DNA of 64,000 nt from an uncultured Pseudomonadota bacterium (GTDB lineage: Bacteria > Pseudomonadota > Alphaproteobacteria > Rs-D84): the NCBI GenBank assembly GCA_949283535.1, contig CASDTC010000004.1, positions 4,579 through 68,578 on the forward strand, in the 5' to 3' direction. A model generated the notes under the pieces. It did no database searches. It saw only the letters and a list, made by a program, of their open reading frames with translations, and had not been told where the DNA came from. This document shows, one piece after another, positions 1 to 64,000 of the stretch. A program made the position numbers and the translations under genes. How positions within the stretch are numbered: position 1 is the first letter of the stretch; the number at the start of each line of letters is the position of its first letter.

Positions 1-1
1 G

Positions 2-139
2 GAAACCGGGCGCGATTCACATACGGGTAATTTCTATTCATGGATGCCCGGCAGTGCCAAGAAAAAGCAAGACGCTTTTGATAAAAATAAAGCAACATTA
101 TTTAACAATTATCTGAATGCTTATGCTTTGACTGCTTGA
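2..139 (+). CDS. 3' end of an upstream gene, partial (about 45 C-terminal codons, product unknown)
   Basis: Open frame from the window edge to TGA at 137-139. A rho-independent terminator follows. Confidence 0.25.
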   Translation, partial: ETGRDSHTGNFYSWMPGSAKKKQDAFDKNKATLFNNYLNAYALTA

Positions 140-177
140 TTTTTATCTGATTTTTTGGTATAATTTTGTATATAAAT

Positions 178-212
178 TCACCGCCGTTCATGGCGGTGTT
201 TTTATTTTTCCA
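178..212 (+). terminator. rho-independent terminator
   Basis: Hairpin caccgcc-gttcat-ggcggtg followed by a T-run. Confidence 0.5.
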
Positions 213-248
213 AACATATTAATTCCCAAATAACAAAGGATTTTTATA

Positions 249-830
249 ATGGCAAGAGTATTGCAAATCAGACGCGGCACAACCGCGCAAAATGACAACT
301 TTACCGGAATGACCGGTGAAATAACATTTGATACAGACGCAAAAACACTGCGTGTGCATGATGGCGAAACACTGGGCGGATTTGCGTTGGCGCGTGCAGA
401 TGCGGTCAGTGGTGGCGGCACAGGTGGTGGCGGGGATTTTGATATAACAGATGTCCCGGCAGAATTTTGGCAGCAACTGTTTGCGCAATATTGCCCGCCC
501 CCGTTTACAGTTATGGACAGTTCATTAATAACTATCCCGGTCAGTGGTGGCACCGAATACGGATTTGAAACATCAAAAAATGCAATGTTTGTGCAAACAT
601 TCTTGGTATGCCAAACGCCCCAGGCAGGATACAGCATCGGTGAATATGTATCTGCATTTGGTATCGGCGACAGCGTGGCACCCCGCCCAAATACTTTCGT
701 TGCGGACAATGTGTTACATGTGCGATTATTAACAGGCGGTAAATCTTTCTGGGTGGCGCACAAAGATACAGGCGCAAAAACACAAATTACAAATGAACGG
801 TGGCGCATTTTATTCCGAGTTTACTGTTGA
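249..830 (+). CDS. hypothetical protein with a phage tail-fibre / Mtd-HylP-type N-terminal domain
   Basis: N-terminus MARVLQIRRGTTAQNDNFTGMTGEITFDTDAKTLRVHDGETLGG matches the widespread phage fibre N-domain motif (RRGT...GE...DTD...DG.T). A glycine-rich linker GGGTGGGGD follows. RBS aaagga sits upstream of the ATG. Confidence 0.5.
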   Translation: MARVLQIRRGTTAQNDNFTGMTGEITFDTDAKTLRVHDGETLGGFALARADAVSGGGTGGGGDFDITDVPAEFWQQLFAQYCPPPFTVMDSSLITIPVSGGTEYGFETSKNAMFVQTFLVCQTPQAGYSIGEYVSAFGIGDSVAPRPNTFVADNVLHVRLLTGGKSFWVAHKDTGAKTQITNERWRILFRVYC

Positions 831-881
831 AACATATAAACTGCTGTGCTATGCTGGGCGCATAGAAAAAAAGGAAAACAA

Positions 882-2123
882 ATGTACATACTTGCTTTGA
901 ACTGTGGTTCGTCATCTTTAAAATACCAGGTTTTTGATGCTGATTCCAAAAAATATGTTGTTGGTGGAAATGTTGAAAAAATCGGATTGCCGGATTCTTT
1001 TATAACACAAAAATATCCAGACGGCACAAAAACACGCAAAGAAACAGAAATGAAGAATCACAACGAAGCATTGAATGTCGTTCTGTTCATGCTGCGCGAG
1101 GCATCAATTGACATGAATGAAATTGGTGGTGTTGGGCATCGTGTTGTTATGGGCGGTGATAAATTTGCATCTTCGGTTGAAATCACTGATGAAGTAATGC
1201 GTACAATTGATGAGTTATCACCAATTGCACCACTGCATAATCCACCGGCATTAATGGGCATTGTAACCGCCCAGCAATTATTACCAAACGCACGCCAGGT
1301 CGCAGTATTTGATACTGCATTTCACCAGACTATGCCAGATTATGCATATCGCTATGCGGTGCCGAATGCATGGTATACAGAACTGGGGGTGCGCAGATAC
1401 GGATTTCACGGGACATCGCATTTATATGTATCAAAACGCGCGGCAAAAATGTTGGGCAAACCGGCAAATGAATGCAATCTGATAACATTGCACATTGGTT
1501 CGGGCGCATCAGCCACCGCAATTAAAAATGGCGTTTCGGTTGATACATCATTGGGCATGACGCCACTGGCTGGGTTGACCATGGGTACACGCCCCGGTGA
1601 TGTTGATCCGGGTGTTATTCTGTATGTAATGGAACAATTACATTTAAGTCCGGAGCAAATGCAAAAGCATTTGAATAAAGATTCTGGGCTGATGGGATTG
1701 ACCGAATGTTTTTCTGATCGGCGCGATGTGGAATCAAACCGCGATACAAATGACAAATGTCGTCTGGCAATAGAAATGGAAACCCATAATGTAAAAAAAT
1801 ATATTGGGGCGTACATGGCGGAATTGGGGCATACAGACGCACTGGTGTTTACCGCGGGCGTGGGTGAAAATGACGATTATTTGCGTGCAAAGTTCTGTTC
1901 GGGGCTGGAAGAATTGGGTATAAAGTTAGACCCAGAAAAAAATTCCGCCGCATTGGCACGCAAGGGCGTTGATGAAGCAGAAATATCTGCCCCCGACAGT
2001 CGCGTGAAAATATTCATGATTGCAACAAATGAAGAACTGGTTATTGTCGAAGACACAATTGCAATTATAAATGGAACATATAATCCAAACCATTTAGAAA
2101 TGGATTATTCGTTTGCGAAATAA
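882..2123 (+). CDS. ackA: acetate kinase
   Basis: MYILALNCGSSSLKYQVF signature. ATG at 882 with RBS aaaggaaaa is preferred over the GTG at 846 used by the ORF track. Confidence 0.9.
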   Translation: MYILALNCGSSSLKYQVFDADSKKYVVGGNVEKIGLPDSFITQKYPDGTKTRKETEMKNHNEALNVVLFMLREASIDMNEIGGVGHRVVMGGDKFASSVEITDEVMRTIDELSPIAPLHNPPALMGIVTAQQLLPNARQVAVFDTAFHQTMPDYAYRYAVPNAWYTELGVRRYGFHGTSHLYVSKRAAKMLGKPANECNLITLHIGSGASATAIKNGVSVDTSLGMTPLAGLTMGTRPGDVDPGVILYVMEQLHLSPEQMQKHLNKDSGLMGLTECFSDRRDVESNRDTNDKCRLAIEMETHNVKKYIGAYMAELGHTDALVFTAGVGENDDYLRAKFCSGLEELGIKLDPEKNSAALARKGVDEAEISAPDSRVKIFMIATNEELVIVEDTIAIINGTYNPNHLEMDYSFAK

Positions 2124-2152
2124 AAAACGGGGCAACGCCCCGTTTTTATTAA
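2124..2152 (+). terminator. rho-independent terminator after ackA
   Basis: aaaaaacggggcaacgccccgtttttatt. Confidence 0.6.
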
Positions 2153-2250
2153 AGAACATATGCCGTGAAACATATCGTGTATCGCCAGGATATGATGTAC
2201 CCTGGGCGCGTCCTGTGTATTTGTTCAAACTGCGTGTTGCTATACTGTTT

Positions 2251-2447
2251 GTCATTGCGAGCATAGCGAAGCAATCCAGTCATTTATGCCCCACATTACT
2301 AACTTGTCATTGCGAGTGAAACGAAGCAATCCAGTAAATAATGCACGCGCGTATGCGCGACATTATTATAACTGGATCGCCGCGGTCGCGTTGCTCCCTC
2401 GCGATGACAAAGGGGTGAGTATCAGCAGAATCCGCGATGACAAAATG
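2251..2447. repeat. MITE-like composite repeat, copy A (TGTCAT[TC]GCGAG units in direct and inverted orientation)
   Basis: Four TGTCAT[TC]GCGAG-type units. The 56-nt core at 2306-2361 is 100% identical to the reverse complement of 19513-19568. Confidence 0.7.
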
Positions 2448-2466
2448 TGAATATAGTTATTGTGTT

Positions 2467-2715
2467 TTATTTTTCATACTGTGGGCGGCGGGGCAATTCA
2501 CGATATTGTGCATTTCGCACCGCCATCATTGCCCATGCGTTATAGAACAATCGTTCCAGCACAAATTCAGGTATTAATTCTTTACCGCTTTCGTATCTTA
2601 ATAATTTCTTTGGGGTTATGCGCAGCATTCTTGCCGCATCGATCCGTCTTATTTTTGCGGTTTTACGCGCACTGCTTATTCTGTGTCCAATGTATGAATT
2701 ATCGACCAGTATCAT
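2467..2715 (-). CDS. small XRE-family helix-turn-helix protein
   Basis: 82 aa with RIDAARMLRITPKKLLRYESGK HTH. A hairpin terminator lies just downstream. Confidence 0.45.
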   Translation of the reverse strand: MILVDNSYIGHRISSARKTAKIRRIDAARMLRITPKKLLRYESGKELIPEFVLERLFYNAWAMMAVRNAQYRELPRRPQYEK

Positions 2716-2933
2716 TTTATACCTCCACTGTTTTTTGTTGTTGGTTAATAAAAACACCGCCGTGATGAATGGCGGTTGGAGGTTCATAACTATTCAAACG
2801 ATAGTGTCGCTTATTCAATATATTCACGACCCTCCAACCAATGGTGGAGATTTTGTTTGAAGAGGTTATGACACCCCGCACTGGTAATCAGCCAATGCGC
2901 ATTTATTATGGCATATATATTCAGAATTTTCAA

Positions 2934-4247
2934 TTATTTTAAAATATCGCCGGATTTTATATATTCTGGGGCATCGCGTGGTAATGATTTCTGGGCGCGG
3001 CGAGCATATTTTTTTGCGTTATCTGTATCGCCAATCATTTGATAGTATTCTGCGCGCGCCCAATCCGCACGACCATCATCATATGCGCGCGCCAGTACCC
3101 AATATGTTAATGGCGCGGGCGCCGCCAATATTGCCCGTTTGCATAATTCAATTGCCCGATCTATATCGCCAGATTTGCGTCGTTCGGTTAAAACCAATGC
3201 CAATGCGGTTTCAATCTGGGGCGCAGAATCTGTTAAATCCAATGATTTTTCATATGCACGAACACTGTCATCATAATGCCCCAGTTGGTATTCGATATCA
3301 CCCAATAATTCATAATAATATGGATTATCGGGATTTCGGGATATTAATGTCATTGTGCCAACGCGCGCACCATCCAGATTACCAACCTGCATCCGGGCAA
3401 TTGCACGCGCATATAATGCCGCATCAGATGTGTCAGAATTTGGATATTTTGTTGCGACATTATCGGCACTGTCCAGATAGCCAATTAATTTTGCCCGCAC
3501 CAATTCGAACCGCGCATTTTGTTTATCCGTTGGTGCATTCGCTGCAATGTAATCAGAATCTAATTTATCAATTTTATCACGAACATTTTTTAATCGTTCC
3601 GCCGTTAATGGATGATTTATTCTGTTCGGGTTTATGCGCGATTCCAAAACGCCGGTCATATTTTCCATTTGTCGAAAGACATCAATAAATCCATTTGGAT
3701 CTAAATCTGCATCTATCATTAATTGCACACCCATGTCATCGGCAATGCGTTCTTCGTCCCGGGTAAATGCCAACATAGACTGCTGGGCAATGCCGCCAGA
3801 ACCCGCCAAGACCCCCGCCCCCAGTGATGGATCGCCACCCGCGACCATTAATCCAATTCCCAATGCCTGGATTAACATTGTACGCGTCATTTCTGCACTG
3901 ATACGCGCCGACATCTGGGTCATATGTCCGCCCAATGTATGTCCCAGTTCGTGTGCAATTACTGCCTGTAATGCCGATGGATTTTTTATCTGGGTCAGCA
4001 AGCCGGTGTAAACATAAACATCTTCGCCGCCCATAACGAATGCATTAAAATCATCACTGTTTATTATATGCACGCGCAGACGACCATCTGGGATATTCGC
4101 CGCCGATGCCAACGGTGCAACAATTTCTGTTAATAATTCTTCGGTTTCAGTATCATTAATCAATGATGCCGCATGTGCGGGCATGGCACAAAATATACAA
4201 ATTAAAAATAAAAATATTTTACGCACTGATTCCAACCCCGCGGTCAA
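2934..4247 (-). CDS. M48-family periplasmic metalloprotease with TPR domain (BepA/YfgC-like)
   Basis: Signal peptide, HELGH zinc motif (AHELGHTLGGH), C-terminal TPR-like repeats. Confidence 0.75.
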   Translation of the reverse strand: MTAGLESVRKIFLFLICIFCAMPAHAASLINDTETEELLTEIVAPLASAANIPDGRLRVHIINSDDFNAFVMGGEDVYVYTGLLTQIKNPSALQAVIAHELGHTLGGHMTQMSARISAEMTRTMLIQALGIGLMVAGGDPSLGAGVLAGSGGIAQQSMLAFTRDEERIADDMGVQLMIDADLDPNGFIDVFRQMENMTGVLESRINPNRINHPLTAERLKNVRDKIDKLDSDYIAANAPTDKQNARFELVRAKLIGYLDSADNVATKYPNSDTSDAALYARAIARMQVGNLDGARVGTMTLISRNPDNPYYYELLGDIEYQLGHYDDSVRAYEKSLDLTDSAPQIETALALVLTERRKSGDIDRAIELCKRAILAAPAPLTYWVLARAYDDGRADWARAEYYQMIGDTDNAKKYARRAQKSLPRDAPEYIKSGDILK

Positions 4248-6270
4248 ATATAAACATTAAATCACGCACAGTCTGTGAAGGTTCCACCATATCACGCGCC
4301 GCAGTGGATGCCAATTTGAATAAATCCCGATGTCGCGCATAATCAACGAAATGATAATTTATCCAACCACTTTGCCGTGTTCCCAATAATTCACCAGTGC
4401 CGCGCATAATTAAATCTTGTTCGGCAATGGCGAAACCATCGTCTGTTTCGGTTAAAACATCCAAGCGTTTTAATCCATCTTCGCTGATATTGCGACCATA
4501 TAATAATATACAATAAGATTGCAAATTGCCGCGTCCAACACGTCCGCGCAACTGGTGTAATGCCGCCAATCCAAATTGTTCTGCATTTTCAATTACAATT
4601 ATTGTTGCACGGGGGACATCAATGCCAACCTCTATGACGGTGGTGGCAACCAATATGCGCATATCTGAATTATTATCGGCAAATCCCGCCATAACCGCAT
4701 CGCGTTGCTTTTTATCCATTTGACCATGAACCAATCCCGCATGCGGGAAATATTTCTTTAATTCATCATACCGGGCATTTACCGCGGTTAAATCAGATAC
4801 ATCAGATTCAGCAACCAATGGGCATACCCAAAATACCTTTGCGCCCGCATCGATTTGTAATTTTAATCGTTCAATTAATTCGCCAATACGCGCGATTGGT
4901 AATTTTGTTGTCTTGATTGGCAGGCGACCCGCAGGCTTTTCATTTATAATCGAAACATCCATATCACCATATATCGTCATTGATAATGTGCGCGGAATTG
5001 GTGTTGCCGATAATGCCAACATGTCTGGATTTGCACCCTTGGACCGTAATGCTTCGCGTTGGGATACACCAAAACGATGCTGTTCATCAATAATAACCAA
5101 TCCCAAATCTTTGTATTCAACATCATCAGAAAACAGTGCATGTGTGCCAACAACAATTTTTGTTCGCCCAGACCGCAATGATATTAATTTCTCACGGCGC
5201 GGGGCACCCTTGTCCCGACCGGTTAAAATATCGCACACAATGCCGATGTTGTCGCACATTGGCTTTATTTTTGCATAATGCTGTTGCGCCAGTGTATCCG
5301 TGGGCGCCAGCAATGCTGTCTGGGCACCAGATTCCGCCATCTTTACCGCGGATGCCAATGCGACGATTGTTTTACCACTGCCGACATCACCCTGGACCAG
5401 GCGCATCATTGGGATATCACGCGTCATGTCTGAAAAAATATCATTTAATGCACGCGTCTGGGCGCCTGTCATTGAAAACGGCAGACATGTATAAAACTTA
5501 TCCATTAAATCATATTTTTTTGGGCGCACTGTACGCCGATTTTGCACATTGGTACGATTACGGCGACTGATAACAATTGCCGACTGGTGCGCCAATAATT
5601 CCCAATATGCCAACTTTACCATATATGGCGAATTAGGATTTAAATCATCATTTGATTCAGGAAAATGAACATGGTGCAATGCGTCAAAAAATTCGCATAT
5701 ATCGTCATTTTCGCCGTGTAATTTATCTGGCAACAATGCAAAAATCTGGTCGCGAACATTGGCAAATGTTTTCTGGGTTAATCCTTCGCCCGCGGGATAA
5801 ATTGCCTGGATCGATGGGATTTTATCGGCATTTTGCATTTCTTCGATAAAATCAGGATGGTTTATTGTTGCCCGCGCACCGCGTTCCAGTTTACCACTGA
5901 CCATGCGCCACGCGCCAATTGGCAATTTTTTCAGCCAATAATCCAGAAAATTTACATTAAAAAATTGAATTACAACACTGTTGCCCATTTTATCTGCACA
6001 TATAATTTGTGTCGGACGACGATGTCCCCGAAATACCCCGCCCGTACGATGCGATTTTACCAATAATGGTATTGTTATAACATCGCCCGGCATTGCCGTG
6101 GCAACATTTTCCGTGATACCGCGTGCGCGAATATATGCCGGTGTGTGCAACATGAAATCCAATACGCGCCGTCCGCCCAGGACATCATCAAACCGTGCCG
6201 CCAAAACCGGACCAACGCCCTTGATAAATTGTAAATCAGTGTTCAAAAATTCAAATAATTCGCGCCTCAT
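4219..6270 (-). CDS. recG: ATP-dependent DNA helicase RecG
   Basis: 683 aa. Wedge domain plus helicase motifs GDVGSGKT and DEQHRFG. Confidence 0.9.
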   Translation of the reverse strand: MRRELFEFLNTDLQFIKGVGPVLAARFDDVLGGRRVLDFMLHTPAYIRARGITENVATAMPGDVITIPLLVKSHRTGGVFRGHRRPTQIICADKMGNSVVIQFFNVNFLDYWLKKLPIGAWRMVSGKLERGARATINHPDFIEEMQNADKIPSIQAIYPAGEGLTQKTFANVRDQIFALLPDKLHGENDDICEFFDALHHVHFPESNDDLNPNSPYMVKLAYWELLAHQSAIVISRRNRTNVQNRRTVRPKKYDLMDKFYTCLPFSMTGAQTRALNDIFSDMTRDIPMMRLVQGDVGSGKTIVALASAVKMAESGAQTALLAPTDTLAQQHYAKIKPMCDNIGIVCDILTGRDKGAPRREKLISLRSGRTKIVVGTHALFSDDVEYKDLGLVIIDEQHRFGVSQREALRSKGANPDMLALSATPIPRTLSMTIYGDMDVSIINEKPAGRLPIKTTKLPIARIGELIERLKLQIDAGAKVFWVCPLVAESDVSDLTAVNARYDELKKYFPHAGLVHGQMDKKQRDAVMAGFADNNSDMRILVATTVIEVGIDVPRATIIVIENAEQFGLAALHQLRGRVGRGNLQSYCILLYGRNISEDGLKRLDVLTETDDGFAIAEQDLIMRGTGELLGTRQSGWINYHFVDYARHRDLFKLASTAARDMVEPSQTVRDLMFIFDRGVGISA

Positions 6271-6324
6271 ATACTATAAAATTAGTCAAAATATACAAAT
6301 TTATCAATCATAAAAAGTTTATAA

Positions 6325-6356
6325 AAAAAATCGCCCAAATGGGCGATTTTTTTATC
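6325..6356. terminator. bidirectional hairpin terminator between recG and rne
   Basis: aaaaaaaatcgcccaaatgggcgattttttt. Confidence 0.5.
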
Positions 6357-8148
6357 CAACCAATTTTTGCCAAATTGATTTCTTTTTTGATGCGCCCGTT
6401 TTGCGTTTACGCCGTGGGGCATTCATTGTTGTTTTGCGCGCATCCATATGTTGCGCATTTTTCTTTTTGGCATCCGTTGATGGTGCGTATGCATTCAGAA
6501 TATCATCTGTTTTATTCTGTTCGGGCGCAACACGCTGTATCGAATATTGATCAATATTCATCAAACTGTCATCACCAACGATAACAATTTCTGTATCAAA
6601 TTCAGATTCCATTGCCGCCAATTCTGCGCGTTTGTTGTTCAGCAAATAAATCGCCACATCGGTCGGAACAGTCATGATGATTTTCTGGGCGCTTTTTGCC
6701 AACAGTTTTTCTTGCAAATGGCGGAACAATATAATAGATGCCGTCTGGATTGATGGTACAACCCCCGCCCCCATACAGTGTGGACACTGGACATAGGATG
6801 ATTCCATAAAACTGCTGCGCAGGCGTTGGCGCGACAGCATCAACACACCAAAGTTGTTGATTTTTGCCACCTGGGTACGGGCGCGATCGCGTTTCATAAC
6901 TTCGCGCATTTTCATTTCCAGTTTACGATTGTTCTTTTCTTCTTCCATATCGATAAAGTCAATCGCGATAATCCCCGCCAAATCGCGCAGGCGCAATTGC
7001 AATGCGATTTCTTCGGCAGCCTCTAAATTAGTATTCAGTGCGGTTTGTTCAATGTCTTTCTCTTTAATCGCACGGGATGAATTAACATCGATTGTAACCA
7101 TTGCTTCGGTCTGATTAATAACCAATGAACCGCCCGATGGCAATTGAACATATGGTCCATGCATGCCTTCCAGTTGCTTTTCAACCCCCGCCTTGACCAT
7201 CAGTGGCACGGCAGTGTCGCGATATTGCACCAATTGTTTACGCGGGGCGCGACCGTACATTTGAACAAAATACTGTTTTGCCGCATCAAATGCTTCTTCG
7301 CCTTGGACAATTAAAACATCGTCCTTGTCCGACAAGAAATCACGCACGACACGACGCAATAATGAATCTTCGGTATGAATGGTAACCGGTGCAACTGATT
7401 CCAGTGTTGTTTTACGGATTTCGTTCCACAGGTTTACCAGGTAATCATAATCCTTGGCAATATCGACCGCATTTGCGCCAAATGCCGCCGTACGAAGAAC
7501 CACGGTCATACCCTTTGGAATCTTTAATTCATGCAATATTTCACGCAGACGCGCGCGTTCCGTTTTATCAGAAATCTTTTTAGATATTCCATAACTGTTG
7601 CGTTTGCGCGAATTCGGCATCAGCACCGCAAAACGACCCGCCAATGACAAATATGTCGTCATTGACGCACCCTTTTGTCCGCGTTCTTCTTTGACACCCT
7701 GGACCAGTAATATTTGTTTTGGTTTTATAACATCTTGTATCTTGAATTCGCGGGCGCGTTTGACAAATTCTTTATTATCTTCACCGGCGCTGTGATCATC
7801 ATATTCGGCAACTTCATCCGTTTCATCATCTGGATCGTCGTCGTCATCAATGATATTTGCATGTGCCAATTCCAGTAATTTCTTTTTCTGTTCTGGGGTC
7901 ACCTGGTAATAATCTGGATGAATTTCAGAAAATGGTAAAAATCCATTCTTGCCCGAACCGTAATCAACGAATGCCGCCTGCAAGGAAGGTTCAACGCGAA
8001 TAACCTTTGCCAGATAAATGTTCCCTTTTATCTGGGGCTTTGTGGTTGTTTCAACGTCAAAATCCGAAACGCGGTTGGTCGCGGTATCCACCACGACAAC
8101 CCGGGTTTCTTCCGGGTGGACTGCGTCCACATAAATCTTCTTTGACAT
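6352..8148 (-). CDS. rne: ribonuclease E/G family endoribonuclease (short, 598 aa)
   Basis: N-terminal S1 and catalytic domain MSKKIYVDAVHPEETRVVVVD... with an Arg/Lys-rich tail. The long scaffold region of canonical RNase E is absent. Confidence 0.85.
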   Translation of the reverse strand: MSKKIYVDAVHPEETRVVVVDTATNRVSDFDVETTTKPQIKGNIYLAKVIRVEPSLQAAFVDYGSGKNGFLPFSEIHPDYYQVTPEQKKKLLELAHANIIDDDDDPDDETDEVAEYDDHSAGEDNKEFVKRAREFKIQDVIKPKQILLVQGVKEERGQKGASMTTYLSLAGRFAVLMPNSRKRNSYGISKKISDKTERARLREILHELKIPKGMTVVLRTAAFGANAVDIAKDYDYLVNLWNEIRKTTLESVAPVTIHTEDSLLRRVVRDFLSDKDDVLIVQGEEAFDAAKQYFVQMYGRAPRKQLVQYRDTAVPLMVKAGVEKQLEGMHGPYVQLPSGGSLVINQTEAMVTIDVNSSRAIKEKDIEQTALNTNLEAAEEIALQLRLRDLAGIIAIDFIDMEEEKNNRKLEMKMREVMKRDRARTQVAKINNFGVLMLSRQRLRSSFMESSYVQCPHCMGAGVVPSIQTASIILFRHLQEKLLAKSAQKIIMTVPTDVAIYLLNNKRAELAAMESEFDTEIVIVGDDSLMNIDQYSIQRVAPEQNKTDDILNAYAPSTDAKKKNAQHMDARKTTMNAPRRKRKTGASKKKSIWQKLVG

Positions 8149-8354
8149 TTAGTAATCCTTTTGTTTTATACGCGTATGCAATGGCAATAACCCGTCCCCG
8201 TGGGGCGTCCATGCCCATGCCAAGGGAATGCGCAACGATGATAAACAGCGCAAATCGAATTATATAAACCAGTGATAACACAAACACTTATATTAACCCC
8301 ATTGTAATACGCATTTGCCAGCATAGCATGCAAATATACCATATGGCAAGGCAA

Positions 8355-9377
8355 TTATTTTTTGCGGCGTGGGATATTTTTTATCTGTTGTTGAATTTTT
8401 GGAATGCGTTCCTTGGCATCCGCCAGCCAGCGCTTCATTCGCGTCCGCAACCAATTTTCATATATGAAAAACAGTCCACCAACCCCAATTAATGGCAAAA
8501 CATAGTATATTATTCGATATGCCAATAACGCGCCAAAAATATCCGCCTTGTCCACGGTATCTGGCAATGCCAGCAAGAAGATACTTTCAAACACCCCAAT
8601 TCCACCAGGGACCTGGCTGAAAACGCCAGTTGTTTGGGCAATTACAAACAGACCAATATATGTACCAAATGGAATCTGGACAAATGGCAACAGGCAAAAA
8701 TATAAAACCAATCCCGCCAGGAAACTGTCTGCGCCCCCCAGAACCATTTGTAATAACGCTGTTTTTGTTGTTGGAATGTGAAATTTGATTTTTCCAATTT
8801 TAATGCTTTTTCGCTGGAAAAATATTGTTGCGGCAAAATATGCCAATACGGCGGCACTGCATATTATAAATAATGTATTAATCCCGACACTGGCGCCAAC
8901 AGACTGATCCAGTAATGCGGACGGCACCAAAAAGTATCCAATAATTAATATCGCAGAACATCCCAGAAAAAATGTAAAACCGGAAAATGTTATCATTTTT
9001 ACAATATCGCCGCCATTAATACGCCACCGCGTATACAGCCGATATCGTATTGCGCCACCACTGACCACCGCATGACCGGCATTATTACTGATTGCGAACC
9101 CCAGCATCCCCGCCAGCATCCATTTCCACCACGATACACGCGCCCCAATATATCGCAATGCCAGATAATCATATAATGATAATGCCAAATATCCTGCGAA
9201 ACATGCAATACATGCCGCAACCAGGTTTTCAATCGGGATTGCTGTAATGGCATGAATAATGTCAGAAAAACTGTATTCACGCAATTGCCACCATAACATC
9301 CCCGCGGCCAGTATAAAAAAGAATATACCTGAATAACTGACTAACTTTTTAAACAGGCGTTTTGCCTTGGCTGACAT
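8355..9377 (-). CDS. multi-pass membrane protein, lysylphosphatidylglycerol-synthase TM-region / UPF0104 flippase-like
   Basis: 340 aa, about 8 TM segments, no soluble catalytic domain. Confidence 0.55.
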   Translation of the reverse strand: MSAKAKRLFKKLVSYSGIFFFILAAGMLWWQLREYSFSDIIHAITAIPIENLVAACIACFAGYLALSLYDYLALRYIGARVSWWKWMLAGMLGFAISNNAGHAVVSGGAIRYRLYTRWRINGGDIVKMITFSGFTFFLGCSAILIIGYFLVPSALLDQSVGASVGINTLFIICSAAVLAYFAATIFFQRKSIKIGKIKFHIPTTKTALLQMVLGGADSFLAGLVLYFCLLPFVQIPFGTYIGLFVIAQTTGVFSQVPGGIGVFESIFLLALPDTVDKADIFGALLAYRIIYYVLPLIGVGGLFFIYENWLRTRMKRWLADAKERIPKIQQQIKNIPRRKK

Positions 9378-9501
9378 AAAAATCCTTTTTCAGGGCGCAG
9401 GATAGCAGCATATATAAAAAAAATCAAATTTAAAAAAATTGCAATCTGCCCCACCTGTTATATAGTAATGTGTACAATAATAAAAAAGAGGAACATAAAC
9501 C

Positions 9502-10218
9502 ATGATGCGACCATCAATGCGTAAATTTGATCAAATGCGCCCTGTATCAATTGAAACAGGTATTAACAAGTGGGCAGAAGGCTCTTGCCTGATTAAAATT
9601 GGCGGAACACATGTATTGTGTACAGCATCGGTTGATTTAAATCAACCATTGTGGAAACGATTACAACATAAAACTGGCGGTTGGGTCACGGCAGAATATT
9701 CAATGCTGCCGCGGGCAAACGATACACGCAAAGGTCGCGAAACATTAATGAAAGATCATCGCAATGCGGAAATATCACGACTGATTGGGCGCGCATTACG
9801 CAGCGTTGTTGATATGGAAAAACTGGGGCGGCACACGATAACAATTGACTGTGATGTAATCCAGGCAGATGGTGGAACGCGATGCGCATCAATTACAGGC
9901 GGATTTGTCGCATTGGTATTGGCTGTGCGTTGGCTGATTGAAAATGGTCGGATAAATGAAAACCCAATACAGGATTATGTTGCCGCAGTTTCAGCAGGAC
10001 TGTGGAAAAACGAATTAATACTGGATCTGGATTTTGATGAAGATTGCGTTGCAGAAACAGATGCAAATTTTGTTGTTTCTGGCGATGGTCGATTTATTGA
10101 AATCCAGGCGACTGGCGAACAACACCCATTTAATACAGAACAAATATTAAAATTAATGGAAATGGGTGCAATTGGATGTAAAAAATTGATAGATTTACAA
10201 AAACAAGTATTGGAATAA
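9502..10218 (+). CDS. rph: ribonuclease PH
   Basis: MRPSMRKFDQMRPVSIETG...HVLCTA matches the RNase PH N-terminus. Length 238 aa. Confidence 0.9.
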   Translation: MMRPSMRKFDQMRPVSIETGINKWAEGSCLIKIGGTHVLCTASVDLNQPLWKRLQHKTGGWVTAEYSMLPRANDTRKGRETLMKDHRNAEISRLIGRALRSVVDMEKLGRHTITIDCDVIQADGGTRCASITGGFVALVLAVRWLIENGRINENPIQDYVAAVSAGLWKNELILDLDFDEDCVAETDANFVVSGDGRFIEIQATGEQHPFNTEQILKLMEMGAIGCKKLIDLQKQVLE

Positions 10219-10413
10219 AAAATCGCCCGATGGGCGCTTTTTTATTTCTGGGGCGGATGACCGGATTGCTGCGCCACCTGGCAAAATTTGCTGGCGCAAA
10301 CCGGCGCACTGCCGTTCGCCTTTTTGCGGCGGTTCGAACGGCTTTTTCGCCGGTTCGAACCCGACCCGTCCAAAGTTATAAAAATACCGGCATTTCGCCG
10401 GTATTTTTATAAC

Positions 10414-10491
10414 TGGGGCGGATGACCGGATTCGAACCGGCGACATTTGGTACCACAAACCAACGCTCTAACCAGCTGAGCTACATCCGCC
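10414..10491 (-). tRNA. tRNA-His (GTG) with encoded G-1 and CCA
   Basis: Cloverleaf with anticodon loop TTGTGGT, 8-bp acceptor G-1:C73, T-loop TTCGAAT. Confidence 0.85.
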
Positions 10492-10509
10492 AAACTAAAT
10501 TTCGGCATT

Positions 10510-10585
10510 TGGTGGAGCTGATCGGACTCGAACCGACGACCCCTTGCATGCCATGCAAGTGCTCTACCAACTGAGCTACAACCCC
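10510..10585 (-). tRNA. tRNA-Ala (GGC)
   Basis: Anticodon loop ATGGCAT, G3:U70 identity pair, A73, CCA encoded. Confidence 0.85.
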
Positions 10586-10666
10586 AATTGCGAAGATTAT
10601 TTTATATTTCTTCTTGCCAAATGTCAAATCAATTTGCTAATCTTTTTACACAAGAAGGAGATTTAC

Positions 10667-11227
10667 ATGGATTATCAAGCGTTGAAAGCCGAAGTTGAAC
10701 AAAAAACAGCCCAAACACTGGATGTATTAAAGGGTGAATATGCTGGTCTGCGCACAGGGCGCGCATCTGTACATTTACTGGACGGGGTTCGTGTGCCTGT
10801 ATATGGTTCGGATATGCCAATTAACCAGGTCGCAACCGTTGCAACCCCGGATAATCAAACATTAACTGTGACCGTGTGGGATGTTAATAATGCAAGTGCT
10901 GTTGAAAAGGCAATTCGTGATTCTGGATTGGGACTGAACCCAATGACTGCGGGCGGCGTTATCAGATTAAACATGCCGCCATTGACCGAAGAACGACGCA
11001 AAGAATTAACTAAGGTTGCCGGGAAATATGCCGAAGAAGCAAAAATATCTATGCGTAATATTCGTCAAGACGCGATGGGGAAAATTAAACGCGCCGTTGC
11101 AGATAAAGAAATTTCTGAAGATGATCAGCGTAAATACGAAGATGACCTGCAAAAGGTTTTTGAACGGCGCGCGGCAGATGTTGATACACTGGCGAAACAA
11201 AAAGAAGCGGATATTATGTCTGTATAA
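10667..11227 (+). CDS. frr: ribosome recycling factor
   Basis: MDYQALKAEVEQKT... with RBS aaggag. The ORF track's upstream TTG start would overlap tRNA-Ala. Confidence 0.9.
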   Translation: MDYQALKAEVEQKTAQTLDVLKGEYAGLRTGRASVHLLDGVRVPVYGSDMPINQVATVATPDNQTLTVTVWDVNNASAVEKAIRDSGLGLNPMTAGGVIRLNMPPLTEERRKELTKVAGKYAEEAKISMRNIRQDAMGKIKRAVADKEISEDDQRKYEDDLQKVFERRAADVDTLAKQKEADIMSV

Positions 11228-11261
11228 CCCAATATTAATTTTGCAAAACATTGGATAAAAA

Positions 11262-12026
11262 ATGTTGAAATTATTCAAAAAGAAAAAAAGCACTTTGCCA
11301 GTTGATACAACAAAAAAAGTGCCGCGACATATTGCGTTTATATGTGACGGCAATCGCCGCTGGGCAGAAGCACGCGGGCTGCCCCCATTGGCGGGTCACC
11401 GGGCGGGAATTGCAAATTTTGAAAATCTGGTTGATTGGTTTATTGCACGGGGCGTGACAACGATAACTTTCTTTCTGTTTTCAACTGAAAATTGGAACAG
11501 AAGTAAAGAAGAAGTCGATTTCTTGATGAACCTGTTCTATACGGAACTGGACAAGAATATGAAGCATGCGCTGGAAAAAAATCTGCGTTATCGTGTAATT
11601 GGTTCACGCGACAGATTACCGGCGAAATTGGCAAAAAAATGTGATGAATTAGAATCTGCATCTGCCGATGGAACAGCGGGTACGGTTGTTTTTGCATTAA
11701 ATTATGGCGGGCAAGATGAAATTGTTGCCGCAGTTAATGATGCAATTGCAGCGGGGCAACCGGTTGATAAAGAAATATTTGAAACATTCTTGGATACAGG
11801 TGAATTATTGCCAATTGATTTGATGGTTCGTACCAGTAATGAATTCAGAATATCTAATTTCTTGTTGTGGAAATTGGCATATGCGGAACTGTTATTTGTG
11901 CCAGAACACTGGCCAGATTTAGTGCGCGATGAAAAAATGTGGCAATATACACTGGATGAATATGCAAAACGCAATCGTCGATTTGGTGGTGGAAAAAAGG
12001 CAAATTATTCAGGTAATGCAAAATAA
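11262..12026 (+). CDS. uppS: undecaprenyl diphosphate synthase
   Basis: HIAFICDGNRRWA and the NYGGQDEI motif. Confidence 0.9.
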   Translation: MLKLFKKKKSTLPVDTTKKVPRHIAFICDGNRRWAEARGLPPLAGHRAGIANFENLVDWFIARGVTTITFFLFSTENWNRSKEEVDFLMNLFYTELDKNMKHALEKNLRYRVIGSRDRLPAKLAKKCDELESASADGTAGTVVFALNYGGQDEIVAAVNDAIAAGQPVDKEIFETFLDTGELLPIDLMVRTSNEFRISNFLLWKLAYAELLFVPEHWPDLVRDEKMWQYTLDEYAKRNRRFGGGKKANYSGNAK

Positions 12027-12043
12027 AATATAGGGTCAAATAA

Positions 12044-12688
12044 ATGTCAAATACAGCAAAACGCGTTCTGGTTGGTGTAATTATGGGTTTGATTGTAATT
12101 GCCGCCGGAATTGGTGAATATTATGGTTTTAATGCGGTCAGATATTTGGGAATCTTTGTCGTGGCAATGATGATTGCAGAAATGATAATATGCATATCCC
12201 GCACACCACGCGATGTATTAAAGAAAAATTGGTATTCTTTTGGGGCGTTTTTAGTATTATTAATTATAATGTTGGCGGCGGTTAATCATGTTGGTGCGCG
12301 CCCGTGGATTATGTTATTACTGTTATTAACAATATGCGCCGCGGATATTGGGGCATGGTTCTTTGGGCGATTAATTGGCGGTGATAAAATGTGGGAACGA
12401 ATTTCACCATCAAAAACATGGTCGGGACAAATTGCCGGAATTTTATGCGGAACATTTGCATCAATAATGTATGGCTTGTTGGGCACTGATATGTTTATGC
12501 CGCAATTGATGTGGATTGGTATCAGTGTTTCATTATTAAGTCAATATGGCGATTTAACCGCCAGTTGGATAAAGCGCAAAATGGGTCTGAAAGATTTTGG
12601 TCGAATACTGCCCGGGCATGGTGGAATGCTGGACAGATTTGATGGATGGATTTATGTTTTGCCACTGATATGGTTAGTTATGCTGTAA
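12044..12688 (+). CDS. cdsA: phosphatidate cytidylyltransferase (short form)
   Basis: CTP_transf_1 C-terminal motif SWIKRKMGLKDFGRILPGHGGMLDRFD. Confidence 0.8.
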   Translation: MSNTAKRVLVGVIMGLIVIAAGIGEYYGFNAVRYLGIFVVAMMIAEMIICISRTPRDVLKKNWYSFGAFLVLLIIMLAAVNHVGARPWIMLLLLLTICAADIGAWFFGRLIGGDKMWERISPSKTWSGQIAGILCGTFASIMYGLLGTDMFMPQLMWIGISVSLLSQYGDLTASWIKRKMGLKDFGRILPGHGGMLDRFDGWIYVLPLIWLVML

Positions 12689-12718
12689 TATAATTATAGG
12701 GTCAAAGGATTTTTTATC

Positions 12719-13777
12719 ATGCAGATTGTTTTAGCCATTATTGCATTATTAATTGTCTTGGGCATTGTTGTTTTCGTGCATGAATTGGGGCATTTCCTGG
12801 CTGCGCGTTGGGCGGGTGTGCGTGTTAATACTTTTTCAATCGGTTTTGGTCCTGCAATCGTTAAATGGCATGATAAACATGGTACTGAATGGAAGATTGC
12901 ATGCTTGCCATTGGGTGGATATGTTTCTATATACGGACAAGAAGATATGTTCGATCGGAAAAAGTATGCTGCCCTGCCCGCGGACAAAAAGAAAGGACAT
13001 TATCTGTCTGTACCCGCGTGGAAGCAATTTATTATCATTGCCGCCGGCGTCACAATGAACTTTGTTTTGGCATGGATAATATATTCGGCGATGTTTATGG
13101 CAAAACCACGCGAAGTTCAGTTGCCTGTTGTTGGTCAGGTTATCCAGGAATCTGTTGCATTTAATGCCGGCGTTAAACCGGGCGATATCGTTATGCAAAT
13201 TGATGATGAAAAAATCACTAATTGGGGCGAACTGATAATTGCCAAAGAATTGGCATCGACACATGATGCGGATGTTTTGTTGTTGCGCGACACAGATTTA
13301 GTACGCGTACAATTATCACCTGCGGAACGGTGGGGATTAATTGCCGATGGCAGCAAAACAGAATTACGCAAAAAAGGATTTCTTGACGGATTATATGCCG
13401 GCGCGCGCGAAACATATTATCAATCAAAAACTTTATTGGTCGTTTTAAAACAAATTGTAACGGGGGAACGGTCGTCTAAACAACTGGGGTCGTTCATAAC
13501 AATTGCCGAAGTTTCAGGTCAGGCGTTGGCAATGGGTTTGTGGGCATTATTGTCGATAATTGCACTGTTATCTGTTAATCTGGCGGTGATAAATTTGTTG
13601 CCATTGCCAGTGTTGGACGGTGGGTATTTGTTGATATTGATTATAGAGGCGATTACCCGGCGCAAACTGGGGGGGCGTGGTATGGAAATCGCAATTATTG
13701 CGGGGTGGTTATTTATAATCGCATTATTTGCATTAACCATGTGGAATGATTTGGCGCGTGTATTTGGATTGAATTAA
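12719..13777 (+). CDS. rseP: RIP zinc metalloprotease RseP
   Basis: HELGHF motif, PDZ domain, C-terminal LDGG motif. Confidence 0.85.
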   Translation: MQIVLAIIALLIVLGIVVFVHELGHFLAARWAGVRVNTFSIGFGPAIVKWHDKHGTEWKIACLPLGGYVSIYGQEDMFDRKKYAALPADKKKGHYLSVPAWKQFIIIAAGVTMNFVLAWIIYSAMFMAKPREVQLPVVGQVIQESVAFNAGVKPGDIVMQIDDEKITNWGELIIAKELASTHDADVLLLRDTDLVRVQLSPAERWGLIADGSKTELRKKGFLDGLYAGARETYYQSKTLLVVLKQIVTGERSSKQLGSFITIAEVSGQALAMGLWALLSIIALLSVNLAVINLLPLPVLDGGYLLILIIEAITRRKLGGRGMEIAIIAGWLFIIALFALTMWNDLARVFGLN

Positions 13778-13778
13778 C

Positions 13779-16049
13779 ATGAATAAAAGAAAAATATTTT
13801 TTGCCACCGCTGCAATTATTGCAGCACATAGCGCAAATGCCGCGATAGTGTCGCGCATTGATGTCAGTGGGAACAAACGCATGGATGCAGAATCTGTACG
13901 CATTCTGTCGGATGTAAAGGTTGGTGATAATGTAAATGCAGAACGCGCAAATCAGATTGCAAAAAAACTGCAAGAAAGTGGATATTTTTCCAGCGTCAGT
14001 GTGCGTATGTCGGGTAATGTATTAAAAATAAATATTACAGAGGCGCCAACCGTCAATATGGTTACAATTGAAGGTAATGACGAAGTCGACACCGATGATT
14101 TAAAAAAAGAACTGCGATTAAAAGCCCGTTCATCATATGATGAATCCGTTATTGGTGCCGATGTACAACGCATGTTGACCATATACCAGCGCAATGGATT
14201 CTTTGGGACAAAGATTGAACCAAAAAAAATTGATTTGGATGATAATCGGGTAAATGTTGTATATGAAATTACCGAAGGTCATCCAACATATATTACAGAT
14301 ATTAATTTCGAAGGGAATAAAGTTTTCAGCGACCGGACATTGCGTGGCGAAATATTATCGCGCGAACACGCATGGTGGCGTTTTATGACGCAATTTGATG
14401 TCTTTGACGAAGACCGCATAATGTATGACCAGCAAATGATACGACAATTTTATATGCGCAATGGTTATGTCGATATCCAGATTACCGATGCAAATGGTGT
14501 TTTTACACCTGACCGTCAATACTATTCTGTAACATTTACTGTGGACGAAGGGGAAAAGTATGATTTTGGGAAAATCACCATTGAAAATCCATTCCCAGAT
14601 GTCCCAGATGATGAACTGTATGATGTCGTTGCATTTGATGATGGCGATGTGTATAACATTGATTTAGTTGATGAAACAATATCAAAACTGCGCGGGGCGG
14701 TCGCCGATCATGGATATGCGTTTATAAATGTTGACCCAATTCCAACAAAGAACGACGACACAAAAACCATTGATATGGTATTCAAGATTCAAAAAACAAA
14801 TCGTATATACCTGAATAACATTAATATATTGGGAAATGTCAGAACATTTGATTCCGTTATTGAACAGTTAATCCCAATGCGTTCGGGCGATCCGTTTTCG
14901 TTGCAAACAATTGAAGAAGGACGCCAAAACCTGATGCGGACGCGTTATTTCAAAGATGTTCAAATGATTCCAAATCGTATTGCGGATGCCAATATGATTA
15001 ATCTGGATATCCAGGTCGAAGAACAACCGACGGGCGAATTATCTGGTGGTTTTGGTTGGTCAAACATCAATGGTTTTATGGTTGATGCCGGAATCACAGA
15101 AAGCAACTTTATGGGGCGCGGTCAGATTGTCCAACTGCGTGGGTCAATCGCCCAATATCAAAAGCAAGCGTTATTTAGCTTTACCGAACCATATTTATTT
15201 GGGCGCCCATTATCCGCAGGATTTGATGTATCGTATACAATGTATGATTATTCGTCGCTGGGCGGTTTTGGTTATGACCGTGATTCTTTGACTGTGGCGG
15301 GGCGTATGGGTTGGAAATTAACAGATCATTGGTCCCAGACTGTGCGTCTGTCGGCATCATTTGATCAAAATTATGATATTCAATCAGAAACGGGTTGGCG
15401 TGATGCAAATCTGTATACATTGGGAACATATTTGCGATATTACAATCTGGATACGAATTTTGAACAAAATACACATACGGGTGTTGTCGGTAATATTGGC
15501 GTTGCATATACTGGATTTGGCGGGACAGAATCATATATGCGATACAGTGCCGATATTACGGGTATGATAAAGTTCTGGGACGATCGCTGGCAATTGCGTT
15601 CATCGCTGGAATTTGGCGCGTTGCAACCAATTGGTGGGGACTATATTTCCCGTGTATACCGTTATTTCTTGGGCGGTGAATCGTTGCGCGGATTTGATAT
15701 TGCGGGCATTGGTTCCCGAAACTGGGCATATACGACATATTCATTGGGTGGACTGTGGAAACTGAACGGTTCAACACAATTGAATTTCCCGATATTTATC
15801 CCGGATGAATATCAAATAAAGGGTTTTGTATTCTTTGATTATGGAATCTTGGGCAAACCACCAAAAGAAGAATACACATACTATGGTCGTGCAAACTATA
15901 TCGACAGCGATTTGCGTACATCTGTTGGTGTGGGTATTTATTGGAATACACCAATGGGACCGATGAATTTCAGTTGGGGATGGCCATTAAAAATGAACAA
16001 GTATGATCGCGAGCAGCGTTTCTTGTTATCGTTCGAAACACAATTTTAA
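13779..16049 (+). CDS. bamA: outer membrane protein assembly factor BamA
   Basis: 756 aa, signal peptide, POTRA repeats, C-terminal barrel ending ...LSFETQF. Confidence 0.9.
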   Translation: MNKRKIFFATAAIIAAHSANAAIVSRIDVSGNKRMDAESVRILSDVKVGDNVNAERANQIAKKLQESGYFSSVSVRMSGNVLKINITEAPTVNMVTIEGNDEVDTDDLKKELRLKARSSYDESVIGADVQRMLTIYQRNGFFGTKIEPKKIDLDDNRVNVVYEITEGHPTYITDINFEGNKVFSDRTLRGEILSREHAWWRFMTQFDVFDEDRIMYDQQMIRQFYMRNGYVDIQITDANGVFTPDRQYYSVTFTVDEGEKYDFGKITIENPFPDVPDDELYDVVAFDDGDVYNIDLVDETISKLRGAVADHGYAFINVDPIPTKNDDTKTIDMVFKIQKTNRIYLNNINILGNVRTFDSVIEQLIPMRSGDPFSLQTIEEGRQNLMRTRYFKDVQMIPNRIADANMINLDIQVEEQPTGELSGGFGWSNINGFMVDAGITESNFMGRGQIVQLRGSIAQYQKQALFSFTEPYLFGRPLSAGFDVSYTMYDYSSLGGFGYDRDSLTVAGRMGWKLTDHWSQTVRLSASFDQNYDIQSETGWRDANLYTLGTYLRYYNLDTNFEQNTHTGVVGNIGVAYTGFGGTESYMRYSADITGMIKFWDDRWQLRSSLEFGALQPIGGDYISRVYRYFLGGESLRGFDIAGIGSRNWAYTTYSLGGLWKLNGSTQLNFPIFIPDEYQIKGFVFFDYGILGKPPKEEYTYYGRANYIDSDLRTSVGVGIYWNTPMGPMNFSWGWPLKMNKYDREQRFLLSFETQF

Positions 16050-16054
16050 ATTGA

Positions 16055-16088
16055 AAATGTTGCGGGAATAACCCGCAACTTTTCTTTT
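16055..16088 (+). terminator. rho-independent terminator after bamA
   Basis: ttgcgggaataacccgcaacttttc. Confidence 0.5.
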
Positions 16089-16092
16089 ACGC

Positions 16093-16122
16093 TTGACGCA
16101 TTACGCGAATTTTTCTTATAAT
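16093..16122 (+). promoter_or_regulatory. sigma70-like promoter (TTGACG, 18-nt spacer, TATAAT)
   Basis: Near-consensus -35 and -10 hexamers about 25 nt upstream of the RBS of the 48-aa lipoprotein gene. Confidence 0.4.
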
Positions 16123-16144
16123 TCAACTATCAAGGGGGATAGGC

Positions 16145-16291
16145 ATGAAGAAAGTTATATTGGGACTGTTTGTTGCATTGGCATTGGCAGGTTGTGGTCA
16201 AGTTTATGACCGGGAACCGGTTGGTGTTGGATACGACAACAATGAATTAAAATTAAGTCCATGCGCATGCATCATGGTATTCCAGGCGTAA
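16145..16291 (+). CDS. 48-aa lipoprotein
   Basis: MKKVILGLFVALALAGCGQ... lipobox. RBS aagggggatagg. Not in the ORF track because it is shorter than 60 aa. Confidence 0.45.
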   Translation: MKKVILGLFVALALAGCGQVYDREPVGVGYDNNELKLSPCACIMVFQA

Positions 16292-16316
16292 TAACATCAT
16301 AAATACACGGGGGACA

Positions 16317-17024
16317 ATGTCGCGGGATTATCCGAACAATTTTGATACGCCGGCGTTCCCGGCGGGCAAGTCTGTTGCATTGGCGCGATTTATGGCAATT
16401 GCATCGTGCGTGATGTTTTTGCTGGTGATATTTATGTGCGTGTTGGTGCTGTGGGGGGCGCGTTCGCAACGCATTGATCCATTTATTGTATCGATTGATA
16501 ATCTGACAGGTCAATGGACCGTTGTTGGACATTCACACGAAAATGGTCCAATTGAATATTCGGCATTAAAATCAATCCAAGAATCTGTTATTGGAAATTT
16601 CGCCGCAGATTGGTTTGCAATATCTGGGAACGATGATGAAAATAATCGCATATGGAAAACATGCGATCGCGATGTGGACTGTGGTGAAAATAATACACGC
16701 CCATATGGGGATAAAACATGTGAATTATATTGCATCAGTGGCGAAGACTTGTTTTCTGGGTTCGTATACGATGTTATCCCAGATTATCAAATGCGTGTGG
16801 AAAATGGCGAACGGTGGATTATTGATAAATCAGAAATTCAACTGGAACCAGCGGGCGACATAACAGTAAACGGTGGAACATGGCGAATGTCGGCAACAAT
16901 TCAATCAAATATCAATGGCGATATAAATATTGTTGCATTTATAAAAGTTGCCAGAAATACAGATAAATATTCACAAACATTGGGATATTATGTTGCAGAT
17001 TTTAATGCGTACAAGATAAATTGA
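16317..17024 (+). CDS. VirB8-like type IV secretion inner-membrane protein
   Basis: Short cytoplasmic N-terminus and one TM segment. Periplasmic domain has IVSIDNLTGQWTVVG (compare VirB8 IRVDNATGIVDVV) and C-terminal LGYYVADFNAY (compare NPLGFQVTSYRAD). Confidence 0.45.
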   Translation: MSRDYPNNFDTPAFPAGKSVALARFMAIASCVMFLLVIFMCVLVLWGARSQRIDPFIVSIDNLTGQWTVVGHSHENGPIEYSALKSIQESVIGNFAADWFAISGNDDENNRIWKTCDRDVDCGENNTRPYGDKTCELYCISGEDLFSGFVYDVIPDYQMRVENGERWIIDKSEIQLEPAGDITVNGGTWRMSATIQSNINGDINIVAFIKVARNTDKYSQTLGYYVADFNAYKIN

Positions 17025-17668
17025 TGAAAAAACTGATTGTATTTTTATCGGGGTTAATAATGCTGGCACTGGCGGGGGCGGCAGTATACTTAACGGGCGC
17101 AATATTTGATGCAGGACGCGCCCAGGTTATAAAACCATATTTTTTCCAGCCGAATAATTTGTCTGAACGACGTCCGGGGGTGCCACTGACCGCCGCGGAT
17201 ATGGGGGATGCTGAATTCTTGGAATTATTGGTTCGCAAATATATAACAGAATATTTTTATGCCGCCCCAGACCCAGAAAATATCGCCCAGCGCACCAGTG
17301 GCAACAGCGTTTTAGCACGAATGTCATCAGCAGATGTTTTTAATAATTGGAACCAGACCGTGGCGCAAGACATACAAGAACTGGCAGATGATAAATCAAT
17401 GCGAACCGCACGCGTTATTGATAAAATCTTTAAACCCAGTGGCAGTGATTATTGGGTTGTGAATTATGAACTGACCACATGGACAAAACCAAATGATTTT
17501 AATGTTTTGCCCATTGTTAATCGTGGTACAATGTATATGAAAATAGTATACGAACCCAGAATGCGAACAACACCAGATATTAATGTATTGCACGACTATC
17601 TGGAAGCTGGCGGCGACCCAGCGGCAGTATTTCAATTTAATGTAATAGAGATTCAGGGAATAGAATAA
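17021..17668 (+). CDS. membrane-anchored periplasmic protein, possible second VirB8/DotI-like paralog
   Basis: N-terminal signal anchor. Weak VirB8-like LLVRKYITEYFY block. Start overlaps the upstream gene (ATGA). Confidence 0.3.
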   Translation: MMKKLIVFLSGLIMLALAGAAVYLTGAIFDAGRAQVIKPYFFQPNNLSERRPGVPLTAADMGDAEFLELLVRKYITEYFYAAPDPENIAQRTSGNSVLARMSSADVFNNWNQTVAQDIQELADDKSMRTARVIDKIFKPSGSDYWVVNYELTTWTKPNDFNVLPIVNRGTMYMKIVYEPRMRTTPDINVLHDYLEAGGDPAAVFQFNVIEIQGIE

Positions 17669-18450
17669 TGCATATCAAGGTGGGTATTTTTTCAATAATA
17701 TTTTTTATGGCGGCGGTTGTCCCAGTGTGTGCCGCAACAGATGCGTTTGAATTTGATAATTTCACCATTACAGAAAGTGGGGATGCTGACCTGAATGCCG
17801 CCGCGGTCAGTCTGAACGCTGGCGCACAACCAATTACTGTTAATAATTTTGACATTGCCGGCATAATGCTGGGGATGTCATTCGATGATGTGGAAACATT
17901 GTTTTTTAAGACCAAGGGGTTATACAGTCCGCGACGCGAAAACAGCATAATTTATTCAATTCAAAAAGATTGGAAATATAACCTGGATTATGAATGTCGG
18001 CAACAGGGAATATATGCCCCCGCCGAATTAGAACAATGCATAAATACACTGGCGCGCGACCGTGGTTTATTGTATGCCGCCGAATTACATCTGGTTCGTG
18101 AAAATACGGGTGAAACAATTGTTGTTTATTTTACCAGTAATGCCAGCGATAATGTTGTATGGCGCGTGCTGTACAATAACGATGTTAATGAAATCGAAGG
18201 CGACCATGAAAAATTTGCCGACCAGCGTGAAAAAAAGATTCTGGCATTCTGGCAGGGTGTCTTGGACAAATATGGTGCGCCGAATTCCGGAACCGATAAA
18301 TGGATTTCAACAAATAATGCATATGACCCGATGATGACGGCATATTATGGTTCACTGGATTTGGTGGATAATGGTTTGAATGCGTCAGATATGGCAAAGA
18401 ATGTCCAGCAAGCCCGCGAAAATTTCCAGGCAAAACCATATGCATTTTAA
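17668..18450 (+). CDS. secreted hypothetical protein
   Basis: Signal peptide MHIKVGIFSIIFFMAAVVPVCAA. Start is adjacent to the stop of the upstream gene. Confidence 0.5.
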   Translation: MHIKVGIFSIIFFMAAVVPVCAATDAFEFDNFTITESGDADLNAAAVSLNAGAQPITVNNFDIAGIMLGMSFDDVETLFFKTKGLYSPRRENSIIYSIQKDWKYNLDYECRQQGIYAPAELEQCINTLARDRGLLYAAELHLVRENTGETIVVYFTSNASDNVVWRVLYNNDVNEIEGDHEKFADQREKKILAFWQGVLDKYGAPNSGTDKWISTNNAYDPMMTAYYGSLDLVDNGLNASDMAKNVQQARENFQAKPYAF

Positions 18451-18826
18451 TATCAAATGTTTTTTCACTTTACATTTTAAATGCCCTGAATTAAGATAAA
18501 ACTGGATTTCAATGGGAATTGGAATTCGGGACTTAGAACATCCCTTCAAGGTCGGTGCAGCGCACCGTAAAAAAACGGTGCGATTGCACTGTTTCCCGAC
18601 ATATGTACCAGGTCGGGTTGTCATTGGTTATACAACAGGTGAAAACTAAAAGCCAATGGGGGCATTAACTTGATGATTGTTCTAACATCCCGACCGCCAA
18701 TAAATTTCAGGCGTTTTTTCTTTTTCCATATGTGTCCAAATTTATTCCCACACGGGTGGATGCGTGCGCCATACCCAAAACGCACGGAATTGGAAATCTG
18801 TTTTCTGATTGTTTGAATAATTAAAC

Positions 18827-19189
18827 TTGTTATATAATGATTCTGGAATGAATTCTTATAAAACAGGTCTGGTTTCGGAATTTATTGCGCGGATGTATTT
18901 GCGTCTGCATGGGTGTCGTATTTTAAAAAAACGGTATATCACCGGGCGAAATACTGGACGCGCCGAAATAGATATCATTGCACGCCGTGGAAATTTACTG
19001 TTGTTTGTCGAGGTTAAATATCGCCCAGATATTACCACTGGTATATGCGCAATCAGTCGTCCCCAGGCGGCGCGTCTGCGCCGCAGTGCCGAAACATATA
19101 TCGCGCGCACGCACTGGACGGGGAATGCCCGATTTGATGCAATTATTGTCATGCCGCATAAAATCCGTTGGATTCAGGGGATAATATAA
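18827..19189 (+). CDS. yraN: YraN-family (UPF0102) endonuclease
   Basis: 120 aa with EIDIIARRG...LLFVEVKYR core. Confidence 0.75.
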   Translation: MLYNDSGMNSYKTGLVSEFIARMYLRLHGCRILKKRYITGRNTGRAEIDIIARRGNLLLFVEVKYRPDITTGICAISRPQAARLRRSAETYIARTHWTGNARFDAIIVMPHKIRWIQGII

Positions 19190-19258
19190 AGCCCCTTGCA
19201 TGTGGAACATGATTCCTGTATAATCAATTTGTACTTTTTCAAGAAAAAGGAGAATCAT

Positions 19259-19405
19259 ATGAAAAAAGTTATGTTGGCATTATTTGCAGTTTTGACACTG
19301 GCGGCATGCACAGGTTCATATAAACAGGGCAACTGTGAATATGATTTCTTGTTGCACAAAGATATTTCTATTTCTAAATGGATTGGCGCCGCAACTGGTT
19401 GCTAA
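19259..19405 (+). CDS. 48-aa lipoprotein
   Basis: MKKVMLALFAVLTLAACTG lipobox. RBS aaggagaatcat. Terminator hairpin at about 19405-19440. Confidence 0.45.
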   Translation: MKKVMLALFAVLTLAACTGSYKQGNCEYDFLLHKDISISKWIGAATGC

Positions 19406-19464
19406 AAACGAAAAACGCCCCAAAATGGGGCGTTTTTTATCGCGAATACAGCAGAAGTCCCCAC

Positions 19465-19620
19465 TGTCATCGCGAGCCATCGCAGATGGCGTGGCGATCC
19501 AGTCATAATAGAGTCGCGCATACGCGCGTGCATTATTTACTGGATTGCTTCGTTTCACTCGCAATGACAAGAGAGTGTGTTTATTGGACTTGTGCGGGCG
19601 TTTGGCGAGCAATGACAATG
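19465..19620. repeat. MITE-like composite repeat, copy B (inverted relative to copy A)
   Basis: Contains the reverse complement of the 56-nt core and flanking TGTCATCGCGAG / CTCGCAATGACA units. Confidence 0.7.
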
Positions 19621-19690
19621 GGTAATTATCGTACTGACCGGCACGGATAACGAATCATTGTGATTGGAAATACTAATAATATTCTGGTTT

Positions 19691-19972
19691 TTATTGTATC
19701 ACTGCGGTTTTTATCATGGCAACATCTTCACGAATTGTATCGATTTTTATCTGTAATTGCCCGATACCGGTTTCCAGAATTGTTGTTCGGTTTTCTAGTG
19801 CGGTCAAGCGATGATCCGCACGATCCAGTTCCGCCAATGACGAATCCTGGCGTGCGACCCAATAAATCATGCCGGCAATAAATGCAATTAAAAACCAACT
19901 GTTGCGTAAAAAATCCAGTACCCCCATTGCCGTGGAACCCGTTTGTGTTGTCATCTTACTTACCCCGTTCAA
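19691..19972 (-). CDS. small membrane/coiled-coil protein (phage-associated)
   Basis: TM segment followed by a coiled coil. Lies downstream of the portal gene. Confidence 0.35.
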   Translation of the reverse strand: MNGVSKMTTQTGSTAMGVLDFLRNSWFLIAFIAGMIYWVARQDSSLAELDRADHRLTALENRTTILETGIGQLQIKIDTIREDVAMIKTAVIQ

Positions 19973-20147
19973 TCATGCTTTCAATTTGATGAACCAGGGC
20001 GCGTTGTGCTTCCAGTCCACGCAATTGCGCATCGGTGGCGTCTGGTCCCAATACGCGTTCAATTGTGATTTTACGCAAATGCCGCAATACCGCCGCCCCA
20101 GCCGATGTTGAAAATGTACGCGTATAATTTTGTTCTAAATCTTTCAT
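19956..20147 (-). CDS. small hypothetical protein (phage-associated)
   Basis: 63-aa ORF directly downstream of the portal gene, same strand. Confidence 0.25.
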   Translation of the reverse strand: MKDLEQNYTRTFSTSAGAAVLRHLRKITIERVLGPDATDAQLRGLEAQRALVHQIESMIERGK

Positions 20148-20163
20148 GAAATTTGCCCCCTGA

Positions 20164-21387
20164 TTAAATTAATGTTTCTTCGATTGCCATTTGTGCGATT
20201 GGCGCGATATATTTTAATTCTGTATCACTGTGCAGTGATATTTTATCAATCACGCCACGGCGCGATAAAATCTGCAATCCGCGTTCAACCAATGGGCGAA
20301 TAAATTCATGCAACAGTCGTCCATATGTCGCCCCCAGAATTCGCATCATATCCGCATTGCGCGCCATGATTTCAGTGGCAGTCATTTCTTTTTCACTTAA
20401 CAGCCCTAATCTGTCCGCCAGTAATGCATGACGAATCCGTTCACGCAAATCTTTTAATACAATCTGGGACACATCGAAATCTGCCCCAGATGATAATGGT
20501 GTCAGACCAGATGAACCAACCGCCTTTGGTATTATCGCCCCCGGGGTCAGATTTATATTCGACAGATTTATAACGCCGTCATCATCCGCCTGCCATATGC
20601 CAGAAACAGCAATTGTTGCGTTCTTTAAAACCAATTCAACGACTTTGTTCGCGGTTTTTATATCTGGCAATGCACGCAATACGGGACCACGCCCATATTG
20701 TTCACCACTGGCAACCGACCAACGAAATATTATGTATGGATTCGTTTCAAATTTGCCCGTTGATACAATATTGTTTTCAATATTACCGCCAACATCCAAC
20801 CATGCGGTAAAGTCTGTATCAATTAAACTTTGTACCAAACGCAATGGGGTTTCCGGATTATTCTTTATTTCATCACGCAGGTTTGCCGGCGGCGTCCATG
20901 TTGGGTATTTTTCCAGTACTTCACGTGCGGGCATCGTTGCCGTGTGAAATACAGCACCATTTAATGTTGCAATATCACGCATTGGAATCGCAGTAAATGA
21001 AAACGCAGATGCCGCACCAATCGGATTTTCCGCCATAAACAGGCATGCTGTCCCCAGTATTATTAAATCCATATAACATTGATGAATTGTTGTATAGAAA
21101 TTTGAATCATTCAGATTTGCACGCAATGCCATTGTTGCCGCGGCGGCATCTGGGGAATCAGCACTTTCTGGGACCAATGATATCCACAGTGATTCTGGTG
21201 GTGTCAGCAATGAATAAATTGATGCCGCCAGATTGTCAACCGCATCGGCGGCGGTGGCATCAAATAATGTTGCGGCATCGTCATCCGCCGTTGGCATGGT
21301 ATAGCGCAACGCACTGTCCCATCTGTTTAACCATGGCGCACGCAAATCTATCGCGCGCCGATACATTTGTTCAAGATTTTTATGCAT
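20164..21387 (-). CDS. phage portal (head-to-tail connector) protein
   Basis: About 408 aa from MHKNLEQMYRRAIDLRAPWLNRW..., podovirus connector-like. Lies 20 nt downstream of the terminase nuclease half. Confidence 0.55.
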   Translation of the reverse strand: MHKNLEQMYRRAIDLRAPWLNRWDSALRYTMPTADDDAATLFDATAADAVDNLAASIYSLLTPPESLWISLVPESADSPDAAAATMALRANLNDSNFYTTIHQCYMDLIILGTACLFMAENPIGAASAFSFTAIPMRDIATLNGAVFHTATMPAREVLEKYPTWTPPANLRDEIKNNPETPLRLVQSLIDTDFTAWLDVGGNIENNIVSTGKFETNPYIIFRWSVASGEQYGRGPVLRALPDIKTANKVVELVLKNATIAVSGIWQADDDGVINLSNINLTPGAIIPKAVGSSGLTPLSSGADFDVSQIVLKDLRERIRHALLADRLGLLSEKEMTATEIMARNADMMRILGATYGRLLHEFIRPLVERGLQILSRRGVIDKISLHSDTELKYIAPIAQMAIEETLI

Positions 21388-21406
21388 GAATTTTTCCTTT
21401 TGTCTG

Positions 21407-22255
21407 CTAAATTTTAAATTCTGTGTTTGCTGTAAATGGGCGGGTGCGTTGCCCCAATGGGCGTACAGGAATTGGTTGTGCACAAATTGCGCCGGCAACC
21501 GCGTCCAGTCCGTCATCATGCCCCAGCCCGCCCAATGGCGACCAACCTAACATTTCTGCAATCAATGGGGTCGCCTGGATACGCTGGTGTGCGTACAGCC
21601 GTCCTGTTGTTAAAACAGGTTCAATCGCATCTAAAATTCTGGATTCTTTGTTTTTATGATTGGTTATGTTAACTATATTAACCGATGTACCGCGATTACG
21701 CGCAACATCACGCATGATTTCAGGCAATGCATTTCCAATACCATTTGTTTCAATGCATATTCGATGTATACTGTGGTGTTGTAAAAAGCCCAATACCATT
21801 TCACACTGGCGTGCCAATGGATGTAATTCTGTATCTGGAACAATTAAATACAGCGCATCATGAATAAATATACATCTGTTTTTATCATCACGGTACAATA
21901 ATACACAAACACTGGCGTCTGATTTTTTACGTCCAGACGATGGATCCCAATATGCCGCCGCGCCTGTTATTAAATGTTCGCCAATGCTGGCGGTATTCAT
22001 ATTAAATTCTGCATCGTATAAATGCAATGCATCTGGGTCCAGGCGGGCGCGTTCAGGCGCAACAAATTCCAACATCATTTGCGCGGAAAAATATCGTGCG
22101 CCAACAGCATGGCGCATTTCATCAATACGCGAAATCGGAAACATTTCTGGCCATGCAGGTGTGCCGTCCCTTGAAATTACAGGTATTTTTAATTCACGAT
22201 ACCCACGCAAAAAAGGCGTTGAAAAAACAAAATTTTTAGATACCATATCTGACAT
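21407..22255 (-). CDS. phage terminase large subunit, C-terminal nuclease half (split gene)
   Basis: RNase-H-like nuclease motifs GRKKSDASVCVLLY and C-terminal GHDDGLDA. Has its own ATG. The N-terminal ATPase half lies 3.3 kb upstream on the same strand. Confidence 0.7.
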   Translation of the reverse strand: MSDMVSKNFVFSTPFLRGYRELKIPVISRDGTPAWPEMFPISRIDEMRHAVGARYFSAQMMLEFVAPERARLDPDALHLYDAEFNMNTASIGEHLITGAAAYWDPSSGRKKSDASVCVLLYRDDKNRCIFIHDALYLIVPDTELHPLARQCEMVLGFLQHHSIHRICIETNGIGNALPEIMRDVARNRGTSVNIVNITNHKNKESRILDAIEPVLTTGRLYAHQRIQATPLIAEMLGWSPLGGLGHDDGLDAVAGAICAQPIPVRPLGQRTRPFTANTEFKI

Positions 22256-23810
22256 GGATTTTACCCCAAAAACATTACCAACAAATCTGGAAGCAGAACA
22301 GGCGGTATTGGCGGCTGTTCTGATGAATAATCGCGCGTTGGAACGCGTGTCTGAATTTTTAAAACCGGAACATTTTTCACATCCGGCACACCAAGAAATT
22401 TACAAACTGGCACAACGACAATTTGCCGCCGGTATTCCGTTTGATATAATCACGGCAAAAAATTATCTGGATCAACAAGGAACCCTGGAATCTGTTGGCG
22501 GTGTTGATTATTTAACCCAATTGGCAGGTGCAGGTGCAACAGTTGTAAATGTTGAACAATACGGTCGCATCGTTTATGAAAATGCAATGCGGCGCGAATT
22601 AATTAACCTGGGGCAATCAATTACAGATGCTGCATTTGTCGAAGATTTAGACAATCCTGTATCTGCACAAATCGAAACCGCCGAACAAAAACTGTTTGAA
22701 ATGGCGTCCAGCGGTGTTTCCGAACGCGAAGTGTCATCAATCGCAACCGCATTGCAAAGCGCCCTGCAAGAAGCAGAAATTGCATACAAGGCAGATGGTA
22801 AATTATCTGGTTTGACAACTGGGTTAAATGCATTAGATAAATCAATCAGTGGGTTGCACCATTCTGATTTAATTATAATTGCGGGGCGTCCTGCAATGGG
22901 TAAAACAACACTGGCAATGAATATCGCATTTAATGCCGCAAATGCAATTCTGTATGGACGCGCAAATGAAAAGTACAAAGGCGCAGTTGCATTTTTCAGT
23001 CTGGAAATGTCGGCATCGCAACTGGCGGCGCGCGTGTTATCATCACAATCCAAAATCCCCGCATCTGCCATGCGCGAAGGTTCATTGACCGATGAAGACT
23101 TTTTAAAAATGTCCCAATATTCATCCGCAATTGGCAAGGTACCATTATATATTGATGATACCCCGGGAATGTCGGTACCAATGATACGAACACGCGCACG
23201 GCGTCTGGCGCGTAAATGCGGCGGAATTGCATTAATCGTAATTGACTATCTGCAATTAATGACATCTCCGGGTGGGCGCCGCAACGATAACCGTGTCCAA
23301 GAAATATCTGAAATCACACGTGGGCTGAAAATGTTGGCAAAAGAATTAGATGTCCCGGTTATCGCCCTGTCCCAGTTGTCGCGCAGTGTGGAATCCCGCG
23401 ATGACAAGCGCCCACAACTGGCAGACTTGCGTGAATCTGGTTCAATTGAACAAGACGCCGATATTGTTATGTTCACATATCGTGAAGAATACTATCTGGA
23501 AAATCGTGATCCATCACAACGCATTTCAGGAAACGCAAATGATAAAATTATCGAAAGTTATCAAAAGCGTTTGGAACGCGCACGCGGTAAAGCCGATGTT
23601 ATAATCGGTAAAAACCGTCATGGTCGACCAGAAACGGTGCATTTGGCGTTCTTTGGCGATTACAGTCTGTTTGATAATTTGGACGAAATTGATGCACGCG
23701 GAATGAACGAATTTTCCGCCCAGCAACAAAGCACACCACAAATTGGTGATGAAGATTTCGAACCAACACCAATTGATACAGATGCAATCCCTGATGATAT
23801 GCCGTTGTAA
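22254..23810 (+). CDS. dnaB: replicative DNA helicase DnaB with an acidic C-terminal extension
   Basis: N-terminal EAEQAVLAAVLMNN, Walker A GRPAMGKTT, KNRHGRPETVHLAF near the C-terminus, then an acidic tail of about 45 aa. ATG overlaps the divergent start of the terminase nuclease half by 2 nt. Confidence 0.85.
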   Translation: MDFTPKTLPTNLEAEQAVLAAVLMNNRALERVSEFLKPEHFSHPAHQEIYKLAQRQFAAGIPFDIITAKNYLDQQGTLESVGGVDYLTQLAGAGATVVNVEQYGRIVYENAMRRELINLGQSITDAAFVEDLDNPVSAQIETAEQKLFEMASSGVSEREVSSIATALQSALQEAEIAYKADGKLSGLTTGLNALDKSISGLHHSDLIIIAGRPAMGKTTLAMNIAFNAANAILYGRANEKYKGAVAFFSLEMSASQLAARVLSSQSKIPASAMREGSLTDEDFLKMSQYSSAIGKVPLYIDDTPGMSVPMIRTRARRLARKCGGIALIVIDYLQLMTSPGGRRNDNRVQEISEITRGLKMLAKELDVPVIALSQLSRSVESRDDKRPQLADLRESGSIEQDADIVMFTYREEYYLENRDPSQRISGNANDKIIESYQKRLERARGKADVIIGKNRHGRPETVHLAFFGDYSLFDNLDEIDARGMNEFSAQQQSTPQIGDEDFEPTPIDTDAIPDDMPL

Positions 23811-23879
23811 AATATTTTCTGCTTGCCATATTTCTGAAAATTGACTAATATTTTGTCAAGAATTGACAAGGAGTTTGCG

Positions 23880-24887
23880 ATGGCCCAAGAAGAAATAATT
23901 TTCCCAAATAATATCAGAAACATTCGATTGGCAAACGGCATGAAGATGACCGAGTTGGCACGCCAGGCAAATTTGTCTTTATCTGCAGTATCCAAGATAG
24001 AAAAAGGTGTTCGCCGTTTAAACCAAAAACAGTTATTGAATATCTGCAATATTTTAGGCTGTAAACTGTCGGATATTTTTATCAAAGAATCTGACGATGT
24101 TGCCGGACAATGGCAAAATGAAATTAAGCGCAGATTAAATGATAACGAAGACAGTGGGCTGAAAATATTTGGCAGCGGGCTGCGCAAAATCAGGCAACAA
24201 TCTGGTAAAACAATTGCCCAGGCGGCAAAAGATGCAGGTATGACATTGTCTGTATATCATAAGATAGAAGTTGGGCAACGCGAAATATATCAAAATGAAA
24301 TCGAGCCATTGGCAAAATCTTTTTCTTATACAGTTGGCGATATGTTTGATAAAATCGCTGCAATGTATAAATCGGGTGAATTAAACAAACAAATTAATAA
24401 GGTTAAGGAACGCGTTAAATCTGTTCTGATTCCGGGCAGTCCATTGTCTGGTATTGACATGCACAGCAGTCTGTATGGTGCAAAACTGTATGACAGTGCG
24501 CGTAAAAAATTGGTTCCTGTATTTGGCACGCCATCTGGCAAATCAATCACTTTTAAAAAATCAGATAAAACCATGATTGTTGCCCCAATGCCACTGGAAG
24601 GACATAAAGGAATTTACGCCGTAATCCCAAATTCAAAACGATTGGGTGGTTTTATTCCTGAAAAATCATATGTATTTGCAGATGCAGATACGCCCGCAGC
24701 GGTTGGTGATTTGGCGGTATGTATCGATACCGATTTTAATTCAATGGATTCAAATGATGTTGCAACCGCACAAATTGTCAGTGTCCGCCAGGATTCCAGG
24801 GGCAAAATATACGGGCAAATCGCATCACCCGAAGAAAAAATTATTGGCAAAAACATGCACAAGGTTGTTATGATTGTAATGGAATAA
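23880..24887 (+). CDS. CI/LexA-like repressor with tandem XRE HTH domains and a C-terminal S24-peptidase-like domain
   Basis: Two HTH_3 modules (MKMTELARQANLSLSAVSKIEKG and KTIAQAAKDAGMTLSVYHKIEVG). C-terminal beta-rich domain with an LexA-like layout. RBS aaggag. Confidence 0.55.
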   Translation: MAQEEIIFPNNIRNIRLANGMKMTELARQANLSLSAVSKIEKGVRRLNQKQLLNICNILGCKLSDIFIKESDDVAGQWQNEIKRRLNDNEDSGLKIFGSGLRKIRQQSGKTIAQAAKDAGMTLSVYHKIEVGQREIYQNEIEPLAKSFSYTVGDMFDKIAAMYKSGELNKQINKVKERVKSVLIPGSPLSGIDMHSSLYGAKLYDSARKKLVPVFGTPSGKSITFKKSDKTMIVAPMPLEGHKGIYAVIPNSKRLGGFIPEKSYVFADADTPAAVGDLAVCIDTDFNSMDSNDVATAQIVSVRQDSRGKIYGQIASPEEKIIGKNMHKVVMIVME

Positions 24888-24911
24888 CATTTCTGTACAG
24901 GGGGGACAAAA

Positions 24912-25592
24912 ATGAACGCAAAAGCCAGCACAACCGCACAAAAATTATTAAACCTGTATCGCCAAGAACATGTTATTTTCGGCGGATGGGCAGCCGTTAA
25001 TCAGGTCTTTGTCAATGAAGCCACCCCAGAAATCTTGCGCGAATTACGCGAATTGCCAACCGGAAAAAATCTGATAAAACATATTGAAAACCTGCGCAGT
25101 GGTAAAACAAAAATGGATTCCATTGAACGCGAACTGTTGCCGTATGGTGGATTAATGGCGGAAACCATTGCAACCGTACCGTTGACATCGAATGAATGGA
25201 ATGAATTAGAATCTGGGATAAATTCATTTACCACCGACCAAGAAGGATTAGACCGAATACAACAATTAAATGTTATAAAAAAATTTGGCGACCAATGGAT
25301 TGTTGCAATACGTGCGGCATTATCAGAACGACCAGATTTATTAGAAAAATGGTCAATCGTTACAAAAACATATCGTGCATATTATTTATGGAAGGTTGCC
25401 AGCGATATGCTGAACCAACCATTATCTGAACGCGCACGCGCACAATTACAGGCCGACATGCCAGAATATGAAACATATCTGCCAATGTTTGGCGATAAGG
25501 GTACAGAACTGTTAGAAAAACTGCGTTCATTTATTACAACGATGAAACCGATTGAAACAGATAACGCCCCAGATGCCCCAACATCTATCTAG
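24912..25592 (+). CDS. hypothetical protein
   Basis: 226 aa with no recognisable motifs. Stops converge on the terminase ATPase half with a 4-nt overlap. Confidence 0.45.
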   Translation: MNAKASTTAQKLLNLYRQEHVIFGGWAAVNQVFVNEATPEILRELRELPTGKNLIKHIENLRSGKTKMDSIERELLPYGGLMAETIATVPLTSNEWNELESGINSFTTDQEGLDRIQQLNVIKKFGDQWIVAIRAALSERPDLLEKWSIVTKTYRAYYLWKVASDMLNQPLSERARAQLQADMPEYETYLPMFGDKGTELLEKLRSFITTMKPIETDNAPDAPTSI

Positions 25593-26245
25593 CCCCCATC
25601 GTTATCATGTGTTCTGTAAATCGTATCCATTGTATGTGGTGTGCCAATATATAACATTGTCCCAGTGGGGGATAAAATAAAATCCAATTCACGCAATCGT
25701 TCCCGCAATGCCGTGCGTTTTTGTGTGGTGTTTGATGTGTTTGGGACCTCTATATCATCACAAATAATTAAATCTGCACGCATTCCTGTAATATTGCCAT
25801 GAATGCCTTGGCACATAACGGATGGTTCGCGTATTCCAATCGCACGATTTATGGTTATTCGACCATTTGCCCATTCTTTTTTATTTTTAGGAATCAGATT
25901 TGCACATCGTGGATGATTTTCCAATATATGACGAATATGCGATACCATACGCGTTGCCAAACTGTTTTCAGCAGACAATATCAGGATTCTGGTTTCTGGG
26001 TACAGGTATAAAATACATGCTGCAAATATACCAACAACTGTTGATTTACCAGAATGCCGAAATGCCATCAACAACCCACGATGCGGTGGCGTTTCCCATA
26101 TTGATACTAAAAATTCCATGATTCGCCGGTGATGTGCCGGCGTGGTCAGTCCCAATATATCGTTCCATTCATCCAGAAATTCATAAAACGCCGTAATCAT
26201 CGCGATTTTCATTTGGTGCAGGTTCTGTAATACTGCCATAATCAT
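25589..26245 (-). CDS. phage terminase large subunit, N-terminal ATPase half (split gene)
   Basis: Walker A AFRHSGKST, Walker B ADLIICDD, coupling motif YIGTPHT. Ends shortly after the ATPase domain. Confidence 0.7.
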   Translation of the reverse strand: MIMAVLQNLHQMKIAMITAFYEFLDEWNDILGLTTPAHHRRIMEFLVSIWETPPHRGLLMAFRHSGKSTVVGIFAACILYLYPETRILILSAENSLATRMVSHIRHILENHPRCANLIPKNKKEWANGRITINRAIGIREPSVMCQGIHGNITGMRADLIICDDIEVPNTSNTTQKRTALRERLRELDFILSPTGTMLYIGTPHTMDTIYRTHDNDGG

Positions 26246-26729
26246 TTATTAATTTTGGCAATGCATTTTCCAGAACAGATACCAAATTCCCATACAATCC
26301 CATTACCGCCCCACCGGTTAGTTTATCTTGGATAACACTTAAATTATATTCCAAAAATGCCATCACATTATTGTGGGTGTTTTTCCATTCGGTTAAATCA
26401 ATATCTATTTCATGTAAATCACGAAAGGCTTCGACCAAAAAATTAAAATCAGAATTTAAATTTTCTGGGTCTATTTTTGCAGTAGGCTGGTAATCAATAA
26501 CACGCGTTAATGCAATTTGGCGAAAAATATCAATTTGTGCGCCTGATTCTGGGGCAATGGGGAAGACAACCGTGCCACCATCAAAATCGTCATTTGCAAC
26601 AACCGCATAATTTGCAGAATCCATAACAGATTCATTAATCGCAACCCGAACATCTGCATCCTGGAAAAAAGGGAATGCAAAAATATACTGCGTTGTTTCG
26701 CCATCGCCGGTATATGATACTTTATACAT
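26181..26729 (-). CDS. T7 gp17-like tail fibre, N-terminal tail-attachment domain only
   Basis: MYKVSYTGDGETTQYIFAFPFFQDADVRVAIN resembles T7 gp17 VLTYQLDGSNRDFNIPFEYLARKFVVVTLIG. Only 182 aa. 3' end overlaps the terminase ATPase half out of frame. Confidence 0.45.
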   Translation of the reverse strand: MYKVSYTGDGETTQYIFAFPFFQDADVRVAINESVMDSANYAVVANDDFDGGTVVFPIAPESGAQIDIFRQIALTRVIDYQPTAKIDPENLNSDFNFLVEAFRDLHEIDIDLTEWKNTHNNVMAFLEYNLSVIQDKLTGGAVMGLYGNLVSVLENALPKLINDYGSITEPAPNENRDDYGVL

Positions 26730-26743
26730 TTTATTCCCCGTTT

Positions 26744-27091
26744 TTATCCGACCAAATCATCAAATTTATCCAATAATGTTTGCAACAGGTTTGGACGCTG
26801 TGCTTTAGTTTGTTTTAATTTTTCCATATTTGCACGGCGGCGTTCATTATATGGTTGCGCTGTTTCAGATTGCAATCTTTTCAACACCGCGCCAGTTGAC
26901 ATACTGCGTCCAGATACACCAGACGCGCCATATTTTGCACGTTGGGTTGCCAATGCTTTTTTTACCAGGTTTGTTTTTTCACGCTCGTCCGCCGCCATAT
27001 CAGATAAAATTTGTTGGCGGGTGTTTTCAGCCTGTTGTTTTGAATCCTTGTAATCTAAAATACTTTTTACATCTGATACCAATTGTCCCAT
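26744..27091 (-). CDS. coiled-coil virion-associated hypothetical protein
   Basis: 115 aa, predicted helical, sits between tail tubular B and the fibre stub. Confidence 0.35.
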   Translation of the reverse strand: MGQLVSDVKSILDYKDSKQQAENTRQQILSDMAADEREKTNLVKKALATQRAKYGASGVSGRSMSTGAVLKRLQSETAQPYNERRRANMEKLKQTKAQRPNLLQTLLDKFDDLVG

Positions 27092-27114
27092 TGTATTTAC
27101 CCCTTGGATTAAAT

Positions 27115-28830
27115 TTATACTATGTAATATCCGTACATCGATACAGACAAAATTGTTGATGGTAATTGTTCACTGCTGGAAATTTTCCATGGCGCATTTA
27201 TACAATTACGTTGAACCCCCAGTAAATTTACAGATACATCACCACTGTATCCAGATGACGCGTCATCGTATATATCGTTCGGCAATGATGCGCGCGCGTC
27301 ATTTATAAATAATGTTTTTGTATTTAAAACCCGCGCAGATATTTTACGAATTTTCAATTTGTTCGCATTATGACCAGACGCACGCAGCGGCATTGCCGCC
27401 GCAGCAAACGAAAAACCATATTGACCCGCATCGTTTAATGCAGTATCTGAAAATTTTTCCAGAAAATAATTCGCACCCCGGGCAACAACCGTATATGTTT
27501 GACCATCCAGTGTCGCAACAGATTTAAATTGACCCTGGGTTTTATATTGCGCCCATGCAGAAATCCCCAATGCAGAATTCTGATTTAAAACCGCCATATC
27601 GCCATCTGACATTACAACAAATAATTGCCGGGTATTATCATTATATGATAAATCAACCGGATCACGCATTAAATGCTTTGCCGCGGCACATAAATCATTT
27701 GCATTATAATATTCGCCCAATTGATCCAAGCTTAATTCACGAATGTCTTTTTTACCCGCAGATATGAATACGGTTGCCCCCTCTATCTTTTGTGGCGGCA
27801 GATATCTGGACGCAACGCTGCCAACAGATGTGTGTTGTTTTATATCAACCGCCGATGGTGTTAATGGCTTGCTGGAAATCGCCCATTCACCAGCATTTGT
27901 TAAAATTTGTAAATTATCGCTGCTGACAACTGTGCATATCTGTTGACGCTGTTGCGACAGTAATGTTAAAAAGATGGCTTCATCATCCAGACCAGTTCCA
28001 ACATTAAAATTATTATGCCGTCCAACACGCGACATCCATACGCCACTGGGCCATGCACGCGAACCACCAAACACCAATCTGTCTTGATGAAATGTAATAC
28101 TGCACGGCCAGCCACGGCGCGTGCTGAATGCCGCTTCGTACCAATCGGATACCGGGTCTGATGGTATTGAATATGTGCCGTTTGTATATGCATACACAAC
28201 CGTTGGACTGACATATTCTGTGATTATCCATTGTTTATCCAGTAATAAAAAGCGCCCGTCTTCATTTTCAGATGTCCAAAAATTTTTATTTGTTGTAAAT
28301 GTTGCATAGTTATTACCACTGGCATTTGATGATACTGTTATCTTTATGCCATCTGCATCATCAAATTTCATAAACGGTATATTTACAGTCATATCAGAAT
28401 CATTGCGTTCAAAGTCAAATGCAATGATATCAAATGTGCTGTCTGTTTTCTGTAATACATATGGTTGATAATCTGGATGAACAAATATCATTGTGCCAAA
28501 TCGCTGGGCATATTGCAATTTATCCAATTCATCAAAATCCCATGGTGCAAATAAATCTGCAATACGAACATCATCGCTGTACACTAAAATATGTCCATCT
28601 GTTAAAACCAGCAAGTAATTTTCTGATTCGCCAACAGAAAACGGTATCAGACGCGCCGATGACGATAAATTTGCAACAGACGCCAATCCACGGCGCCGTT
28701 GTAACCCACCCCCCGCCAGCACATCCATATTTTCCAATCGCGACAAACCATTTAAATTATCGCGGGCAAAAAATTCTGGCGCGACTTCACCGTCTGCAAA
28801 TGAATTCTGTGTTTTTATAAAATCGCCCAT
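27115..28830 (-). CDS. T7 gp12-like tail tubular protein B
   Basis: N-terminus GDFIKTQNSFADGEVAPEFFARDNL...GLQRRRGL matches T7 gp12 ISQSIKNLKGGISQQPDILRYPDQ...GLQKRPPL. 571 aa. Confidence 0.6.
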   Translation of the reverse strand: MGDFIKTQNSFADGEVAPEFFARDNLNGLSRLENMDVLAGGGLQRRRGLASVANLSSSARLIPFSVGESENYLLVLTDGHILVYSDDVRIADLFAPWDFDELDKLQYAQRFGTMIFVHPDYQPYVLQKTDSTFDIIAFDFERNDSDMTVNIPFMKFDDADGIKITVSSNASGNNYATFTTNKNFWTSENEDGRFLLLDKQWIITEYVSPTVVYAYTNGTYSIPSDPVSDWYEAAFSTRRGWPCSITFHQDRLVFGGSRAWPSGVWMSRVGRHNNFNVGTGLDDEAIFLTLLSQQRQQICTVVSSDNLQILTNAGEWAISSKPLTPSAVDIKQHTSVGSVASRYLPPQKIEGATVFISAGKKDIRELSLDQLGEYYNANDLCAAAKHLMRDPVDLSYNDNTRQLFVVMSDGDMAVLNQNSALGISAWAQYKTQGQFKSVATLDGQTYTVVARGANYFLEKFSDTALNDAGQYGFSFAAAAMPLRASGHNANKLKIRKISARVLNTKTLFINDARASLPNDIYDDASSGYSGDVSVNLLGVQRNCINAPWKISSSEQLPSTILSVSMYGYYIV

Positions 28831-28846
28831 TTATCCCCCCCTGTAA

Positions 28847-29365
28847 TTAAAATCGCGTATTTATCAAAGAAAAATTTTTTATCCCTGCTGTCGGTGCAGA
28901 CGCACTGTCAATATATTTTGCAGATTGTAATTCTGTTTCATATAACGCCGCCAACATTCTGAATACCGTTTGTTCACCAATTAGCGGAATGCAAAATTCC
29001 ATTGCCAATTTCGTTGCCACCAATGATACAAAATAACTGGGGAATAATTCAGGCGCGACACGAATAATTGCGGTTATATTTATTGTATCTGTCGGTGCAA
29101 TAACCGTATTTCCGATTATTTCACCATTGCACTTTAAAACGCGCAAAATATCCGCAGGCAATAAAAATTCGCCATCATTATTTTTGGTCAATTCAAAACA
29201 TTTACATGCAAATCGCCATGGATGCATTGCCAGTAATGCATCAACCACTGGGTCAAATAAAGTTCGCCCCAATTGCGCCGCGGGCGTGTCATCCAGTAAT
29301 GATTGTATCGGTTTTTCACCCAATTTTAACAGCGCCATTGAACATAAATCTATTTTTGTATGCAT
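28847..29365 (-). CDS. T7 gp11-like tail tubular protein A
   Basis: MALLKLGEKPIQSLLDD matches gp11 ILASIGEPPVSTLEGD. 172 aa. Confidence 0.55.
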   Translation of the reverse strand: MHTKIDLCSMALLKLGEKPIQSLLDDTPAAQLGRTLFDPVVDALLAMHPWRFACKCFELTKNNDGEFLLPADILRVLKCNGEIIGNTVIAPTDTINITAIIRVAPELFPSYFVSLVATKLAMEFCIPLIGEQTVFRMLAALYETELQSAKYIDSASAPTAGIKNFSLINTRF

Positions 29366-29420
29366 TTGTGTTATCCAATTTTATATTAAAAAAACGGGGT
29401 GCCGTGGCACCCCAATTAAA

Positions 29421-29648
29421 TTATGCCAATGCAGCAACCGCCACATTCGTACTGACCGTTATTTTCTTTATCGATGTATTATCAGATGCATTAATAATAA
29501 CGATATCACCAGTGTTCATTAATGTTTTGACGCTGTCAAAATATCCAGATGCGGAAATTGTCGCCATTGTTTCTGTTGATGCATAATGCCACAATGTAAA
29601 TCCGTTTGCATATGCGATTACAGATAAATTTTTATTTTGAAAAGCCAT
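29421..29648 (-). CDS. small hypothetical protein between capsid and tail tubular A
   Basis: 75-aa ORF with a consistent operon position. Confidence 0.3.
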   Translation of the reverse strand: MAFQNKNLSVIAYANGFTLWHYASTETMATISASGYFDSVKTLMNTGDIVIINASDNTSIKKITVSTNVAVAALA

Positions 29649-29675
29649 TTATAATTTCCTTTGTTTGCATTTAAA

Positions 29676-30512
29676 TTAATCACCAGTTTCATCAGTATCT
29701 TTGCATTTCAAACGAACAATGCCGGCATTATCAATCAATACAGCGCCCTGGGACATACTGTTGCTGATAAAGTGCGCAGCGCGTTCACCATGCCATGATA
29801 TATCCGTTTTTACTTCTTGACCGCATGCATGACCAATGCTGGTTGCATGATAAATAAAGCAATCACGATTATCTGTGCTGGTTAATGGCAAACTGTTATA
29901 CATTACCCATGTTATCCCCAGCCATTTCTTGGATGCACCCCCAGACACCAATGGCAAATCGTTACCAACATAATCCGCAGATACAAATTCGTCCATGGAC
30001 AGTAATTCATTCCATTGGTGTACGCCAACAACAGCAAAACGACGACCATCATCAGGAACATCGTTCTGATTTAAAACTTCGACCGCTGATAAAATTAAAT
30101 CCTTGGTCAGCCCTGTTGAATAATCACCTGTTGCATTTGTTGCGCTATTCATTGCATTCACAATCAATTCATCTGTCTTGCGCCCCAATGCATATGCACC
30201 TGCAGATGCAACAACACGGCGTTCATCAACATTCGTTTTCAATTCATCCAATGCATCAACCCAATCACCGGCATAGTAATCTTGCAATATACATTCAACA
30301 GGTTCATGATTTAAATTCATAACCGGTACAATACCATGACGCGACTTTGTGGCGGCGGTACCGCGTCCAACCTTTTGAAAAGTTGTCGATGCCCCAACAA
30401 CACCGGATTTGCTGCGTACTGTTGCGCGCAATTTTGTACCCATTTGCTGATACGCCAAATGTACATCCGCTTCGAATTGTTTGATAAAAACCTGATCTAC
30501 TGAAACAGACAT
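29676..30512 (-). CDS. major capsid protein (T7 gp10-like)
   Basis: DQVFIKQFEADVHLAYQQ...TVRSKSGVVGASTTFQKVGRGTAAT resembles gp10 ALFLKVFGGEVLTAFAR...MVRSISSGKSAQFPVLGRTQAAY. Lies directly downstream of the scaffold gene. Confidence 0.55.
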   Translation of the reverse strand: MSVSVDQVFIKQFEADVHLAYQQMGTKLRATVRSKSGVVGASTTFQKVGRGTAATKSRHGIVPVMNLNHEPVECILQDYYAGDWVDALDELKTNVDERRVVASAGAYALGRKTDELIVNAMNSATNATGDYSTGLTKDLILSAVEVLNQNDVPDDGRRFAVVGVHQWNELLSMDEFVSADYVGNDLPLVSGGASKKWLGITWVMYNSLPLTSTDNRDCFIYHATSIGHACGQEVKTDISWHGERAAHFISNSMSQGAVLIDNAGIVRLKCKDTDETGD

Positions 30513-30718
30513 TATTTATTTCCCTTGGTTAAAAAAATTAAAACAAGCGCCAATATGCGCCGATAAAATTTTGTATTATGGTTATGCAATTTAATTGCGC
30601 CATTTAACAAAACATGCGGGTCCACACGGGATTGTCCAAATAAAAAATATTCAGTCAGACTGATATAATCCGACTGAATATTTCAAAATAAAAATCCCCG
30701 CAATTGCGGGGAATTATA

Positions 30719-31090
30719 TTATTTTCTTTTTGCACATGTTTTTTTTGCCGCTGGCTTTTTCGCCGCAACTTTTTTAACAGGTGCCTTTTTTACTGCTGCC
30801 TTTGCGACTGGTTTTTTCGCCGCAACTTTTTTTGCAACCGTTTTTTTTGCAACCGTTTTTTTTGCAACTGGCTTTTTCACTGCAACTTTCTTTGCCGCTG
30901 GTTTCTTGGCAACCGCAACTTTTTTAACAGCCGGTTTTTTCGCTGCAACTTTTTTTACAGCAGGCTTTTTTGCAACTGGTTTCTTTGCCACGGCAACTTT
31001 CTTTGCCGCAGGTTTCTTTGCAGCCGGTTTTGCCGCTGGCTTTTTCGCAGCAGGTTTTTTGGCGGCTGGCTTTAAGAATGTGAATGCCAT
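30719..31090 (-). CDS. lysine/alanine-rich histone H1-like DNA-binding protein
   Basis: MAFTFLKP followed by about 20 KPAAKK/KKVAVAKKP repeats. Good RBS ggagagaag. Not a CRISPR array despite the nucleotide periodicity. Confidence 0.7.
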   Translation of the reverse strand: MAFTFLKPAAKKPAAKKPAAKPAAKKPAAKKVAVAKKPVAKKPAVKKVAAKKPAVKKVAVAKKPAAKKVAVKKPVAKKTVAKKTVAKKVAAKKPVAKAAVKKAPVKKVAAKKPAAKKTCAKRK

Positions 31091-31196
31091 TCTTCTCTCC
31101 TTCTTCATTTTTTGGATAGAACAAATTTGTTTTGTTCTTACTTTATATTTTATATGAAACAAAAATATTAGTAAAGAAGAAAGTGCATTTTTTTCA

Positions 31197-31853
31197 TTAC
31201 GAATATAATTTTTTAAATCCATTTTCTATTTTGCGAACATATTCTGGATCATAATCACGCCAATATTTTGGATCACGCATCATGCGACGCAATTCAGAAT
31301 CAGATAAATTTTTTATATCTTCATCATCGGTACGAACACTGGGTTCCATCGATTGCATCATTCGGTATACGCCTTGGATTCCCTGGGGTGTGGCACATAA
31401 TGCATCAAATGCATCACGCGGTAAATATTTTTGTCCGAATGAATTTATTGCGCGTAATGCATCATTCATTTTTTCTGTTGTGCCAAAAAAATTTTTTAAT
31501 TCTGCAATTGCATTTGATTCATTTTGCATATCAAATAATTCTGTTAATACGGGTGATAAAAATTCTTCGGCAATTTGATAAATTTTTTCAACCTGGGTTG
31601 ATGTTAATCCAATTTCAAAAAATTTTTCACGCACTGCGTCATCATCAAATAACTGATTCGTTGGATATTCTGATGCAGATTCTGGAACACCAATTGCACG
31701 ATTAAATTTTGCACGCGATGCACCATCAGCATCATTGCCAGGCACAGATATCATCGTTCCAATTTTCTTTTCTAATTCAATATATGATTTTAACAACGCA
31801 TCTGTGTTTAATGTTCCGTCTTTATTCAGAAATTTTTCTGGAATGTTTTCCAT
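31197..31853 (-). CDS. capsid assembly scaffolding-like protein
   Basis: 219 aa, helical and acidic, positioned like T7 gp9 immediately upstream of the capsid gene. Confidence 0.45.
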   Translation of the reverse strand: MENIPEKFLNKDGTLNTDALLKSYIELEKKIGTMISVPGNDADGASRAKFNRAIGVPESASEYPTNQLFDDDAVREKFFEIGLTSTQVEKIYQIAEEFLSPVLTELFDMQNESNAIAELKNFFGTTEKMNDALRAINSFGQKYLPRDAFDALCATPQGIQGVYRMMQSMEPSVRTDDEDIKNLSDSELRRMMRDPKYWRDYDPEYVRKIENGFKKLYS

Positions 31854-32043
31854 GTTTTTTTCCTTTGGTTTCACTGGATTTGCGCAAGAAATAAATTCCG
31901 CCCAATGTAAATACAGATTGCAACATAGTAAATATATCGGTATCGCCAACCATATATGCACCAATTGCAGACAATATACCAATTCCTGAAATGATATATG
32001 TTCGATGTCCGGATAAAAATCCGCCACTGATAATTTTTCGCAT
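31822..32043 (-). CDS. small membrane protein, possible holin
   Basis: 73 aa with TM segments (IISGIGILSAIGAYMV) and a charged C-terminus. Lies between the hydrolase and scaffold genes. Confidence 0.3.
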   Translation of the reverse strand: MRKIISGGFLSGHRTYIISGIGILSAIGAYMVGDTDIFTMLQSVFTLGGIYFLRKSSETKGKKHGKHSRKISE

Positions 32044-32056
32044 GATTGTTTTCCGA

Positions 32057-32467
32057 TTATAAATAAAACAACAGTCCATCTATATCTGCGATATATCCGC
32101 GCGATGTTGACCATGCCGGCATTTTATCTGCATGATGAAAACGCGTTGCGCCATTGCATGAATCTGGTAACGCGCCATGCAACATTCGTGATACCACACG
32201 CAGACACATCTGAAATTTATTGTCAGATGCATTAACAAACAATAATTTATTGTTTTCAGATTTTGAATCCAGTGAATTAAATAATTCTGAATCCGATATT
32301 ATATCTGAATAATCACGACCAGTGACATGGGCAATATTTGCAATCATTGATGCCATTGCTTCGACCAATCGTAATGTTGATGCATGTGTTTCAGCATATA
32401 CCACCCGTGCAATTTGATATAATATGGCGCGCGATTTATCTGGATTGTTTATCAGTGTTAATTGCAT
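32057..32467 (-). CDS. SleB-like cell wall hydrolase (Hydrolase_2 family)
   Basis: ARVVYAETHASTLRLVEAMASMIANIAH matches the A..VY.EA...E...G..AVA.VI.NR motif. Likely the endolysin of the phage cluster. Confidence 0.6.
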   Translation of the reverse strand: MQLTLINNPDKSRAILYQIARVVYAETHASTLRLVEAMASMIANIAHVTGRDYSDIISDSELFNSLDSKSENNKLLFVNASDNKFQMCLRVVSRMLHGALPDSCNGATRFHHADKMPAWSTSRGYIADIDGLLFYL

Positions 32468-32612
32468 TTGACAATCCCCCCGTTGTTGCAAATAAAAACG
32501 GCACGCAATAAATGCGTGCCATAAAATAAAAAATCCGCCATACGCGGACATAATCTTTCTGATTATGTGTTATATATTATCATAAATTGGATATAAAGTC
32601 AAGATAATATTT

Positions 32613-33293
32613 TCACATACTGATTTCGTCACCATATGCCAATAAATAACGCGTATCATTGCGCAGCACCAGCGCACCATTTTCATTAATTCCGATTAAT
32701 TCCATTTCTTCGCCACGATATTTCACTGTGCGATTTAATCCCGCCGCTAAATCCATCCAACGCGCGCGAACATCGACAAATGGTATGCGGCGCCACCGAT
32801 CCAGATTCTTCATCAAACGGTTTAATAATTCTGATTTTTCAACCGTGGCATAATTATCCAGTTTCGTTGTTTGATATGCGGCAACCGTTGGATTTGATTT
32901 TATATTTATTCCAATTCCGACAATAACAAATTGCCCCGCATATTCAATTAATATGCCACATACTTTTTTACCATCAATTAAAATATCATTTGGCCATTTT
33001 ATTTTTGGATGAATTCCAAACGAAATCAGTGTTTCTGCAACTGCGACCGCAACAACATATGACAATCGTGGGTCGCGTTCATCGGCATTATAAATAAAAC
33101 TGGCATACAAATTACCATGGTGCGACACCCATGTGCGCCGATATCGACCGCGTCCAGCGGATTGCGCCATTGCCATAATAACAGTATGATCACGCGCCGC
33201 GCCAGATGCAACCATTTCCAACGCATATGTCTGGGTACTGGGGATTTTATCAAAAGAAATCAATTTATAATTTGCCAATTGAATATACACCAT
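32613..33293 (-). CDS. birA: biotin--[acetyl-CoA-carboxylase] ligase
   Basis: QSAGRGRYRRTWVSHHGNLYAS signature and KIKWPNDI. No N-terminal HTH domain. Confidence 0.85.
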   Translation of the reverse strand: MVYIQLANYKLISFDKIPSTQTYALEMVASGAARDHTVIMAMAQSAGRGRYRRTWVSHHGNLYASFIYNADERDPRLSYVVAVAVAETLISFGIHPKIKWPNDILIDGKKVCGILIEYAGQFVIVGIGINIKSNPTVAAYQTTKLDNYATVEKSELLNRLMKNLDRWRRIPFVDVRARWMDLAAGLNRTVKYRGEEMELIGINENGALVLRNDTRYLLAYGDEISM

Positions 33294-33741
33294 TTACATT
33301 TTTTATAAAATCATGTCCAAAGGCACGGCGTAATTGATAAATTGCCGTATCAACCGTATGCGTTGTTGCATCTGGTGAATACCCCAATGCCGTGCGCAAT
33401 TGTACTGCCGACATGCCCCCAGATTTGTATAACAATATTATAATTTTTGCCTGAATTGCGGGCATTTGTACATTACGACCAAAAATTTCACGAATTATTC
33501 GTATATCATCATCCAATGCATGCTGAATTACACTGCGCAAATTCATGATTGATATTGGCGTTGTGATATTCAATGCATCGAAATCCAGCCCGGTTGCAAT
33601 TGGTGCATCGGATACATTCGCCCCCAGGTCGGACAATATATGCCGCCATATTGAATCTGATGAAAAAATATTTATACCGTCCAGCATAGTCCCAGAATAA
33701 TAAAAGAACCCGCAATTGTCCAACAAAAAAGACCGCGACAT
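33265..33741 (-). CDS. winged-helix (OmpR/PhoB C-terminal-like) DNA-binding protein without a receiver domain
   Basis: C-terminus MSAVQLRTALGYSPDATTHTVDTAIYQLRRAFG...GVYSIGKL fits the trans_reg_C pattern. Confidence 0.45.
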   Translation of the reverse strand: MSRSFLLDNCGFFYYSGTMLDGINIFSSDSIWRHILSDLGANVSDAPIATGLDFDALNITTPISIMNLRSVIQHALDDDIRIIREIFGRNVQMPAIQAKIIILLYKSGGMSAVQLRTALGYSPDATTHTVDTAIYQLRRAFGHDFIKNVNGVYSIGKL

Positions 33742-33771
33742 ATGTCACGGTCAAAATCGGCAAAAACGCAA

Positions 33772-34017
33772 TTATTCGCGATCTTTGCCACGCGGTTCAA
33801 TGAATTTTGTAAAATCTTGGATACTGGCGCCAGTTGACGACAATATCTTGGAAATACTGTTTGTTGATGGCCAACGCGGTTGCCCTTCCTTGGACCAGCG
33901 CTTGCTTTTATTAAAAGTTGTCGGATCCAAACCGCTGCATTTTGCCAATCCAGAACAGGACATGCCATGTTCCGTGGCAAAGCGTTCAATCGCCCGCCAA
34001 ACATCTTCGTGTGTCAT
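33772..34017 (-). CDS. 81-aa HTH protein, paralog of the gene at 39530-39760
   Basis: MTHEDVWRAIERFATEHGMSCSGLAKCSGLDPTTFNKSKRWSKEGQPRWPSTNSISKIL. RBS aagggagagag. Confidence 0.55.
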   Translation of the reverse strand: MTHEDVWRAIERFATEHGMSCSGLAKCSGLDPTTFNKSKRWSKEGQPRWPSTNSISKILSSTGASIQDFTKFIEPRGKDRE

Positions 34018-34219
34018 ATTTCTCTCTCCCTTGGTTTTAATGCGACAAACCATATACGGTTGGGCATTAATGTCTGATATTGATTTTATTCCAACCCAGC
34101 ACAATGGGCAACAAGGACGATTTCCTAAATTTGGCGTTTTTTGGGGAATAAATATAATACAAAAAATTATTTTGACAAAAATACTTGACAAATTAAATAA
34201 AATGTATTACATTTCGATT

Positions 34220-34417
34220 CGTCAAAGGGGGAAACCCCGGCGACGGGGTGAAAGCCCCATGGGGTTCAGGGATTCAGACTCCCTCCTACATTCTCTCTCC
34301 TCTGGACTCTGGACCCCGACATTTTGGTTTAGAATGCCCAATTTCTTTTTCTCCTTTCCTTCCTTTCGGGGCATTCGGAAACACCGCCGGGAAACCGGCG
34401 GCGTTTTTTTATTTTTT
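34220..34417 (+). ncRNA. candidate small RNA with a CU-rich hairpin loop (promoter-to-terminator unit)
   Basis: TTGACA at about 34185 with TACATT 17 nt downstream. Hairpins GGGGAAACCCC and GGGGUGAAAGCCCC. Long stem GAAUGCCC/GGGCAUUC encloses a 27-nt CU-rich loop. Intrinsic terminator caccgccgggaaaccggcggcg followed by a T-run. Confidence 0.3.
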
Positions 34418-34447
34418 ACTGTTTTCATCAATTATAAAAACGGCGCA

Positions 34448-34482
34448 AAAAAAACCGGTCTGACCCCAGACCGGTTTATGAA
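34448..34482 (-). terminator. rho-independent terminator for the PPIase gene
   Basis: aaaccggtctggggtcagaccggttttttttg on the minus strand. Confidence 0.5.
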
Positions 34483-34498
34483 TAATATTCCGCATAAA

Positions 34499-34831
34499 TT
34501 ATTTTGCTGGAACAATTTCGTTTACAGTAACAGTAAATACGACATCCTGACCCGCCAATTCAGGCACATAGTTTTCAGGGAATGTAATATTAATATCACG
34601 GGTTTCGCCCTGTTCCATGCCAATCAATTGTTCTTCAAACCCGGGGACGAATTGACCACTGCCCAAAACCAATGGGAAATTTGTTGCGGTGCCACCTTCG
34701 AATTGAACGCCATCTTTATATCCAGCAAAGTCAATCACAACTGTATCGCCATTTTGTGCCCCAGCATTACTATCGCACGCTGTTAAAAACATTGCACCAC
34801 AAATCGCAACCGCGGACATGATTTTTTTCAT
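34499..34831 (-). CDS. FKBP-type peptidyl-prolyl cis-trans isomerase lipoprotein
   Basis: Lipobox LTAC. GDTVVIDFAGYKDGVQFEGG...LGSGQFVPGFEEQLIGMEQGE matches the FKBP/trigger-factor PPIase fold. Confidence 0.75.
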   Translation of the reverse strand: MKKIMSAVAICGAMFLTACDSNAGAQNGDTVVIDFAGYKDGVQFEGGTATNFPLVLGSGQFVPGFEEQLIGMEQGETRDINITFPENYVPELAGQDVVFTVTVNEIVPAK

Positions 34832-34864
34832 TTTTACCCCTTTTTGTTTTTCTGTTTATTAATT

Positions 34865-35428
34865 TTAATTGTTATACACGCATCTGAAACCGTATTCACG
34901 CATGGTGGATCCTTCGGCTTCAACCCGATAGTCAAAATATGGCGTTGGTCGCATAACATCAAATGACGGGCGGTCATATACCATTACAATACTGTCGGCA
35001 TTACGACCACATACACGCTTCATTTCATAGTCGGCAACCTTTGCCAAAATTGTGCGCGCATCGCCATCGATATCCATGCCATCTGCATTTTGAATCAGGC
35101 GCAGGCGCATTTCACGCAAATCTGTATTCCCCAGTAATATTTGCACCCGAACCATTGTGCCACGATATTCTTGCCACCGCGTTTCCATACGCGCCGTATT
35201 CCAACGGTTATCGTTTTGTTCTTTTTCTGCCTCTGTCTTTGGCTTGTACGAATCAATGTTTGAATATTGGTTGTCCGCCTGCATAAAATCACTGGTGCGT
35301 TCATTGTACAATGGCGCATCTGCCCCACCCTGGGCAAAATCAGTTGTATTATATGGTGTATCAGAATCTGTTGCACATGCACCCAATGCCAATACAGAAC
35401 AAATTGCAATTAACAATGATTTTTTCAT
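34865..35428 (-). CDS. hypothetical lipoprotein
   Basis: MKKSLLIAICSVLALGACATD lipobox. 187 aa. Confidence 0.5.
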   Translation of the reverse strand: MKKSLLIAICSVLALGACATDSDTPYNTTDFAQGGADAPLYNERTSDFMQADNQYSNIDSYKPKTEAEKEQNDNRWNTARMETRWQEYRGTMVRVQILLGNTDLREMRLRLIQNADGMDIDGDARTILAKVADYEMKRVCGRNADSIVMVYDRPSFDVMRPTPYFDYRVEAEGSTMREYGFRCVYNN

Positions 35429-35469
35429 GTTGAATCTCTCTTTTTTATAATTTTATCAAATAAAGCGTT

Positions 35470-36465
35470 TTGATTCAAGTCGCGATTTGTGATAAAATTA
35501 TTATGATGTCAAATATTGTTCTGGAATCTTTGTTAAAGCCCCTGGAAGAATTCTATAAACCATCGTTTGTAGAAGAAATTGCCATAAATCACGCTGGGGA
35601 AGTATGGATGCGCCTGCATGGCGCACGCGTGCCGTGGGTTGCATATAATGCCGAAGTTTTAACAAAACAATACTTAATCGATTTAATTCATACGGTCGCA
35701 AATATATATGAACGTCCATTTGACCCAATTCACGGCATGCCGGTTGTATACGCAACACTGCCTGGCAATCACAGATTTACAGCAATCGCGGGTCCAAATG
35801 TACAGTATGATGACCGCGATGTCACAGGTGGTGTTGCACTGAATATACGCGGAACATCGGCACCAGACACATCGTTTGAAAACTATCATTTAAAACGCGG
35901 TGCAAAATTGTTAAAGGTCAAACCGCGTGAATCTGTACGACCAGACGACCCATATGACAGATTAATGACCGCAATTAATGATGGCAGCCCAATTTTAATC
36001 AGTGGCGCAACTGCAACAGGAAAAACAACATTTTTAAATCATATGTTGAAATTAATCGATAAAAACAGTCGTGTTATTACTGTCGAAGACGCCCGCGAAA
36101 TCCAGGTCCCCCAACCAAACCATGTTCACTTTATTTTATCACGAACCGAACAAACAAACGATTTTAATTATGCGCGATTATTGGATTTGGTTGTTCGTAT
36201 GACACCTGATGTAATTATCGGCGGCGAAATATCAACGGATAACGCCGCCGTTTTGTGGGAAATGCTGGGGACAGGACATGACCATTTCTATACAACAATT
36301 CATGCCGAAAGCGCAGATGCCGCGTATGCTGCATTCGCAGACAGAATACTGCATACCCAGCCAGCATATGACCGAACAGACCTGATTGAAGAAATGAAAA
36401 AGAAAATACGCGTTGTACAATTATCACGCGATGGCGCCTTGCGCGCGGTAACAGAAGTGGTATAG
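35470..36465 (+). CDS. virB11: VirB11/TrbB-family type IV secretion traffic ATPase
   Basis: Walker A LISGATATGKTT, RVITVEDAREIQ, IIGGEI, His-box GTGHDHFYTTIHAES. 331 aa. The start may be the internal ATG at 35506. Confidence 0.7.
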   Translation: MIQVAICDKIIMMSNIVLESLLKPLEEFYKPSFVEEIAINHAGEVWMRLHGARVPWVAYNAEVLTKQYLIDLIHTVANIYERPFDPIHGMPVVYATLPGNHRFTAIAGPNVQYDDRDVTGGVALNIRGTSAPDTSFENYHLKRGAKLLKVKPRESVRPDDPYDRLMTAINDGSPILISGATATGKTTFLNHMLKLIDKNSRVITVEDAREIQVPQPNHVHFILSRTEQTNDFNYARLLDLVVRMTPDVIIGGEISTDNAAVLWEMLGTGHDHFYTTIHAESADAAYAAFADRILHTQPAYDRTDLIEEMKKKIRVVQLSRDGALRAVTEVV

Positions 36466-36499
36466 TAAATTTATACAAAACAATAAAAAAGGAAACAAC

Positions 36500-36739
36500 A
36501 TGACAAAAAATAAATCGAACAGCCCATGGCTGGAAGACCAACTGGCAGCGGCAAAAACACCCGCGGAACGCGAAGAAATTTTGCGCCAATGGGGCGAAGA
36601 AAAATTAAACCGTGCGGCGGCAAAAGAAGAAGCGCGATTAAACGCGCCATCAATGATAGATAAACTGCGTGCCGGTGTTGCAAAAATAAAAAAGAAAGCC
36701 GTAACAAAAAAAATTCCATCAAAAGGAAAAACCAGGTAA
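36500..36739 (+). CDS. small basic hypothetical protein
   Basis: 79 aa, Lys/Ala-rich, RBS aaaaaggaaaca. Followed directly by a terminator. Confidence 0.4.
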   Translation: MTKNKSNSPWLEDQLAAAKTPAEREEILRQWGEEKLNRAAAKEEARLNAPSMIDKLRAGVAKIKKKAVTKKIPSKGKTR

Positions 36740-36775
36740 AAAAACGGACCCAAATTTGGGTCTGTTTTTTATTCG
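36740..36775 (+). terminator. rho-independent terminator
   Basis: aaaaaaacggacccaaatttgggtctgttttttatt. Confidence 0.6.
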
Positions 36776-37089
36776 CGCATTAATTTTGATTTCATGCGTT
36801 CATATTCTGTTTTCGTGATAACCTTGTCTTTATACAATTTGGATAATTTTTCTAATTTATCCAAATTATCGCCCGCCAAACAATCACCGTGCCACACCAA
36901 CGACAAGATTAATGCGACAAACCATGTTATTCCAAAGAAAATCCCCAAAATCGACAGAACAACAATCGCAACCTTTTCCCCGCCAGTAATGCCGCGTGAA
37001 TTCGCAATCATAATTGGTATTGATATAATTGCCACCCCCAATACGACAACCGCAAACATTATTAAAAATGCCACAATTACTTCCCCCAT
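36769..37089 (-). CDS. membrane protein with C-terminal SHOCT domain
   Basis: Two TM helices followed by LEKLSKLYKDKVITKTEYERMKSKLM. Confidence 0.45.
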   Translation of the reverse strand: MGEVIVAFLIMFAVVVLGVAIISIPIMIANSRGITGGEKVAIVVLSILGIFFGITWFVALILSLVWHGDCLAGDNLDKLEKLSKLYKDKVITKTEYERMKSKLMRE

Positions 37090-37158
37090 ATTTCACCCCA
37101 TTGTTTGATATAAATGTGTATGTATTATAATACATTTTGGGCGATTTTGCAATATAAC

Positions 37159-37845
37159 TTAATTGGTGTAATAACATGGTTGTGTAAATTGAAATATACC
37201 CGTATTATCGCGCAATCTAACATTGGCACGCATGTAACATTGTGTGATGCTGGTTGATCCAGCTGATGATAATCCAGGTATATCTGCTGTATCAGAATGA
37301 TTTCGCATTGATAAACATTTTGTACACCCACTGGTTGTGTTTGTTGGCCGTCCCCAATATCCAGATGCACATCGATATTCTGTAAGCACACCACAATCAC
37401 AATGCGCGGTCATTGGATCTGTTATATATGGCGTTGCACGTCCTTCTATTACATATAAATTATCACCCTGACCTGCTGGTTGCCAATCATAATACATATC
37501 AGGATAATATTGACGACAATCATCAACCGTTATATCACATGGGTTATCAAGGACGCAAATTTTATACTCTAATTCACATCCATCTTCAGGATGTAAAAAG
37601 GCATTTTCTAATACATATCCAGGCGGACAACTTCTGCAAGTATATGTAAACAACCATTCTGTATTTAATGATCCATCATAATGCCATGCTTCCCAATCGT
37701 GCATACCAACACCATCACAATTCAAGTCTTCTAGTTGGTTCATCATCCATTCATCATGTGGATTAAGTTCTGAATAGTCCGTGCCAGCAAACGAACATGT
37801 CGCGGCATACGCATCTGTAACATTTACTGCAACAATTGTTGCCAT
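37159..37845 (-). CDS. cysteine-rich hypothetical protein
   Basis: About 228 aa with roughly 20 Cys (CRSCPPGY, CDCG, GCTKC) and many Tyr/Trp/Asp. Start is uncertain and there is no clear RBS. Confidence 0.4.
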   Translation of the reverse strand: MATIVAVNVTDAYAATCSFAGTDYSELNPHDEWMMNQLEDLNCDGVGMHDWEAWHYDGSLNTEWLFTYTCRSCPPGYVLENAFLHPEDGCELEYKICVLDNPCDITVDDCRQYYPDMYYDWQPAGQGDNLYVIEGRATPYITDPMTAHCDCGVLTEYRCASGYWGRPTNTTSGCTKCLSMRNHSDTADIPGLSSAGSTSITQCYMRANVRLRDNTGIFQFTQPCYYTN

Positions 37846-38414
37846 AATAAATTGACCGTTTGGATTCGGCAAAAATGGAGGTATAAAAATATGCAGATTT
37901 CCGGAATTTTTTCTAAAATAAAAATGCCGAAAATAATCGGTGGTTTATTTTCGGCATATGTTTTTTAATTCTATGCATTAATTTTTGCATATTTTCCGGG
38001 CAATTGTCAATTATCTTTTTTGTTGTTTTCACCACCGTTTAAAATCAATGTCAATAAACAAAAAATGTATTATTTCTGTAATATTTTTGCTTATTTTGCC
38101 GCTTTTTTGATATCATGATTCTGCATATGCACAATGTTGCAGAATTGTTGACTGCAATTCAACGGGGTGGGACAGATATTACAACGGGGTACCAACAAAA
38201 AATAAATAATTATTGCGAATGTTCCAGTGGCGTCGCCCAATGCAATCCGACAACATCGTATCCAAGACAATGTCGGAATATATACATTTGACGGCTCGTG
38301 TTTTAATACGGGCGAATAAATCGTATAGCCGGGTTGTTTTATATATTTTTTTATTTTTATAAAAAAACTGCTTGCATTTATTCCAATAACAGTATAACAT
38401 AAGTTTCGCGCTTA

Positions 38415-38492
38415 GGGGTTGTAGCTCAGCTGGTTTAGAGCGTCTGCCTGTCACGCAGAAGGTCGCGGGTTCGAGCCCCGTCAATCCCGCCA
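38415..38492 (+). tRNA. tRNA-Asp (GTC)
   Basis: Anticodon loop CTGTCAC, CCA encoded. Hairpin terminator immediately downstream. Confidence 0.85.
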
Positions 38493-38609
38493 GAAATTAG
38501 CCACCAATATGGTGGCTGTTTTTATTTATTATATCGGAATAATATTCTGTTGATATACATGTGTATGTTGATATAATTGTACGGGTAAAAAATAAAAAAA
38601 GGGGAAAAT

Positions 38610-39089
38610 ATGAACATTAAATCTTTTGCAATCTTGGCGGGCGTTTTAGCATTGGCGGCATGCGGCGACAACACACCAAATCCGGAATTGTTAAAGGGTG
38701 CTAACTTTGTCGCGTCTGGTAATGGCACAGATATCACACTGGTGTTTGATGCAAACGAAATGCGTGTAAATGGTCAGGTTGTAAATCTGTACAACGGAAC
38801 GTATGAGGTTAACGGTGATCAAATCAAATTCAGCCCATTTGCATCAACAATGATGATGGGACCGATGGATGCAATGCAGACCGAACAAGACTATTTCCAA
38901 TTCATGACAACCGTTGAAACATATGATTTAAAAGATGGTCGTTTGACGCTGAAAAATGCCGATGGCAAAGAAATTGTATTTCAACAGGTTGAACCAACCG
39001 CCGAAGTAGTCGAAGCCGAAGTTGTTGAATCAGTCCCAGCAGATGCAGTTGCAGAACCTGTTGCCGCAGAACCAGCCCAGGCAGAATAA
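38610..39089 (+). CDS. META-domain (HslJ-like) lipoprotein
   Basis: Lipobox LAACG. META/DUF306-like LTLKNADGKEIVFQQV. Acidic Ala/Glu/Pro-rich tail. Confidence 0.55.
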   Translation: MNIKSFAILAGVLALAACGDNTPNPELLKGANFVASGNGTDITLVFDANEMRVNGQVVNLYNGTYEVNGDQIKFSPFASTMMMGPMDAMQTEQDYFQFMTTVETYDLKDGRLTLKNADGKEIVFQQVEPTAEVVEAEVVESVPADAVAEPVAAEPAQAE

Positions 39090-39191
39090 TAAAAATATGG
39101 CACGGTGGTATTTTGTCTTGACAAACGCCACCATGCCAGTTATAATTTGGCGGCATTTTGGATTGAATAAGTTCAAAACAATGGCAGTTTT

Positions 39192-39267
39192 GGCCCCATC
39201 GTCTAGAGGCCCAGGACACCGCCCTTTCAAGGCGAGAACACCAGTTCGAATCTGGTTGGGGCTGCCA
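39192..39267 (+). tRNA. tRNA-Glu (TTC)
   Basis: GGCCCCATCGTCTAGAGG..., anticodon loop CTTTCAA, CCA encoded. Hairpin terminator at about 39272-39302. Confidence 0.85.
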
Positions 39268-39529
39268 AAATAAATACCGCAGATTTCTGCGGTTTTTTTG
39301 TTGTTTTATATCGGCGTCGTTTTTTTGCACATTTTTGCACAAAATAAATATAATGATATAAATTTAGTAAAATTTTATATTTGGCAAAATACTTTCTGAT
39401 ATATAACCCATTGTTTTTTGTTTATTATAAGAATAGGAATATTTTCCACTGTACAAAAACGAGAATTTAGGATAAAATTCAACCATATTTAGAATATAGT
39501 CTAAATAAATCAAACAGAGGAGAGATTTT

Positions 39530-39760
39530 ATGACACACAGCAACATATGGGCGGCGATTGATACAGTGGCTGCAAAAATGGGTATTACCTGTTCTTGTTT
39601 AGCAAAACTTTGCGGTATGAACCCGACTGCGTTTAACAAAAGCAAACGCGTATCTAAATATGGCAAACCGCATTGGCCATCGGTCAGCACAATTTCTAAA
39701 ATCACATCTGTCGCGCATATTACACCCGAAGAATTCGGTCGTATTGTGCGTCAAAAATAA
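39530..39760 (+). CDS. 76-aa HTH protein, paralog of the gene at 33772-34017
   Basis: MTHSNIWAAIDTVAAKMGITCSCLAKLCGMNPTAFNKSKRVSKYGKPHWPSVSTISKIT. RBS gaggagaga. Terminator downstream. Confidence 0.55.
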   Translation: MTHSNIWAAIDTVAAKMGITCSCLAKLCGMNPTAFNKSKRVSKYGKPHWPSVSTISKITSVAHITPEEFGRIVRQK

Positions 39761-39785
39761 ACCGCCGCCCAAATGGGCGGCATTT

Positions 39786-41558
39786 TTATATTAATTTTGC
39801 ATCGCGCAACAATTGTTCCAAATATGTACCGTGGATTTTATTCATTCCATGTCTTTCCAAAATTTTTAAAACCCATGGAATATCGATATCGCGCAATTTT
39901 TTCTTGTCATTTAAATAATAAATACTGGACAATAATACACGAATATCAAAACATGAATCAAATACCTCTGGGATACCGCGATCAATATTTAATAGTGTGT
40001 ATACCGCCTGCATCGCGGTACGGACAGAATATTCAGTTGTAAAAACTGTATCACGTTCCGTTTCTGCATAATTACCAATAAATGCCAGATTTACTGAACC
40101 ACGCGGTACAACCAGTGGTCTGTCCCCCAATGCACGCGGCATAAAATATGTCGTTATATATGGCATATGACTGGGGACAGTGTTTGAACGATTTTGTGCA
40201 ATATCCATTATTTGTGATTCTGGTACACCGATATGATATAACCATTCTGCACACAATTCTGAACCGGTACAATCTGCAATTTTCTTTTTTATATAATTAC
40301 CATTTGTATCAGACAGTAACCCATATGTCCAAACGATTATTTCATTTGGCTTTTGACTGCGAAAGTGTGGCTGGCGTGAAATACTGAACCCGTACAGCCA
40401 ATTTGAATCTTTGATAGTGACGGGGCCGCTGCTGACGATTGAGCCGCTGTGCGGGTCTTTTTTACAGATTTTTTCAATATACGGCACAACCGTATCATCG
40501 GTCAGCGTAATTGTTGCCGATATAACCCAATTGGCATCCGGGATGTTTTCACAGAATTTTTCTGGGCGACCGAATTCATCGCACTGTGTCGCCAGATTTT
40601 TCCACAACTGCCACGATGCGCCCAGTTCATGCCGCGGGTCGGCCGGCGTATCGTTGTCGCCGTATGTGGTACTTTCTGTGATTGAACCGTTGGTCACGAA
40701 CACCAAATCATCAGGTGTCAGTTTGATTTCTTTTCTGCGACCTGATTTAACCATTTCTATTTTCTGGGCGACTTTTTTATTTGCGCCGCATTTAACAATA
40801 ATGTTCGTTATCGTTGTGTCAAAATGGAACTTTACCCCGTTATTTTCCAACCATCGTACCAATGGCGTTATCAGTGATTCATACTGGTTATATTTTGTGA
40901 ACTTTAACGCCGACATATCCGCCAGACGCCCAACATGATGGATAAATCGCAACAAATACCGGCGCATTTCCATCGCGCTGGACCAGCGTTCAAACGCGAA
41001 CATCGTTGCCCAATACAGCCAGAAATTAGATGCAAAAAATTCTTCGCCAAACACTTGGTCGATTTGAACATCTTGTAATTTTTCTTCGGGCGTCAAGACC
41101 AGGTCTATCATTTCGCGGATGGCATTCGGGGTCAATGTTAATTTGCCGTCATCTTTCATGCGGCGACCGCGATGTTCAATCGCGCGACAGTGCGAAAAAC
41201 TGGGGTCCGATTTGTTCAGCCAATAAAATTCATCCAGAACAGATACATCCGGATTTTCCAATGACGGAATTGACCGAAATAAATCCCACAGGGTTTCAAA
41301 GTGCGCCTCCATCTCGCGGCCACCACGAATAATGTACCCGCGTGACGGATTTAATATGCCGTCCATACTGCCCCCGGCGATGGGCAATTCTTCGAATATA
41401 TGAATTTTATTGCCGCGCATTTTGCCGTCACGAATCATAAACACCGCCGCCGCCAGTCCGGCAAGCCCGCCACCAACAATATATGCCGACTTTTTTGCCG
41501 CATCTGCCGGTGGTAATGGATTGGCAAACGCTTCGTAATTACCGTTGCTGTAATACAT
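39786..41558 (-). CDS. ohyA: oleate hydratase (FAD-dependent, MCRA family)
   Basis: [15 protein letters not shown]-terminus, Rossmann [13 protein letters not shown], about 590 aa. Confidence 0.85.
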
Positions 41559-41797
41559 GATATCTCTCTCCCTTGGTTTTTTGATACACATGTAATGTTA
41601 ATACAGCACGCCCACATAAATAAACAGGACAGGTTTCCGATTTGACAATTCGTAAATGTTATGAATATAATACAGACATGAAAAAAATATTATTTGGATT
41701 TTTATTGGTCGCGACGATGGCAATTGCCGCATGCGGCGTTAAATCAGAACTGGATAACCCCGACCCATCATATCCCCGCAATTATCCAGTGTATTGA

Positions 41798-42721
41798 TTA
41801 TAATAAATAATCCGCATCCTTGGCAGCAATGGATGCATACAACCGGTCATAGCCCCGAATATATGATAATTCAAACATATGTTCTGTATCAAATTTCATC
41901 ATCGCTTGGAATACCGCCTGTTCGGTTGAAACCAGTCCATGACGCAGCATGATTTTCCGAACCCGTTCGAATTCTAGATAGAAATCATGTACCAATTTCT
42001 TGGGCATCATGAACGACCCCGCCGGGACATCATAATCTGCGTTTATCATCGCAATATCGACCAGGCTTTGCCGCGCCAATGATTCAGATGTCGCATCCAT
42101 TATCGGGGCGCGGGTTTTACGATACAAATTATAAATAAATTTTGGCACAAATTTCGGGCGCGTTTTACCCAATGTTGGCGCAATTGTCATGCGAACGCGC
42201 GTGGGCTGTGCATCAATATGCCCTGTCCAACCATTCCAGAACGGCGCGTACATCGGATGCAATGACCCCGCATCAATCCACATAAAATATTTCGAATTAA
42301 ATTTATCATTCTTTGCCGCCCAATCCATAACCGACGGCTTTGCCGCAATCAGCGTTAAATAGTCTATCCATTGTTCTGGGGTTTTATGATGCAATAAATA
42401 TCCTGTCTTGCCGCGCATGTTATTTAACAGTTTTAGCCAATTATCGCGTTCGCTGTAATGTGGCAAATCTGAGAAATCCATAACACGCATAATTATATTT
42501 TTGTCCAGGCCACGCGATTTTATGAATTCTGCGGTTTGCACATCACACCACAGTGCAACACGGCGAAATGTGCGAATGAAATTTTCTAATGACGGCAAGT
42601 AAAAATCTTCGAATTTGCGCGTCATATGCTTTAAAGAATCCAAATCGCGTTGCGCCGGCATTTTGAACAGCATTGTACAAAATGTTATGTCGTCACGCGC
42701 ACCATCATATGTTATTGCCAT
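41798..42721 (-). CDS. hypothetical protein
   Basis: 307 aa from MAITYDGARDD. RBS ggggg. No recognisable motifs. Confidence 0.45.
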   Translation of the reverse strand: MAITYDGARDDITFCTMLFKMPAQRDLDSLKHMTRKFEDFYLPSLENFIRTFRRVALWCDVQTAEFIKSRGLDKNIIMRVMDFSDLPHYSERDNWLKLLNNMRGKTGYLLHHKTPEQWIDYLTLIAAKPSVMDWAAKNDKFNSKYFMWIDAGSLHPMYAPFWNGWTGHIDAQPTRVRMTIAPTLGKTRPKFVPKFIYNLYRKTRAPIMDATSESLARQSLVDIAMINADYDVPAGSFMMPKKLVHDFYLEFERVRKIMLRHGLVSTEQAVFQAMMKFDTEHMFELSYIRGYDRLYASIAAKDADYLL

Positions 42722-42901
42722 AAATGCCCCCAATAAAAATAACCGCCCCACAAGAATGACAGTCGGGGATTTCAAAAAATCAATCATCAGATAGATTCCG
42801 CCTGTTTTCGGGGAAACCTGTGATATAACTGACGCCCCGACCCCATTCCCAGTGGATTCAATCAGAATTTTAAAAGATATGGTGAAAAAATTCAAGGAAT
42901 T

Positions 42902-42974
42902 TGGTGGGCGTACAGAGATTTGAACTCTGATGGGTTTCCCCACTGGAACCTAAATCCAGCGCGTCTGCCAGTTT
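42902..42974 (-). pseudogene. partial duplicate of tRNA-Leu (3' 73 nt from D-loop to CCA), non-functional
   Basis: 3 mismatches to the intact gene over 73 nt. The 5' side is unrelated sequence, so the acceptor stem cannot form. Confidence 0.7.
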
Positions 42975-43026
42975 GACTACTGCGCCTGCGTTCCACTGCG
43001 TGTCGCCAGTTTTTTATCAATGAATT

Positions 43027-43111
43027 TGGTGCGGGTACAGAGATTTGAACTCTGATGGGTTGCCCCACTGGAACCTAAATCCAGCGCGTCTGCCAGTTTC
43101 GCCATACCCGC
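43027..43111 (-). tRNA. tRNA-Leu (TAG)
   Basis: Anticodon loop TTTAGGT, long variable arm GGGGCAACCC, A73, CCA encoded. 85 nt. Confidence 0.85.
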
Positions 43112-43267
43112 AATATGTACAACTTTTTGCTCTGCGTCCCGGCGGCACTTCGCTGTCGTCCGTCGCCGCCATACCCGCAAGTAGGATATTATATTATGAT
43201 AAAAAAGACTTGATTTCCAGTTATTTTTACAATAAAATCCAACGCAGAATAAATAAAAGGTTTAAAA

Positions 43268-43447
43268 ATGGCGTCTAAGAAAGGCAATAAAGAAGTCGTA
43301 AAGCTGGAAAATAAAGAAACTGGCTATTTTTATACGACAACAAAAAATACAAAGTCTGAAAATACCGCAGGCAAAATGAAGTTTCGCAAATATGATCCGA
43401 AACTGCGCAAGCATGTCGTTATGACCGAAGGTAAAATGCCTCACTAA
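43268..43447 (+). CDS. rpmG: 50S ribosomal protein L33
   Basis: 59 aa MASKKGNKEVVKLENKETGYFYTTTKNTKSENTAGKMKFRKYDPKLRKHVVMTEGKMPH. Missed by the ORF track because it is shorter than 60 aa. Terminator downstream. Confidence 0.8.
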   Translation: MASKKGNKEVVKLENKETGYFYTTTKNTKSENTAGKMKFRKYDPKLRKHVVMTEGKMPH

Positions 43448-43520
43448 TTTCGGATTATTTTATATATTTTAACGGGCGTTAATACGCCCGTTATTTTTAT
43501 ATTTATTATAATCGCCTTTT

Positions 43521-44819
43521 TTACTTTTTATCCGCAATTGCGCCGAATGCCATATCCATTTGTACGCCATTGTCGACACCGGTTTCTGTAAATTGAACGG
43601 TACCTGTTGCCTCGGTCGGGGTGGTGGATGGTCCATAATACCCAACATTCATATTTGCACCATTCGCAGTAATAACGCCGTCATCATTTGCTGTGGTCGC
43701 CAATTGCATATCAATATATGTGCCACCATCGTTATTATTTTTGTAATCTGTAAATGATATTGCACCAGTACTGTCCACAACCACATCATACCAATTATTG
43801 AAATTTGCATTCAGTGTTGATGTTTGCGATTGCGTATCAAATGTCAATTTTGTTGGGCGGGCTGTATCTTGTTGCAATTGAACTATATGGGCGCCTTTTG
43901 CCACGCGACCCGTGGCACGACCAGTAAATGTCATGTCAGAATCAATATCAGCAACGGCAATTTTCTTGTCATCATATCCGCCGGCAAATGGCATCAAGAA
44001 TTCATCCACCCGTTGATCGCCATCCATTGATGATATTATATTAATCAAACCAAAATCAGAATATGACAATCCCATTTGTTTGGCATCTGAAACATAATCC
44101 AATTCTAAAACCCGTCCGTTTTCAATATCAGAACCATAAAATGTACGGCTGTCCCCCAGTTTTGCCAAATCCACATCGCCAGAATCGCGGGTTAATGTCA
44201 TTCCAATGATTTCACCAGTATCATCAATTTTAAATTTCATTTTATAACCGTTCGTGGCGGTCAATGTGGCATTATCCACCGTTAATACGGTTGTGTTTTC
44301 AATCAATTCTGTGCGTGATGTATCAAATATTGCGGCATTATCATTGCGCCAATTTACAATGCATTCGGCGGTTGCCGCCCCATCAGATGCATTATAACAC
44401 TTTGCCGCCAATGATCGATTCAGTACCGCCATCGCCGCCCATAACATGTTTTTATCACTGTTATATGCAGACTGAATTTGCGCGGCATCTGCCGTGGTGA
44501 TTTCATTTGATAAACTGGCAACATCCATATAAGACGCAAACGGAATTTGTTCAAAACCAGATGGGTTGAATCCCTTTAATTTAAAGCCAATCCAATCTGT
44601 AACCTGGGCTTCATTTCTGGAATACATCCCTGTGATAATTGCATTATTATCCGTGGCATCATTTGAATATTCCGGGGTTTGAATTGGCGGTTGGTATGTT
44701 GGACGATCCTTGTACGGATTATATTGTACAGACCCACTGCCCGATTCCAGGCATCCGGTTAACATACCTGATACTACAATCAATGATGTGATAAATGATA
44801 TTCGTGCCATGGATTTCAC
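43521..44819 (-). CDS. surface lipoprotein with TbpB/fHbp-like C-terminal beta-barrel (putative Slam substrate)
   Basis: Lipobox LTGC. C-terminus NMNVGYYGPSTTPTEATGTVQFTETGVDNGVQMDMAFGA has the lipoprotein_5-type ending. Confidence 0.55.
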   Translation of the reverse strand: MKSMARISFITSLIVVSGMLTGCLESGSGSVQYNPYKDRPTYQPPIQTPEYSNDATDNNAIITGMYSRNEAQVTDWIGFKLKGFNPSGFEQIPFASYMDVASLSNEITTADAAQIQSAYNSDKNMLWAAMAVLNRSLAAKCYNASDGAATAECIVNWRNDNAAIFDTSRTELIENTTVLTVDNATLTATNGYKMKFKIDDTGEIIGMTLTRDSGDVDLAKLGDSRTFYGSDIENGRVLELDYVSDAKQMGLSYSDFGLINIISSMDGDQRVDEFLMPFAGGYDDKKIAVADIDSDMTFTGRATGRVAKGAHIVQLQQDTARPTKLTFDTQSQTSTLNANFNNWYDVVVDSTGAISFTDYKNNNDGGTYIDMQLATTANDDGVITANGANMNVGYYGPSTTPTEATGTVQFTETGVDNGVQMDMAFGAIADKK

Positions 44820-44939
44820 CTTTCCGTTATTTTTATATTACAAAGGTCATGATTTTTATTCAAGGTGTTTTTGCACTTGAATGATTTTTCTAATCCCAAT
44901 ATAATAATGTTAAGTATTCTGGGGCAAAAGGAGAAACAC

Positions 44940-46112
44940 ATGAAAAAAATGTCGTTATTGGTTTTGCTGGGGCTGTTGACCGCGTGCAATGATGGGGGTA
45001 CGCCATCGGGGGCATATGGTCGCCCAACAGATATGCGCCCCGGACGCAATCCATTTGTTAATACAGCCAAAGAATCAAATGCACAGATTACTGGGATGAT
45101 TTCTTCGAATGCCACCCAGGTTGCCAGTTATATGGATTACAGGCTGAACGGTTATACCGGCACAAAAACACCGGAACATTATGCTGATGTTGCAGAATTG
45201 GCAATAAACCTGGCAACGATGAATACTGATGAAATTGAAAATCAATTTACAGAAAATAAGGATATATTGTTCCAGGCAATGTATGTATTAAATCATAACC
45301 TGGGGACATGTGCGGGGGACACGGGGGCGATTGTTGCCGAATGCATAAACACATGGCGAAACGCAAACCAGGGCGCAATAAACGCGTCAATAAACAGTTT
45401 GCGTGCAAATGGTGAATTGTTAAGTATTAATGATGCAGAATTCATTTCCCCAGATGCCAGTTTAACATTTTCAATAAATGAATCTGGGGAAATAATGGGA
45501 ATAACCATTGATAATGGTGAAACGCAAAATGTATTTAATCGAAATGGTGATATATTTGTAAATAATACAGAAACACTGTCATACAATTCTGGGGCGGGCA
45601 GTAATCTGGTCTTGTCGTATTCTGATTTTGGAATATACACAATTACAAATAATGCCGACACATCTAAAATCACATACGCACCATTTGCCGGTGGGTATGC
45701 ATCAAAGCAAATCGCCGTTGCAAATATTGAAAAAGATATGACATTTTCTGGGCGCGCGGTCGGCACAGCGTCCAAGGGTGATGACAGCATAAATCTGGAT
45801 GGGACGGCAACATTAAACTTTAAAACAGGCGACAATCCAACATCTGAATTAATGGCGAATTTTGATAATTGGTACACTGTAAATATAACGCAGGCTGGTG
45901 ATGCACCAAATGCAAATTTTGTATTTTCTGGTAATCCAACAGAAACAGATGTTATATTAACAAATACAACCGGTACAGGGACAATGAATGTCGGATATTA
46001 TGGTCCAGACGGTACCCCGACCGAGGCAACAGGGCTGGCACAATTTACTGAATCAGGTGTCGAAAATGGTGTTAAATTTGATATGGCGTTTGGCGTCAAT
46101 AACAAGCAATAA
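44940..46112 (+). CDS. surface lipoprotein paralog (TbpB-like C-terminal barrel)
   Basis: Lipobox LTAC. Same C-terminal block MNVGYYGPDGTPTEATGLAQFTESGVENGVKFDMAFGV. Divergent from its paralog. Confidence 0.55.
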   Translation: MKKMSLLVLLGLLTACNDGGTPSGAYGRPTDMRPGRNPFVNTAKESNAQITGMISSNATQVASYMDYRLNGYTGTKTPEHYADVAELAINLATMNTDEIENQFTENKDILFQAMYVLNHNLGTCAGDTGAIVAECINTWRNANQGAINASINSLRANGELLSINDAEFISPDASLTFSINESGEIMGITIDNGETQNVFNRNGDIFVNNTETLSYNSGAGSNLVLSYSDFGIYTITNNADTSKITYAPFAGGYASKQIAVANIEKDMTFSGRAVGTASKGDDSINLDGTATLNFKTGDNPTSELMANFDNWYTVNITQAGDAPNANFVFSGNPTETDVILTNTTGTGTMNVGYYGPDGTPTEATGLAQFTESGVENGVKFDMAFGVNNKQ

Positions 46113-47483
46113 TTGAAAAAATTCAGCATAATATTTTTAATGTTTTGCATTCTGCCCGGGGGAACTTGGGCAGAATCTGCATCTGGGGTAAAAACGGTCA
46201 AAAATTCAGACGGTTCAACAGAAATTACGATGTCTGTACTGGATGCCATAAAAATGGCGGGCGCAATGGTTGATAATGGCGAATTGGATACCGCACAGCA
46301 AATTTTAAAAAATATGCCACATTTAAGTGGTGCAATGGGTATTGAACAACAATTTTTGCTGGGGCGCATTGCCGGATACCGTGGGGAATTTGATACCGCA
46401 ATAAAAATATATCGTAATATTTTAGATGCATACCCTGATTTAGCGCGCGTGCGTTTTGAATTGGCAATTTGTTATATGCACGCCAAACAATGGTATCGCG
46501 CAGATTATCAATTACGATTAGCAATGGCGGGACGTGATTTGCCAGAAAATGTTCGTCAAATGATGAACTATTACCGATATGTAATTCGACAAAATAAAAA
46601 CTGGAATGTATTTTTTAATTTTGGTGCCGCACCAGATAATAACATCAATAATGCAACTGGTGGCACAGAATGCGTTATGACGATTTTTGGTCCAATGTGT
46701 CGGAATCTGATTGAACCAGAATCTGCGGTCGGATACAACCTGACACTGGGTGGGGATTATGAATTCAGGTTATCTGACCAATGGCGATGGAAATCTGATG
46801 CGGGACTGTATTCAAACTTTTATGATTTACACGAATACGATGATATATATCTGTATGCCAGCACTGGTCCACGATATATCTGGTCGCGCGGGGATGTTTG
46901 GTTGGCGGCAACTGCGGCACGACGCTGGTATGGCTGGGATGGATACAATTGGACCGCAGGCGCGCGGTTAAATGCAAATTACGATTTTACACGAAAATTA
47001 TCAGGTGGGGTATCTTTGCAATATGGTCGAAATATTTATGATAATTTCGGTGAATATTTAAATGGCGACACATATTCCACCAGCGCACAAGTTTTTTATT
47101 CAATAACCCCAAATATTTATACCATATTGCGTGGTGGTATTTTACGCGAAAACGCGGCATCAGATACATATTCATATTGGCAACCCAGTATCAGCATTGG
47201 TGTTGGCGCCGAATTACCATACGGATTTGGTGTTTATTTGCAACCGGCGTTTTATTGGCAAAATTATGATGCCCCGCAATGGTCGGTGCAAGATGGAAAA
47301 TTTTCGCAAATTGTCGAACGCGATTTTTCCCAGCGTTATTCAGTGTCTGTATCAAATAATAAATTCAGTATAATGGGATTTGTTCCAACATTAATATTCA
47401 GTTATACCCGCCGTGATTCAAATATGTGGCAACGCGAATATGATAAATGGTCTGTGGAAATTACATTACAACAGCGGTTTTAA
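46113..47483 (+). CDS. Slam-like outer membrane protein (periplasmic TPR domain + DUF560 barrel)
   Basis: Signal peptide, TPR region, about 280-aa beta-rich C-terminus ending ...ITLQQRF. Directly abuts the SLP gene. Start is TTG as in the ORF track. Confidence 0.6.
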   Translation: MKKFSIIFLMFCILPGGTWAESASGVKTVKNSDGSTEITMSVLDAIKMAGAMVDNGELDTAQQILKNMPHLSGAMGIEQQFLLGRIAGYRGEFDTAIKIYRNILDAYPDLARVRFELAICYMHAKQWYRADYQLRLAMAGRDLPENVRQMMNYYRYVIRQNKNWNVFFNFGAAPDNNINNATGGTECVMTIFGPMCRNLIEPESAVGYNLTLGGDYEFRLSDQWRWKSDAGLYSNFYDLHEYDDIYLYASTGPRYIWSRGDVWLAATAARRWYGWDGYNWTAGARLNANYDFTRKLSGGVSLQYGRNIYDNFGEYLNGDTYSTSAQVFYSITPNIYTILRGGILRENAASDTYSYWQPSISIGVGAELPYGFGVYLQPAFYWQNYDAPQWSVQDGKFSQIVERDFSQRYSVSVSNNKFSIMGFVPTLIFSYTRRDSNMWQREYDKWSVEITLQQRF

Positions 47484-47486
47484 TAA

Positions 47487-47515
47487 AAAATTCCCGAATT
47501 GGGAATTTTTTATTT
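47487..47515. terminator. bidirectional hairpin terminator
   Basis: aaaaaattcccgaattgggaattttttattt serves both the Slam gene and the convergent parC. Confidence 0.5.
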
Positions 47516-49741
47516 ACCAAACTTTCCACTGCGTGGGAATCCAACCGGTACAGTTCGACCCTGGGACGCACGATGCCCCGTCCATGGCGCCCAATCATCC
47601 AATTTTGTTGTTCCGCGTCCAGTTGTCCACCCAAAACCGTCAGACGCGTTAAAGAACATTACATCCAAAACATATGTGCGTTCCGCATTATATTTTTGCA
47701 GGATAACACCCTTGCCCCGGGTCATTTCGGGTATTTCAGATGTTGGGAATATTAATAATTTATCGTTTGAACCAGACATGGCAACCGTATCACCCGTAAC
47801 AGGCACACACATTATTGCTGGATTACGCGCATCGGTATTCATAACCTGTTTACCAGAACGCGTTTGCGCCAAACAGTTTTCACCCGATACAATAAAACCA
47901 GTTCCATGCCGCCCAACCAGTAAATATTTTACCGATGTATCCAGTACGAATGCCGATATAATATTTTCATCTGCGCCAATGTCAACCATCATTCGCACCG
48001 ATTCCCCAAATCCACGCGCAGATGGCAAATCGTTTGCCGCAATTGTGAACATTTTACCACCACTGGCAAATAAATTAATTTTATCGGTCGACATCGCATG
48101 AAATGCAAATTGCAGCGCATCGCCTTCTTTGAATTTCAAATCCAGCGATGATAAATCCAGATGACCCTTGGCTGCACGAATCCAACCCATTGCAGACAGA
48201 ATTATTGTCATGGGTTCTTTTTCAATAAATTCATCTGTATTAACAACAATTTCCGCGGTCTGCGGTATCCATTGGGTGCGGCGACGTCCCAATGTTGTCT
48301 TTTTATCATAACGCTTTTTAATATCAGCAAACCATGCCTTTAATTGTTCATTTTGACGTTCGGGGCTGGTCAATAATTCATTTAATTCTTTCTGTTCCGC
48401 CAGTAATGCAGCATCTTCGCGACGAATTTCCATTTCTTCCAGTTTGCGCAACGAACGCAGGCGGGTGTTTAAAATCGCCTCTACCTGAATATCTGTTAAA
48501 TTAAATTCTGCAATCAAAACGGACTTTGGATCGTCTTCATTACGGATAATTTCAATTACACGATCCAGATTCAGATAAACAATTAACAATCCGCCCAAAA
48601 TTTCCAGACGGCGTGCGATATTTCCCAATCGCCAATTTGTGCGGCGCACCAATACATTTTTCTGGTGTGCAATAAATTCACGCAAAACATCACCAATGCC
48701 CATGACCCGCGGAACACCACGCGAATCAATCACATTGAAATTCATATTGAATTTATATTCTAAATCCGTCATCGCAAACAAATGCGCCATCATTTTGTCT
48801 GCGGGGACATTACGGCTTTTTGGGGTGATAACAATGCGAACATCTGTGGTTGATTCATCAGATATATCATCAACCAATGGCAATTTTTTTGTGTCAATCA
48901 TACTGGCAATTTGTTCCACCAGCTTTGATTTTATCAAACCATATGGAATTTCGGTTATAACAACCTGCTCTGCCCCACGGTCCAGCTTTTCTATTTCCCA
49001 TTTTGCACGAATTCTGAATGCGCCGCGCCCCGTATCATAATTCTTTACAATTGTATCAAAAGAATCAATTAAAACCCCACCAGTTGGGAAATCAGGTCCA
49101 ACCAACTTTTTCATAATCTGGGCAGTTGTTGCGTTTGGATTATCCACAACCAGGGTCAATGCATCACAAACCTCTGCCACATTATGGGTTGGAATATTCG
49201 TTGCCATACCAACCGCGATTCCCATGCCGCCATTTGCCAATAAATTTGGGAATGCCCCCGGCATAACAACCGGTTCAACGGTTGTGCCATCAAAATTTGG
49301 CATCATGTCAACACTGTCTTCGTCAATACCATCCATAATTAACATGGCGGCATCGGTCATCTTGGATTCTGTATAACGATACGCCGCCTGGGGGTCGCCA
49401 TCGATATTACCAAAATTACCCTGGCCATCAATTAAAGGATAACGAACAGAAAAATCCTGGGCCAGACGAACCATGGCATCATATACAGAAGAATCCCCGT
49501 GCGGGTGATAATGCCCCAACACATCGCCAACAACCGTTGCACATTTGCGAAATGCGGCATTTGGTGATAATTTTTGGCGCAACATGGAATACAAAATACG
49601 GCGATGCACCGGTTTCAGTCCATCGCGAACATCTGGCAATGCACGGGATACAATTGTGCTGACCGCATATGACAGGTATCGTTCAGACAATGCGTCTGAT
49701 AACTGTTGTGAATCAATTCTTTCGATAATTTCTTTACTCAT
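47510..49741 (-). CDS. parC: DNA topoisomerase IV subunit A
   Basis: [10 protein letters not shown]..., active-site region [19 protein letters not shown]. 743 aa, short and without a GyrA-box, so ParC is preferred over GyrA. Confidence 0.75.
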
Positions 49742-50079
49742 GATACCAAAAAATTTAGAACATTTGATGAAAAATAACAACCGAAAAAATCTGTTAAATA
49801 TGCATATTTTAAAATTTCATTAAAAAATTTAATGTTTTTTGAATTTTTTACTTGAAATTTTAAAAATTCGTCCTATATGTATATACAAACTTTGGTTCCC
49901 TGGTAACGGGGCGGGCTGCCGAAAGAATGGCAAGTCGGGGCATAATGGGTCACCAATATGTCTGAATGTACGCCGCAAATTGCTCTATTGCGACGAACCA
50001 ATCAAAAAAGAACATCGAAAACAATTGACTGTCCGACATATGTCGGTCGGGTCTGTTTGATTGCAAAGGAGGTATAAAA

Positions 50080-50829
50080 ATGAGTTTTAAATACACAATT
50101 CCGTACTTTTTAACCAGTGCGGCACTGTTATTTGGCACAGGTCATTCAATGGGTTCAAATGAAAAAACGGCGTCTGATTCTGCAAATACAGATACCGCAA
50201 AAGTCGTATTGAATACTAAACCAAAAACGATAAATTCAGTCGATACCACAGATGCAGATTTCTCGTTTGCAACAAATGATATTTTGGCACAATTGCCAAT
50301 TAATGCAGTTGCCCAAAAATATGATGTTGTATATACGCGCGCAAATGGGAACAAATTTAAACGCAGTGGTGGTACACGCGCATGGCGCAATAATAACCCA
50401 GGTTGCATACGATATTCGGATTTTGCCGCTGAACAGGGTGCAATTGGCAAGGCTGGTGGATTTGCCGTATTCCCAGACGAAGAAACAGGTCGGCGTGCAA
50501 TTGCAGAATTGTTAAAGTCTGATAAATATTGCAATTTATCAATTGGTCAGGCAATAACTAAATATGCACCACCACATGAAAATGACACACAAAGTTATAA
50601 AAATCGTCTGCGCAGAATGACGGGGCTGGATATAAATAAAAAAATTCGTGATTTGACCGCAGAACAAATCGACAAGGTTGTCAACGCAATTTGTATTGTC
50701 GAAGGCTGGCGTGAAGGATATGAAATCGCAATCACACCAACGAAAAGCTCTTTACATGATGACACAATGCAAAATTATGCCATGGCGCAAAATATAAAAA
50801 TAAACCAAATGCGTCAACGCAGTCGATAA
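50080..50829 (+). CDS. secreted protein with a conserved C-terminal domain of unknown function (GGTRAWRNNNPGCIRY)
   Basis: Signal peptide. Residues about 100-210 are paralogous to the C-terminus of the gene at 52532-53590. RBS aaggagg. Confidence 0.5.
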   Translation: MSFKYTIPYFLTSAALLFGTGHSMGSNEKTASDSANTDTAKVVLNTKPKTINSVDTTDADFSFATNDILAQLPINAVAQKYDVVYTRANGNKFKRSGGTRAWRNNNPGCIRYSDFAAEQGAIGKAGGFAVFPDEETGRRAIAELLKSDKYCNLSIGQAITKYAPPHENDTQSYKNRLRRMTGLDINKKIRDLTAEQIDKVVNAICIVEGWREGYEIAITPTKSSLHDDTMQNYAMAQNIKINQMRQRSR

Positions 50830-50854
50830 AAAACGCGCATAATGCGCGTTTTTT

Positions 50855-51130
50855 TTAACTAATTTTGTTTTTAATTTCACGAATTCGTGCCAATATTTCA
50901 CGCAACTGTTCGTCCGTGATTGATGGGACGGGTCGATTGCGAACCTCGTCCGCAAGAACAATGCACAATGTTGCCAACAATGCATTTTCAGGCAATGGTC
51001 CAATTTTGTCCAATATTTCACGCGCGCGCGCATCAACCATTTTCCCCAATTCAATCAAACGCGATTCTTGACCATCTTCACAGCCCATCGGGTAATTTTT
51101 ATTAACAATTGGTATTGATACGACACTCAT
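50855..51130 (-). CDS. zapA: cell division protein ZapA
   Basis: VSIPIVNKNYPMGCEDGQESRLIELGKMVDARAREILDKI fits the ZapA family. Start overlaps the upstream ZauP-like gene. Confidence 0.55.
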   Translation of the reverse strand: MSVVSIPIVNKNYPMGCEDGQESRLIELGKMVDARAREILDKIGPLPENALLATLCIVLADEVRNRPVPSITDEQLREILARIREIKNKIS

Positions 51131-51336
51131 TTCAATTTCTTTAATATTGATATAGATTTATTTATCATTTCTGCGGCGCGATTATTCCGTTCACGCAGAT
51201 TTTTTACCTGTTCGGTTAAAATCGCCACCTCTAAATCCGTTTGACGACCCGCATTTACCGCCGTCGAACGCAAACGCGTGGCGGCATCTTCCAATGCGGT
51301 TAGCTCTTGAAATATTTGCTGTTTTATATCAGACAT
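51127..51336 (-). CDS. small coiled-coil ZapA-associated protein (ZauP/ZapB-like)
   Basis: 69-aa coiled coil directly upstream of zapA, an arrangement typical of alphaproteobacteria. Confidence 0.4.
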   Translation of the reverse strand: MSDIKQQIFQELTALEDAATRLRSTAVNAGRQTDLEVAILTEQVKNLRERNNRAAEMINKSISILKKLK

Positions 51337-51417
51337 ATTTACAGTTTAAGATATTTTTTGCATGCGTTCAACAGCAAAATGTGATATAATGACGGCATCA
51401 GTGGGGGATTTTATTCG

Positions 51418-52512
51418 ATGAAAACAAAAATCATTTATATTTCTGGCAATGAATTATTTAAAATGTCTGATATTCGCGCCGCTTTTGAAGAGGTTCGAAA
51501 CACATTAAACCTGGGGCGGGACACCGTATTGTTTGGCGTGCCAATTGATAACGATGATGCGATGTTAAGTTCTGATGACAATACAATAAATGCAAATAAT
51601 CCAGATAATGCAGAAGTGCCGGAAATTATCCAAACCGAAAAAATCCCAACAAATGAATTTATTTCTGATACAGAAGAAATTGTATCCACAACGCCAGATG
51701 AAACATCCGATATTATTGATACGGTCGCAACCGAAGAAATTATAACAGCTGATGTCGTGGAACCCGCACCTAAAAAAACGCGCGGTCGGCGCAAGGCGGT
51801 TAATTCGGCAAAAATTAATACGAATGCAACATCTGGTATATATGAACAAGAACAATCTGTATCAAATACAAATGATGTGGCACAGGAACCTGGGACAGAA
51901 AAAATAATTCCGATATTATCGGTGCTGGCTGTAAATAAAGAAGCAGATATTGCGGCGGATGATTCTGGTAATAATAAACAAGAACAAATCATTAACCAGG
52001 ATATTGCAGATGATGATACACCAATAATTGATGATATTGATGTTAGTACAGAACTGGCAACGCCATCTGATGATACAAATTCTGATGCGCAAATGGCAAC
52101 AACAACCATTGCCGATATGATAAATGATGACGCACCCAGTGCACCAGTAGAAAAAACACTGGAACAATTGCTAGAAAGCATGGCGCCACTGCGCGAAGAT
52201 GCAATTGACGATACCACAATTACAGAAATGGACACTGAACAAATTGACATTGTTGAAACATCTGATGAAACGGATGCAACATTGGAACAACTGGCGGCAG
52301 AATTTGCAGAAAATCAAGACAAAATCCCAACAGAATCAAAACCAGAATCACACAGCAAAATTGGTAAATTAAAAAATATTTTACCATTTAAAAAGGTTAA
52401 ACGCGAAGAAAACGGGATAATGGGTGATTTGTTCGGATGGGCGGGGATTGCCGCAAATGATGATGATTTTTCCATTCCTGGATTCTTTACAAACGCCGCA
52501 TCTAAAAAATAG
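51418..52512 (+). CDS. acidic low-complexity hypothetical protein
   Basis: 364 aa, Asp/Glu/Thr/Ile-rich. RBS ggggatttt. Confidence 0.45.
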   Translation: MKTKIIYISGNELFKMSDIRAAFEEVRNTLNLGRDTVLFGVPIDNDDAMLSSDDNTINANNPDNAEVPEIIQTEKIPTNEFISDTEEIVSTTPDETSDIIDTVATEEIITADVVEPAPKKTRGRRKAVNSAKINTNATSGIYEQEQSVSNTNDVAQEPGTEKIIPILSVLAVNKEADIAADDSGNNKQEQIINQDIADDDTPIIDDIDVSTELATPSDDTNSDAQMATTTIADMINDDAPSAPVEKTLEQLLESMAPLREDAIDDTTITEMDTEQIDIVETSDETDATLEQLAAEFAENQDKIPTESKPESHSKIGKLKNILPFKKVKREENGIMGDLFGWAGIAANDDDFSIPGFFTNAASKK

Positions 52513-52531
52513 GCGTTAAAAATGATGCGCA

Positions 52532-53590
52532 ATGAATACAGATACAATTCTTAGATTGTTGCAAAATTCCGGTTTCCATGTATTGGGAATGGATGATGCA
52601 TATTTGTATCTGGAAGATCCGTCATGTATTTTACGCAGTTTTGAAACTTTTATTGAATATGCATGGATTGCAATTGTATGCATAACAGGATTATTTTTAT
52701 TCGGGTGGGCAATATCGTTAATACGCGGCGCAAAAGCTGACTATTTTACAAATCTTCGTAATTTAATAATTATGTTGGGGACCGTGTCTGCGGTTGTGCC
52801 GATTGTTAATACGATCTGGGGTGATGATTTGTTTGCGCGCGGTTGTCGCACAATCCAGGTTTCGTTTGATGAATTAAATAAATTACTGGATGCGCGCAAA
52901 CAGGAATTGGGTGATGGGGACGAATATAACCTGTATGAAGAATATGATATATATGATTCTGGGGTGTCATATTCTGATGCCCCGCTGGCTGGGGCTGGTG
53001 AACCAGCAGATGTTGATATAATTGTCAGTCCAGACGATAATACAATCCGTCAACCGAAAAATACAGATTCACCCAACCGCCCCACCCCAATTTCCCATGA
53101 ACTGGAAAGACCACAACAATCTGGACGGGCATCAACATCATCACGCCGTCCGGCACGCGCACGCGCCGCATCAAATGATGTTATATATACAAATGCAGAC
53201 GGCACAACATACCGGCATACGGGTGGCACACGCGCATGGCGTAATAATAACCCTGGCAATATCAGATATTCTGAATTTTCACGCAGAATGGGCGCGATTG
53301 GTGAAGCAGGCGGTTTCGCGGTATTTCCAGACGAAGAAACAGGCATGCGCGCAATCAGCACATTATTACGCAGCGACAGTTATAACAAATTGACCGTGGC
53401 GGGTGCAATCAGTCGCTATGCCCCGCCAACCGAAAATAATACAGCCGCGTACCACAGACAGATAGAAAAACTGACGGGGCTATCTATTAACCGCAGAATG
53501 AATGATTTAACTGATGCGGAACTGGCACGCGTGGCGGGCGCAATTCGACAAATCGAAGGATGGAAAGTCGGTCGTGTTATCAGTGGATAA
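52532..53590 (+). CDS. membrane protein with a C-terminal GGTRAWRNNNPGNIRY domain (paralog of the gene at 50080-50829)
   Basis: Two TM helices near the N-terminus. The last about 130 aa are roughly 60% identical to the other copy. Confidence 0.5.
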   Translation: MNTDTILRLLQNSGFHVLGMDDAYLYLEDPSCILRSFETFIEYAWIAIVCITGLFLFGWAISLIRGAKADYFTNLRNLIIMLGTVSAVVPIVNTIWGDDLFARGCRTIQVSFDELNKLLDARKQELGDGDEYNLYEEYDIYDSGVSYSDAPLAGAGEPADVDIIVSPDDNTIRQPKNTDSPNRPTPISHELERPQQSGRASTSSRRPARARAASNDVIYTNADGTTYRHTGGTRAWRNNNPGNIRYSEFSRRMGAIGEAGGFAVFPDEETGMRAISTLLRSDSYNKLTVAGAISRYAPPTENNTAAYHRQIEKLTGLSINRRMNDLTDAELARVAGAIRQIEGWKVGRVISG

Positions 53591-53606
53591 ATCAAGGGGA
53601 ATAATT

Positions 53607-54239
53607 ATGAAAATTACAAATGAACGCGGCAATATCGCACTAAATATTTTACTGATTATTATGTTGGTTATCATTGCTGTGTTAATATATATTCTGGCGG
53701 GCGGTCAATTACCAAAATTTACAAAAACAGGCGGTGTTAATTCACCTGTTGCGCCAACACCAGACACCACACAAATGTTTTCACAATCTGGGGGAAGTTT
53801 TTCAGACGGGTTGGTTAATCCGGATTTTTCAGAACAGTATCAATTGGATGAATTCGGCGCCGGGATTTCAGAACGCGATATTTTCGACCGCGATATTGAT
53901 GGCGATGGATATCGTGATCGTATAACGCGTACACGCAATGAAAACGGTACGGCGCACTTTTATTATGAATATAAAATTGAATTAAATAAAAACGGCGATT
54001 TTATAGACATAACACCAGACGGATTCAGAACAACCGAAGGCGCAGAATGTGCATTAACAAAATTACAATTTGGATTTCAACCAGAATTTCGTGTTATAAA
54101 AATATCACGCGATTGGCAAGATTCATGGGATACCCCAACAATGGCAACGCGCACAATATATACATTTGAAAATCATAAAATTATACCAATTGAATCAAAA
54201 CCATTAAAATCAGTTTGCAATGTTGTGGATCTGTTTTAA
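53607..54239 (+). CDS. membrane-anchored hypothetical protein with a DxDxDG calcium-binding-like motif
   Basis: N-terminal TM segment. DRDIDGDGYRD motif. RBS aaggggaat. Confidence 0.45.
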   Translation: MKITNERGNIALNILLIIMLVIIAVLIYILAGGQLPKFTKTGGVNSPVAPTPDTTQMFSQSGGSFSDGLVNPDFSEQYQLDEFGAGISERDIFDRDIDGDGYRDRITRTRNENGTAHFYYEYKIELNKNGDFIDITPDGFRTTEGAECALTKLQFGFQPEFRVIKISRDWQDSWDTPTMATRTIYTFENHKIIPIESKPLKSVCNVVDLF

Positions 54240-54920
54240 TAAAAACATATTACGCGCCGAATAAACAATTCCACCAGATACAACATAATGATCATATAAT
54301 TCAATATCGAATTGCGCCAAAGCCTTTTCCACAGATTCTGTCATTTCAATGTCTGTGGTTGAAAAACTGGTATTTGGGGTCGGATGATTATGCATTAATA
54401 CAACCGAACGCGCACTTAAATCCAATGCCCGTTTTACAATATCACGCGTAAATACAGGTGTCCAATCAATCGTTCCAATTGAATGTAAATCATCGGCAAT
54501 CAAACGCATATTCATATCCAGGTACAGAACATGAAATTCTTCGACCGTTTTGCCAGACAATTTCAATATGCAATAATTTGTTAAAATTTGTTCATTATGA
54601 AATATTGGTTGTTCTGCTAATTTAAATTTACATCCCGTAATCATTAAATGACAAATGGCTTTTAAAAATATGGCGGTATTATATCCAATTCCCTTGAAAT
54701 TCTGTAAATCATCAATTGGCGCTGTTAAGATTTGATATATACTGCCAAAATGTGCAATTAAACCACGCGCCAATGGTCGAACATCACGCCGCGGAATTAC
54801 AAAACTAAGAATTAATTCCAGTAATTCATATTCCGCCAAATGACCGTCCAGAAATTTCTGGCGCAATCGCTGGCGATGACCCGCATGAAAATTTAAATCT
54901 GTTTTATCTGATTTCACCAC
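54210..54920 (-). CDS. radC: RadC-family JAB/MPN domain protein
   Basis: HhH N-terminal region. MPN-like motif VVLMHNHPTPNTSFSTTD. Confidence 0.7.
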   Translation of the reverse strand: MVKSDKTDLNFHAGHRQRLRQKFLDGHLAEYELLELILSFVIPRRDVRPLARGLIAHFGSIYQILTAPIDDLQNFKGIGYNTAIFLKAICHLMITGCKFKLAEQPIFHNEQILTNYCILKLSGKTVEEFHVLYLDMNMRLIADDLHSIGTIDWTPVFTRDIVKRALDLSARSVVLMHNHPTPNTSFSTTDIEMTESVEKALAQFDIELYDHYVVSGGIVYSARNMFLLKQIHNIAN

Positions 54921-54938
54921 GGCGCCCCGATAATTTAC

Positions 54939-55700
54939 CTATACCATCTTTTCTGTAAATATTATAACACCATCTTCGGTTATACCCAATGTATGTTCCC
55001 ATTGCGCCGACCAACCGCCATCAACCGTACGGGCGGTCCAACCATCTGGATCAATTTTGCATTCAGGTCGTCCCATGTTTATCATCGGTTCAATTGTGAA
55101 TACCAACCCGGGGACCATTTTTACATTATCCCAATGACGATCATAAAAATGATATATTTGTGGGTCATCATGCATGACAGTACCAATTCCATGTCCAACA
55201 AAATCACGCGATATTGAAAATCCATGTGGCAATACAACAGATTCAATTGTTTTTCCAATTTCTGACAATGGAACACCCGGCGCACAAATAGATATTGCCG
55301 CATTCAACGCATCTTGACATGTTTGAACCAATTCACGCGCACGCGGTGCAACATTGCCAATCATAAACATACGCGATGCATCGCCATGAAACCCTTTATA
55401 CTCTGCAGTTAAATCAACATTTACAATATCGCCATCTTTTAATATAACATCATCACTGGGGATACCATGAACAATAACATCATTTACGGATGTGCAAATA
55501 CTTTTTGGATAACCCTGGTATCCCAGATCTGATGAACGCGCGCCATTTGCATGTAAAAATTCTGCAACCATACGATCGATTTCACCGGTTGATATTCCTG
55601 CATGAATATGTGGCGTAATATAATCAAAACACCGGGCGACCAAGTCCCCAACAACACGCAATCTTTTAAAGTCTTTTGGTGCATAAACCGATGATAACAT
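54939..55700 (-). CDS. map: methionine aminopeptidase type I
   Basis: Metal ligands in VNVDLTAEYKGFHGD and HGIGTVMHD. 253 aa. Confidence 0.9.
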   Translation of the reverse strand: MLSSVYAPKDFKRLRVVGDLVARCFDYITPHIHAGISTGEIDRMVAEFLHANGARSSDLGYQGYPKSICTSVNDVIVHGIPSDDVILKDGDIVNVDLTAEYKGFHGDASRMFMIGNVAPRARELVQTCQDALNAAISICAPGVPLSEIGKTIESVVLPHGFSISRDFVGHGIGTVMHDDPQIYHFYDRHWDNVKMVPGLVFTIEPMINMGRPECKIDPDGWTARTVDGGWSAQWEHTLGITEDGVIIFTEKMV

Positions 55701-55703
55701 TTT

Positions 55704-56693
55704 TTAATTCCTTCTTTTAACAGCCATTTTTGCTGCACGCACTGCCAGCTTTAATGAAAAATCACGCAACAATATTTCCCCTGGCATGCCAGTGGTTCGC
55801 AATTGCCGTTCCAATTCGTTCAAGCGACGCAATACTGCAACGATTTCTGATTCAGACCATATTTTAATGGCTTGATTAAATTTTTCAGCGACTTTCCAAA
55901 ACAGCCGTGGCAATTGTCCATCGACAACTGCGGTTAACAATTTCTTGAAATGCATATCCAACATACGGACCAACATATTCGGATCGGTATTATCATATAA
56001 CAACCTGTCCAGTGCGGTCATTGTTTGCTGAATATGTCCCGCGGTTAAAGAATACAAATAATCATCAGTATTCGCCGCACCCGTATCTGGCAAGCATTTT
56101 TCAACATCATCCAATTCAACAATTTTTTTATCGTCAACATATAATGCAATTTTCGCCAAAAATCCACGCGTTATACCACGATCCCCACCCAGATGTGATG
56201 TCATATACGCCATTGCATCTGGGGTTATTTGCTGAATCCCCGCCGATGCAGACAATTCTTTGCGTATTAATGTGGCCAGCGATCGCGCATCATCGGTATA
56301 GCACGCCAATGCCGCCAGGTTATCCGAACCTTCGAATAATGAACGCAAACCGCCACCTGCACGCAAATCCCCCGCCGCAACGATTACCGTTGCACACAGT
56401 CCCGAATGATTTACCAAATCAGAAATATATTTTGCATCACCGTCTGTGGCGTTTGATATCATTACCATTTTACGTCCGCCAAACATTGATGGACTGCAAC
56501 TTTCGGCGAATAACGCATCTTGCTTTTCGCGCAATTCATCGGAATCCAACGCAAACAAATTATCTTTCTCTATTTCCAATTTTTCAACTGCACGATCACA
56601 ATATTCATCAACCTGACCCGCATCGGGACCATATATCAAGACCGCACGAATATTATTTATTCCGCTGTTAAAATCAGATTCTTTCCATTTCAT
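55704..56693 (-). CDS. holA: DNA polymerase III subunit delta
   Basis: 329 aa. N-terminus AVLIYGPDAGQV. Conserved position downstream of lptE. Confidence 0.8.
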   Translation of the reverse strand: MKWKESDFNSGINNIRAVLIYGPDAGQVDEYCDRAVEKLEIEKDNLFALDSDELREKQDALFAESCSPSMFGGRKMVMISNATDGDAKYISDLVNHSGLCATVIVAAGDLRAGGGLRSLFEGSDNLAALACYTDDARSLATLIRKELSASAGIQQITPDAMAYMTSHLGGDRGITRGFLAKIALYVDDKKIVELDDVEKCLPDTGAANTDDYLYSLTAGHIQQTMTALDRLLYDNTDPNMLVRMLDMHFKKLLTAVVDGQLPRLFWKVAEKFNQAIKIWSESEIVAVLRRLNELERQLRTTGMPGEILLRDFSLKLAVRAAKMAVKRRN

Positions 56694-57169
56694 TATTCTG
56701 TCGTATCGCCACTGTTTTCATAACGATATGTTTCCGCGATAACACGCGTGCCAATTTTATCCGCCAAAACACCAATTGTATTTGCAACCGCATTATTATA
56801 TGACGCATTTGCCGCAACCAAGTATCGCACAAATGTGTATGATTCTGATGCACTTTCCGAACCATGGGCGATTTCTGTATCACCCGCCCGTAATACATAA
56901 TGTGCGGTTAAAACAATTTCTTGCCATGTGGCATCGCCGGTGGATTCCAGTGCCTTGTATCGTGTTATTGGTGTTTGCAAATCCACTGTTAGTGTATATG
57001 TTGCGTCTGCATCACGCATACCGCCAAATTTAGCATTTAAACTGTTGCGTAAATCAATTCCATTTATACCGCTGATTGGCGCAACATATATGTCTGTATC
57101 GCGTTCTGTATACATCGGTTGAAAACCGCACGATGTCAAAAGAATTAAAGCAATCAAGTATTTTTTCAT
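56693..57169 (-). CDS. lptE: LPS-assembly lipoprotein LptE
   Basis: Lipobox LLTSCGFQP (compare E. coli CGWHLRG). 158 aa. Classic lptE-holA adjacency. Confidence 0.55.
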   Translation of the reverse strand: MKKYLIALILLTSCGFQPMYTERDTDIYVAPISGINGIDLRNSLNAKFGGMRDADATYTLTVDLQTPITRYKALESTGDATWQEIVLTAHYVLRAGDTEIAHGSESASESYTFVRYLVAANASYNNAVANTIGVLADKIGTRVIAETYRYENSGDTTE

Positions 57170-57263
57170 GTCTTATTCTGTTGTTTTTTATTGCGCAATC
57201 TGTTTTCCTATTGCATTTTATCCTTATATTACCTAGACTTTTAATAAATCGCAAGGGGGAATA

Positions 57264-58505
57264 ATGAATATTTTTATGATGATTTTAGTCGCGATATTTA
57301 TGGTCGGTTTTTATATGATCAGCAGCCCCAGTCAACGCGTGCAAGAACAAGAAACAGAATATGCAATAAATCGGTCTGATTTACGCGCAATTGCGCAATG
57401 TGCATCGGCGGCACATAATGCACAAATCAAGGGAACAACATTCCAGGATATTTGTATCGAACAAAATTCTGTGGTCAGTCAATATGTTTGTCTGAACAGC
57501 AGCAAGCGTATAACTGATTGCGAAATAACCCGCAATAAAAAGCCCACATACAGTTATATAATCACAACATCGGCACCATTGGATGCAAATAATTATAATA
57601 ATATGCTGGAAGTGCTGGAAGAAGACTTTCCAGACGCGGGTTCTTTTGGAATTTTTCTGGATGGGAAAATTATGGCGGGCGGTATGGCAAATGCGCGTTC
57701 TGTGCCAGATGCAATAATTGATGAACTGGGATTAACAAATGGCCAATTAATATATTTTACCCAATATGAAATACCAGATGAAGAAACCGTGTTTACCGCA
57801 GCTGTTCAGACAGATGTTATTTGCCCGGTTGGCACGGTTAAAACATATCGATTTGGACGCTGGCAATGTATTGGAATTAACACAAAAATGGATTGCGGTG
57901 GCGATATGATATGGGATTCAGAATTATTGCAATGCGTGGCAGACGAATCCAAAAAACCATTATGTGCAGAACAGCAAACCGCCGTACTGGTTGACAGCGT
58001 ATGGGAATGCGTAAATCCATTCCCTGAAAAAGCATGCCCAGATAATATGATTGCACGATTGAATTATACAACATTGGAATGGGAATGCGTTGCCGACCCC
58101 AATTTAACCCAAGATGTAAAGAAGTGTCAAACCGCATCATCTGGTGCGATATTTGGCGCAATTGGATCAACATTACGTGTGCCAACTGCATCGTCATGCA
58201 CTGATTGCGAATTAATGATTACAGATCCGGAAACATGTGCAACCGCATGCGTTCCCGATCCAACAAAAATAAATTCCCCAGAATGTTATCCAGGAAATCC
58301 GCGTGAATGCAATGATTCATCACATGCATTTTATTTTGGTTTTCCATCCGCGTCATATGCAGCAAATGTTTCTGAGATCCAGGGGCATACCGTACCATTC
58401 GATACAATGCATTCGCAAAATAGAAAGTTTAACTGTCTGGATTGTGGCGACGGTGAAATTGATTCCGAACGTTCAATTCCACCATACATTGCGATATGTA
58501 AATAA
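57264..58505 (+). CDS. membrane-anchored cysteine-rich hypothetical protein
   Basis: N-terminal signal anchor. About 30 Cys in the C-terminal half (CPVGT, CGGD, CTDC, CLDCGDG). RBS aagggggaata. Confidence 0.5.
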   Translation: MNIFMMILVAIFMVGFYMISSPSQRVQEQETEYAINRSDLRAIAQCASAAHNAQIKGTTFQDICIEQNSVVSQYVCLNSSKRITDCEITRNKKPTYSYIITTSAPLDANNYNNMLEVLEEDFPDAGSFGIFLDGKIMAGGMANARSVPDAIIDELGLTNGQLIYFTQYEIPDEETVFTAAVQTDVICPVGTVKTYRFGRWQCIGINTKMDCGGDMIWDSELLQCVADESKKPLCAEQQTAVLVDSVWECVNPFPEKACPDNMIARLNYTTLEWECVADPNLTQDVKKCQTASSGAIFGAIGSTLRVPTASSCTDCELMITDPETCATACVPDPTKINSPECYPGNPRECNDSSHAFYFGFPSASYAANVSEIQGHTVPFDTMHSQNRKFNCLDCGDGEIDSERSIPPYIAICK

Positions 58506-58530
58506 AAATGCGCCAATGGCGCATTTTTTA

Positions 58531-59412
58531 TTAACGGCTATGATCTTCGCATTGTTTTGCAATCAAATATTCATAATCCTTTAATGCCTGTTCATATGTG
58601 CTGGAATCATAATATGTTTTATTTTCAAGTATTATTTTTAAACTTTCAATCTGATTATCTATATGCGCATCATAATCATATTCTAATGATACAGATTGTG
58701 ATGTTTCGTTATTTTTATTTATCATAGAAGCAGATGTCGCAGAATTGTCAATATGCATTATTGTCGGTTGAAACAATACTGGATTGTTTTTTTCTGTATT
58801 CGTTTTAACTGGCGACTGTGTATCCATATAATAAAGATTATTAATTCTGGAAATAATACCCGCACGATATTGCTTTGTTTTATCTTTAAAATCATTTATA
58901 TTTTGTGTTGTAATAATTTTTATACAATCCCGCAAATGTGCCAACATCTTGTATTCACAATTAGAATGCCCATTTTCTAGTCTGATTGTTAAAATTTGAC
59001 CAATTATAGTATCATTCCATGCACCATTTGGATGCGCATTCAGGGTCATAAAACATGTTAAGTGATATCGGATTTTGGAAAATATTTCCATATTTTCTGG
59101 CGTTAATGCATGATTATTTGATGAATTACAAAAATGATACAGGCTGTTTTTACCCTTGAATCTAAATGGTGATACAGTACCAAATCGTACCGGATTATAT
59201 GACATTTCACGCCATAATGCATTACAAATTACATCGCCATCAATATGCCCAATATTAATATTAATAAACTCTATTGGCTTATCCCATTGCCATGATGTTT
59301 TGATTTGTCCAACAGAATTACTTAAACTGCGGGCTGTAAAATCGCCAAAATACGCCTTGCCAGTATTATATTTTAATATATTTTCAATTTGTTTATCGGT
59401 AAGTTTCGACAT
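58531..59412 (-). CDS. hypothetical protein encoded in an AT-rich region
   Basis: 293 aa from MSKLTDKQIEN. RBS agagg. Asn/Lys/Ile-rich. No homologs recognised. Confidence 0.4.
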   Translation of the reverse strand: MSKLTDKQIENILKYNTGKAYFGDFTARSLSNSVGQIKTSWQWDKPIEFININIGHIDGDVICNALWREMSYNPVRFGTVSPFRFKGKNSLYHFCNSSNNHALTPENMEIFSKIRYHLTCFMTLNAHPNGAWNDTIIGQILTIRLENGHSNCEYKMLAHLRDCIKIITTQNINDFKDKTKQYRAGIISRINNLYYMDTQSPVKTNTEKNNPVLFQPTIMHIDNSATSASMINKNNETSQSVSLEYDYDAHIDNQIESLKIILENKTYYDSSTYEQALKDYEYLIAKQCEDHSR

Positions 59413-59780
59413 GGACGCCTCTTTTTTAAAAAGATAACACAAAAAATTATTTTTGTCAATGTATTTTTGCAAATGCAACGGAATCGCCTTTCAATATATA
59501 GTTATCAACACACAATTTTATGTCCATATTTTGTATTTTTTGCATAAAAACGAATCATTTCATATGTAAAAAAATATTATTTTTTTACACAAAATGGTGT
59601 TTTGTATGTAATTTAATATGAATCGCATATTATCAGAGGCGCAGAAAATCCCACTTTTTAAAAGTAAAGGAAAAAATAAAAAAAATTTTTATTTTTATAT
59701 GTTGCCGAACACATATATATACTATATATTGTTATCAAATTTAGAAATTAACCACTATATATTGATATTGAGGTATAAAA

Positions 59781-61838
59781 ATGTCAGTACCAGAAAGTGA
59801 TAATAAAATACAGATTATTCCGACACTTAATACGCGTTTAAAAGTTGTTCAAAAGCGTTCGGGGGAATCGGTTCCATTTGATTCGAAAAAAATATTCGAT
59901 GCAATTAAAAAGGCAGTTGCTGTCACTCATGAAATATCAGATGAGCAAATTGCCAATATAACACAAAATGCATTAACAAAACTGGAATTACAATTTATTG
60001 ATAAAAATCCGACTGTCGAAGATGTCCAAGAAGCAGTTATCGAATCACTGATGGACGCACATGCGTATAAGACAGCACAATCTTATATTATTTATCGTCA
60101 AAAACGGACGGAAATTCGTGATTCGTATGTTGATGCAATCGAAGTTATCGAAGGCTATGTTGGTGGTTCAAACTGGCGCATAAAAGAAAATGCAAATGTT
60201 GGATATTCCATTGGTGGGCTGATTTTGCGCACATCTGAACGGGTGACGGCGGAATACTGGCTGAATCTGTACCCACGCGAAGTCGCCGAAGCACACAAGA
60301 ATGCATCGGTTCATATTCATGACCTGGGGTGGTTAACCGGGTATTGCGCCGGTTGGTCATTGCGCGAGTTATTGTACGAAGGGTTCAATGGCGTCCCTGG
60401 ATACTTGCAATGCGAGCCAGCACGGCATATGGCAACGGCGATTTCGCATATGGTGAACTTCTTGGGTACATTACAGAATGAATTTGCCGGCGCCCAGGCG
60501 TTTTCTTCGGTGGATACATATCTGGCACCATATGTTCGCGTGGATAATCTGTCGTATGCCGATGTTAAAAATGCCATGCAAACATTAATCTTTAACTGTG
60601 CGGTGCCATGTCGTTGGGGAACCCAGACACCATTTATTAACTTTACATTTGATTGGACATGTCCAGAAGACTTAAAAAACCAGCATCCGTTCGTTGGCAA
60701 AAAGCAAATGGATTTCACATATGGCGATTTACAACATGAAATGGACATTATTAATAAAGCATTTTTAGATGTTATGACCGAAGGCGATGCAATGGGACGT
60801 CCATTTACATTCCCAATTCCAACATATAATATAACCAAAGATTTCCCATGGGATCATCCAAATGTAAAACCGTTATTTGACCTGGCGGCAAAATATGGAA
60901 TTCCGAATTTCCAGAATTTCTTGAATTCCGATTTAAATCCAACAGATGTGCGTTCAATGTGTTGTCGGTTGCGTTTGGATGTGCGTGAATTATTAAAGCG
61001 CGGGGGCGGTCTGTTTGGGTCTGCGGAAAAAACGGGTTCAATTGGTGTTGTTACAATTAACCTGGCGCGATTGGGATATACACACAAAGGTGATCGGGAT
61101 GGGCTGTTCCGCGAATTAAAGCGTTTGTTGGATTTAGCCCGTGATTCGTTGGAAATCAAACGGCGCATAATTACAAAAAATATGGAACGCGGGCTGTATC
61201 CATTTACACGCCGTTATCTGGGCAATTGGAATCACCATTTTTCAACAATTGGGGTAAATGGCGCAAACGAAATGGTTCGCAATTTTACAAATGATAAAGA
61301 AAATATTGCGACACCAATGGGTAAAAAATTGGTATTGGATTTAATGGATTTTATTCGTGAAAACCTGGTTCAATTCCAAGAGCAAACAGGCAATCTGTAT
61401 AATTTAGAAGCCACCCCAGCCGAGGGATGTTCATACCGATTTGCAAAAACAGATGTCAAAAATTTCCCAGACATCATAACGGCGGGAACCAAAGATGCAC
61501 CATATTATACAAATTCAACACAATTGCCAGTGAATTATACAGATGACCCATTCGTTGCACTGGAACACCAAGAAGATTTACAGCGCAAATATACGGGCGG
61601 GACAATGTTGCACCTGTATATGGGCGAACCGGTATCCAGTGGGGCGGCGGCGGAAAAAATTGTGCGTACGATTTTTGAAAACTACAAGATTCCGTATATG
61701 ACATTAACACCGACATTTTCAATCTGTCCAAAGCATGGATATTTACCAGGTCGGCATGAATTCTGTCCAAAGTGTGATGCGGAAATTGCCGCGAATCAGA
61801 ATGCAGTGGAATCAGCGGCAGAAACAGTTTTGAAATAA
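59781..61838 (+). CDS. nrdD: anaerobic ribonucleoside-triphosphate reductase, catalytic body (no glycyl-radical motif in this ORF)
   Basis: ATP-cone N-terminus and class III RNR core. C-terminal zinc-ribbon ICPKHGY...FCPKCD. Ends 30 nt before the ORF that carries the Gly-radical motif. Confidence 0.85.
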   Translation: MSVPESDNKIQIIPTLNTRLKVVQKRSGESVPFDSKKIFDAIKKAVAVTHEISDEQIANITQNALTKLELQFIDKNPTVEDVQEAVIESLMDAHAYKTAQSYIIYRQKRTEIRDSYVDAIEVIEGYVGGSNWRIKENANVGYSIGGLILRTSERVTAEYWLNLYPREVAEAHKNASVHIHDLGWLTGYCAGWSLRELLYEGFNGVPGYLQCEPARHMATAISHMVNFLGTLQNEFAGAQAFSSVDTYLAPYVRVDNLSYADVKNAMQTLIFNCAVPCRWGTQTPFINFTFDWTCPEDLKNQHPFVGKKQMDFTYGDLQHEMDIINKAFLDVMTEGDAMGRPFTFPIPTYNITKDFPWDHPNVKPLFDLAAKYGIPNFQNFLNSDLNPTDVRSMCCRLRLDVRELLKRGGGLFGSAEKTGSIGVVTINLARLGYTHKGDRDGLFRELKRLLDLARDSLEIKRRIITKNMERGLYPFTRRYLGNWNHHFSTIGVNGANEMVRNFTNDKENIATPMGKKLVLDLMDFIRENLVQFQEQTGNLYNLEATPAEGCSYRFAKTDVKNFPDIITAGTKDAPYYTNSTQLPVNYTDDPFVALEHQEDLQRKYTGGTMLHLYMGEPVSSGAAAEKIVRTIFENYKIPYMTLTPTFSICPKHGYLPGRHEFCPKCDAEIAANQNAVESAAETVLK

Positions 61839-61869
61839 ACAACAAAACAAAGAAAGGGAGGAAAACATT

Positions 61870-62058
61870 ATGTCAGCAACAGAAAACGCGCAAAGAACAC
61901 CATGTGAAGTATTCTCACGTTCAATGGGTTTTATCAGACCTGTTTCCAACTTTAATATCGGAAAATATTCTGAATTTTGCGAAAGAAAAACATTTACAGA
62001 GGCAAACAGCCTGACCACAGGGCAACGCCACAGTGAATTAATGAAAAAAGCGGCATAA
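61870..62058 (+). CDS. separate 62-aa ORF carrying the NrdD-type glycyl-radical motif
   Basis: EVFSRSMGFIRPVSNFNIGKYSEFCERK matches the NrdD C-terminal RVxGY....WN.GK..E..DR pattern. Strong RBS aaagggagg. Either a genuinely split NrdD or a frameshift. Confidence 0.5.
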   Translation: MSATENAQRTPCEVFSRSMGFIRPVSNFNIGKYSEFCERKTFTEANSLTTGQRHSELMKKAA

Positions 62059-62062
62059 GGTT

Positions 62063-62764
62063 ATGAGAGAGATTCAGATTGGTGGATTGGTGTCGTTCAC
62101 GACAATTGATTATCCCGGGAAATTGGCAGCGGTGCTGTTTCTGGTGGGATGTCCATTGCGATGTGCGTATTGTTCCAATCCACATCTGATGTCTGTACAT
62201 GATGGCGAATACGACCCAAACAAAGTTTTCGATTGGCTGAAAAGTCGTGTTGGAAAATTAGAGGCAGTTGTATTTTCTGGCGGTGAAGCATTAATGCACG
62301 GCGATGCATTAATTGATTATATGCGCCGTGTTCGCGATTTGGGATTCGCAATTGGGCTGCATACAAATGGTTTTTATCCAGAAACGCTGGCACGTGCCGC
62401 CGATGTTGTTGACTGGATTGGTTTGGATTACAAGGCACGGCGTGAAAAATACGGCGAACTGGTTGGGCAAAATATCGCGCATGACCATATGATTCGCAGC
62501 CTGGATATATGGCAATCCACCGGCAAGGATTTTGAGGTTCGCATTACATGCGATCCGCGATTTGTATCAAAAATGGATTTGATGGAAATTGCAAATGATT
62601 TGCATATGCGTGGGGTAAAAAATTTTGCGGTTCAAAAATATATTCCGCACTATGAAGATTCAACACATAACACAACACCAGAACAGCGGAATCAATTCTT
62701 TAATGATGACAATTTGCGTAATACAATAAATGCACTGTTTGATTCTGTTATTTGGCGTGAATAG
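62063..62764 (+). CDS. nrdG: anaerobic ribonucleotide reductase activating protein (radical SAM)
   Basis: CPLRCAYCSNP CxxxCxxC motif. 233 aa. Confidence 0.85.
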   Translation: MREIQIGGLVSFTTIDYPGKLAAVLFLVGCPLRCAYCSNPHLMSVHDGEYDPNKVFDWLKSRVGKLEAVVFSGGEALMHGDALIDYMRRVRDLGFAIGLHTNGFYPETLARAADVVDWIGLDYKARREKYGELVGQNIAHDHMIRSLDIWQSTGKDFEVRITCDPRFVSKMDLMEIANDLHMRGVKNFAVQKYIPHYEDSTHNTTPEQRNQFFNDDNLRNTINALFDSVIWRE

Positions 62765-62800
62765 GTTGATTTCTGGATATTTATCGAATATCATCCGTTT

Positions 62801-63295
62801 ATGGAAATAAATCAATTTTTTATTGATGAATACGATTCACCAGTTGGGAAAATAACACTGGCGGCGGTGAACGATGCGCTGTGCGGGCTGTGGTTTGTGG
62901 GGCAAAAATATTATTGTGCCGGCATGCCGGAAAAATTCACAACATGCGTAGATACACCGATACTGCAACATGCAAAACAATGGCTGGATAAATATTTCGC
63001 CGGAATGCAACCATGCGCCACAGAATTAAAAATATCACCACATGGCACAGAATTCCAACAACAGGTATGGCACGCATTGATTGATATTCCATATGGGCAT
63101 GTTGCGACATATGGCGACATTGCGCGGCGCGTTGGCGCAAAATCCCCGCGCGCTGTTGGTGGTGCAATTGGGCATAATCCGATATCAATAATTATACCAT
63201 GCCATCGCGTGGTGGGCGCAAACGGAAATATGACCGGATATGCCGGTGGCATTCAAATAAAACAAAAATTATTATTACACGAAGGCACAATATGA
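62801..63295 (+). CDS. ogt: methylated-DNA--protein-cysteine methyltransferase
   Basis: IPCHRVV active-site motif and HTH GHVATYGDIARRVG. Confidence 0.85.
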   Translation: MEINQFFIDEYDSPVGKITLAAVNDALCGLWFVGQKYYCAGMPEKFTTCVDTPILQHAKQWLDKYFAGMQPCATELKISPHGTEFQQQVWHALIDIPYGHVATYGDIARRVGAKSPRAVGGAIGHNPISIIIPCHRVVGANGNMTGYAGGIQIKQKLLLHEGTI

Positions 63296-63864
63296 CACAT
63301 TCAAACACATGGTCTGATGGCAAATGTCGCTGTCATTGGGCAAATCCAAAAAATGAACGATATGTAAAATATCATGATACTGTGTGGGGTGCGGGCGTGC
63401 ATGATGATGCACAATTGTTTGAAATGTTAATACTGGAAACATTCCAGGCGGGATTATCGTGGGAATGCATATTAAATAAAACCGATGAATTTCGTCATGC
63501 ATTTGATAATTTTGATGCGGACAAAATCTGTAATTATGATGAAATGAAAATAAATGAACTGACCAATAATGCCGGCATTATTCGAAACCGGCGCAAGATT
63601 TGCGCCGCCATAAATAACGCCCGCGTATTTTTGAAAATACAGCATGAATATGGCACATTTGATAAATACCTGTGGCAATGGACGCATGGGCATACGATAT
63701 ATGAATATGGCATTACCCAATCAGAATTATCAGATAAAATATCCGATGATTTGCGGCGGCGCGGGATGCAATTTGTTGGAACAACAACCATTTATGCATA
63801 TTTACAGGCGATTGGCATAATAAATGCGCATGAACCGGGATGCTGGTTATATAAAAAATCATAA
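63292..63864 (+). CDS. tag: DNA-3-methyladenine glycosylase I
   Basis: ETFQAGLSWECILNKTDEFRHAFDNFD matches Tag. ATGA overlap with the ogt stop. Terminator at about 63890-63920. Confidence 0.85.
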   Translation: MTHSNTWSDGKCRCHWANPKNERYVKYHDTVWGAGVHDDAQLFEMLILETFQAGLSWECILNKTDEFRHAFDNFDADKICNYDEMKINELTNNAGIIRNRRKICAAINNARVFLKIQHEYGTFDKYLWQWTHGHTIYEYGITQSELSDKISDDLRRRGMQFVGTTTIYAYLQAIGIINAHEPGCWLYKKS

Positions 63865-64000
63865 TGTTTATATCGTATCATGCATTATAAAAACACGGGG
63901 CAAATGCCCCGTGTTTTTATTTCCAATTATCTGGTATTTGATCATAATCCGACAGACCGGTTGCGCTACGATATGTCATCATAGAATCAACATCGGGCCA

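Follow-up and report, generated by a model that had tools for sequence, protein, structure and literature searches.

A putative small RNA gene of 'Ca. Enterousia' with conserved pyrimidine-rich loops that recur on phage contigs

Here we describe a plus-strand locus (34217-34412) that, on balance, we regard as a stand-alone small RNA (sRNA) gene of ~195 nt, its transcription being inferred in the absence of expression data. It lies in a 64-kb window, by which we mean the whole stretch of DNA that was analysed. The source is a gut alphaproteobacterium of 'Ca. Enterousia' (order Rs-D84) with a genome of ~1 Mb; members of this order are widespread in gut and rumen, are uncultured and have genomes of 0.75-1 Mb (PMC12306168). 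The best explanation, which we favour by a modest margin given that there are no expression data and that no target has been tested, is that the locus encodes a trans-acting sRNA that occludes ribosome binding sites (RBSs) and has been copied by phages. In this view, transcription of the sRNA would start at a strong-looking sigma-70 promoter of its own and stop at an intrinsic terminator, and the two long, single-stranded, pyrimidine-rich loops of the RNA would serve as seed regions that pair with the purine-rich translation initiation regions of several mRNAs, thereby blocking 30S binding. Phages would have copied the loops of this RNA. The locus meets the generic criteria for a trans-acting sRNA, which are an own promoter, a Rho-independent terminator, non-coding status, a conserved single-stranded seed and complementary RBS sites.

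Anatomy and conservation of the gene

The promoter, five helices and the intrinsic terminator are all contained in positions 34185-34417 of the plus strand. The features of the locus are the following.

33772-34017, minus strand: HTH81, an 81-aa Cro/C1-type HTH gene divergent from the sRNA (Pfam HTH_26, weak match)
34170-34180, plus strand: palindromic 11-bp box TTTTGACAAAA, just 5' of the -35 hexamer, kept in all aligned homologues
34185-34213, plus strand: sigma-70-type promoter (promoter scan), TTGACA (34185-34190), 17-nt spacer, TACATT (34208-34213)
34217-34412, plus strand: predicted primary transcript of ~195 nt, its start inferred by way of the -10 hexamer and its end by way of the U-tail of the terminator; no experimental ends
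34221-34258, plus strand: 5' hairpins P1 and P2 (alignment, RNAalifold)
within 34221-34258, plus strand: P1, GUC...GAC around GGGG-loop-CCCC, with compensatory changes among its pairs
34227-34238, plus strand: small hairpin GGGGGAAACCCC
34245-34258, plus strand: hairpin P2, GGGGUGAAAGCCCC, variable and deleted in several lineages
34261-34317, plus strand: hairpin P3, 17 bp, with the 22-nt loop 1 (fold; 99% of cells paired)
34275-34304, plus strand: invariant 30-mer around loop 1, unchanged in 47 of 47 sequences
34279-34300, plus strand: loop 1, CUCCCUCCUACAUUCUCUCUCC, the first CU tract and the loop of P3
34327-34332, plus strand: linker GUUUAG, single-stranded, between both large hairpins (nearly invariant alignment columns)
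34332-34376, plus strand: hairpin P4, 8-bp stem and 29-nt loop 2; 6 of 8 pairs compensatory, none broken
34332-34339 with 34369-34376, plus strand: P4 stem strands GAAUGCCC and GGGCAUUC
34340-34368, plus strand: loop 2, AAUUUCUUUUUCUCCUUUCCUUCCUUUCG, C/U-rich
34384-34417, plus strand: intrinsic terminator (terminator scan), CCGCCGG-GAAA-CCGGCGG followed by a U run
34499-34831, minus strand: FKBP lipoprotein gene with its own terminator, flanking the sRNA

The promoter matches the consensus at 10 of 12 positions in the promoter scan, and its hexamers (CTTGACAAA and TAYATT) are almost unchanged in the alignment of 47 genomes. The box TTTTGACAAAA may be an UP-like element or an operator, although its function is only inferred. 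The terminator scan gave a stem of 7 bp, all GC (34384-34401), with the T run directly after it. P2 is missing from the aligned sequences of L011, L013, L034, L036, L038, L041, L044, L045 and L048. Loop 2 has also been given as the pyrimidine-rich single-stranded sequence UUUCUUUUUCUCCUUUCCUUCCUUUC, and the stability of the fold corresponds to z = -4.1 versus dinucleotide shuffles. Much of this anatomy had been proposed in a preliminary description of the locus. Its promoter (TTGACA, 17 nt, TACATT), its several GC hairpins (now GGGGGAAACCCC and GGGGUGAAAGCCCC), its strong intrinsic terminator and its placement between minus-strand genes without a plus-strand gene for 1 kb all held, the first plus-strand gene after the sRNA beginning at 35470. 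Its transcript of about 200 nt corresponds to the ~195 nt predicted here. The long stem with a C/U loop held as well, but the loop measures 29 nt and not the 27 nt claimed; the CU tract preceding it also held, its being the 22-nt loop of P3 having been missed.

The sRNA was found in 47 of 47 syntenic genomes with enough upstream DNA. These are other species-level genomes, beyond the source genome, and were located via a neighbouring protein, independently of the RNA. Lack of conservation beyond the strain had been named in the preliminary description as a refutation; conservation was instead found across an order-level clade. The exact loop 1 is also present in 105 of the 120 metagenome hits to loop 2, and both pyrimidine-rich loops are shared by ~150 genomes and contigs. 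Pairwise identity is 100% for loop 1, 94% for loop 2 and 56% for the remaining unpaired columns; within loop 2, the 22 nt at 34346-34367 carry a single substitution, in one genome, and variation or indels affect the first six positions and the last position of the loop. Across the same genomes the flanking proteins are 35-87% identical. The sRNA is thus among the most conserved non-ribosomal sequences of Rs-D84, with 30 nt fixed while neighbouring proteins drop to 35-60% identity, and from this conservation we infer that it probably has a central role in cell regulation. There is a single copy in the 64 kb and one per contig; a search of the window for a second copy gave short similarities at 58961 and 59430, in or beside an unrelated minus-strand gene.

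The consensus structure is a series of local hairpins, in which 98.6% of the 1595 scored cells are paired. Sixteen compensatory pairs were observed; shuffles gave 6.9 +/- 1.7 (16 was attained in 0 of 500) and slid controls no more than 7, and these control statistics disregard phylogenetic non-independence. The terminator stem covaries in 4 of 6 pairs. About 100 of the 1595 cells are G-U, with one U-G pair being retained in 46 of 47 sequences, and P3 has many G-U pairs compatible with the plus strand only. Because G-U pairs would be A-C mismatches on the other strand, the RNA can be assigned to the plus strand, which is also the only strand on which the U run of the terminator exists. Given the fold stability and the conservation of the whole unit, promoter hexamers included, a chance origin of the element can be discounted. 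Covarying stems combined with invariant CU-rich loops across an order-level clade indicate a functional RNA of which the loops are the working parts. The anatomy, conservation, covariation and strand of the gene are shown by these data, and its transcription is inferred from sequence alone.

The non-coding status of the locus is also shown. Plus-strand coding was rejected: homologues do not retain the ATG at 34259, and indels in the linker are not multiples of three. At the gathering score, Rfam found nothing in the window except tRNAs, and ARAGORN likewise reported tRNAs only and no tmRNA. At E <= 10 with permissive filters, Rfam returned only sub-threshold chance matches in the region, the best of which was the ylbH leader, on the wrong strand and at 26 bits versus a gathering score of 50. 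The criteria for tmRNA (a tRNA-like domain and tag ORF), 6S (a stem closing the 5' and 3' ends), SRP and RNase P are not fulfilled, these families being absent from the list even at E <= 10 and the RNA being a row of local hairpins; the claim that none of these four is matched therefore held, and the covariance-model search that had been suggested as a check produced no family match. A full-text literature search with the loop sequences returned nothing relevant, and no regulatory RNA has been reported for Rs-D84 in the literature searched.

It could be argued that the locus is not an RNA gene at all, but an antisense small protein or 5' leader, an attB/attP core, or two regulatory regions (convergent or divergent). 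In support of this, the reverse complement of loop 2 reads GGAGAAAAAGAA-ATG/TTG, which is an ideal antisense RBS and start codon in most homologues; the sub-threshold ylbH leader match is antisense; and the host/phage identities of 17-26 nt described below are typical of att cores. However, the antisense ORF crosses loop 1 in two different frames and varies in length among homologues, on which grounds minus-strand coding was rejected, and the G-U pairs and the polarity of the terminator suit the plus strand only. Neither coding nor att function accounts for the compensatory changes in the stems, and integration would break the RNA, yet all host copies are intact. On the phages, moreover, the motif lies in hairpin loops, most of them with promoter-like and terminator-like or U-rich flanks, and occurs up to three times per phage in different stems. 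We consider this alternative very unlikely.

Candidate targets and the divergent HTH gene

Three RBSs are the best target candidates in the window. They are predicted by model, and no target has been tested.

34020-34034, minus strand: RBS CCAAGGGAGAGAGAA of HTH81, complementary to the 3' half of loop 1; predicted duplex -23 kcal/mol
39515-39525, plus strand: RBS CAGAGGAGAGA of a paralogous 76-aa HTH gene (39530-39760), 11 nt perfectly complementary to loop 1; predicted duplex -21.2 kcal/mol
41563-41576, minus strand: RBS CCAAGGGAGAGAGA of the gene for oleate hydratase (MCRA), with complementarity to loop 1; -22 to -24 kcal/mol

These are the top three contiguous loop-1 duplexes in the 64 kb (-21 to -24 kcal/mol), and all three fall at RBSs; the values for eleven other gene starts range from -3 to -16 kcal/mol. 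In the case of HTH81, perfect complementarity reaches 10-15 nt in 13 of 47 genomes, while none of 231 control ORFs reaches 10 nt (maximum, 8 nt). Pairing of its translation initiation region has a median of -16.5 kcal/mol over the 47 genomes versus -9.3 in the controls (342 ORFs, each allotted its best candidate start), and HTH81 is the best-pairing gene of its locus in 27 of the 47. The extended complementarity is limited to part of the clade, being only 4-6 nt in lineages with GGGGG- or AAGGA-type RBSs. It should be noted that enrichment at RBSs is weak proof of targeting, because any purine-rich RBS is almost bound to pair with a CU-rich loop. A long perfect target was sought in 1.3 Mb of related sequence, which yielded only the gene itself and RBS-sized matches, and the MCRA RBS could not be followed for conservation, the gene being absent from the fetched loci of the other genomes. 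The earlier proposal of an orphan sRNA whose anti-Shine-Dalgarno-like CU loops occlude RBSs is supported in that the loops are predicted to pair best with RBSs, including that of the neighbouring regulator gene. The complementarities are shown, and translational repression and the identity of the targets remain inferred.

HTH81 has ~600 alphaproteobacterial homologues. It carries no name in NCBIfam, PADLOC does not hit it, and in the PDB a prophage Cro-like protein is its only match, a marginal one. No analogous CU-rich RNA was found upstream of paralogous or distant HTH homologues (L047, L050-L080). Of the 98 metagenome hits that extend far enough on the relevant side, ~90 of them of Enterousia type, 81 have the gene divergent to the sRNA. 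It may be both a regulator and a target of the sRNA, which is an inference; the divergent layout suggests that the HTH81 protein would control the sRNA promoter, so that regulator and sRNA would form a mixed feedback module. The sRNA is kept invariant without an adjacent HTH81 in at least five lineages from metagenomes (L129, L134, L136, L141 and L158), so that the invariance cannot be explained by this neighbour, and the sRNA must therefore have further targets. In contigs L112, L114, L185 and L192 it sits in a different context altogether.

HTH81 heads a conserved co-directional array encoding wHTH158, BirA, lysin, scaffold, major head, tail tubular A and B, and terminase. Alternatively, the sRNA could be of phage origin and serve the neighbouring domesticated podovirus-like cluster as an immunity or switch RNA. 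Together with HTH81 it would control the conserved head, tail and lysis genes downstream of that gene, in the manner of P1/P7 c4 RNA or P4 CI RNA, and related free phages would share its specificity. The position of the sRNA at the head of the HTH81-to-terminase array, the pairing of the loops with the RBS of the first gene of the array and the identical loops on phage genomes support this possibility. Several observations speak against it: the loop-carrying phages, which include one with a T4-like capsid and a 231-kb jumbo phage, look unrelated to the T7-like cluster; no complementary target sites for the loops were found in the phage contigs; the other genes of the array show poor loop complementarity; the cluster is broken up by housekeeping genes and its terminase is split; and the context differs in the four contigs mentioned above. 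We therefore regard a switch RNA as unlikely.

Loop sequences on phage contigs

The loop sequences (17-26 nt) recur in hairpin loops on several phage contigs, within unrelated stems. The 231-kb jumbo phage L209 carries 24 nt identical to loop 1 plus a 17-nt core of loop 2, and its relatives L145 and L087 carry loop sequences too; L220 has both motifs in the same order, and L105, L169, L183 and L190 have the loop 2 motif only. The 231-kb phage corresponds to IMG/VR entry IMGVR_UViG_3300028591_000079, and a 62-kb phage of interest to entry IMGVR_UViG_3300012983_000052. Every loop-carrying phage hairpin adjoins phage genes. As judged by eye, most have a promoter-like hexamer pair upstream, none being seen at the L105 and L190 hairpins, and most are followed by a terminator-like hairpin or a U-rich run. 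Proteins of the phage contigs include many ORFans, and the window encodes none of these proteins. If L209 and L220 are set aside, IMG/VR matches to the 17-mer core were mostly low-complexity sequence or purine-rich RBSs read in reverse complement; their number is close to that expected by chance according to our rough estimate, and no conclusion was drawn from them. The preliminary description was made without knowledge of the phage-shared loops or of the persistence of the sRNA where the HTH gene is missing.

The phage copies are thus shown. Because the phage units present the same loops in unrelated stems, it is probable that phages sharing these habitats exploit this host-directed pairing as well; this is an inference, as is the host of these phages. 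The different phage stems amount to a natural 'mutagenesis' that marks the loops as functional parts, and a regulatory RNA of the host may here have had its seed copied by phages. The shared loops also provide a sequence handle linking uncultured phages to this host group.

The invariance of 22-30 nt far exceeds a typical seed of 7-12 nt, and a protein or ribonucleoprotein partner may account for it. A possible but less likely alternative is that the RNA is a protein- or RNP-binding sponge or scaffold, with the loops as a platform for a conserved host factor such as ribosomal protein S1, cold-shock proteins, Hfq or a KH/S1-domain protein; both the host RNA and the phage versions would then work by titrating or recruiting this factor instead of by pairing with mRNAs. 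Besides the length fixed in each loop, this is supported by the retention of the same loops in unrelated stems by phages, by the absence of a long, perfectly complementary target among the 120 metagenome hits, and by the unchanged RNA where the best candidate target gene is missing. On the other hand, it is to our knowledge uncommon for a protein binding pyrimidine-rich single strands to depend on an exact sequence of 22-30 nt; no candidate protein gene is linked to the sRNA; and the loop cores are anti-SD-like, with specific RBSs being perfectly complementary over 10-15 nt, well above the controls.

A bolder and unlikely reading of the phage copies is that the sRNA is a labile brake on a host suicide or particle-release switch, disarmed by phage RNA mimicry. 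In uninfected Enterousia cells the RNA, being abundant, would hold off translation of HTH81-type regulators and of mRNAs with GGAGAGAGAA- or GAAAGGAAGG-type RBSs; upon shutdown of host transcription by a phage it would decay and the head/tail/lysin cluster would fire, and phages (jumbo, T4-like capsid and others) would for this reason carry promoter-driven hairpins with exactly the same loops. If true, this would be the first host sRNA whose seeds are copied by several unrelated lytic phages.

Comparison with known RNAs

Returning to the preferred reading of an RBS-occluding sRNA, the closest parallels are partial. Like the cuckoo (alpha-r14) family (RSs0680/CcsR1-4, SmelC397/NfeR1; PMC4615179), the RNA described here would be an alphaproteobacterial stand-alone sRNA with adjacent hairpins (the cuckoo criterion of two to four is met by P3 and P4), stems that drift by compensatory change, conservation confined to C/U-rich anti-SD-like loops, and presumed RBS occlusion. 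It differs in that the motif CCUCCUCCC, present in each cuckoo hairpin loop (PMC4615179), is absent from 34217-34412; its loops are 22-29 nt long, unlike each other and invariant throughout, apart from the ends of loop 2; the alpha-r models of Rfam give no match at E <= 10 either; and it is found once per genome, with its loops shared with phage genomes. As the family is defined by its loops and not by overall sequence, as in the cuckoo RNAs, standard covariance models would miss most members.

RepG of Helicobacter, RsaE/RoxS and the UCCC-motif sRNAs of Firmicutes are repressors with C/U-rich loops and short seeds, and phage copies of them are not known to us. They likewise use unpaired C/U-rich loops to pair with a G/A-rich leader or SD, but have no sequence or structural homology to the present sRNA. 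In enterobacteria, the sRNA genes oxyS, gcvB and sgrS are divergent from the genes of their own transcription factors (oxyR, gcvA and sgrR), and GcvB targets many RBS regions via a long, conserved single-stranded region. The present locus resembles these systems in being back-to-back with a small DNA-binding regulator gene, the promoters lying ~100 nt apart, and resembles GcvB in having long conserved single-stranded sequence that would pair with several RBS regions. In contrast, the regulator here is an 81-aa Cro/C1-type HTH and not a LysR- or SgrR-type activator, its own RBS is a predicted pairing site of the sRNA, and the sRNA-regulator link is dispensable in some lineages.

Phage RNA mimicry has been described for the pseudo-ToxI of phage PhiTE (PMC3475682) and for EHEC phage-encoded anti-sRNAs (PMC4104026). 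As proposed here, these phage small RNAs imitate the working part of an RNA of the host or disturb host riboregulation. However, AgvB mimics a target site rather than an sRNA seed, and ToxI is a tandem-repeat antitoxin that binds the toxin protein encoded beside it. A ToxI-like type III toxin-antitoxin system was rejected for our locus, which has only a 7-nt, 2-copy repeat and no plus-strand gene for 1 kb downstream; PADLOC gave no hits on the sRNA neighbours. Finally, the Brt RNAs of Bartonella, found with Trp HTH proteins (PMC5387305), lie upstream of trp on the same strand in 2-34 copies and have a proposed terminator or riboswitch role, whereas the present sRNA is single-copy and divergent from HTH81 and so does not meet the criterion for a Brt/Trp module. 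Nevertheless, the Brt RNAs, which are abundant, share with the predicted RNA described here a length of ~200 nt, an alphaproteobacterial source, an adjacent gene for a small HTH protein of XRE/Cro type and surroundings in which phage-related genes are frequent.

Anatomy and conservation of the CU-loop RNA gene

The CU-loop RNA, a predicted sRNA of about 195 nt (34217-34412, plus strand), very likely corresponds to a real gene. On re-reading 33700-35000, the elements named in the preliminary description (promoter, GC hairpins, CU loop, terminator and minus-strand flanks) all held:

34185-34190 and 34208-34213, plus strand: promoter, TTGACA, 17-nt spacer, TACATT (consensus scan, 10/12 matches)
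33700-35000, plus strand: two small GC hairpins within this range, GGGGGAAACCCC and GGGGUGAAAGCCCC (sequence reading)
34279-34300, plus strand: first CU tract (loop 1), CUCCCUCCUACAUUCUCUCUCC (sequence reading)
34332-34339 with 34369-34376, plus strand: stem GAAUGCCC with GGGCAUUC around a 29-nt C/U loop (loop 2)
34384-34401, plus strand: terminator, a 7-bp all-GC hairpin, then T7-A-T6 (consensus scan)
33772-34017, minus strand: left neighbour HTH81, an 81-aa HTH gene
34499-34831, minus strand: right neighbour, an FKBP lipoprotein gene with its own terminator at 34477-34452

The unit is thus divergent from HTH81 and convergent with the lipoprotein gene. The claim that no plus-strand gene follows for 1 kb also held, the next one starting at 35470. 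The CU loop on the long stem was confirmed with a length of 29 nt, not 27, and the hairpin enclosing the first CU tract had been overlooked: in the fold of 34215-34417 (-79.9 kcal/mol, z = -4.1), a 17-bp hairpin presents this tract as its 22-nt loop. The HTH81 promoter region (34083-34130) contains two conserved blocks, CAACAAGSACSATTTCCTAGG and GATTTTATTCC (plus-strand reading); the latter includes TAAAAT, probably the -10 element of the HTH81 promoter, and the former could be an operator or activator site.

Uncultured gut Alphaproteobacteria encode hundreds of close relatives of the HTH81 protein; they include 'Candidatus Enterousia', which belongs to Rs-D84, an order whose members have genomes of 0.75-1.0 Mb without TCA cycle or respiratory chains (PMC12306168). 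Fetching loci via this protein, with one genome per GTDB species, gave 80 loci, one of them on a circular chromosome of 958,618 bp. Of the 80 loci, 47 contain the CU-loop RNA (80-94% identity), and in each of them it is divergent from the HTH gene and lies about 190 nt upstream of it. All loci with orthologous synteny and enough upstream DNA have it (47/47), a count free of bias, since the loci were retrieved by way of the protein, not the RNA. The preliminary description had proposed testing conservation in relatives, and the RNA reaches well past one strain. Among the fetched loci, it is absent beside a paralogous HTH gene and beside more distant alphaproteobacterial homologues. The promoter hexamers are nearly invariant in the 47 homologues, and an 11-bp palindrome upstream, TTTTGACAAAA, is invariant; protein identities in the same genomes are 35-62% for wHTH158 (a 158-aa protein encoded beyond HTH81), 42-61% for the lysin-like protein and 58-87% for BirA.

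Structure, strand and relation to known RNAs

RNAalifold predicted five helices from the 47-sequence alignment, in which 98.6% of the helix cells are paired. Compensatory double changes occur in 16 pairs, versus 6.9 +/- 1.7 in shuffles (0/500 reached 16) and at most 7 in slid-register controls; they affect 6/8 pairs of the loop 2 stem, none of which is broken, and 4/6 pairs of the terminator stem. G-U pairs fill roughly 100 of the 1595 scored cells, one U-G pair being kept in 46/47 sequences; these pairs, together with the one-sided U run, therefore place the RNA on the plus strand. A 30-nt stretch around loop 1 (34275-34304) is invariant, and 22 nt of loop 2 (34346-34367) show a single substitution in a single genome. 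The remaining unpaired columns have a mean pairwise identity of 56%, and the small 5' hairpin P2 is missing in nine lineages. From this we infer, without expression or target data, that the loops are the functional parts.

Plus-strand coding was rejected, since homologues do not keep the sole ATG and the lengths of linker indels are not divisible by three. Read on the minus strand, loop 2 resembles an ideal RBS followed by ATG/TTG; the ORF behind it traverses loop 1 in one of two frames, depending on the homologue, and minus-strand coding was rejected as well. The readings of this region as coding, as an attachment site or as no gene at all are virtually ruled out.

At gathering thresholds, Rfam 15 found only tRNAs in the window, and with permissive filters (E <= 10) only sub-threshold matches in the RNA region, the highest-scoring of which is a ylbH leader in antisense orientation (26 bits versus a threshold of 50). 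The covariance-model check suggested in the preliminary description thus matched the RNA to no family, and its statement that the sequence is not tmRNA, RNase P, SRP or 6S held (Rfam; ARAGORN found no tmRNA). The RNA resembles the cuckoo/alpha-r14 sRNAs (PMC4615179) in its logic of variable stems and conserved anti-SD-like loops; however, it lacks their defining CCUCCUCCC motif and their models do not match, so membership was rejected. A type III TA system was likewise rejected, there being one trivial 7-nt, 2-copy repeat and neighbours without a PADLOC match. The genes oxyS/oxyR and gcvB/gcvA are sRNA genes divergent from their own regulator genes, a layout that resembles that of the CU-loop RNA and HTH81. 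A loose parallel is offered by the Bartonella Brt/Trp pairs (PMC5387305), which differ in orientation and copy number. We conclude that the CU-loop RNA represents a new sRNA family defined by its loops, which the order Rs-D84 and several phages have in common.

Predicted pairing with ribosome-binding sites

When both strands of the window were scanned for duplexes with the loops, the three best contiguous loop-1 duplexes all fell at ribosome-binding sites:

HTH81 RBS, minus strand: CCAAGGGAGAGAGAA, -23.0 kcal/mol
RBS of the paralogous HTH gene at 39530, plus strand: CAGAGGAGAGA, -21.2 kcal/mol
RBS of the oleate hydratase gene, minus strand: CCAAGGGAGAGAGA, -22 to -24 kcal/mol

Eleven other gene starts that were checked gave -3 to -16 kcal/mol, and the three sites pair with a 16S anti-SD-like sequence at only about -9 to -10.5 kcal/mol. 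Perfect complementarity between the HTH81 RBS and loop 1 extends over 10-15 nt in 13/47 genomes and at least 7 nt in 24/47, the longest match in 231 control ORFs, each given its best candidate start, being 8 nt. The median duplex energy is -16.5 kcal/mol for HTH81 versus -9.3 for 342 controls, and HTH81 is the best site of its locus in 27/47 genomes. It should be noted that these statistics disregard shared ancestry, that HTH81 RBSs of the GGGGG or AAGGA type have just 4-6 nt complementary to loop 1, and that RBS enrichment is limited evidence of targeting, since CU-rich loops pair with purine-rich RBSs generally. For this genome, predicted pairing nevertheless makes HTH81 a good target candidate, its repression being inferred. 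The complement of loop 1 also recurs at the RBS, GGAGAGAGAAC(C)ATG, of a gene that lies about 8.7 kb away from the RNA and encodes a protein of 213-226 aa with unknown function; this holds in three divergent Enterousia contigs (L122, 1896-2537; L202; L099), all of which have an upstream block, GTTATGATTGTTATGSAATA, in common.

The RNA of at least five metagenome lineages (L129, L134, L136, L141, L158) is still invariant and lies directly beside wHTH158, with HTH81 absent; therefore, HTH81 cannot cause the invariance. A few metagenome contigs carry the RNA with other neighbours. The main rival explanation, that the loops bind a protein or RNP partner, finds support in the length of the invariant stretches and in the persistence of the RNA without HTH81, and we consider it unlikely. 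RBS occlusion, as the preliminary description proposed, is the best-supported mechanism and is modestly favoured, with transcription, repression and targets all inferred. The two long C/U-rich loops would serve as seeds that occlude the RBSs of several mRNAs, and HTH81, where present, may form a regulator/sRNA feedback with the RNA.

The paralogous 76-aa HTH gene (39530-39760, plus strand) lies directly after tRNA-Glu, is 46% identical to HTH81 and has its own orthologues in the same genomes (L050-L067); its RBS is a perfect complement of loop 1. An ORF with Ala/Lys/Pro-rich histone-H1-like repeats (KKPAAKK...; 30719-31090, minus strand), between the scaffold-like and major head genes, has an RBS, GAAGAAGGAGAGAAGAATG, for which good pairing with loop 2 is predicted (-17.5 kcal/mol). 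In assorted IMG/VR phages (L204, L206-L208, L211, L213, L219, L221, L222), the exact 17-mer GAAAGGAAGGAAAGGAG is found as an extended purine-rich RBS 5-9 nt upstream of ATG; by a rough estimate its count is near chance expectation, and these sites show that loop 2 complements an RBS type used naturally.

CU loops in phages and the adjacent phage-like cluster

Scanning metagenome contigs for the exact 22-nt core of loop 2 gave 120 stretches, 105 of which are the Enterousia RNA with loop 1 exact. The other 15 comprise four truncated at contig ends, two variants (L154, L185), three of low complexity and six of phage type (L087, L145, L105, L169, L183, L190). These six contigs (28-36% G+C) bear phage genes (major head protein, RuvC-like resolvase, phage ATPase and others), and the 22-mer lies in the terminal loop of a strong hairpin whose stem is entirely unlike those of the Enterousia RNA. 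By eye, a sigma-70-like hexamer pair was seen upstream in four (none for L105 and L190) and a terminator-like hairpin or U-rich run 3' of the hairpin in all six. Fewer than one exact match is expected by chance (rough estimate of collection size) versus six observed, each in a hairpin loop of a phage contig, and therefore the matches are not due to chance. The L105 capsid is 33-36% identical to capsids of Xanthomonas and Pseudomonas phages of roughly 114 kb, and it matches Rhizobium and other phages more weakly. The contigs stem from rumen/gut sample series that also give many Enterousia contigs; the phage hosts are otherwise unknown.

A scan of IMG/VR with the 17-nt core found two further phages. 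L209 is a jumbo phage of 231 kb and a relative of L087 and L145; L220 is a 62-kb contig with flanking DNA in common with L105 over about 200 nt. L209 carries two units. Unit 1 (about 330 nt), whose structure is kept across three phages, contains ...CUCCUUUCCUUCCUUUC in its first hairpin loop and CCUACAUUCUCUCUCCUC in its second; the loop of unit 2, UCUCCCUCCUACAUUCUCUCUCCUC, has 24 nt identical to Enterousia loop 1. In L220, the module order is that of Enterousia, a loop-1-like and then a loop-2-like hairpin, the second also being the terminator. The folds have z = -5.8 (L209 unit 2) and -6.5 (L220). The host RNA profile matches the phage units at the loops only, and the units have no match in Rfam or ARAGORN. 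If the CU-loop RNA acts by RBS occlusion, the phages would encode functional look-alikes of it; pseudo-ToxI (PMC3475682) is a precedent for a phage copying the functional part of a host RNA. The structured RNA of about 330 nt in the jumbo-phage lineage (L209 4285-4640, minus strand; L145 11075-11410; L087 1-335) combines two CU loops with a 3' domain (GAUCCGUUUGCUUGAUG...CAAGGACAAAAGUAGAC) that is long, conserved and functionally uncharacterised; the RNA has no match in Rfam.

A role of the RNA in phage immunity, linked to the adjacent phage-like cluster, is conceivable and poorly supported. This cluster is a T7-like (podovirus) structural set (20164-34017, minus strand, with 21984-25592 on the plus strand) of portal, major head, scaffold-like, tail tubular A and B, tail-fibre-like and endolysin-like genes. 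Its large terminase is in two halves (21407-22255 and 25589-26245), and housekeeping genes are interspersed, namely BirA and, between the terminase halves, DnaB. Synteny of the HTH81-wHTH158-BirA-lysin-scaffold block extends to more than 47 species-level Rs-D84 genomes, capsids are 80-88% identical where contigs run far enough to include them (L081-L083, L141, L158), and three contigs of the cluster are listed as viral in IMG/VR. As inferred from sequence, the set appears to be a long-conserved domesticated phage-like (GTA-like?) cluster. BirA here lacks the N-terminal DNA-binding domain, and its start is overlapped by 29 nt by wHTH158 (33265-33741, minus strand), which has a weak OmpR-type winged-helix match and, in lineages without HTH81, is the gene divergent from the CU-loop RNA.

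Follow-up and report, generated by a model that had tools for sequence, protein, structure and literature searches.

A class III ribonucleotide reductase whose glycyl-radical domain is probably a separate 62-amino-acid subunit

The window, by which we mean the whole 64,000-nucleotide stretch of DNA that was analysed, carries on its forward strand a class III ribonucleotide reductase (RNR) locus in which the NrdD catalytic chain (hereafter the body), a small open reading frame (ORF) and the activase gene nrdG follow one another.

59781..61838, + strand: nrdD body, the class III RNR catalytic chain, 685 aa, with ATP-cone, barrel and zinc ribbon and without a glycyl-radical loop
59844..60113, + strand: ATP-cone domain of the body, aa 22-111 (Pfam PF03477, E 1e-20)
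60960..60965, + strand: codons of Cys394-Cys395 (SMCCRL), the presumed finger-loop cysteines, TGTTGT in the sequence
61725..61775, + strand: zinc ribbon C649-x2-H652 ... C662-x2-C665 at the C-terminus of the body, located in the sequence
61776..61838, + strand: tail of the body past the zinc ribbon, DAEIAANQNAVESAAETVLK, with the stop codon TAA; it starts with D-x-E-h-h-A-x-K
61839..61869, + strand: intergenic spacer of 31 nt with the Shine-Dalgarno sequence AAAGGGAGG at 61853-61861
61870..62058, + strand: putative stand-alone glycyl-radical mini-subunit, 62 aa, sequence MSATENAQRTPCEVFSRSMGFIRPVSNFNIGKYSEFCERKTFTEANSLTTGQRHSELMKKAA
61927..61929, + strand: Gly20 codon GGT, the predicted radical-bearing glycine, located in the sequence by the GRE fingerprint R-x-x-G-[FY]
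62063..62764, + strand: nrdG, radical-SAM activase of the NrdG2 type (TIGR02495), 233 aa
62150-62173, + strand: CPLRCAYC cluster motif of NrdG, aa 30-37, located in the sequence

The body is terminated by the TAA at 61836-61838, the protein ending in FSICPKHGYLPGRHEFCPKCDAEIAANQNAVESAAETVLK; the small ORF, which is in a different reading frame, starts with the ATG at 61870, the Shine-Dalgarno sequence lying 8 nt upstream, and the ATG of nrdG is found 5 nt past the last base of the small-ORF stop, leaving a gap of 4 nt. The layout given in the original prediction, namely a 685-aa NrdD body that ends after the zinc ribbon, a 31-nt spacer with a Shine-Dalgarno sequence, a 62-aa ORF and nrdG close behind, is confirmed to the base, and TIGR02495 identifies the activase as NrdG2. 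An intein or intron is ruled out by the spacer of only 31 nt.

All models place the body in class III. It matches positions 1-529 of 562 of the Pfam NRDD model (PF13597; E 1.7e-170, 568.8 bits, cutoff 26.2), with the barrel domain above the curated threshold, and positions 3-657 of 684 of NCBIfam NF006126 (PRK08270; 1034 bits, cutoff 548); models of class I and class II RNR match through the ATP-cone only, so that the body is not a class II (B12-dependent) chain, and its relatives in the PDB are 8p23, 4coi/4u3e, 9d3x and 1h78. Absent from the body, which ends 20 aa past the zinc ribbon, are the glycyl-radical loop R-x-x-G-[FY] and, in terms of the models, NF006126 positions 658-684 and Pfam positions 530-562; these are supplied by the next ORF, which matches positions 649-682 of 684 of NF006126 and 532-562 of 562 of PF13597 (E 1.5e-4). 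The Pfam NRDD score of the window peptide, 21.1 bits, is under the gathering threshold of 26.2, which its RVMGY-type relatives exceed with 31 bits. Even with E values up to 1 allowed, Pfam returned for the 62-aa protein NRDD and one spurious lipoprotein match only, with no hit to PF01228 (Gly_radical, the GrcA/PFL type), and a phmmer search against PDB sequences gave no match even at E up to 10. The activase scores 184.9 bits against TIGR02495 (NrdG2; cutoff 131), contains the CxxxCxxC motif and matches Pfam Radical_SAM and Fer4_12.

In an alignment of 23 split and fused homologues, C394 and C395 as well as the zinc ribbon residues C649, H652, C662 and C665 are invariant. The radical role of Cys394/Cys395, one of which is presumably the thiyl radical, is assumed here from established knowledge of NrdD (T4, Tm, Nb). 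Enzymes of the NrdD2 group, the thioredoxin-using type of N. bacilliformis, are characterized by a Cys-Cys pair in the finger loop, the absence of Met and an active-site Glu that is conserved; of these features, the CC pair is present in the body.

The mini-subunit is conserved both in its loop and in the leader that precedes it. Across 67 members of the clade, 24 columns are invariant. The leader contains the invariant R9 and C12-E13; the loop R17-S-M-G20-F, N29-x-G31-K32, E35 and R39 come next, and the C-terminal helix, ending KKAA, is clade-specific. G20, N29, G31, K32, E35 and R39 do not vary at all in a set of 141 diverse stand-alone proteins. The C-termini of fused NrdD and the stand-alone proteins have an identical profile from -8 to +24 around the glycine, Gly20 itself being invariant in both sets, whereas the Arg at -11 is found in 99% of stand-alone forms and the commonest residue of fused forms at that position is Pro, at 29%. 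The radical glycine was indeed correctly placed in SMGF by the original prediction, the loop reading R-S-M-G-F, and this sequence does deviate from the norm, as a variant of the window's clade and some phage copies; the norm, however, is VMGY rather than the (C/T)GY that had been assumed, with RVMGY present in 104 of 148 representatives of the wider stand-alone family. The body has a counterpart to the leader in its tail D-x-E-h-h-A-x-K, which occurs in split loci only and in which, after the last zinc Cys, D is present in 100%, E in 88%, A in 77% and K in 68% of 57 non-redundant split loci. When the two parts are fused, the last zinc Cys is followed 16 residues later by the radical glycine, and fused relatives have a variable linker of 3-33 aa precisely at the break point.

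The split arrangement extends far beyond one strain. When 1.84 billion proteins were searched with a profile, 2424 matches were obtained, with E values reaching 1e-36 to 1e-10; the best 150 are all 47-152 aa long, and the small-ORF homologues form at least 269 clusters, all short. A scan of species genomes yielded at least 593 carriers; the best 80 of these loci comprise 66 split operons, 2 fused genes (Actinomycetaceae) and 12 lone copies with neither nrdD nor nrdG nearby. The wide distribution of the split supports the two-subunit NrdD that the original prediction had offered as one of two alternatives. In 65 of the 66 split loci nrdG follows the mini-subunit; spacer lengths lie between -8 and +221 nt, every frame is represented, and each small ORF has either its own Shine-Dalgarno sequence or an ATGA stop/start overlap. 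Split operons include those of Acidithiobacillus, Castellaniella and Sutterella, and occur in plasmid records of Cupriavidus necator H16 and Ralstonia solanacearum; at one locus (L010) an in-frame TAA between body and peptide makes the split. The nrdD locus of C. necator H16 pHG1 is split in RefSeq, its small ORF (H16_RS32675) being found on 79 contigs, and the pHG1 nrdDG genes have been reported to be required for denitrifying growth (PMC2864759); taken together, these data indicate that the split locus works in vivo in this organism. As for NrdR boxes, the region ahead of nrdD yielded one match with 3 mismatches, no better than chance.

So could the break be an accident of the strain from which the window derives? 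A single window cannot exclude that a recent nonsense mutation, frameshift or sequencing error broke a single-chain nrdD, and fused relatives do exist in the same subfamily. Nevertheless, this explanation, which the original prediction had kept open, is refuted by the relatives and retains next to no credence: all 120 of the 120 closest body homologues among the matches listed end directly after the zinc ribbon, without the loop, the same break is shared by all close relatives and by no fewer than 66 other species genomes, and the exact 62-aa protein is present on four contigs examined, from four samples. A continuous ORF in relatives would have been the sign of a nonsense mutation; in every relative examined the small ORF is instead a separate gene with its own Shine-Dalgarno sequence, an (A)AGGGAGG or AGGAG box 6-9 nt upstream of the ATG, and a spacer of 20-58 nt. 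Spacers, frames and ribosome-binding sites differ from one to another; the relatives (Candidatus Enterousia) preserve the sequence of the three genes while spacer and reading frame change, and this sequence, nrdD body - small ORF - nrdG, is flanked by different genes in different cases. Furthermore, both pieces are retained by selection: the peptide has a dN/dS of 0.08 (dS about 1.5), the body one of 0.04 and nrdG one of 0.11, and although these values are approximate given the saturated dS (above 1), the peptide is, judging from the substitution rates, under purifying selection comparable to that on the body and nrdG. The same ratio, the 24 invariant columns, the conserved Shine-Dalgarno sequence and the E values of the profile matches leave practically no room for an untranslated chance frame whose likeness to NrdD would be a decaying relic of the split, even though short ORFs are often spurious and the window peptide falls short of the Pfam threshold.

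Programmed recoding, that is, a frameshift or stop read-through that joins body and peptide into a conventional chain, might be considered for those loci in which the two are in the same frame with a single stop (L006-L008, L010) or overlap in ATGA. However, it would have to operate in all three frame relations, each of which occurs among close relatives, and across spacers of up to 142-221 nt with multiple stops (C. necator, L041), notwithstanding the strong Shine-Dalgarno sequence and ATG kept before the small ORF; moreover, neither a slippery site nor a conserved spacer sequence was seen, and the lone copies have no body nearby to be joined to. We regard this as very improbable. A little more, albeit still an unlikely option, remains for the small protein being purely a spare part or regulator (a repair part, a decoy of NrdG or an inhibitor), with the radical of the body coming from elsewhere: there is the precedent of GrcA for pyruvate formate-lyase (PFL), and orphan phage and chromosomal copies suggest a protein that can be deployed apart from nrdD. 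Against this, the body has no R-x-x-G-[FY] loop, so that there is nothing to repair and no other radical site; the mini-protein retains every residue of the functional loop; and in 65 of the 80 genome loci it shares an operon with nrdD and nrdG.

The observed gene architecture, the piece-by-piece homology to NrdD, the conservation, the purifying selection and the wide distribution lead us to consider it likely, in the absence of biochemical data, that this is a genuine two-polypeptide class III RNR in which the 62-aa protein is the glycyl-radical domain. Since a radical loop is missing from the body, the mini-protein would be obligate in the window operon, and the best reading is an obligate, separately made radical subunit.

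The two-polypeptide enzyme might operate as follows. The three genes would be co-transcribed, each with its own translation start; the body would supply the ATP-cone, the zinc ribbon and the catalytic barrel, in which the finger-loop Cys-Cys sits, and the 62-aa protein the domain that is normally the covalent C-terminus of NrdD. NrdG would take the C-alpha hydrogen from Gly20 of the mini-subunit, which would dock into the NrdD barrel, the likely contacts being the peptide leader L-x-D-x-E-R-[TQ]-x-C and the split-specific tail of the body; the glycyl radical, placed beside Cys394/395, would then give rise to the thiyl radical and nucleotide reduction as in single-chain NrdD. Oxygen destroys GRE by chain cleavage at the radical glycine, and because of this the split might confine the damage to a 7-kDa exchangeable part, so that the oxygen-sensitive component is cheap to replace; this rationale is an inference from known GRE chemistry. 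In addition, the separate loop may be free to visit the activase, and the enzyme would have gained a separate radical-carrying subunit, like class I RNR. Activation by NrdG, docking, radical formation, ribonucleotide reduction and the selective advantage are inferred only, no radical or complex having been shown.

Structure modelling adds little to this scenario. AlphaFold2 (AF2) applied to the concatenated body and peptide without an alignment gave a pLDDT of 37, and with a block alignment the model is good only for the ATP-cone (pLDDT about 68-90) and residues 420-747, with a pTM of 0.48 and a pLDDT below 50 for residues 108-420. Gly20 is predicted, with moderate confidence (peptide pLDDT about 70-80), at the turn or tip of a beta-hairpin, and the top Foldseek matches of the model are all class III RNRs (TM 0.35-0.45). 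Because residues 108-420 are poorly modelled, we do not claim from AF2 that the loop docks beside the Cys pair.

Unlike the window copy, some members of the family encode the free-standing radical domain away from its enzyme. The mini-protein was detected on 415 viral contigs, and in 76 of the best 80 of these neither nrdD nor nrdG is present within 10 kb, which suggests that phages may carry lone copies as an auxiliary gene of untested function. This signal rests on uncultivated IMG/VR contigs; from GenBank isolate phages the mini-protein is essentially absent, with two weak matches only, one in a faecal metagenomic phage and one in ANMV-1, inside a gene annotated as anaerobic RNR. A bolder hypothesis, somewhat more apt to fail than to hold, is that the family represents a diffusible, replaceable and autonomous glycyl-radical cofactor of about 60 aa serving a large class III subfamily, which would be the first trans-acting or spare-part domain beyond PFL, and that the lone phage copies load or repair host NrdD and boost dNTP supply during low-oxygen infection.

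Spare-part radical domains are stated to be known only for PFL, and their existence beyond PFL is stated as an open question (PMC8683613, 2021; PMC13450708, June 2026 review); the mini-protein family offers a concrete and abundant candidate, as well as a possible new phage auxiliary gene. A split class III RNR with a separate radical protein was not found described in open-access papers or bioRxiv, a description elsewhere not being excluded, and in the reviews searched, a split is mentioned for class II RNR alone and spare-part proteins for PFL alone. The hypothesis can be put to test, the split operon being present in culturable, tractable hosts (Cupriavidus necator H16, Ralstonia solanacearum, Acidithiobacillus), and it suggests how oxygen-facing organisms could afford an oxygen-suicidal enzyme. 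In practical terms, bodies of about 680 aa without the loop should not be annotated as truncated, the ORF of about 60 aa, often 'hypothetical' or uncalled, deserves annotation, and heterologous 'nrdDG' expression from such organisms would fail without it. In C. necator NrdD the radical glycine was reportedly assigned to G650 in a 1999 abstract; as a corollary of the bolder hypothesis, this residue would fall within the zinc ribbon (CPTHG650Y), and the radical site would be on an overlooked small ORF and not at G650.

Among known systems, single-chain NrdD with NrdG (E. coli, phage T4, T. maritima, P. copri, S. thermophilus; NF006126/PRK08270 subfamily) shares with the window locus the ATP-cone, barrel, finger-loop cysteines and zinc ribbon, the loop motif R-x-x-G-[FY]...N-x-G-K-x-x-E...R and the adjoining radical-SAM activase, whereas in the window the loop is made from a gene of its own, and both chains carry an additional conserved segment, the body as a tail and the peptide as a leader. 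GrcA/YfiD of E. coli and Y06I of phage T4 are likewise small free-standing glycyl-radical proteins, and for both groups there are phage copies; activation by the cognate activase, work with a larger catalytic chain and replacement of an oxygen-labile part, all features of GrcA and Y06I, are inferred for the window protein. The analogy to GrcA drawn in the original prediction holds only in part, for the free-standing glycyl-radical domain: GrcA, of 127 aa, is a homologue of the PFL C-terminus (Gly_radical) and rescues an enzyme that has its own loop, whereas the window protein, of about 60 aa, is a homologue of the NrdD C-terminus, matches only NRDD in Pfam and is the sole and apparently obligate source of the loop in its operon. 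GrcA and T4 Y06I are more closely paralleled by the lone copies that occur in phages and elsewhere in chromosomes. The split class II NrdJa/NrdJb of P. aeruginosa is also an RNR chain on two consecutive ORFs with the C-terminal module second, NrdJb carrying a zinc finger and a Cys pair; it differs in belonging to class II, in depending on adenosylcobalamin and in that NrdJb is a large folded protein with no stored radical. Finally, the alpha and beta subunits of class I RNR provide a functional analogy only, a stable radical residing on a separate, dissociable subunit: those proteins are unrelated, the radical subunit is a ferritin-like metalloprotein and the radical is relayed by long-range proton-coupled electron transfer, whereas here the glycyl loop would be inserted directly.

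The class III ribonucleotide reductase (RNR) locus of the window consists of the following elements:

59781..61838, + strand: NrdD body, an ORF of 685 aa with the C-terminus ...SICPKHGYLPGRHEFCPKCDAEIAANQNAVESAAETVLK and the stop codon TAA at 61836-61838
31 nt, + strand: spacer between body and mini-protein, carrying AAAGGGAGG at 61853-61861, 8 nt 5' of the mini-protein ATG
61870..62058, + strand: ORF of the 62-aa mini-protein, in a reading frame different from that of the body
62063..62764, + strand: nrdG, 233 aa, starting 4 nt past the mini-protein stop

In profile scans, the body matched positions 1-529 of the 562 in the Pfam model NRDD, plus the ATP-cone, and positions 3-657 of the 684 in NCBIfam NF006126 (1034 bits); the 62-aa product matched NRDD positions 532-562 and NF006126 positions 649-682, and the third gene product is an NrdG2 activase (185 bits). 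Judged by these matches, the body and the 62-aa product show up as complementary pieces of one family model. The original prediction, that the body ORF stops after the zinc ribbon and lacks the end of NrdD, that a 62-aa ORF behind a 31-nt spacer with a strong Shine-Dalgarno sequence supplies this end, with the radical glycine in SMGF, and that nrdG directly downstream leaves the operon context intact, is thus confirmed by the ORF coordinates and profile coverage. Just upstream of the operon are ORFs for a 413-aa Cys-rich protein with an N-terminal hydrophobic segment (57264-58505, +) and a 315-aa protein (58531-59478, -), neither of which has a Pfam match. The region at 59705-59770, upstream of nrdD, is AT-rich, partly palindromic (ACACATATATATACTATATATTGTT ... 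CCACTATATATTGATATT) and NrdR-box-like; a search for the NrdR-box consensus upstream of nrdD yielded one match with 3 mismatches, not above chance.

Could the split then be a recent stop mutation, a sequencing error or a chance ORF in this particular strain? The 62-aa protein has at least 269 homologue clusters at E <=0.01, and the 120 among the matches listed are all short (58-92 aa, 76-95% identity), several of them encoded on 0.1-1 Mb contigs of gut or rumen Alphaproteobacteria MAGs. The best 120 body homologues span 668-713 aa, the 713-aa one inspected (P0178) being longer because of an N-terminal extension, and all five C-termini inspected stop right after the zinc ribbon. On contigs with the exact peptide or a relative, the order body, small ORF, nrdG is the same across differing neighbourhoods. 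Within Candidatus Enterousia, 31 loci share the break: the spacer measures 20-58 nt, the frame of the small ORF with respect to that of the body can be 0, +1 or +2, and its ATG always has a GGAG-type box in front of it. Pairwise comparison gives dN/dS values of 0.08 (small ORF), 0.04 (body) and 0.11 (nrdG), all of them rough because dS is saturated, and 24 columns are invariant across 67 clade members of the mini-protein, including those in a clade-specific C-terminal tail, RKTFTE-N-L--G-RH--L---A. The conserved order, the homologues, the low dN/dS and the invariant columns exclude a pseudogene (and with it the recent stop mutation that had been envisaged) as well as a sequencing error and a chance ORF. 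The variable frames and spacers, together with the dedicated ribosome-binding site of the small ORF, also argue against recoding that would join body and mini-protein into one chain. The 90%-identity cluster that holds the window 62-aa protein is represented by a 233-aa NrdG and has members of 61-62 aa and 233 aa; probably, this is a clustering artefact, or gene calls that merge the neighbouring ORFs act as a bridge.

The two-gene form extends far beyond this clade. A profile of clade peptides, searched against 1.84 billion representative proteins, gave 2424 matches at E <=1e-3; no protein among the best 150 exceeds 152 aa (range 47-152 aa, mostly 55-80), and their consensus is L-x-D-x-E-R-[TQ]-x-C-E-[VI]-W-[TS]-R-V-M-G-Y-[HY]-R-P-V-S-x-F-N-x-G-K-x-[SG]-E-F-x-E-R-x-x-F-x-E; G20, N29, G31, K32, E35 and R39 (window numbering) do not vary in 141 stand-alone sequences. 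When one genome per GTDB species was scanned with a pattern, at least 593 genomes proved to encode a mini-protein relative. Among the best 80 loci, which were broken down in detail, 66 are split, the body ending after the zinc ribbon and being followed by a separately initiated ORF of 52-79 aa at a spacing of -8 to +221 nt (with several ATGA stop/start overlaps) and, in 65 of the 66, by nrdG. Split loci occur in cultured Duganella, Undibacterium, Pusillimonas, Thiocapsa, Noviherbaspirillum, Alcaligenes, Trinickia, Castellaniella, Acidithiobacillus, Massilia and Allopusillimonas, and in MAGs labelled Sutterella, Coriobacteriia, Holosporales, Parachlamydiales, Elusimicrobiota, Nomurabacteria and Gracilibacteria. 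With this distribution and the purifying selection, the proposal of a two-subunit NrdD is supported. In ten split loci (L037, L045, L048, L050, L055, L059, L074, L079, L085 and L086), automated start-calling gives bodies of 566-618 aa, which would be without the ATP-cone; either these variants may truly lack the cone, or the starts may have been misplaced in high-GC genomes. As for the C-termini of stand-alone proteins (P0241-P0388), 14 of 148 end in -AA (about 1.8 expected) and 9 in -AE, several of these in -AAE, and KKAA (window 62047-62055) is the end across the whole Enterousia clade; such ends are reminiscent of ssrA-like ClpXP degrons. In 32 of 148, the tail past the E-x-x-x-R motif contains at least two Cys (CGCSK, CCCRK, CTCRGK), which recalls, by analogy only, the redox-active Cys pairs at the C-terminus of class I/II RNRs.

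Where does the chain break? Two of the best 80 loci are fused, both from Actinomycetaceae (Mobiluncus, Gleimia). With the fused Gleimia C-terminus as the query, 576 proteins were found at E <=1e-10, and the 119 of them retrieved and examined carry the loop and the upstream body segment on one chain (named sources include Propionibacteriaceae, Cellulomonas, Microbacterium, Corynebacterium durum, Actinomyces oris and Halorhodospira). The zinc-ribbon pattern (CxxC, linker, C-E-V-W) matched 100 of the 119, with a linker of 3-33 aa (modes 3 and 11), and most of the remaining 19 are likewise fused but space these elements slightly differently; the break is thus located in a linker that varies naturally. 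Stand-alone and fused forms have the same conservation profile over positions -8 to +24 relative to the Gly. An Arg at -11 (R9 in the window) occurs in 99% of stand-alone proteins, accompanied by L-16, D-14 and E-12; fused forms have no dominant residue at this position and place the Gly 16 residues past the last zinc Cys. In 57 split loci, that Cys is directly followed by a body tail D-x-E-h-h-A-x-K (D 100%, E 88%, A 77%, K 68%). On the strength of these alignments, the R9-type leader and the body tail are features specific to the split state, and we infer that they are a non-covalent substitute for the lost peptide bond.

An AF2 model, built from a block alignment of the window body and peptide with 34 bodies, 60 fused fragments and 55 peptides, has a mean pLDDT of 59.9, with moderate to high confidence for the ATP-cone and residues 420-747 and low confidence for residues 108-420. 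The best Foldseek matches are all class III RNRs (9d3x, 8p23, 4u3e; E 1e-16 to 1e-13; TM 0.35-0.45). The peptide part is predicted to form a beta-hairpin of strands 698-703 and 706-709, with Gly20 at its turn, and then two helices, which fits the radical loop of glycyl radical enzymes (GREs); the model cannot show docking. Under the mechanism we propose, NrdG would radicalise Gly20 of the free 62-aa protein, the hairpin of which would then enter the NrdD barrel beside Cys394/395, held in place by leader-tail contacts near the zinc ribbon, with catalysis running as in single-chain NrdD. Oxygen cuts a GRE chain at its radical glycine; with a split enzyme, the loss would be limited to a small part that could be replaced. 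Several of the named carriers (Cupriavidus, Ralstonia, Castellaniella, Alcaligenes, Acidithiobacillus) are denitrifiers or facultative aerobes, which fits this rationale and does not prove it.

The small ORF is also found on 161 plasmids or megaplasmids in PLSDB, 132 of them from Ralstonia. In R. solanacearum RS638, a 683-aa 'ribonucleoside triphosphate reductase' is followed by a 58-aa 'anaerobic ribonucleoside-triphosphate reductase', overlapping the body by ATGA, and the activase. C. necator H16 pHG1 encodes a 676-aa body, a 66-aa CDS gene-named nrdD after a 142-nt spacer, and the activase; this small ORF, first deposited as 'oxidoreductase' (AAP85991.1), recurs on 79 contigs. Annotation pipelines thus go by similarity when naming the small fragment. 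In the genome paper of C. metallidurans, NrdDG are given as Rmet_5137 and Rmet_5139, and the gene in between is skipped. Anaerobic growth on nitrate requires the nrdDG region of pHG1 (PMC2864759) and, the locus being split, this indirectly indicates that a split locus works in vivo. G650 of the 676-aa pHG1 body (L092, 777-2807) is within the zinc-ribbon motif CPTHG650Y, and the loop glycine is G36 of the adjoining 66-aa ORF H16_RS32675. Siedow et al. (1999) reportedly assigned the radical site of the A. eutrophus enzyme to 'G650 of NrdD'; if so, the assignment needs revisiting.

The remaining 12 of the best 80 loci (L030, L036, L044, L046, L047, L054, L057, L060, L067, L072, L075 and L077) are lone: neither nrdD nor nrdG lies within 4 kb of the small ORF. 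Going by ORF translations only, L030, L046 and L054 have phage-like neighbourhoods, and in L060 and L075 the mini-protein is flanked by a helicase-like ORF of ~760 aa and an ORF of 178 aa, neighbours that look like UvrD and rubrerythrin. In IMG/VR, a relative is present on 415 viral contigs, and 76 of the best 80 viral loci lack both the NrdD body and nrdG within 4 kb and 10 kb (median 13.5 kb of sequence per locus in the 10-kb check). Neighbours include an endolysin and an integrase in L105 (mini-protein 3980-4195), and a Holliday-junction resolvase and an endolysin in L152 (3854-4156). In L117, two tandem radical-SAM proteins of 336 and 432 aa (1725-3979, +; PHROG 1802; Pfam Radical_SAM and Fer4_12), with Cys-rich C-terminal regions, directly precede the mini-protein (3980-4165); they might be a pair of activases encoded by the phage, or maturases unrelated to it. 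A body without nrdG occurs near the viral mini-protein at L202:7350-9755 and at 12859-15258 of L219 and L220, in the latter two ~2.7 kb downstream of it; these phages may rely on the host activase. Viral peptides match PHROG 4132, 'unknown function', and viral copies are the nearest non-Enterousia relatives of the window RSMGF-type peptide (75-76% identity over ~38-40 aligned residues). The gene is essentially absent from deposited isolate phages. By analogy with T4 Y06I, the viral mini-protein is a candidate phage auxiliary gene.

The split NrdD, a two-gene form of a known enzyme, is thus real, conserved and widespread; there is no biochemistry for it, and databases annotate it piecemeal. In reviews, class III RNR consists of NrdD and NrdG, and only the class II enzyme of P. 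aeruginosa is called split. Full-text search of the accessible literature, which gives an incomplete view, turned up no account of a split NrdD; this form is apparently undescribed there. The suggested parallel with GrcA, the spare-part radical protein of pyruvate formate-lyase, holds in part: the mini-protein is outside the GrcA family because it has no PF01228 match, but it would be a functional analogue.
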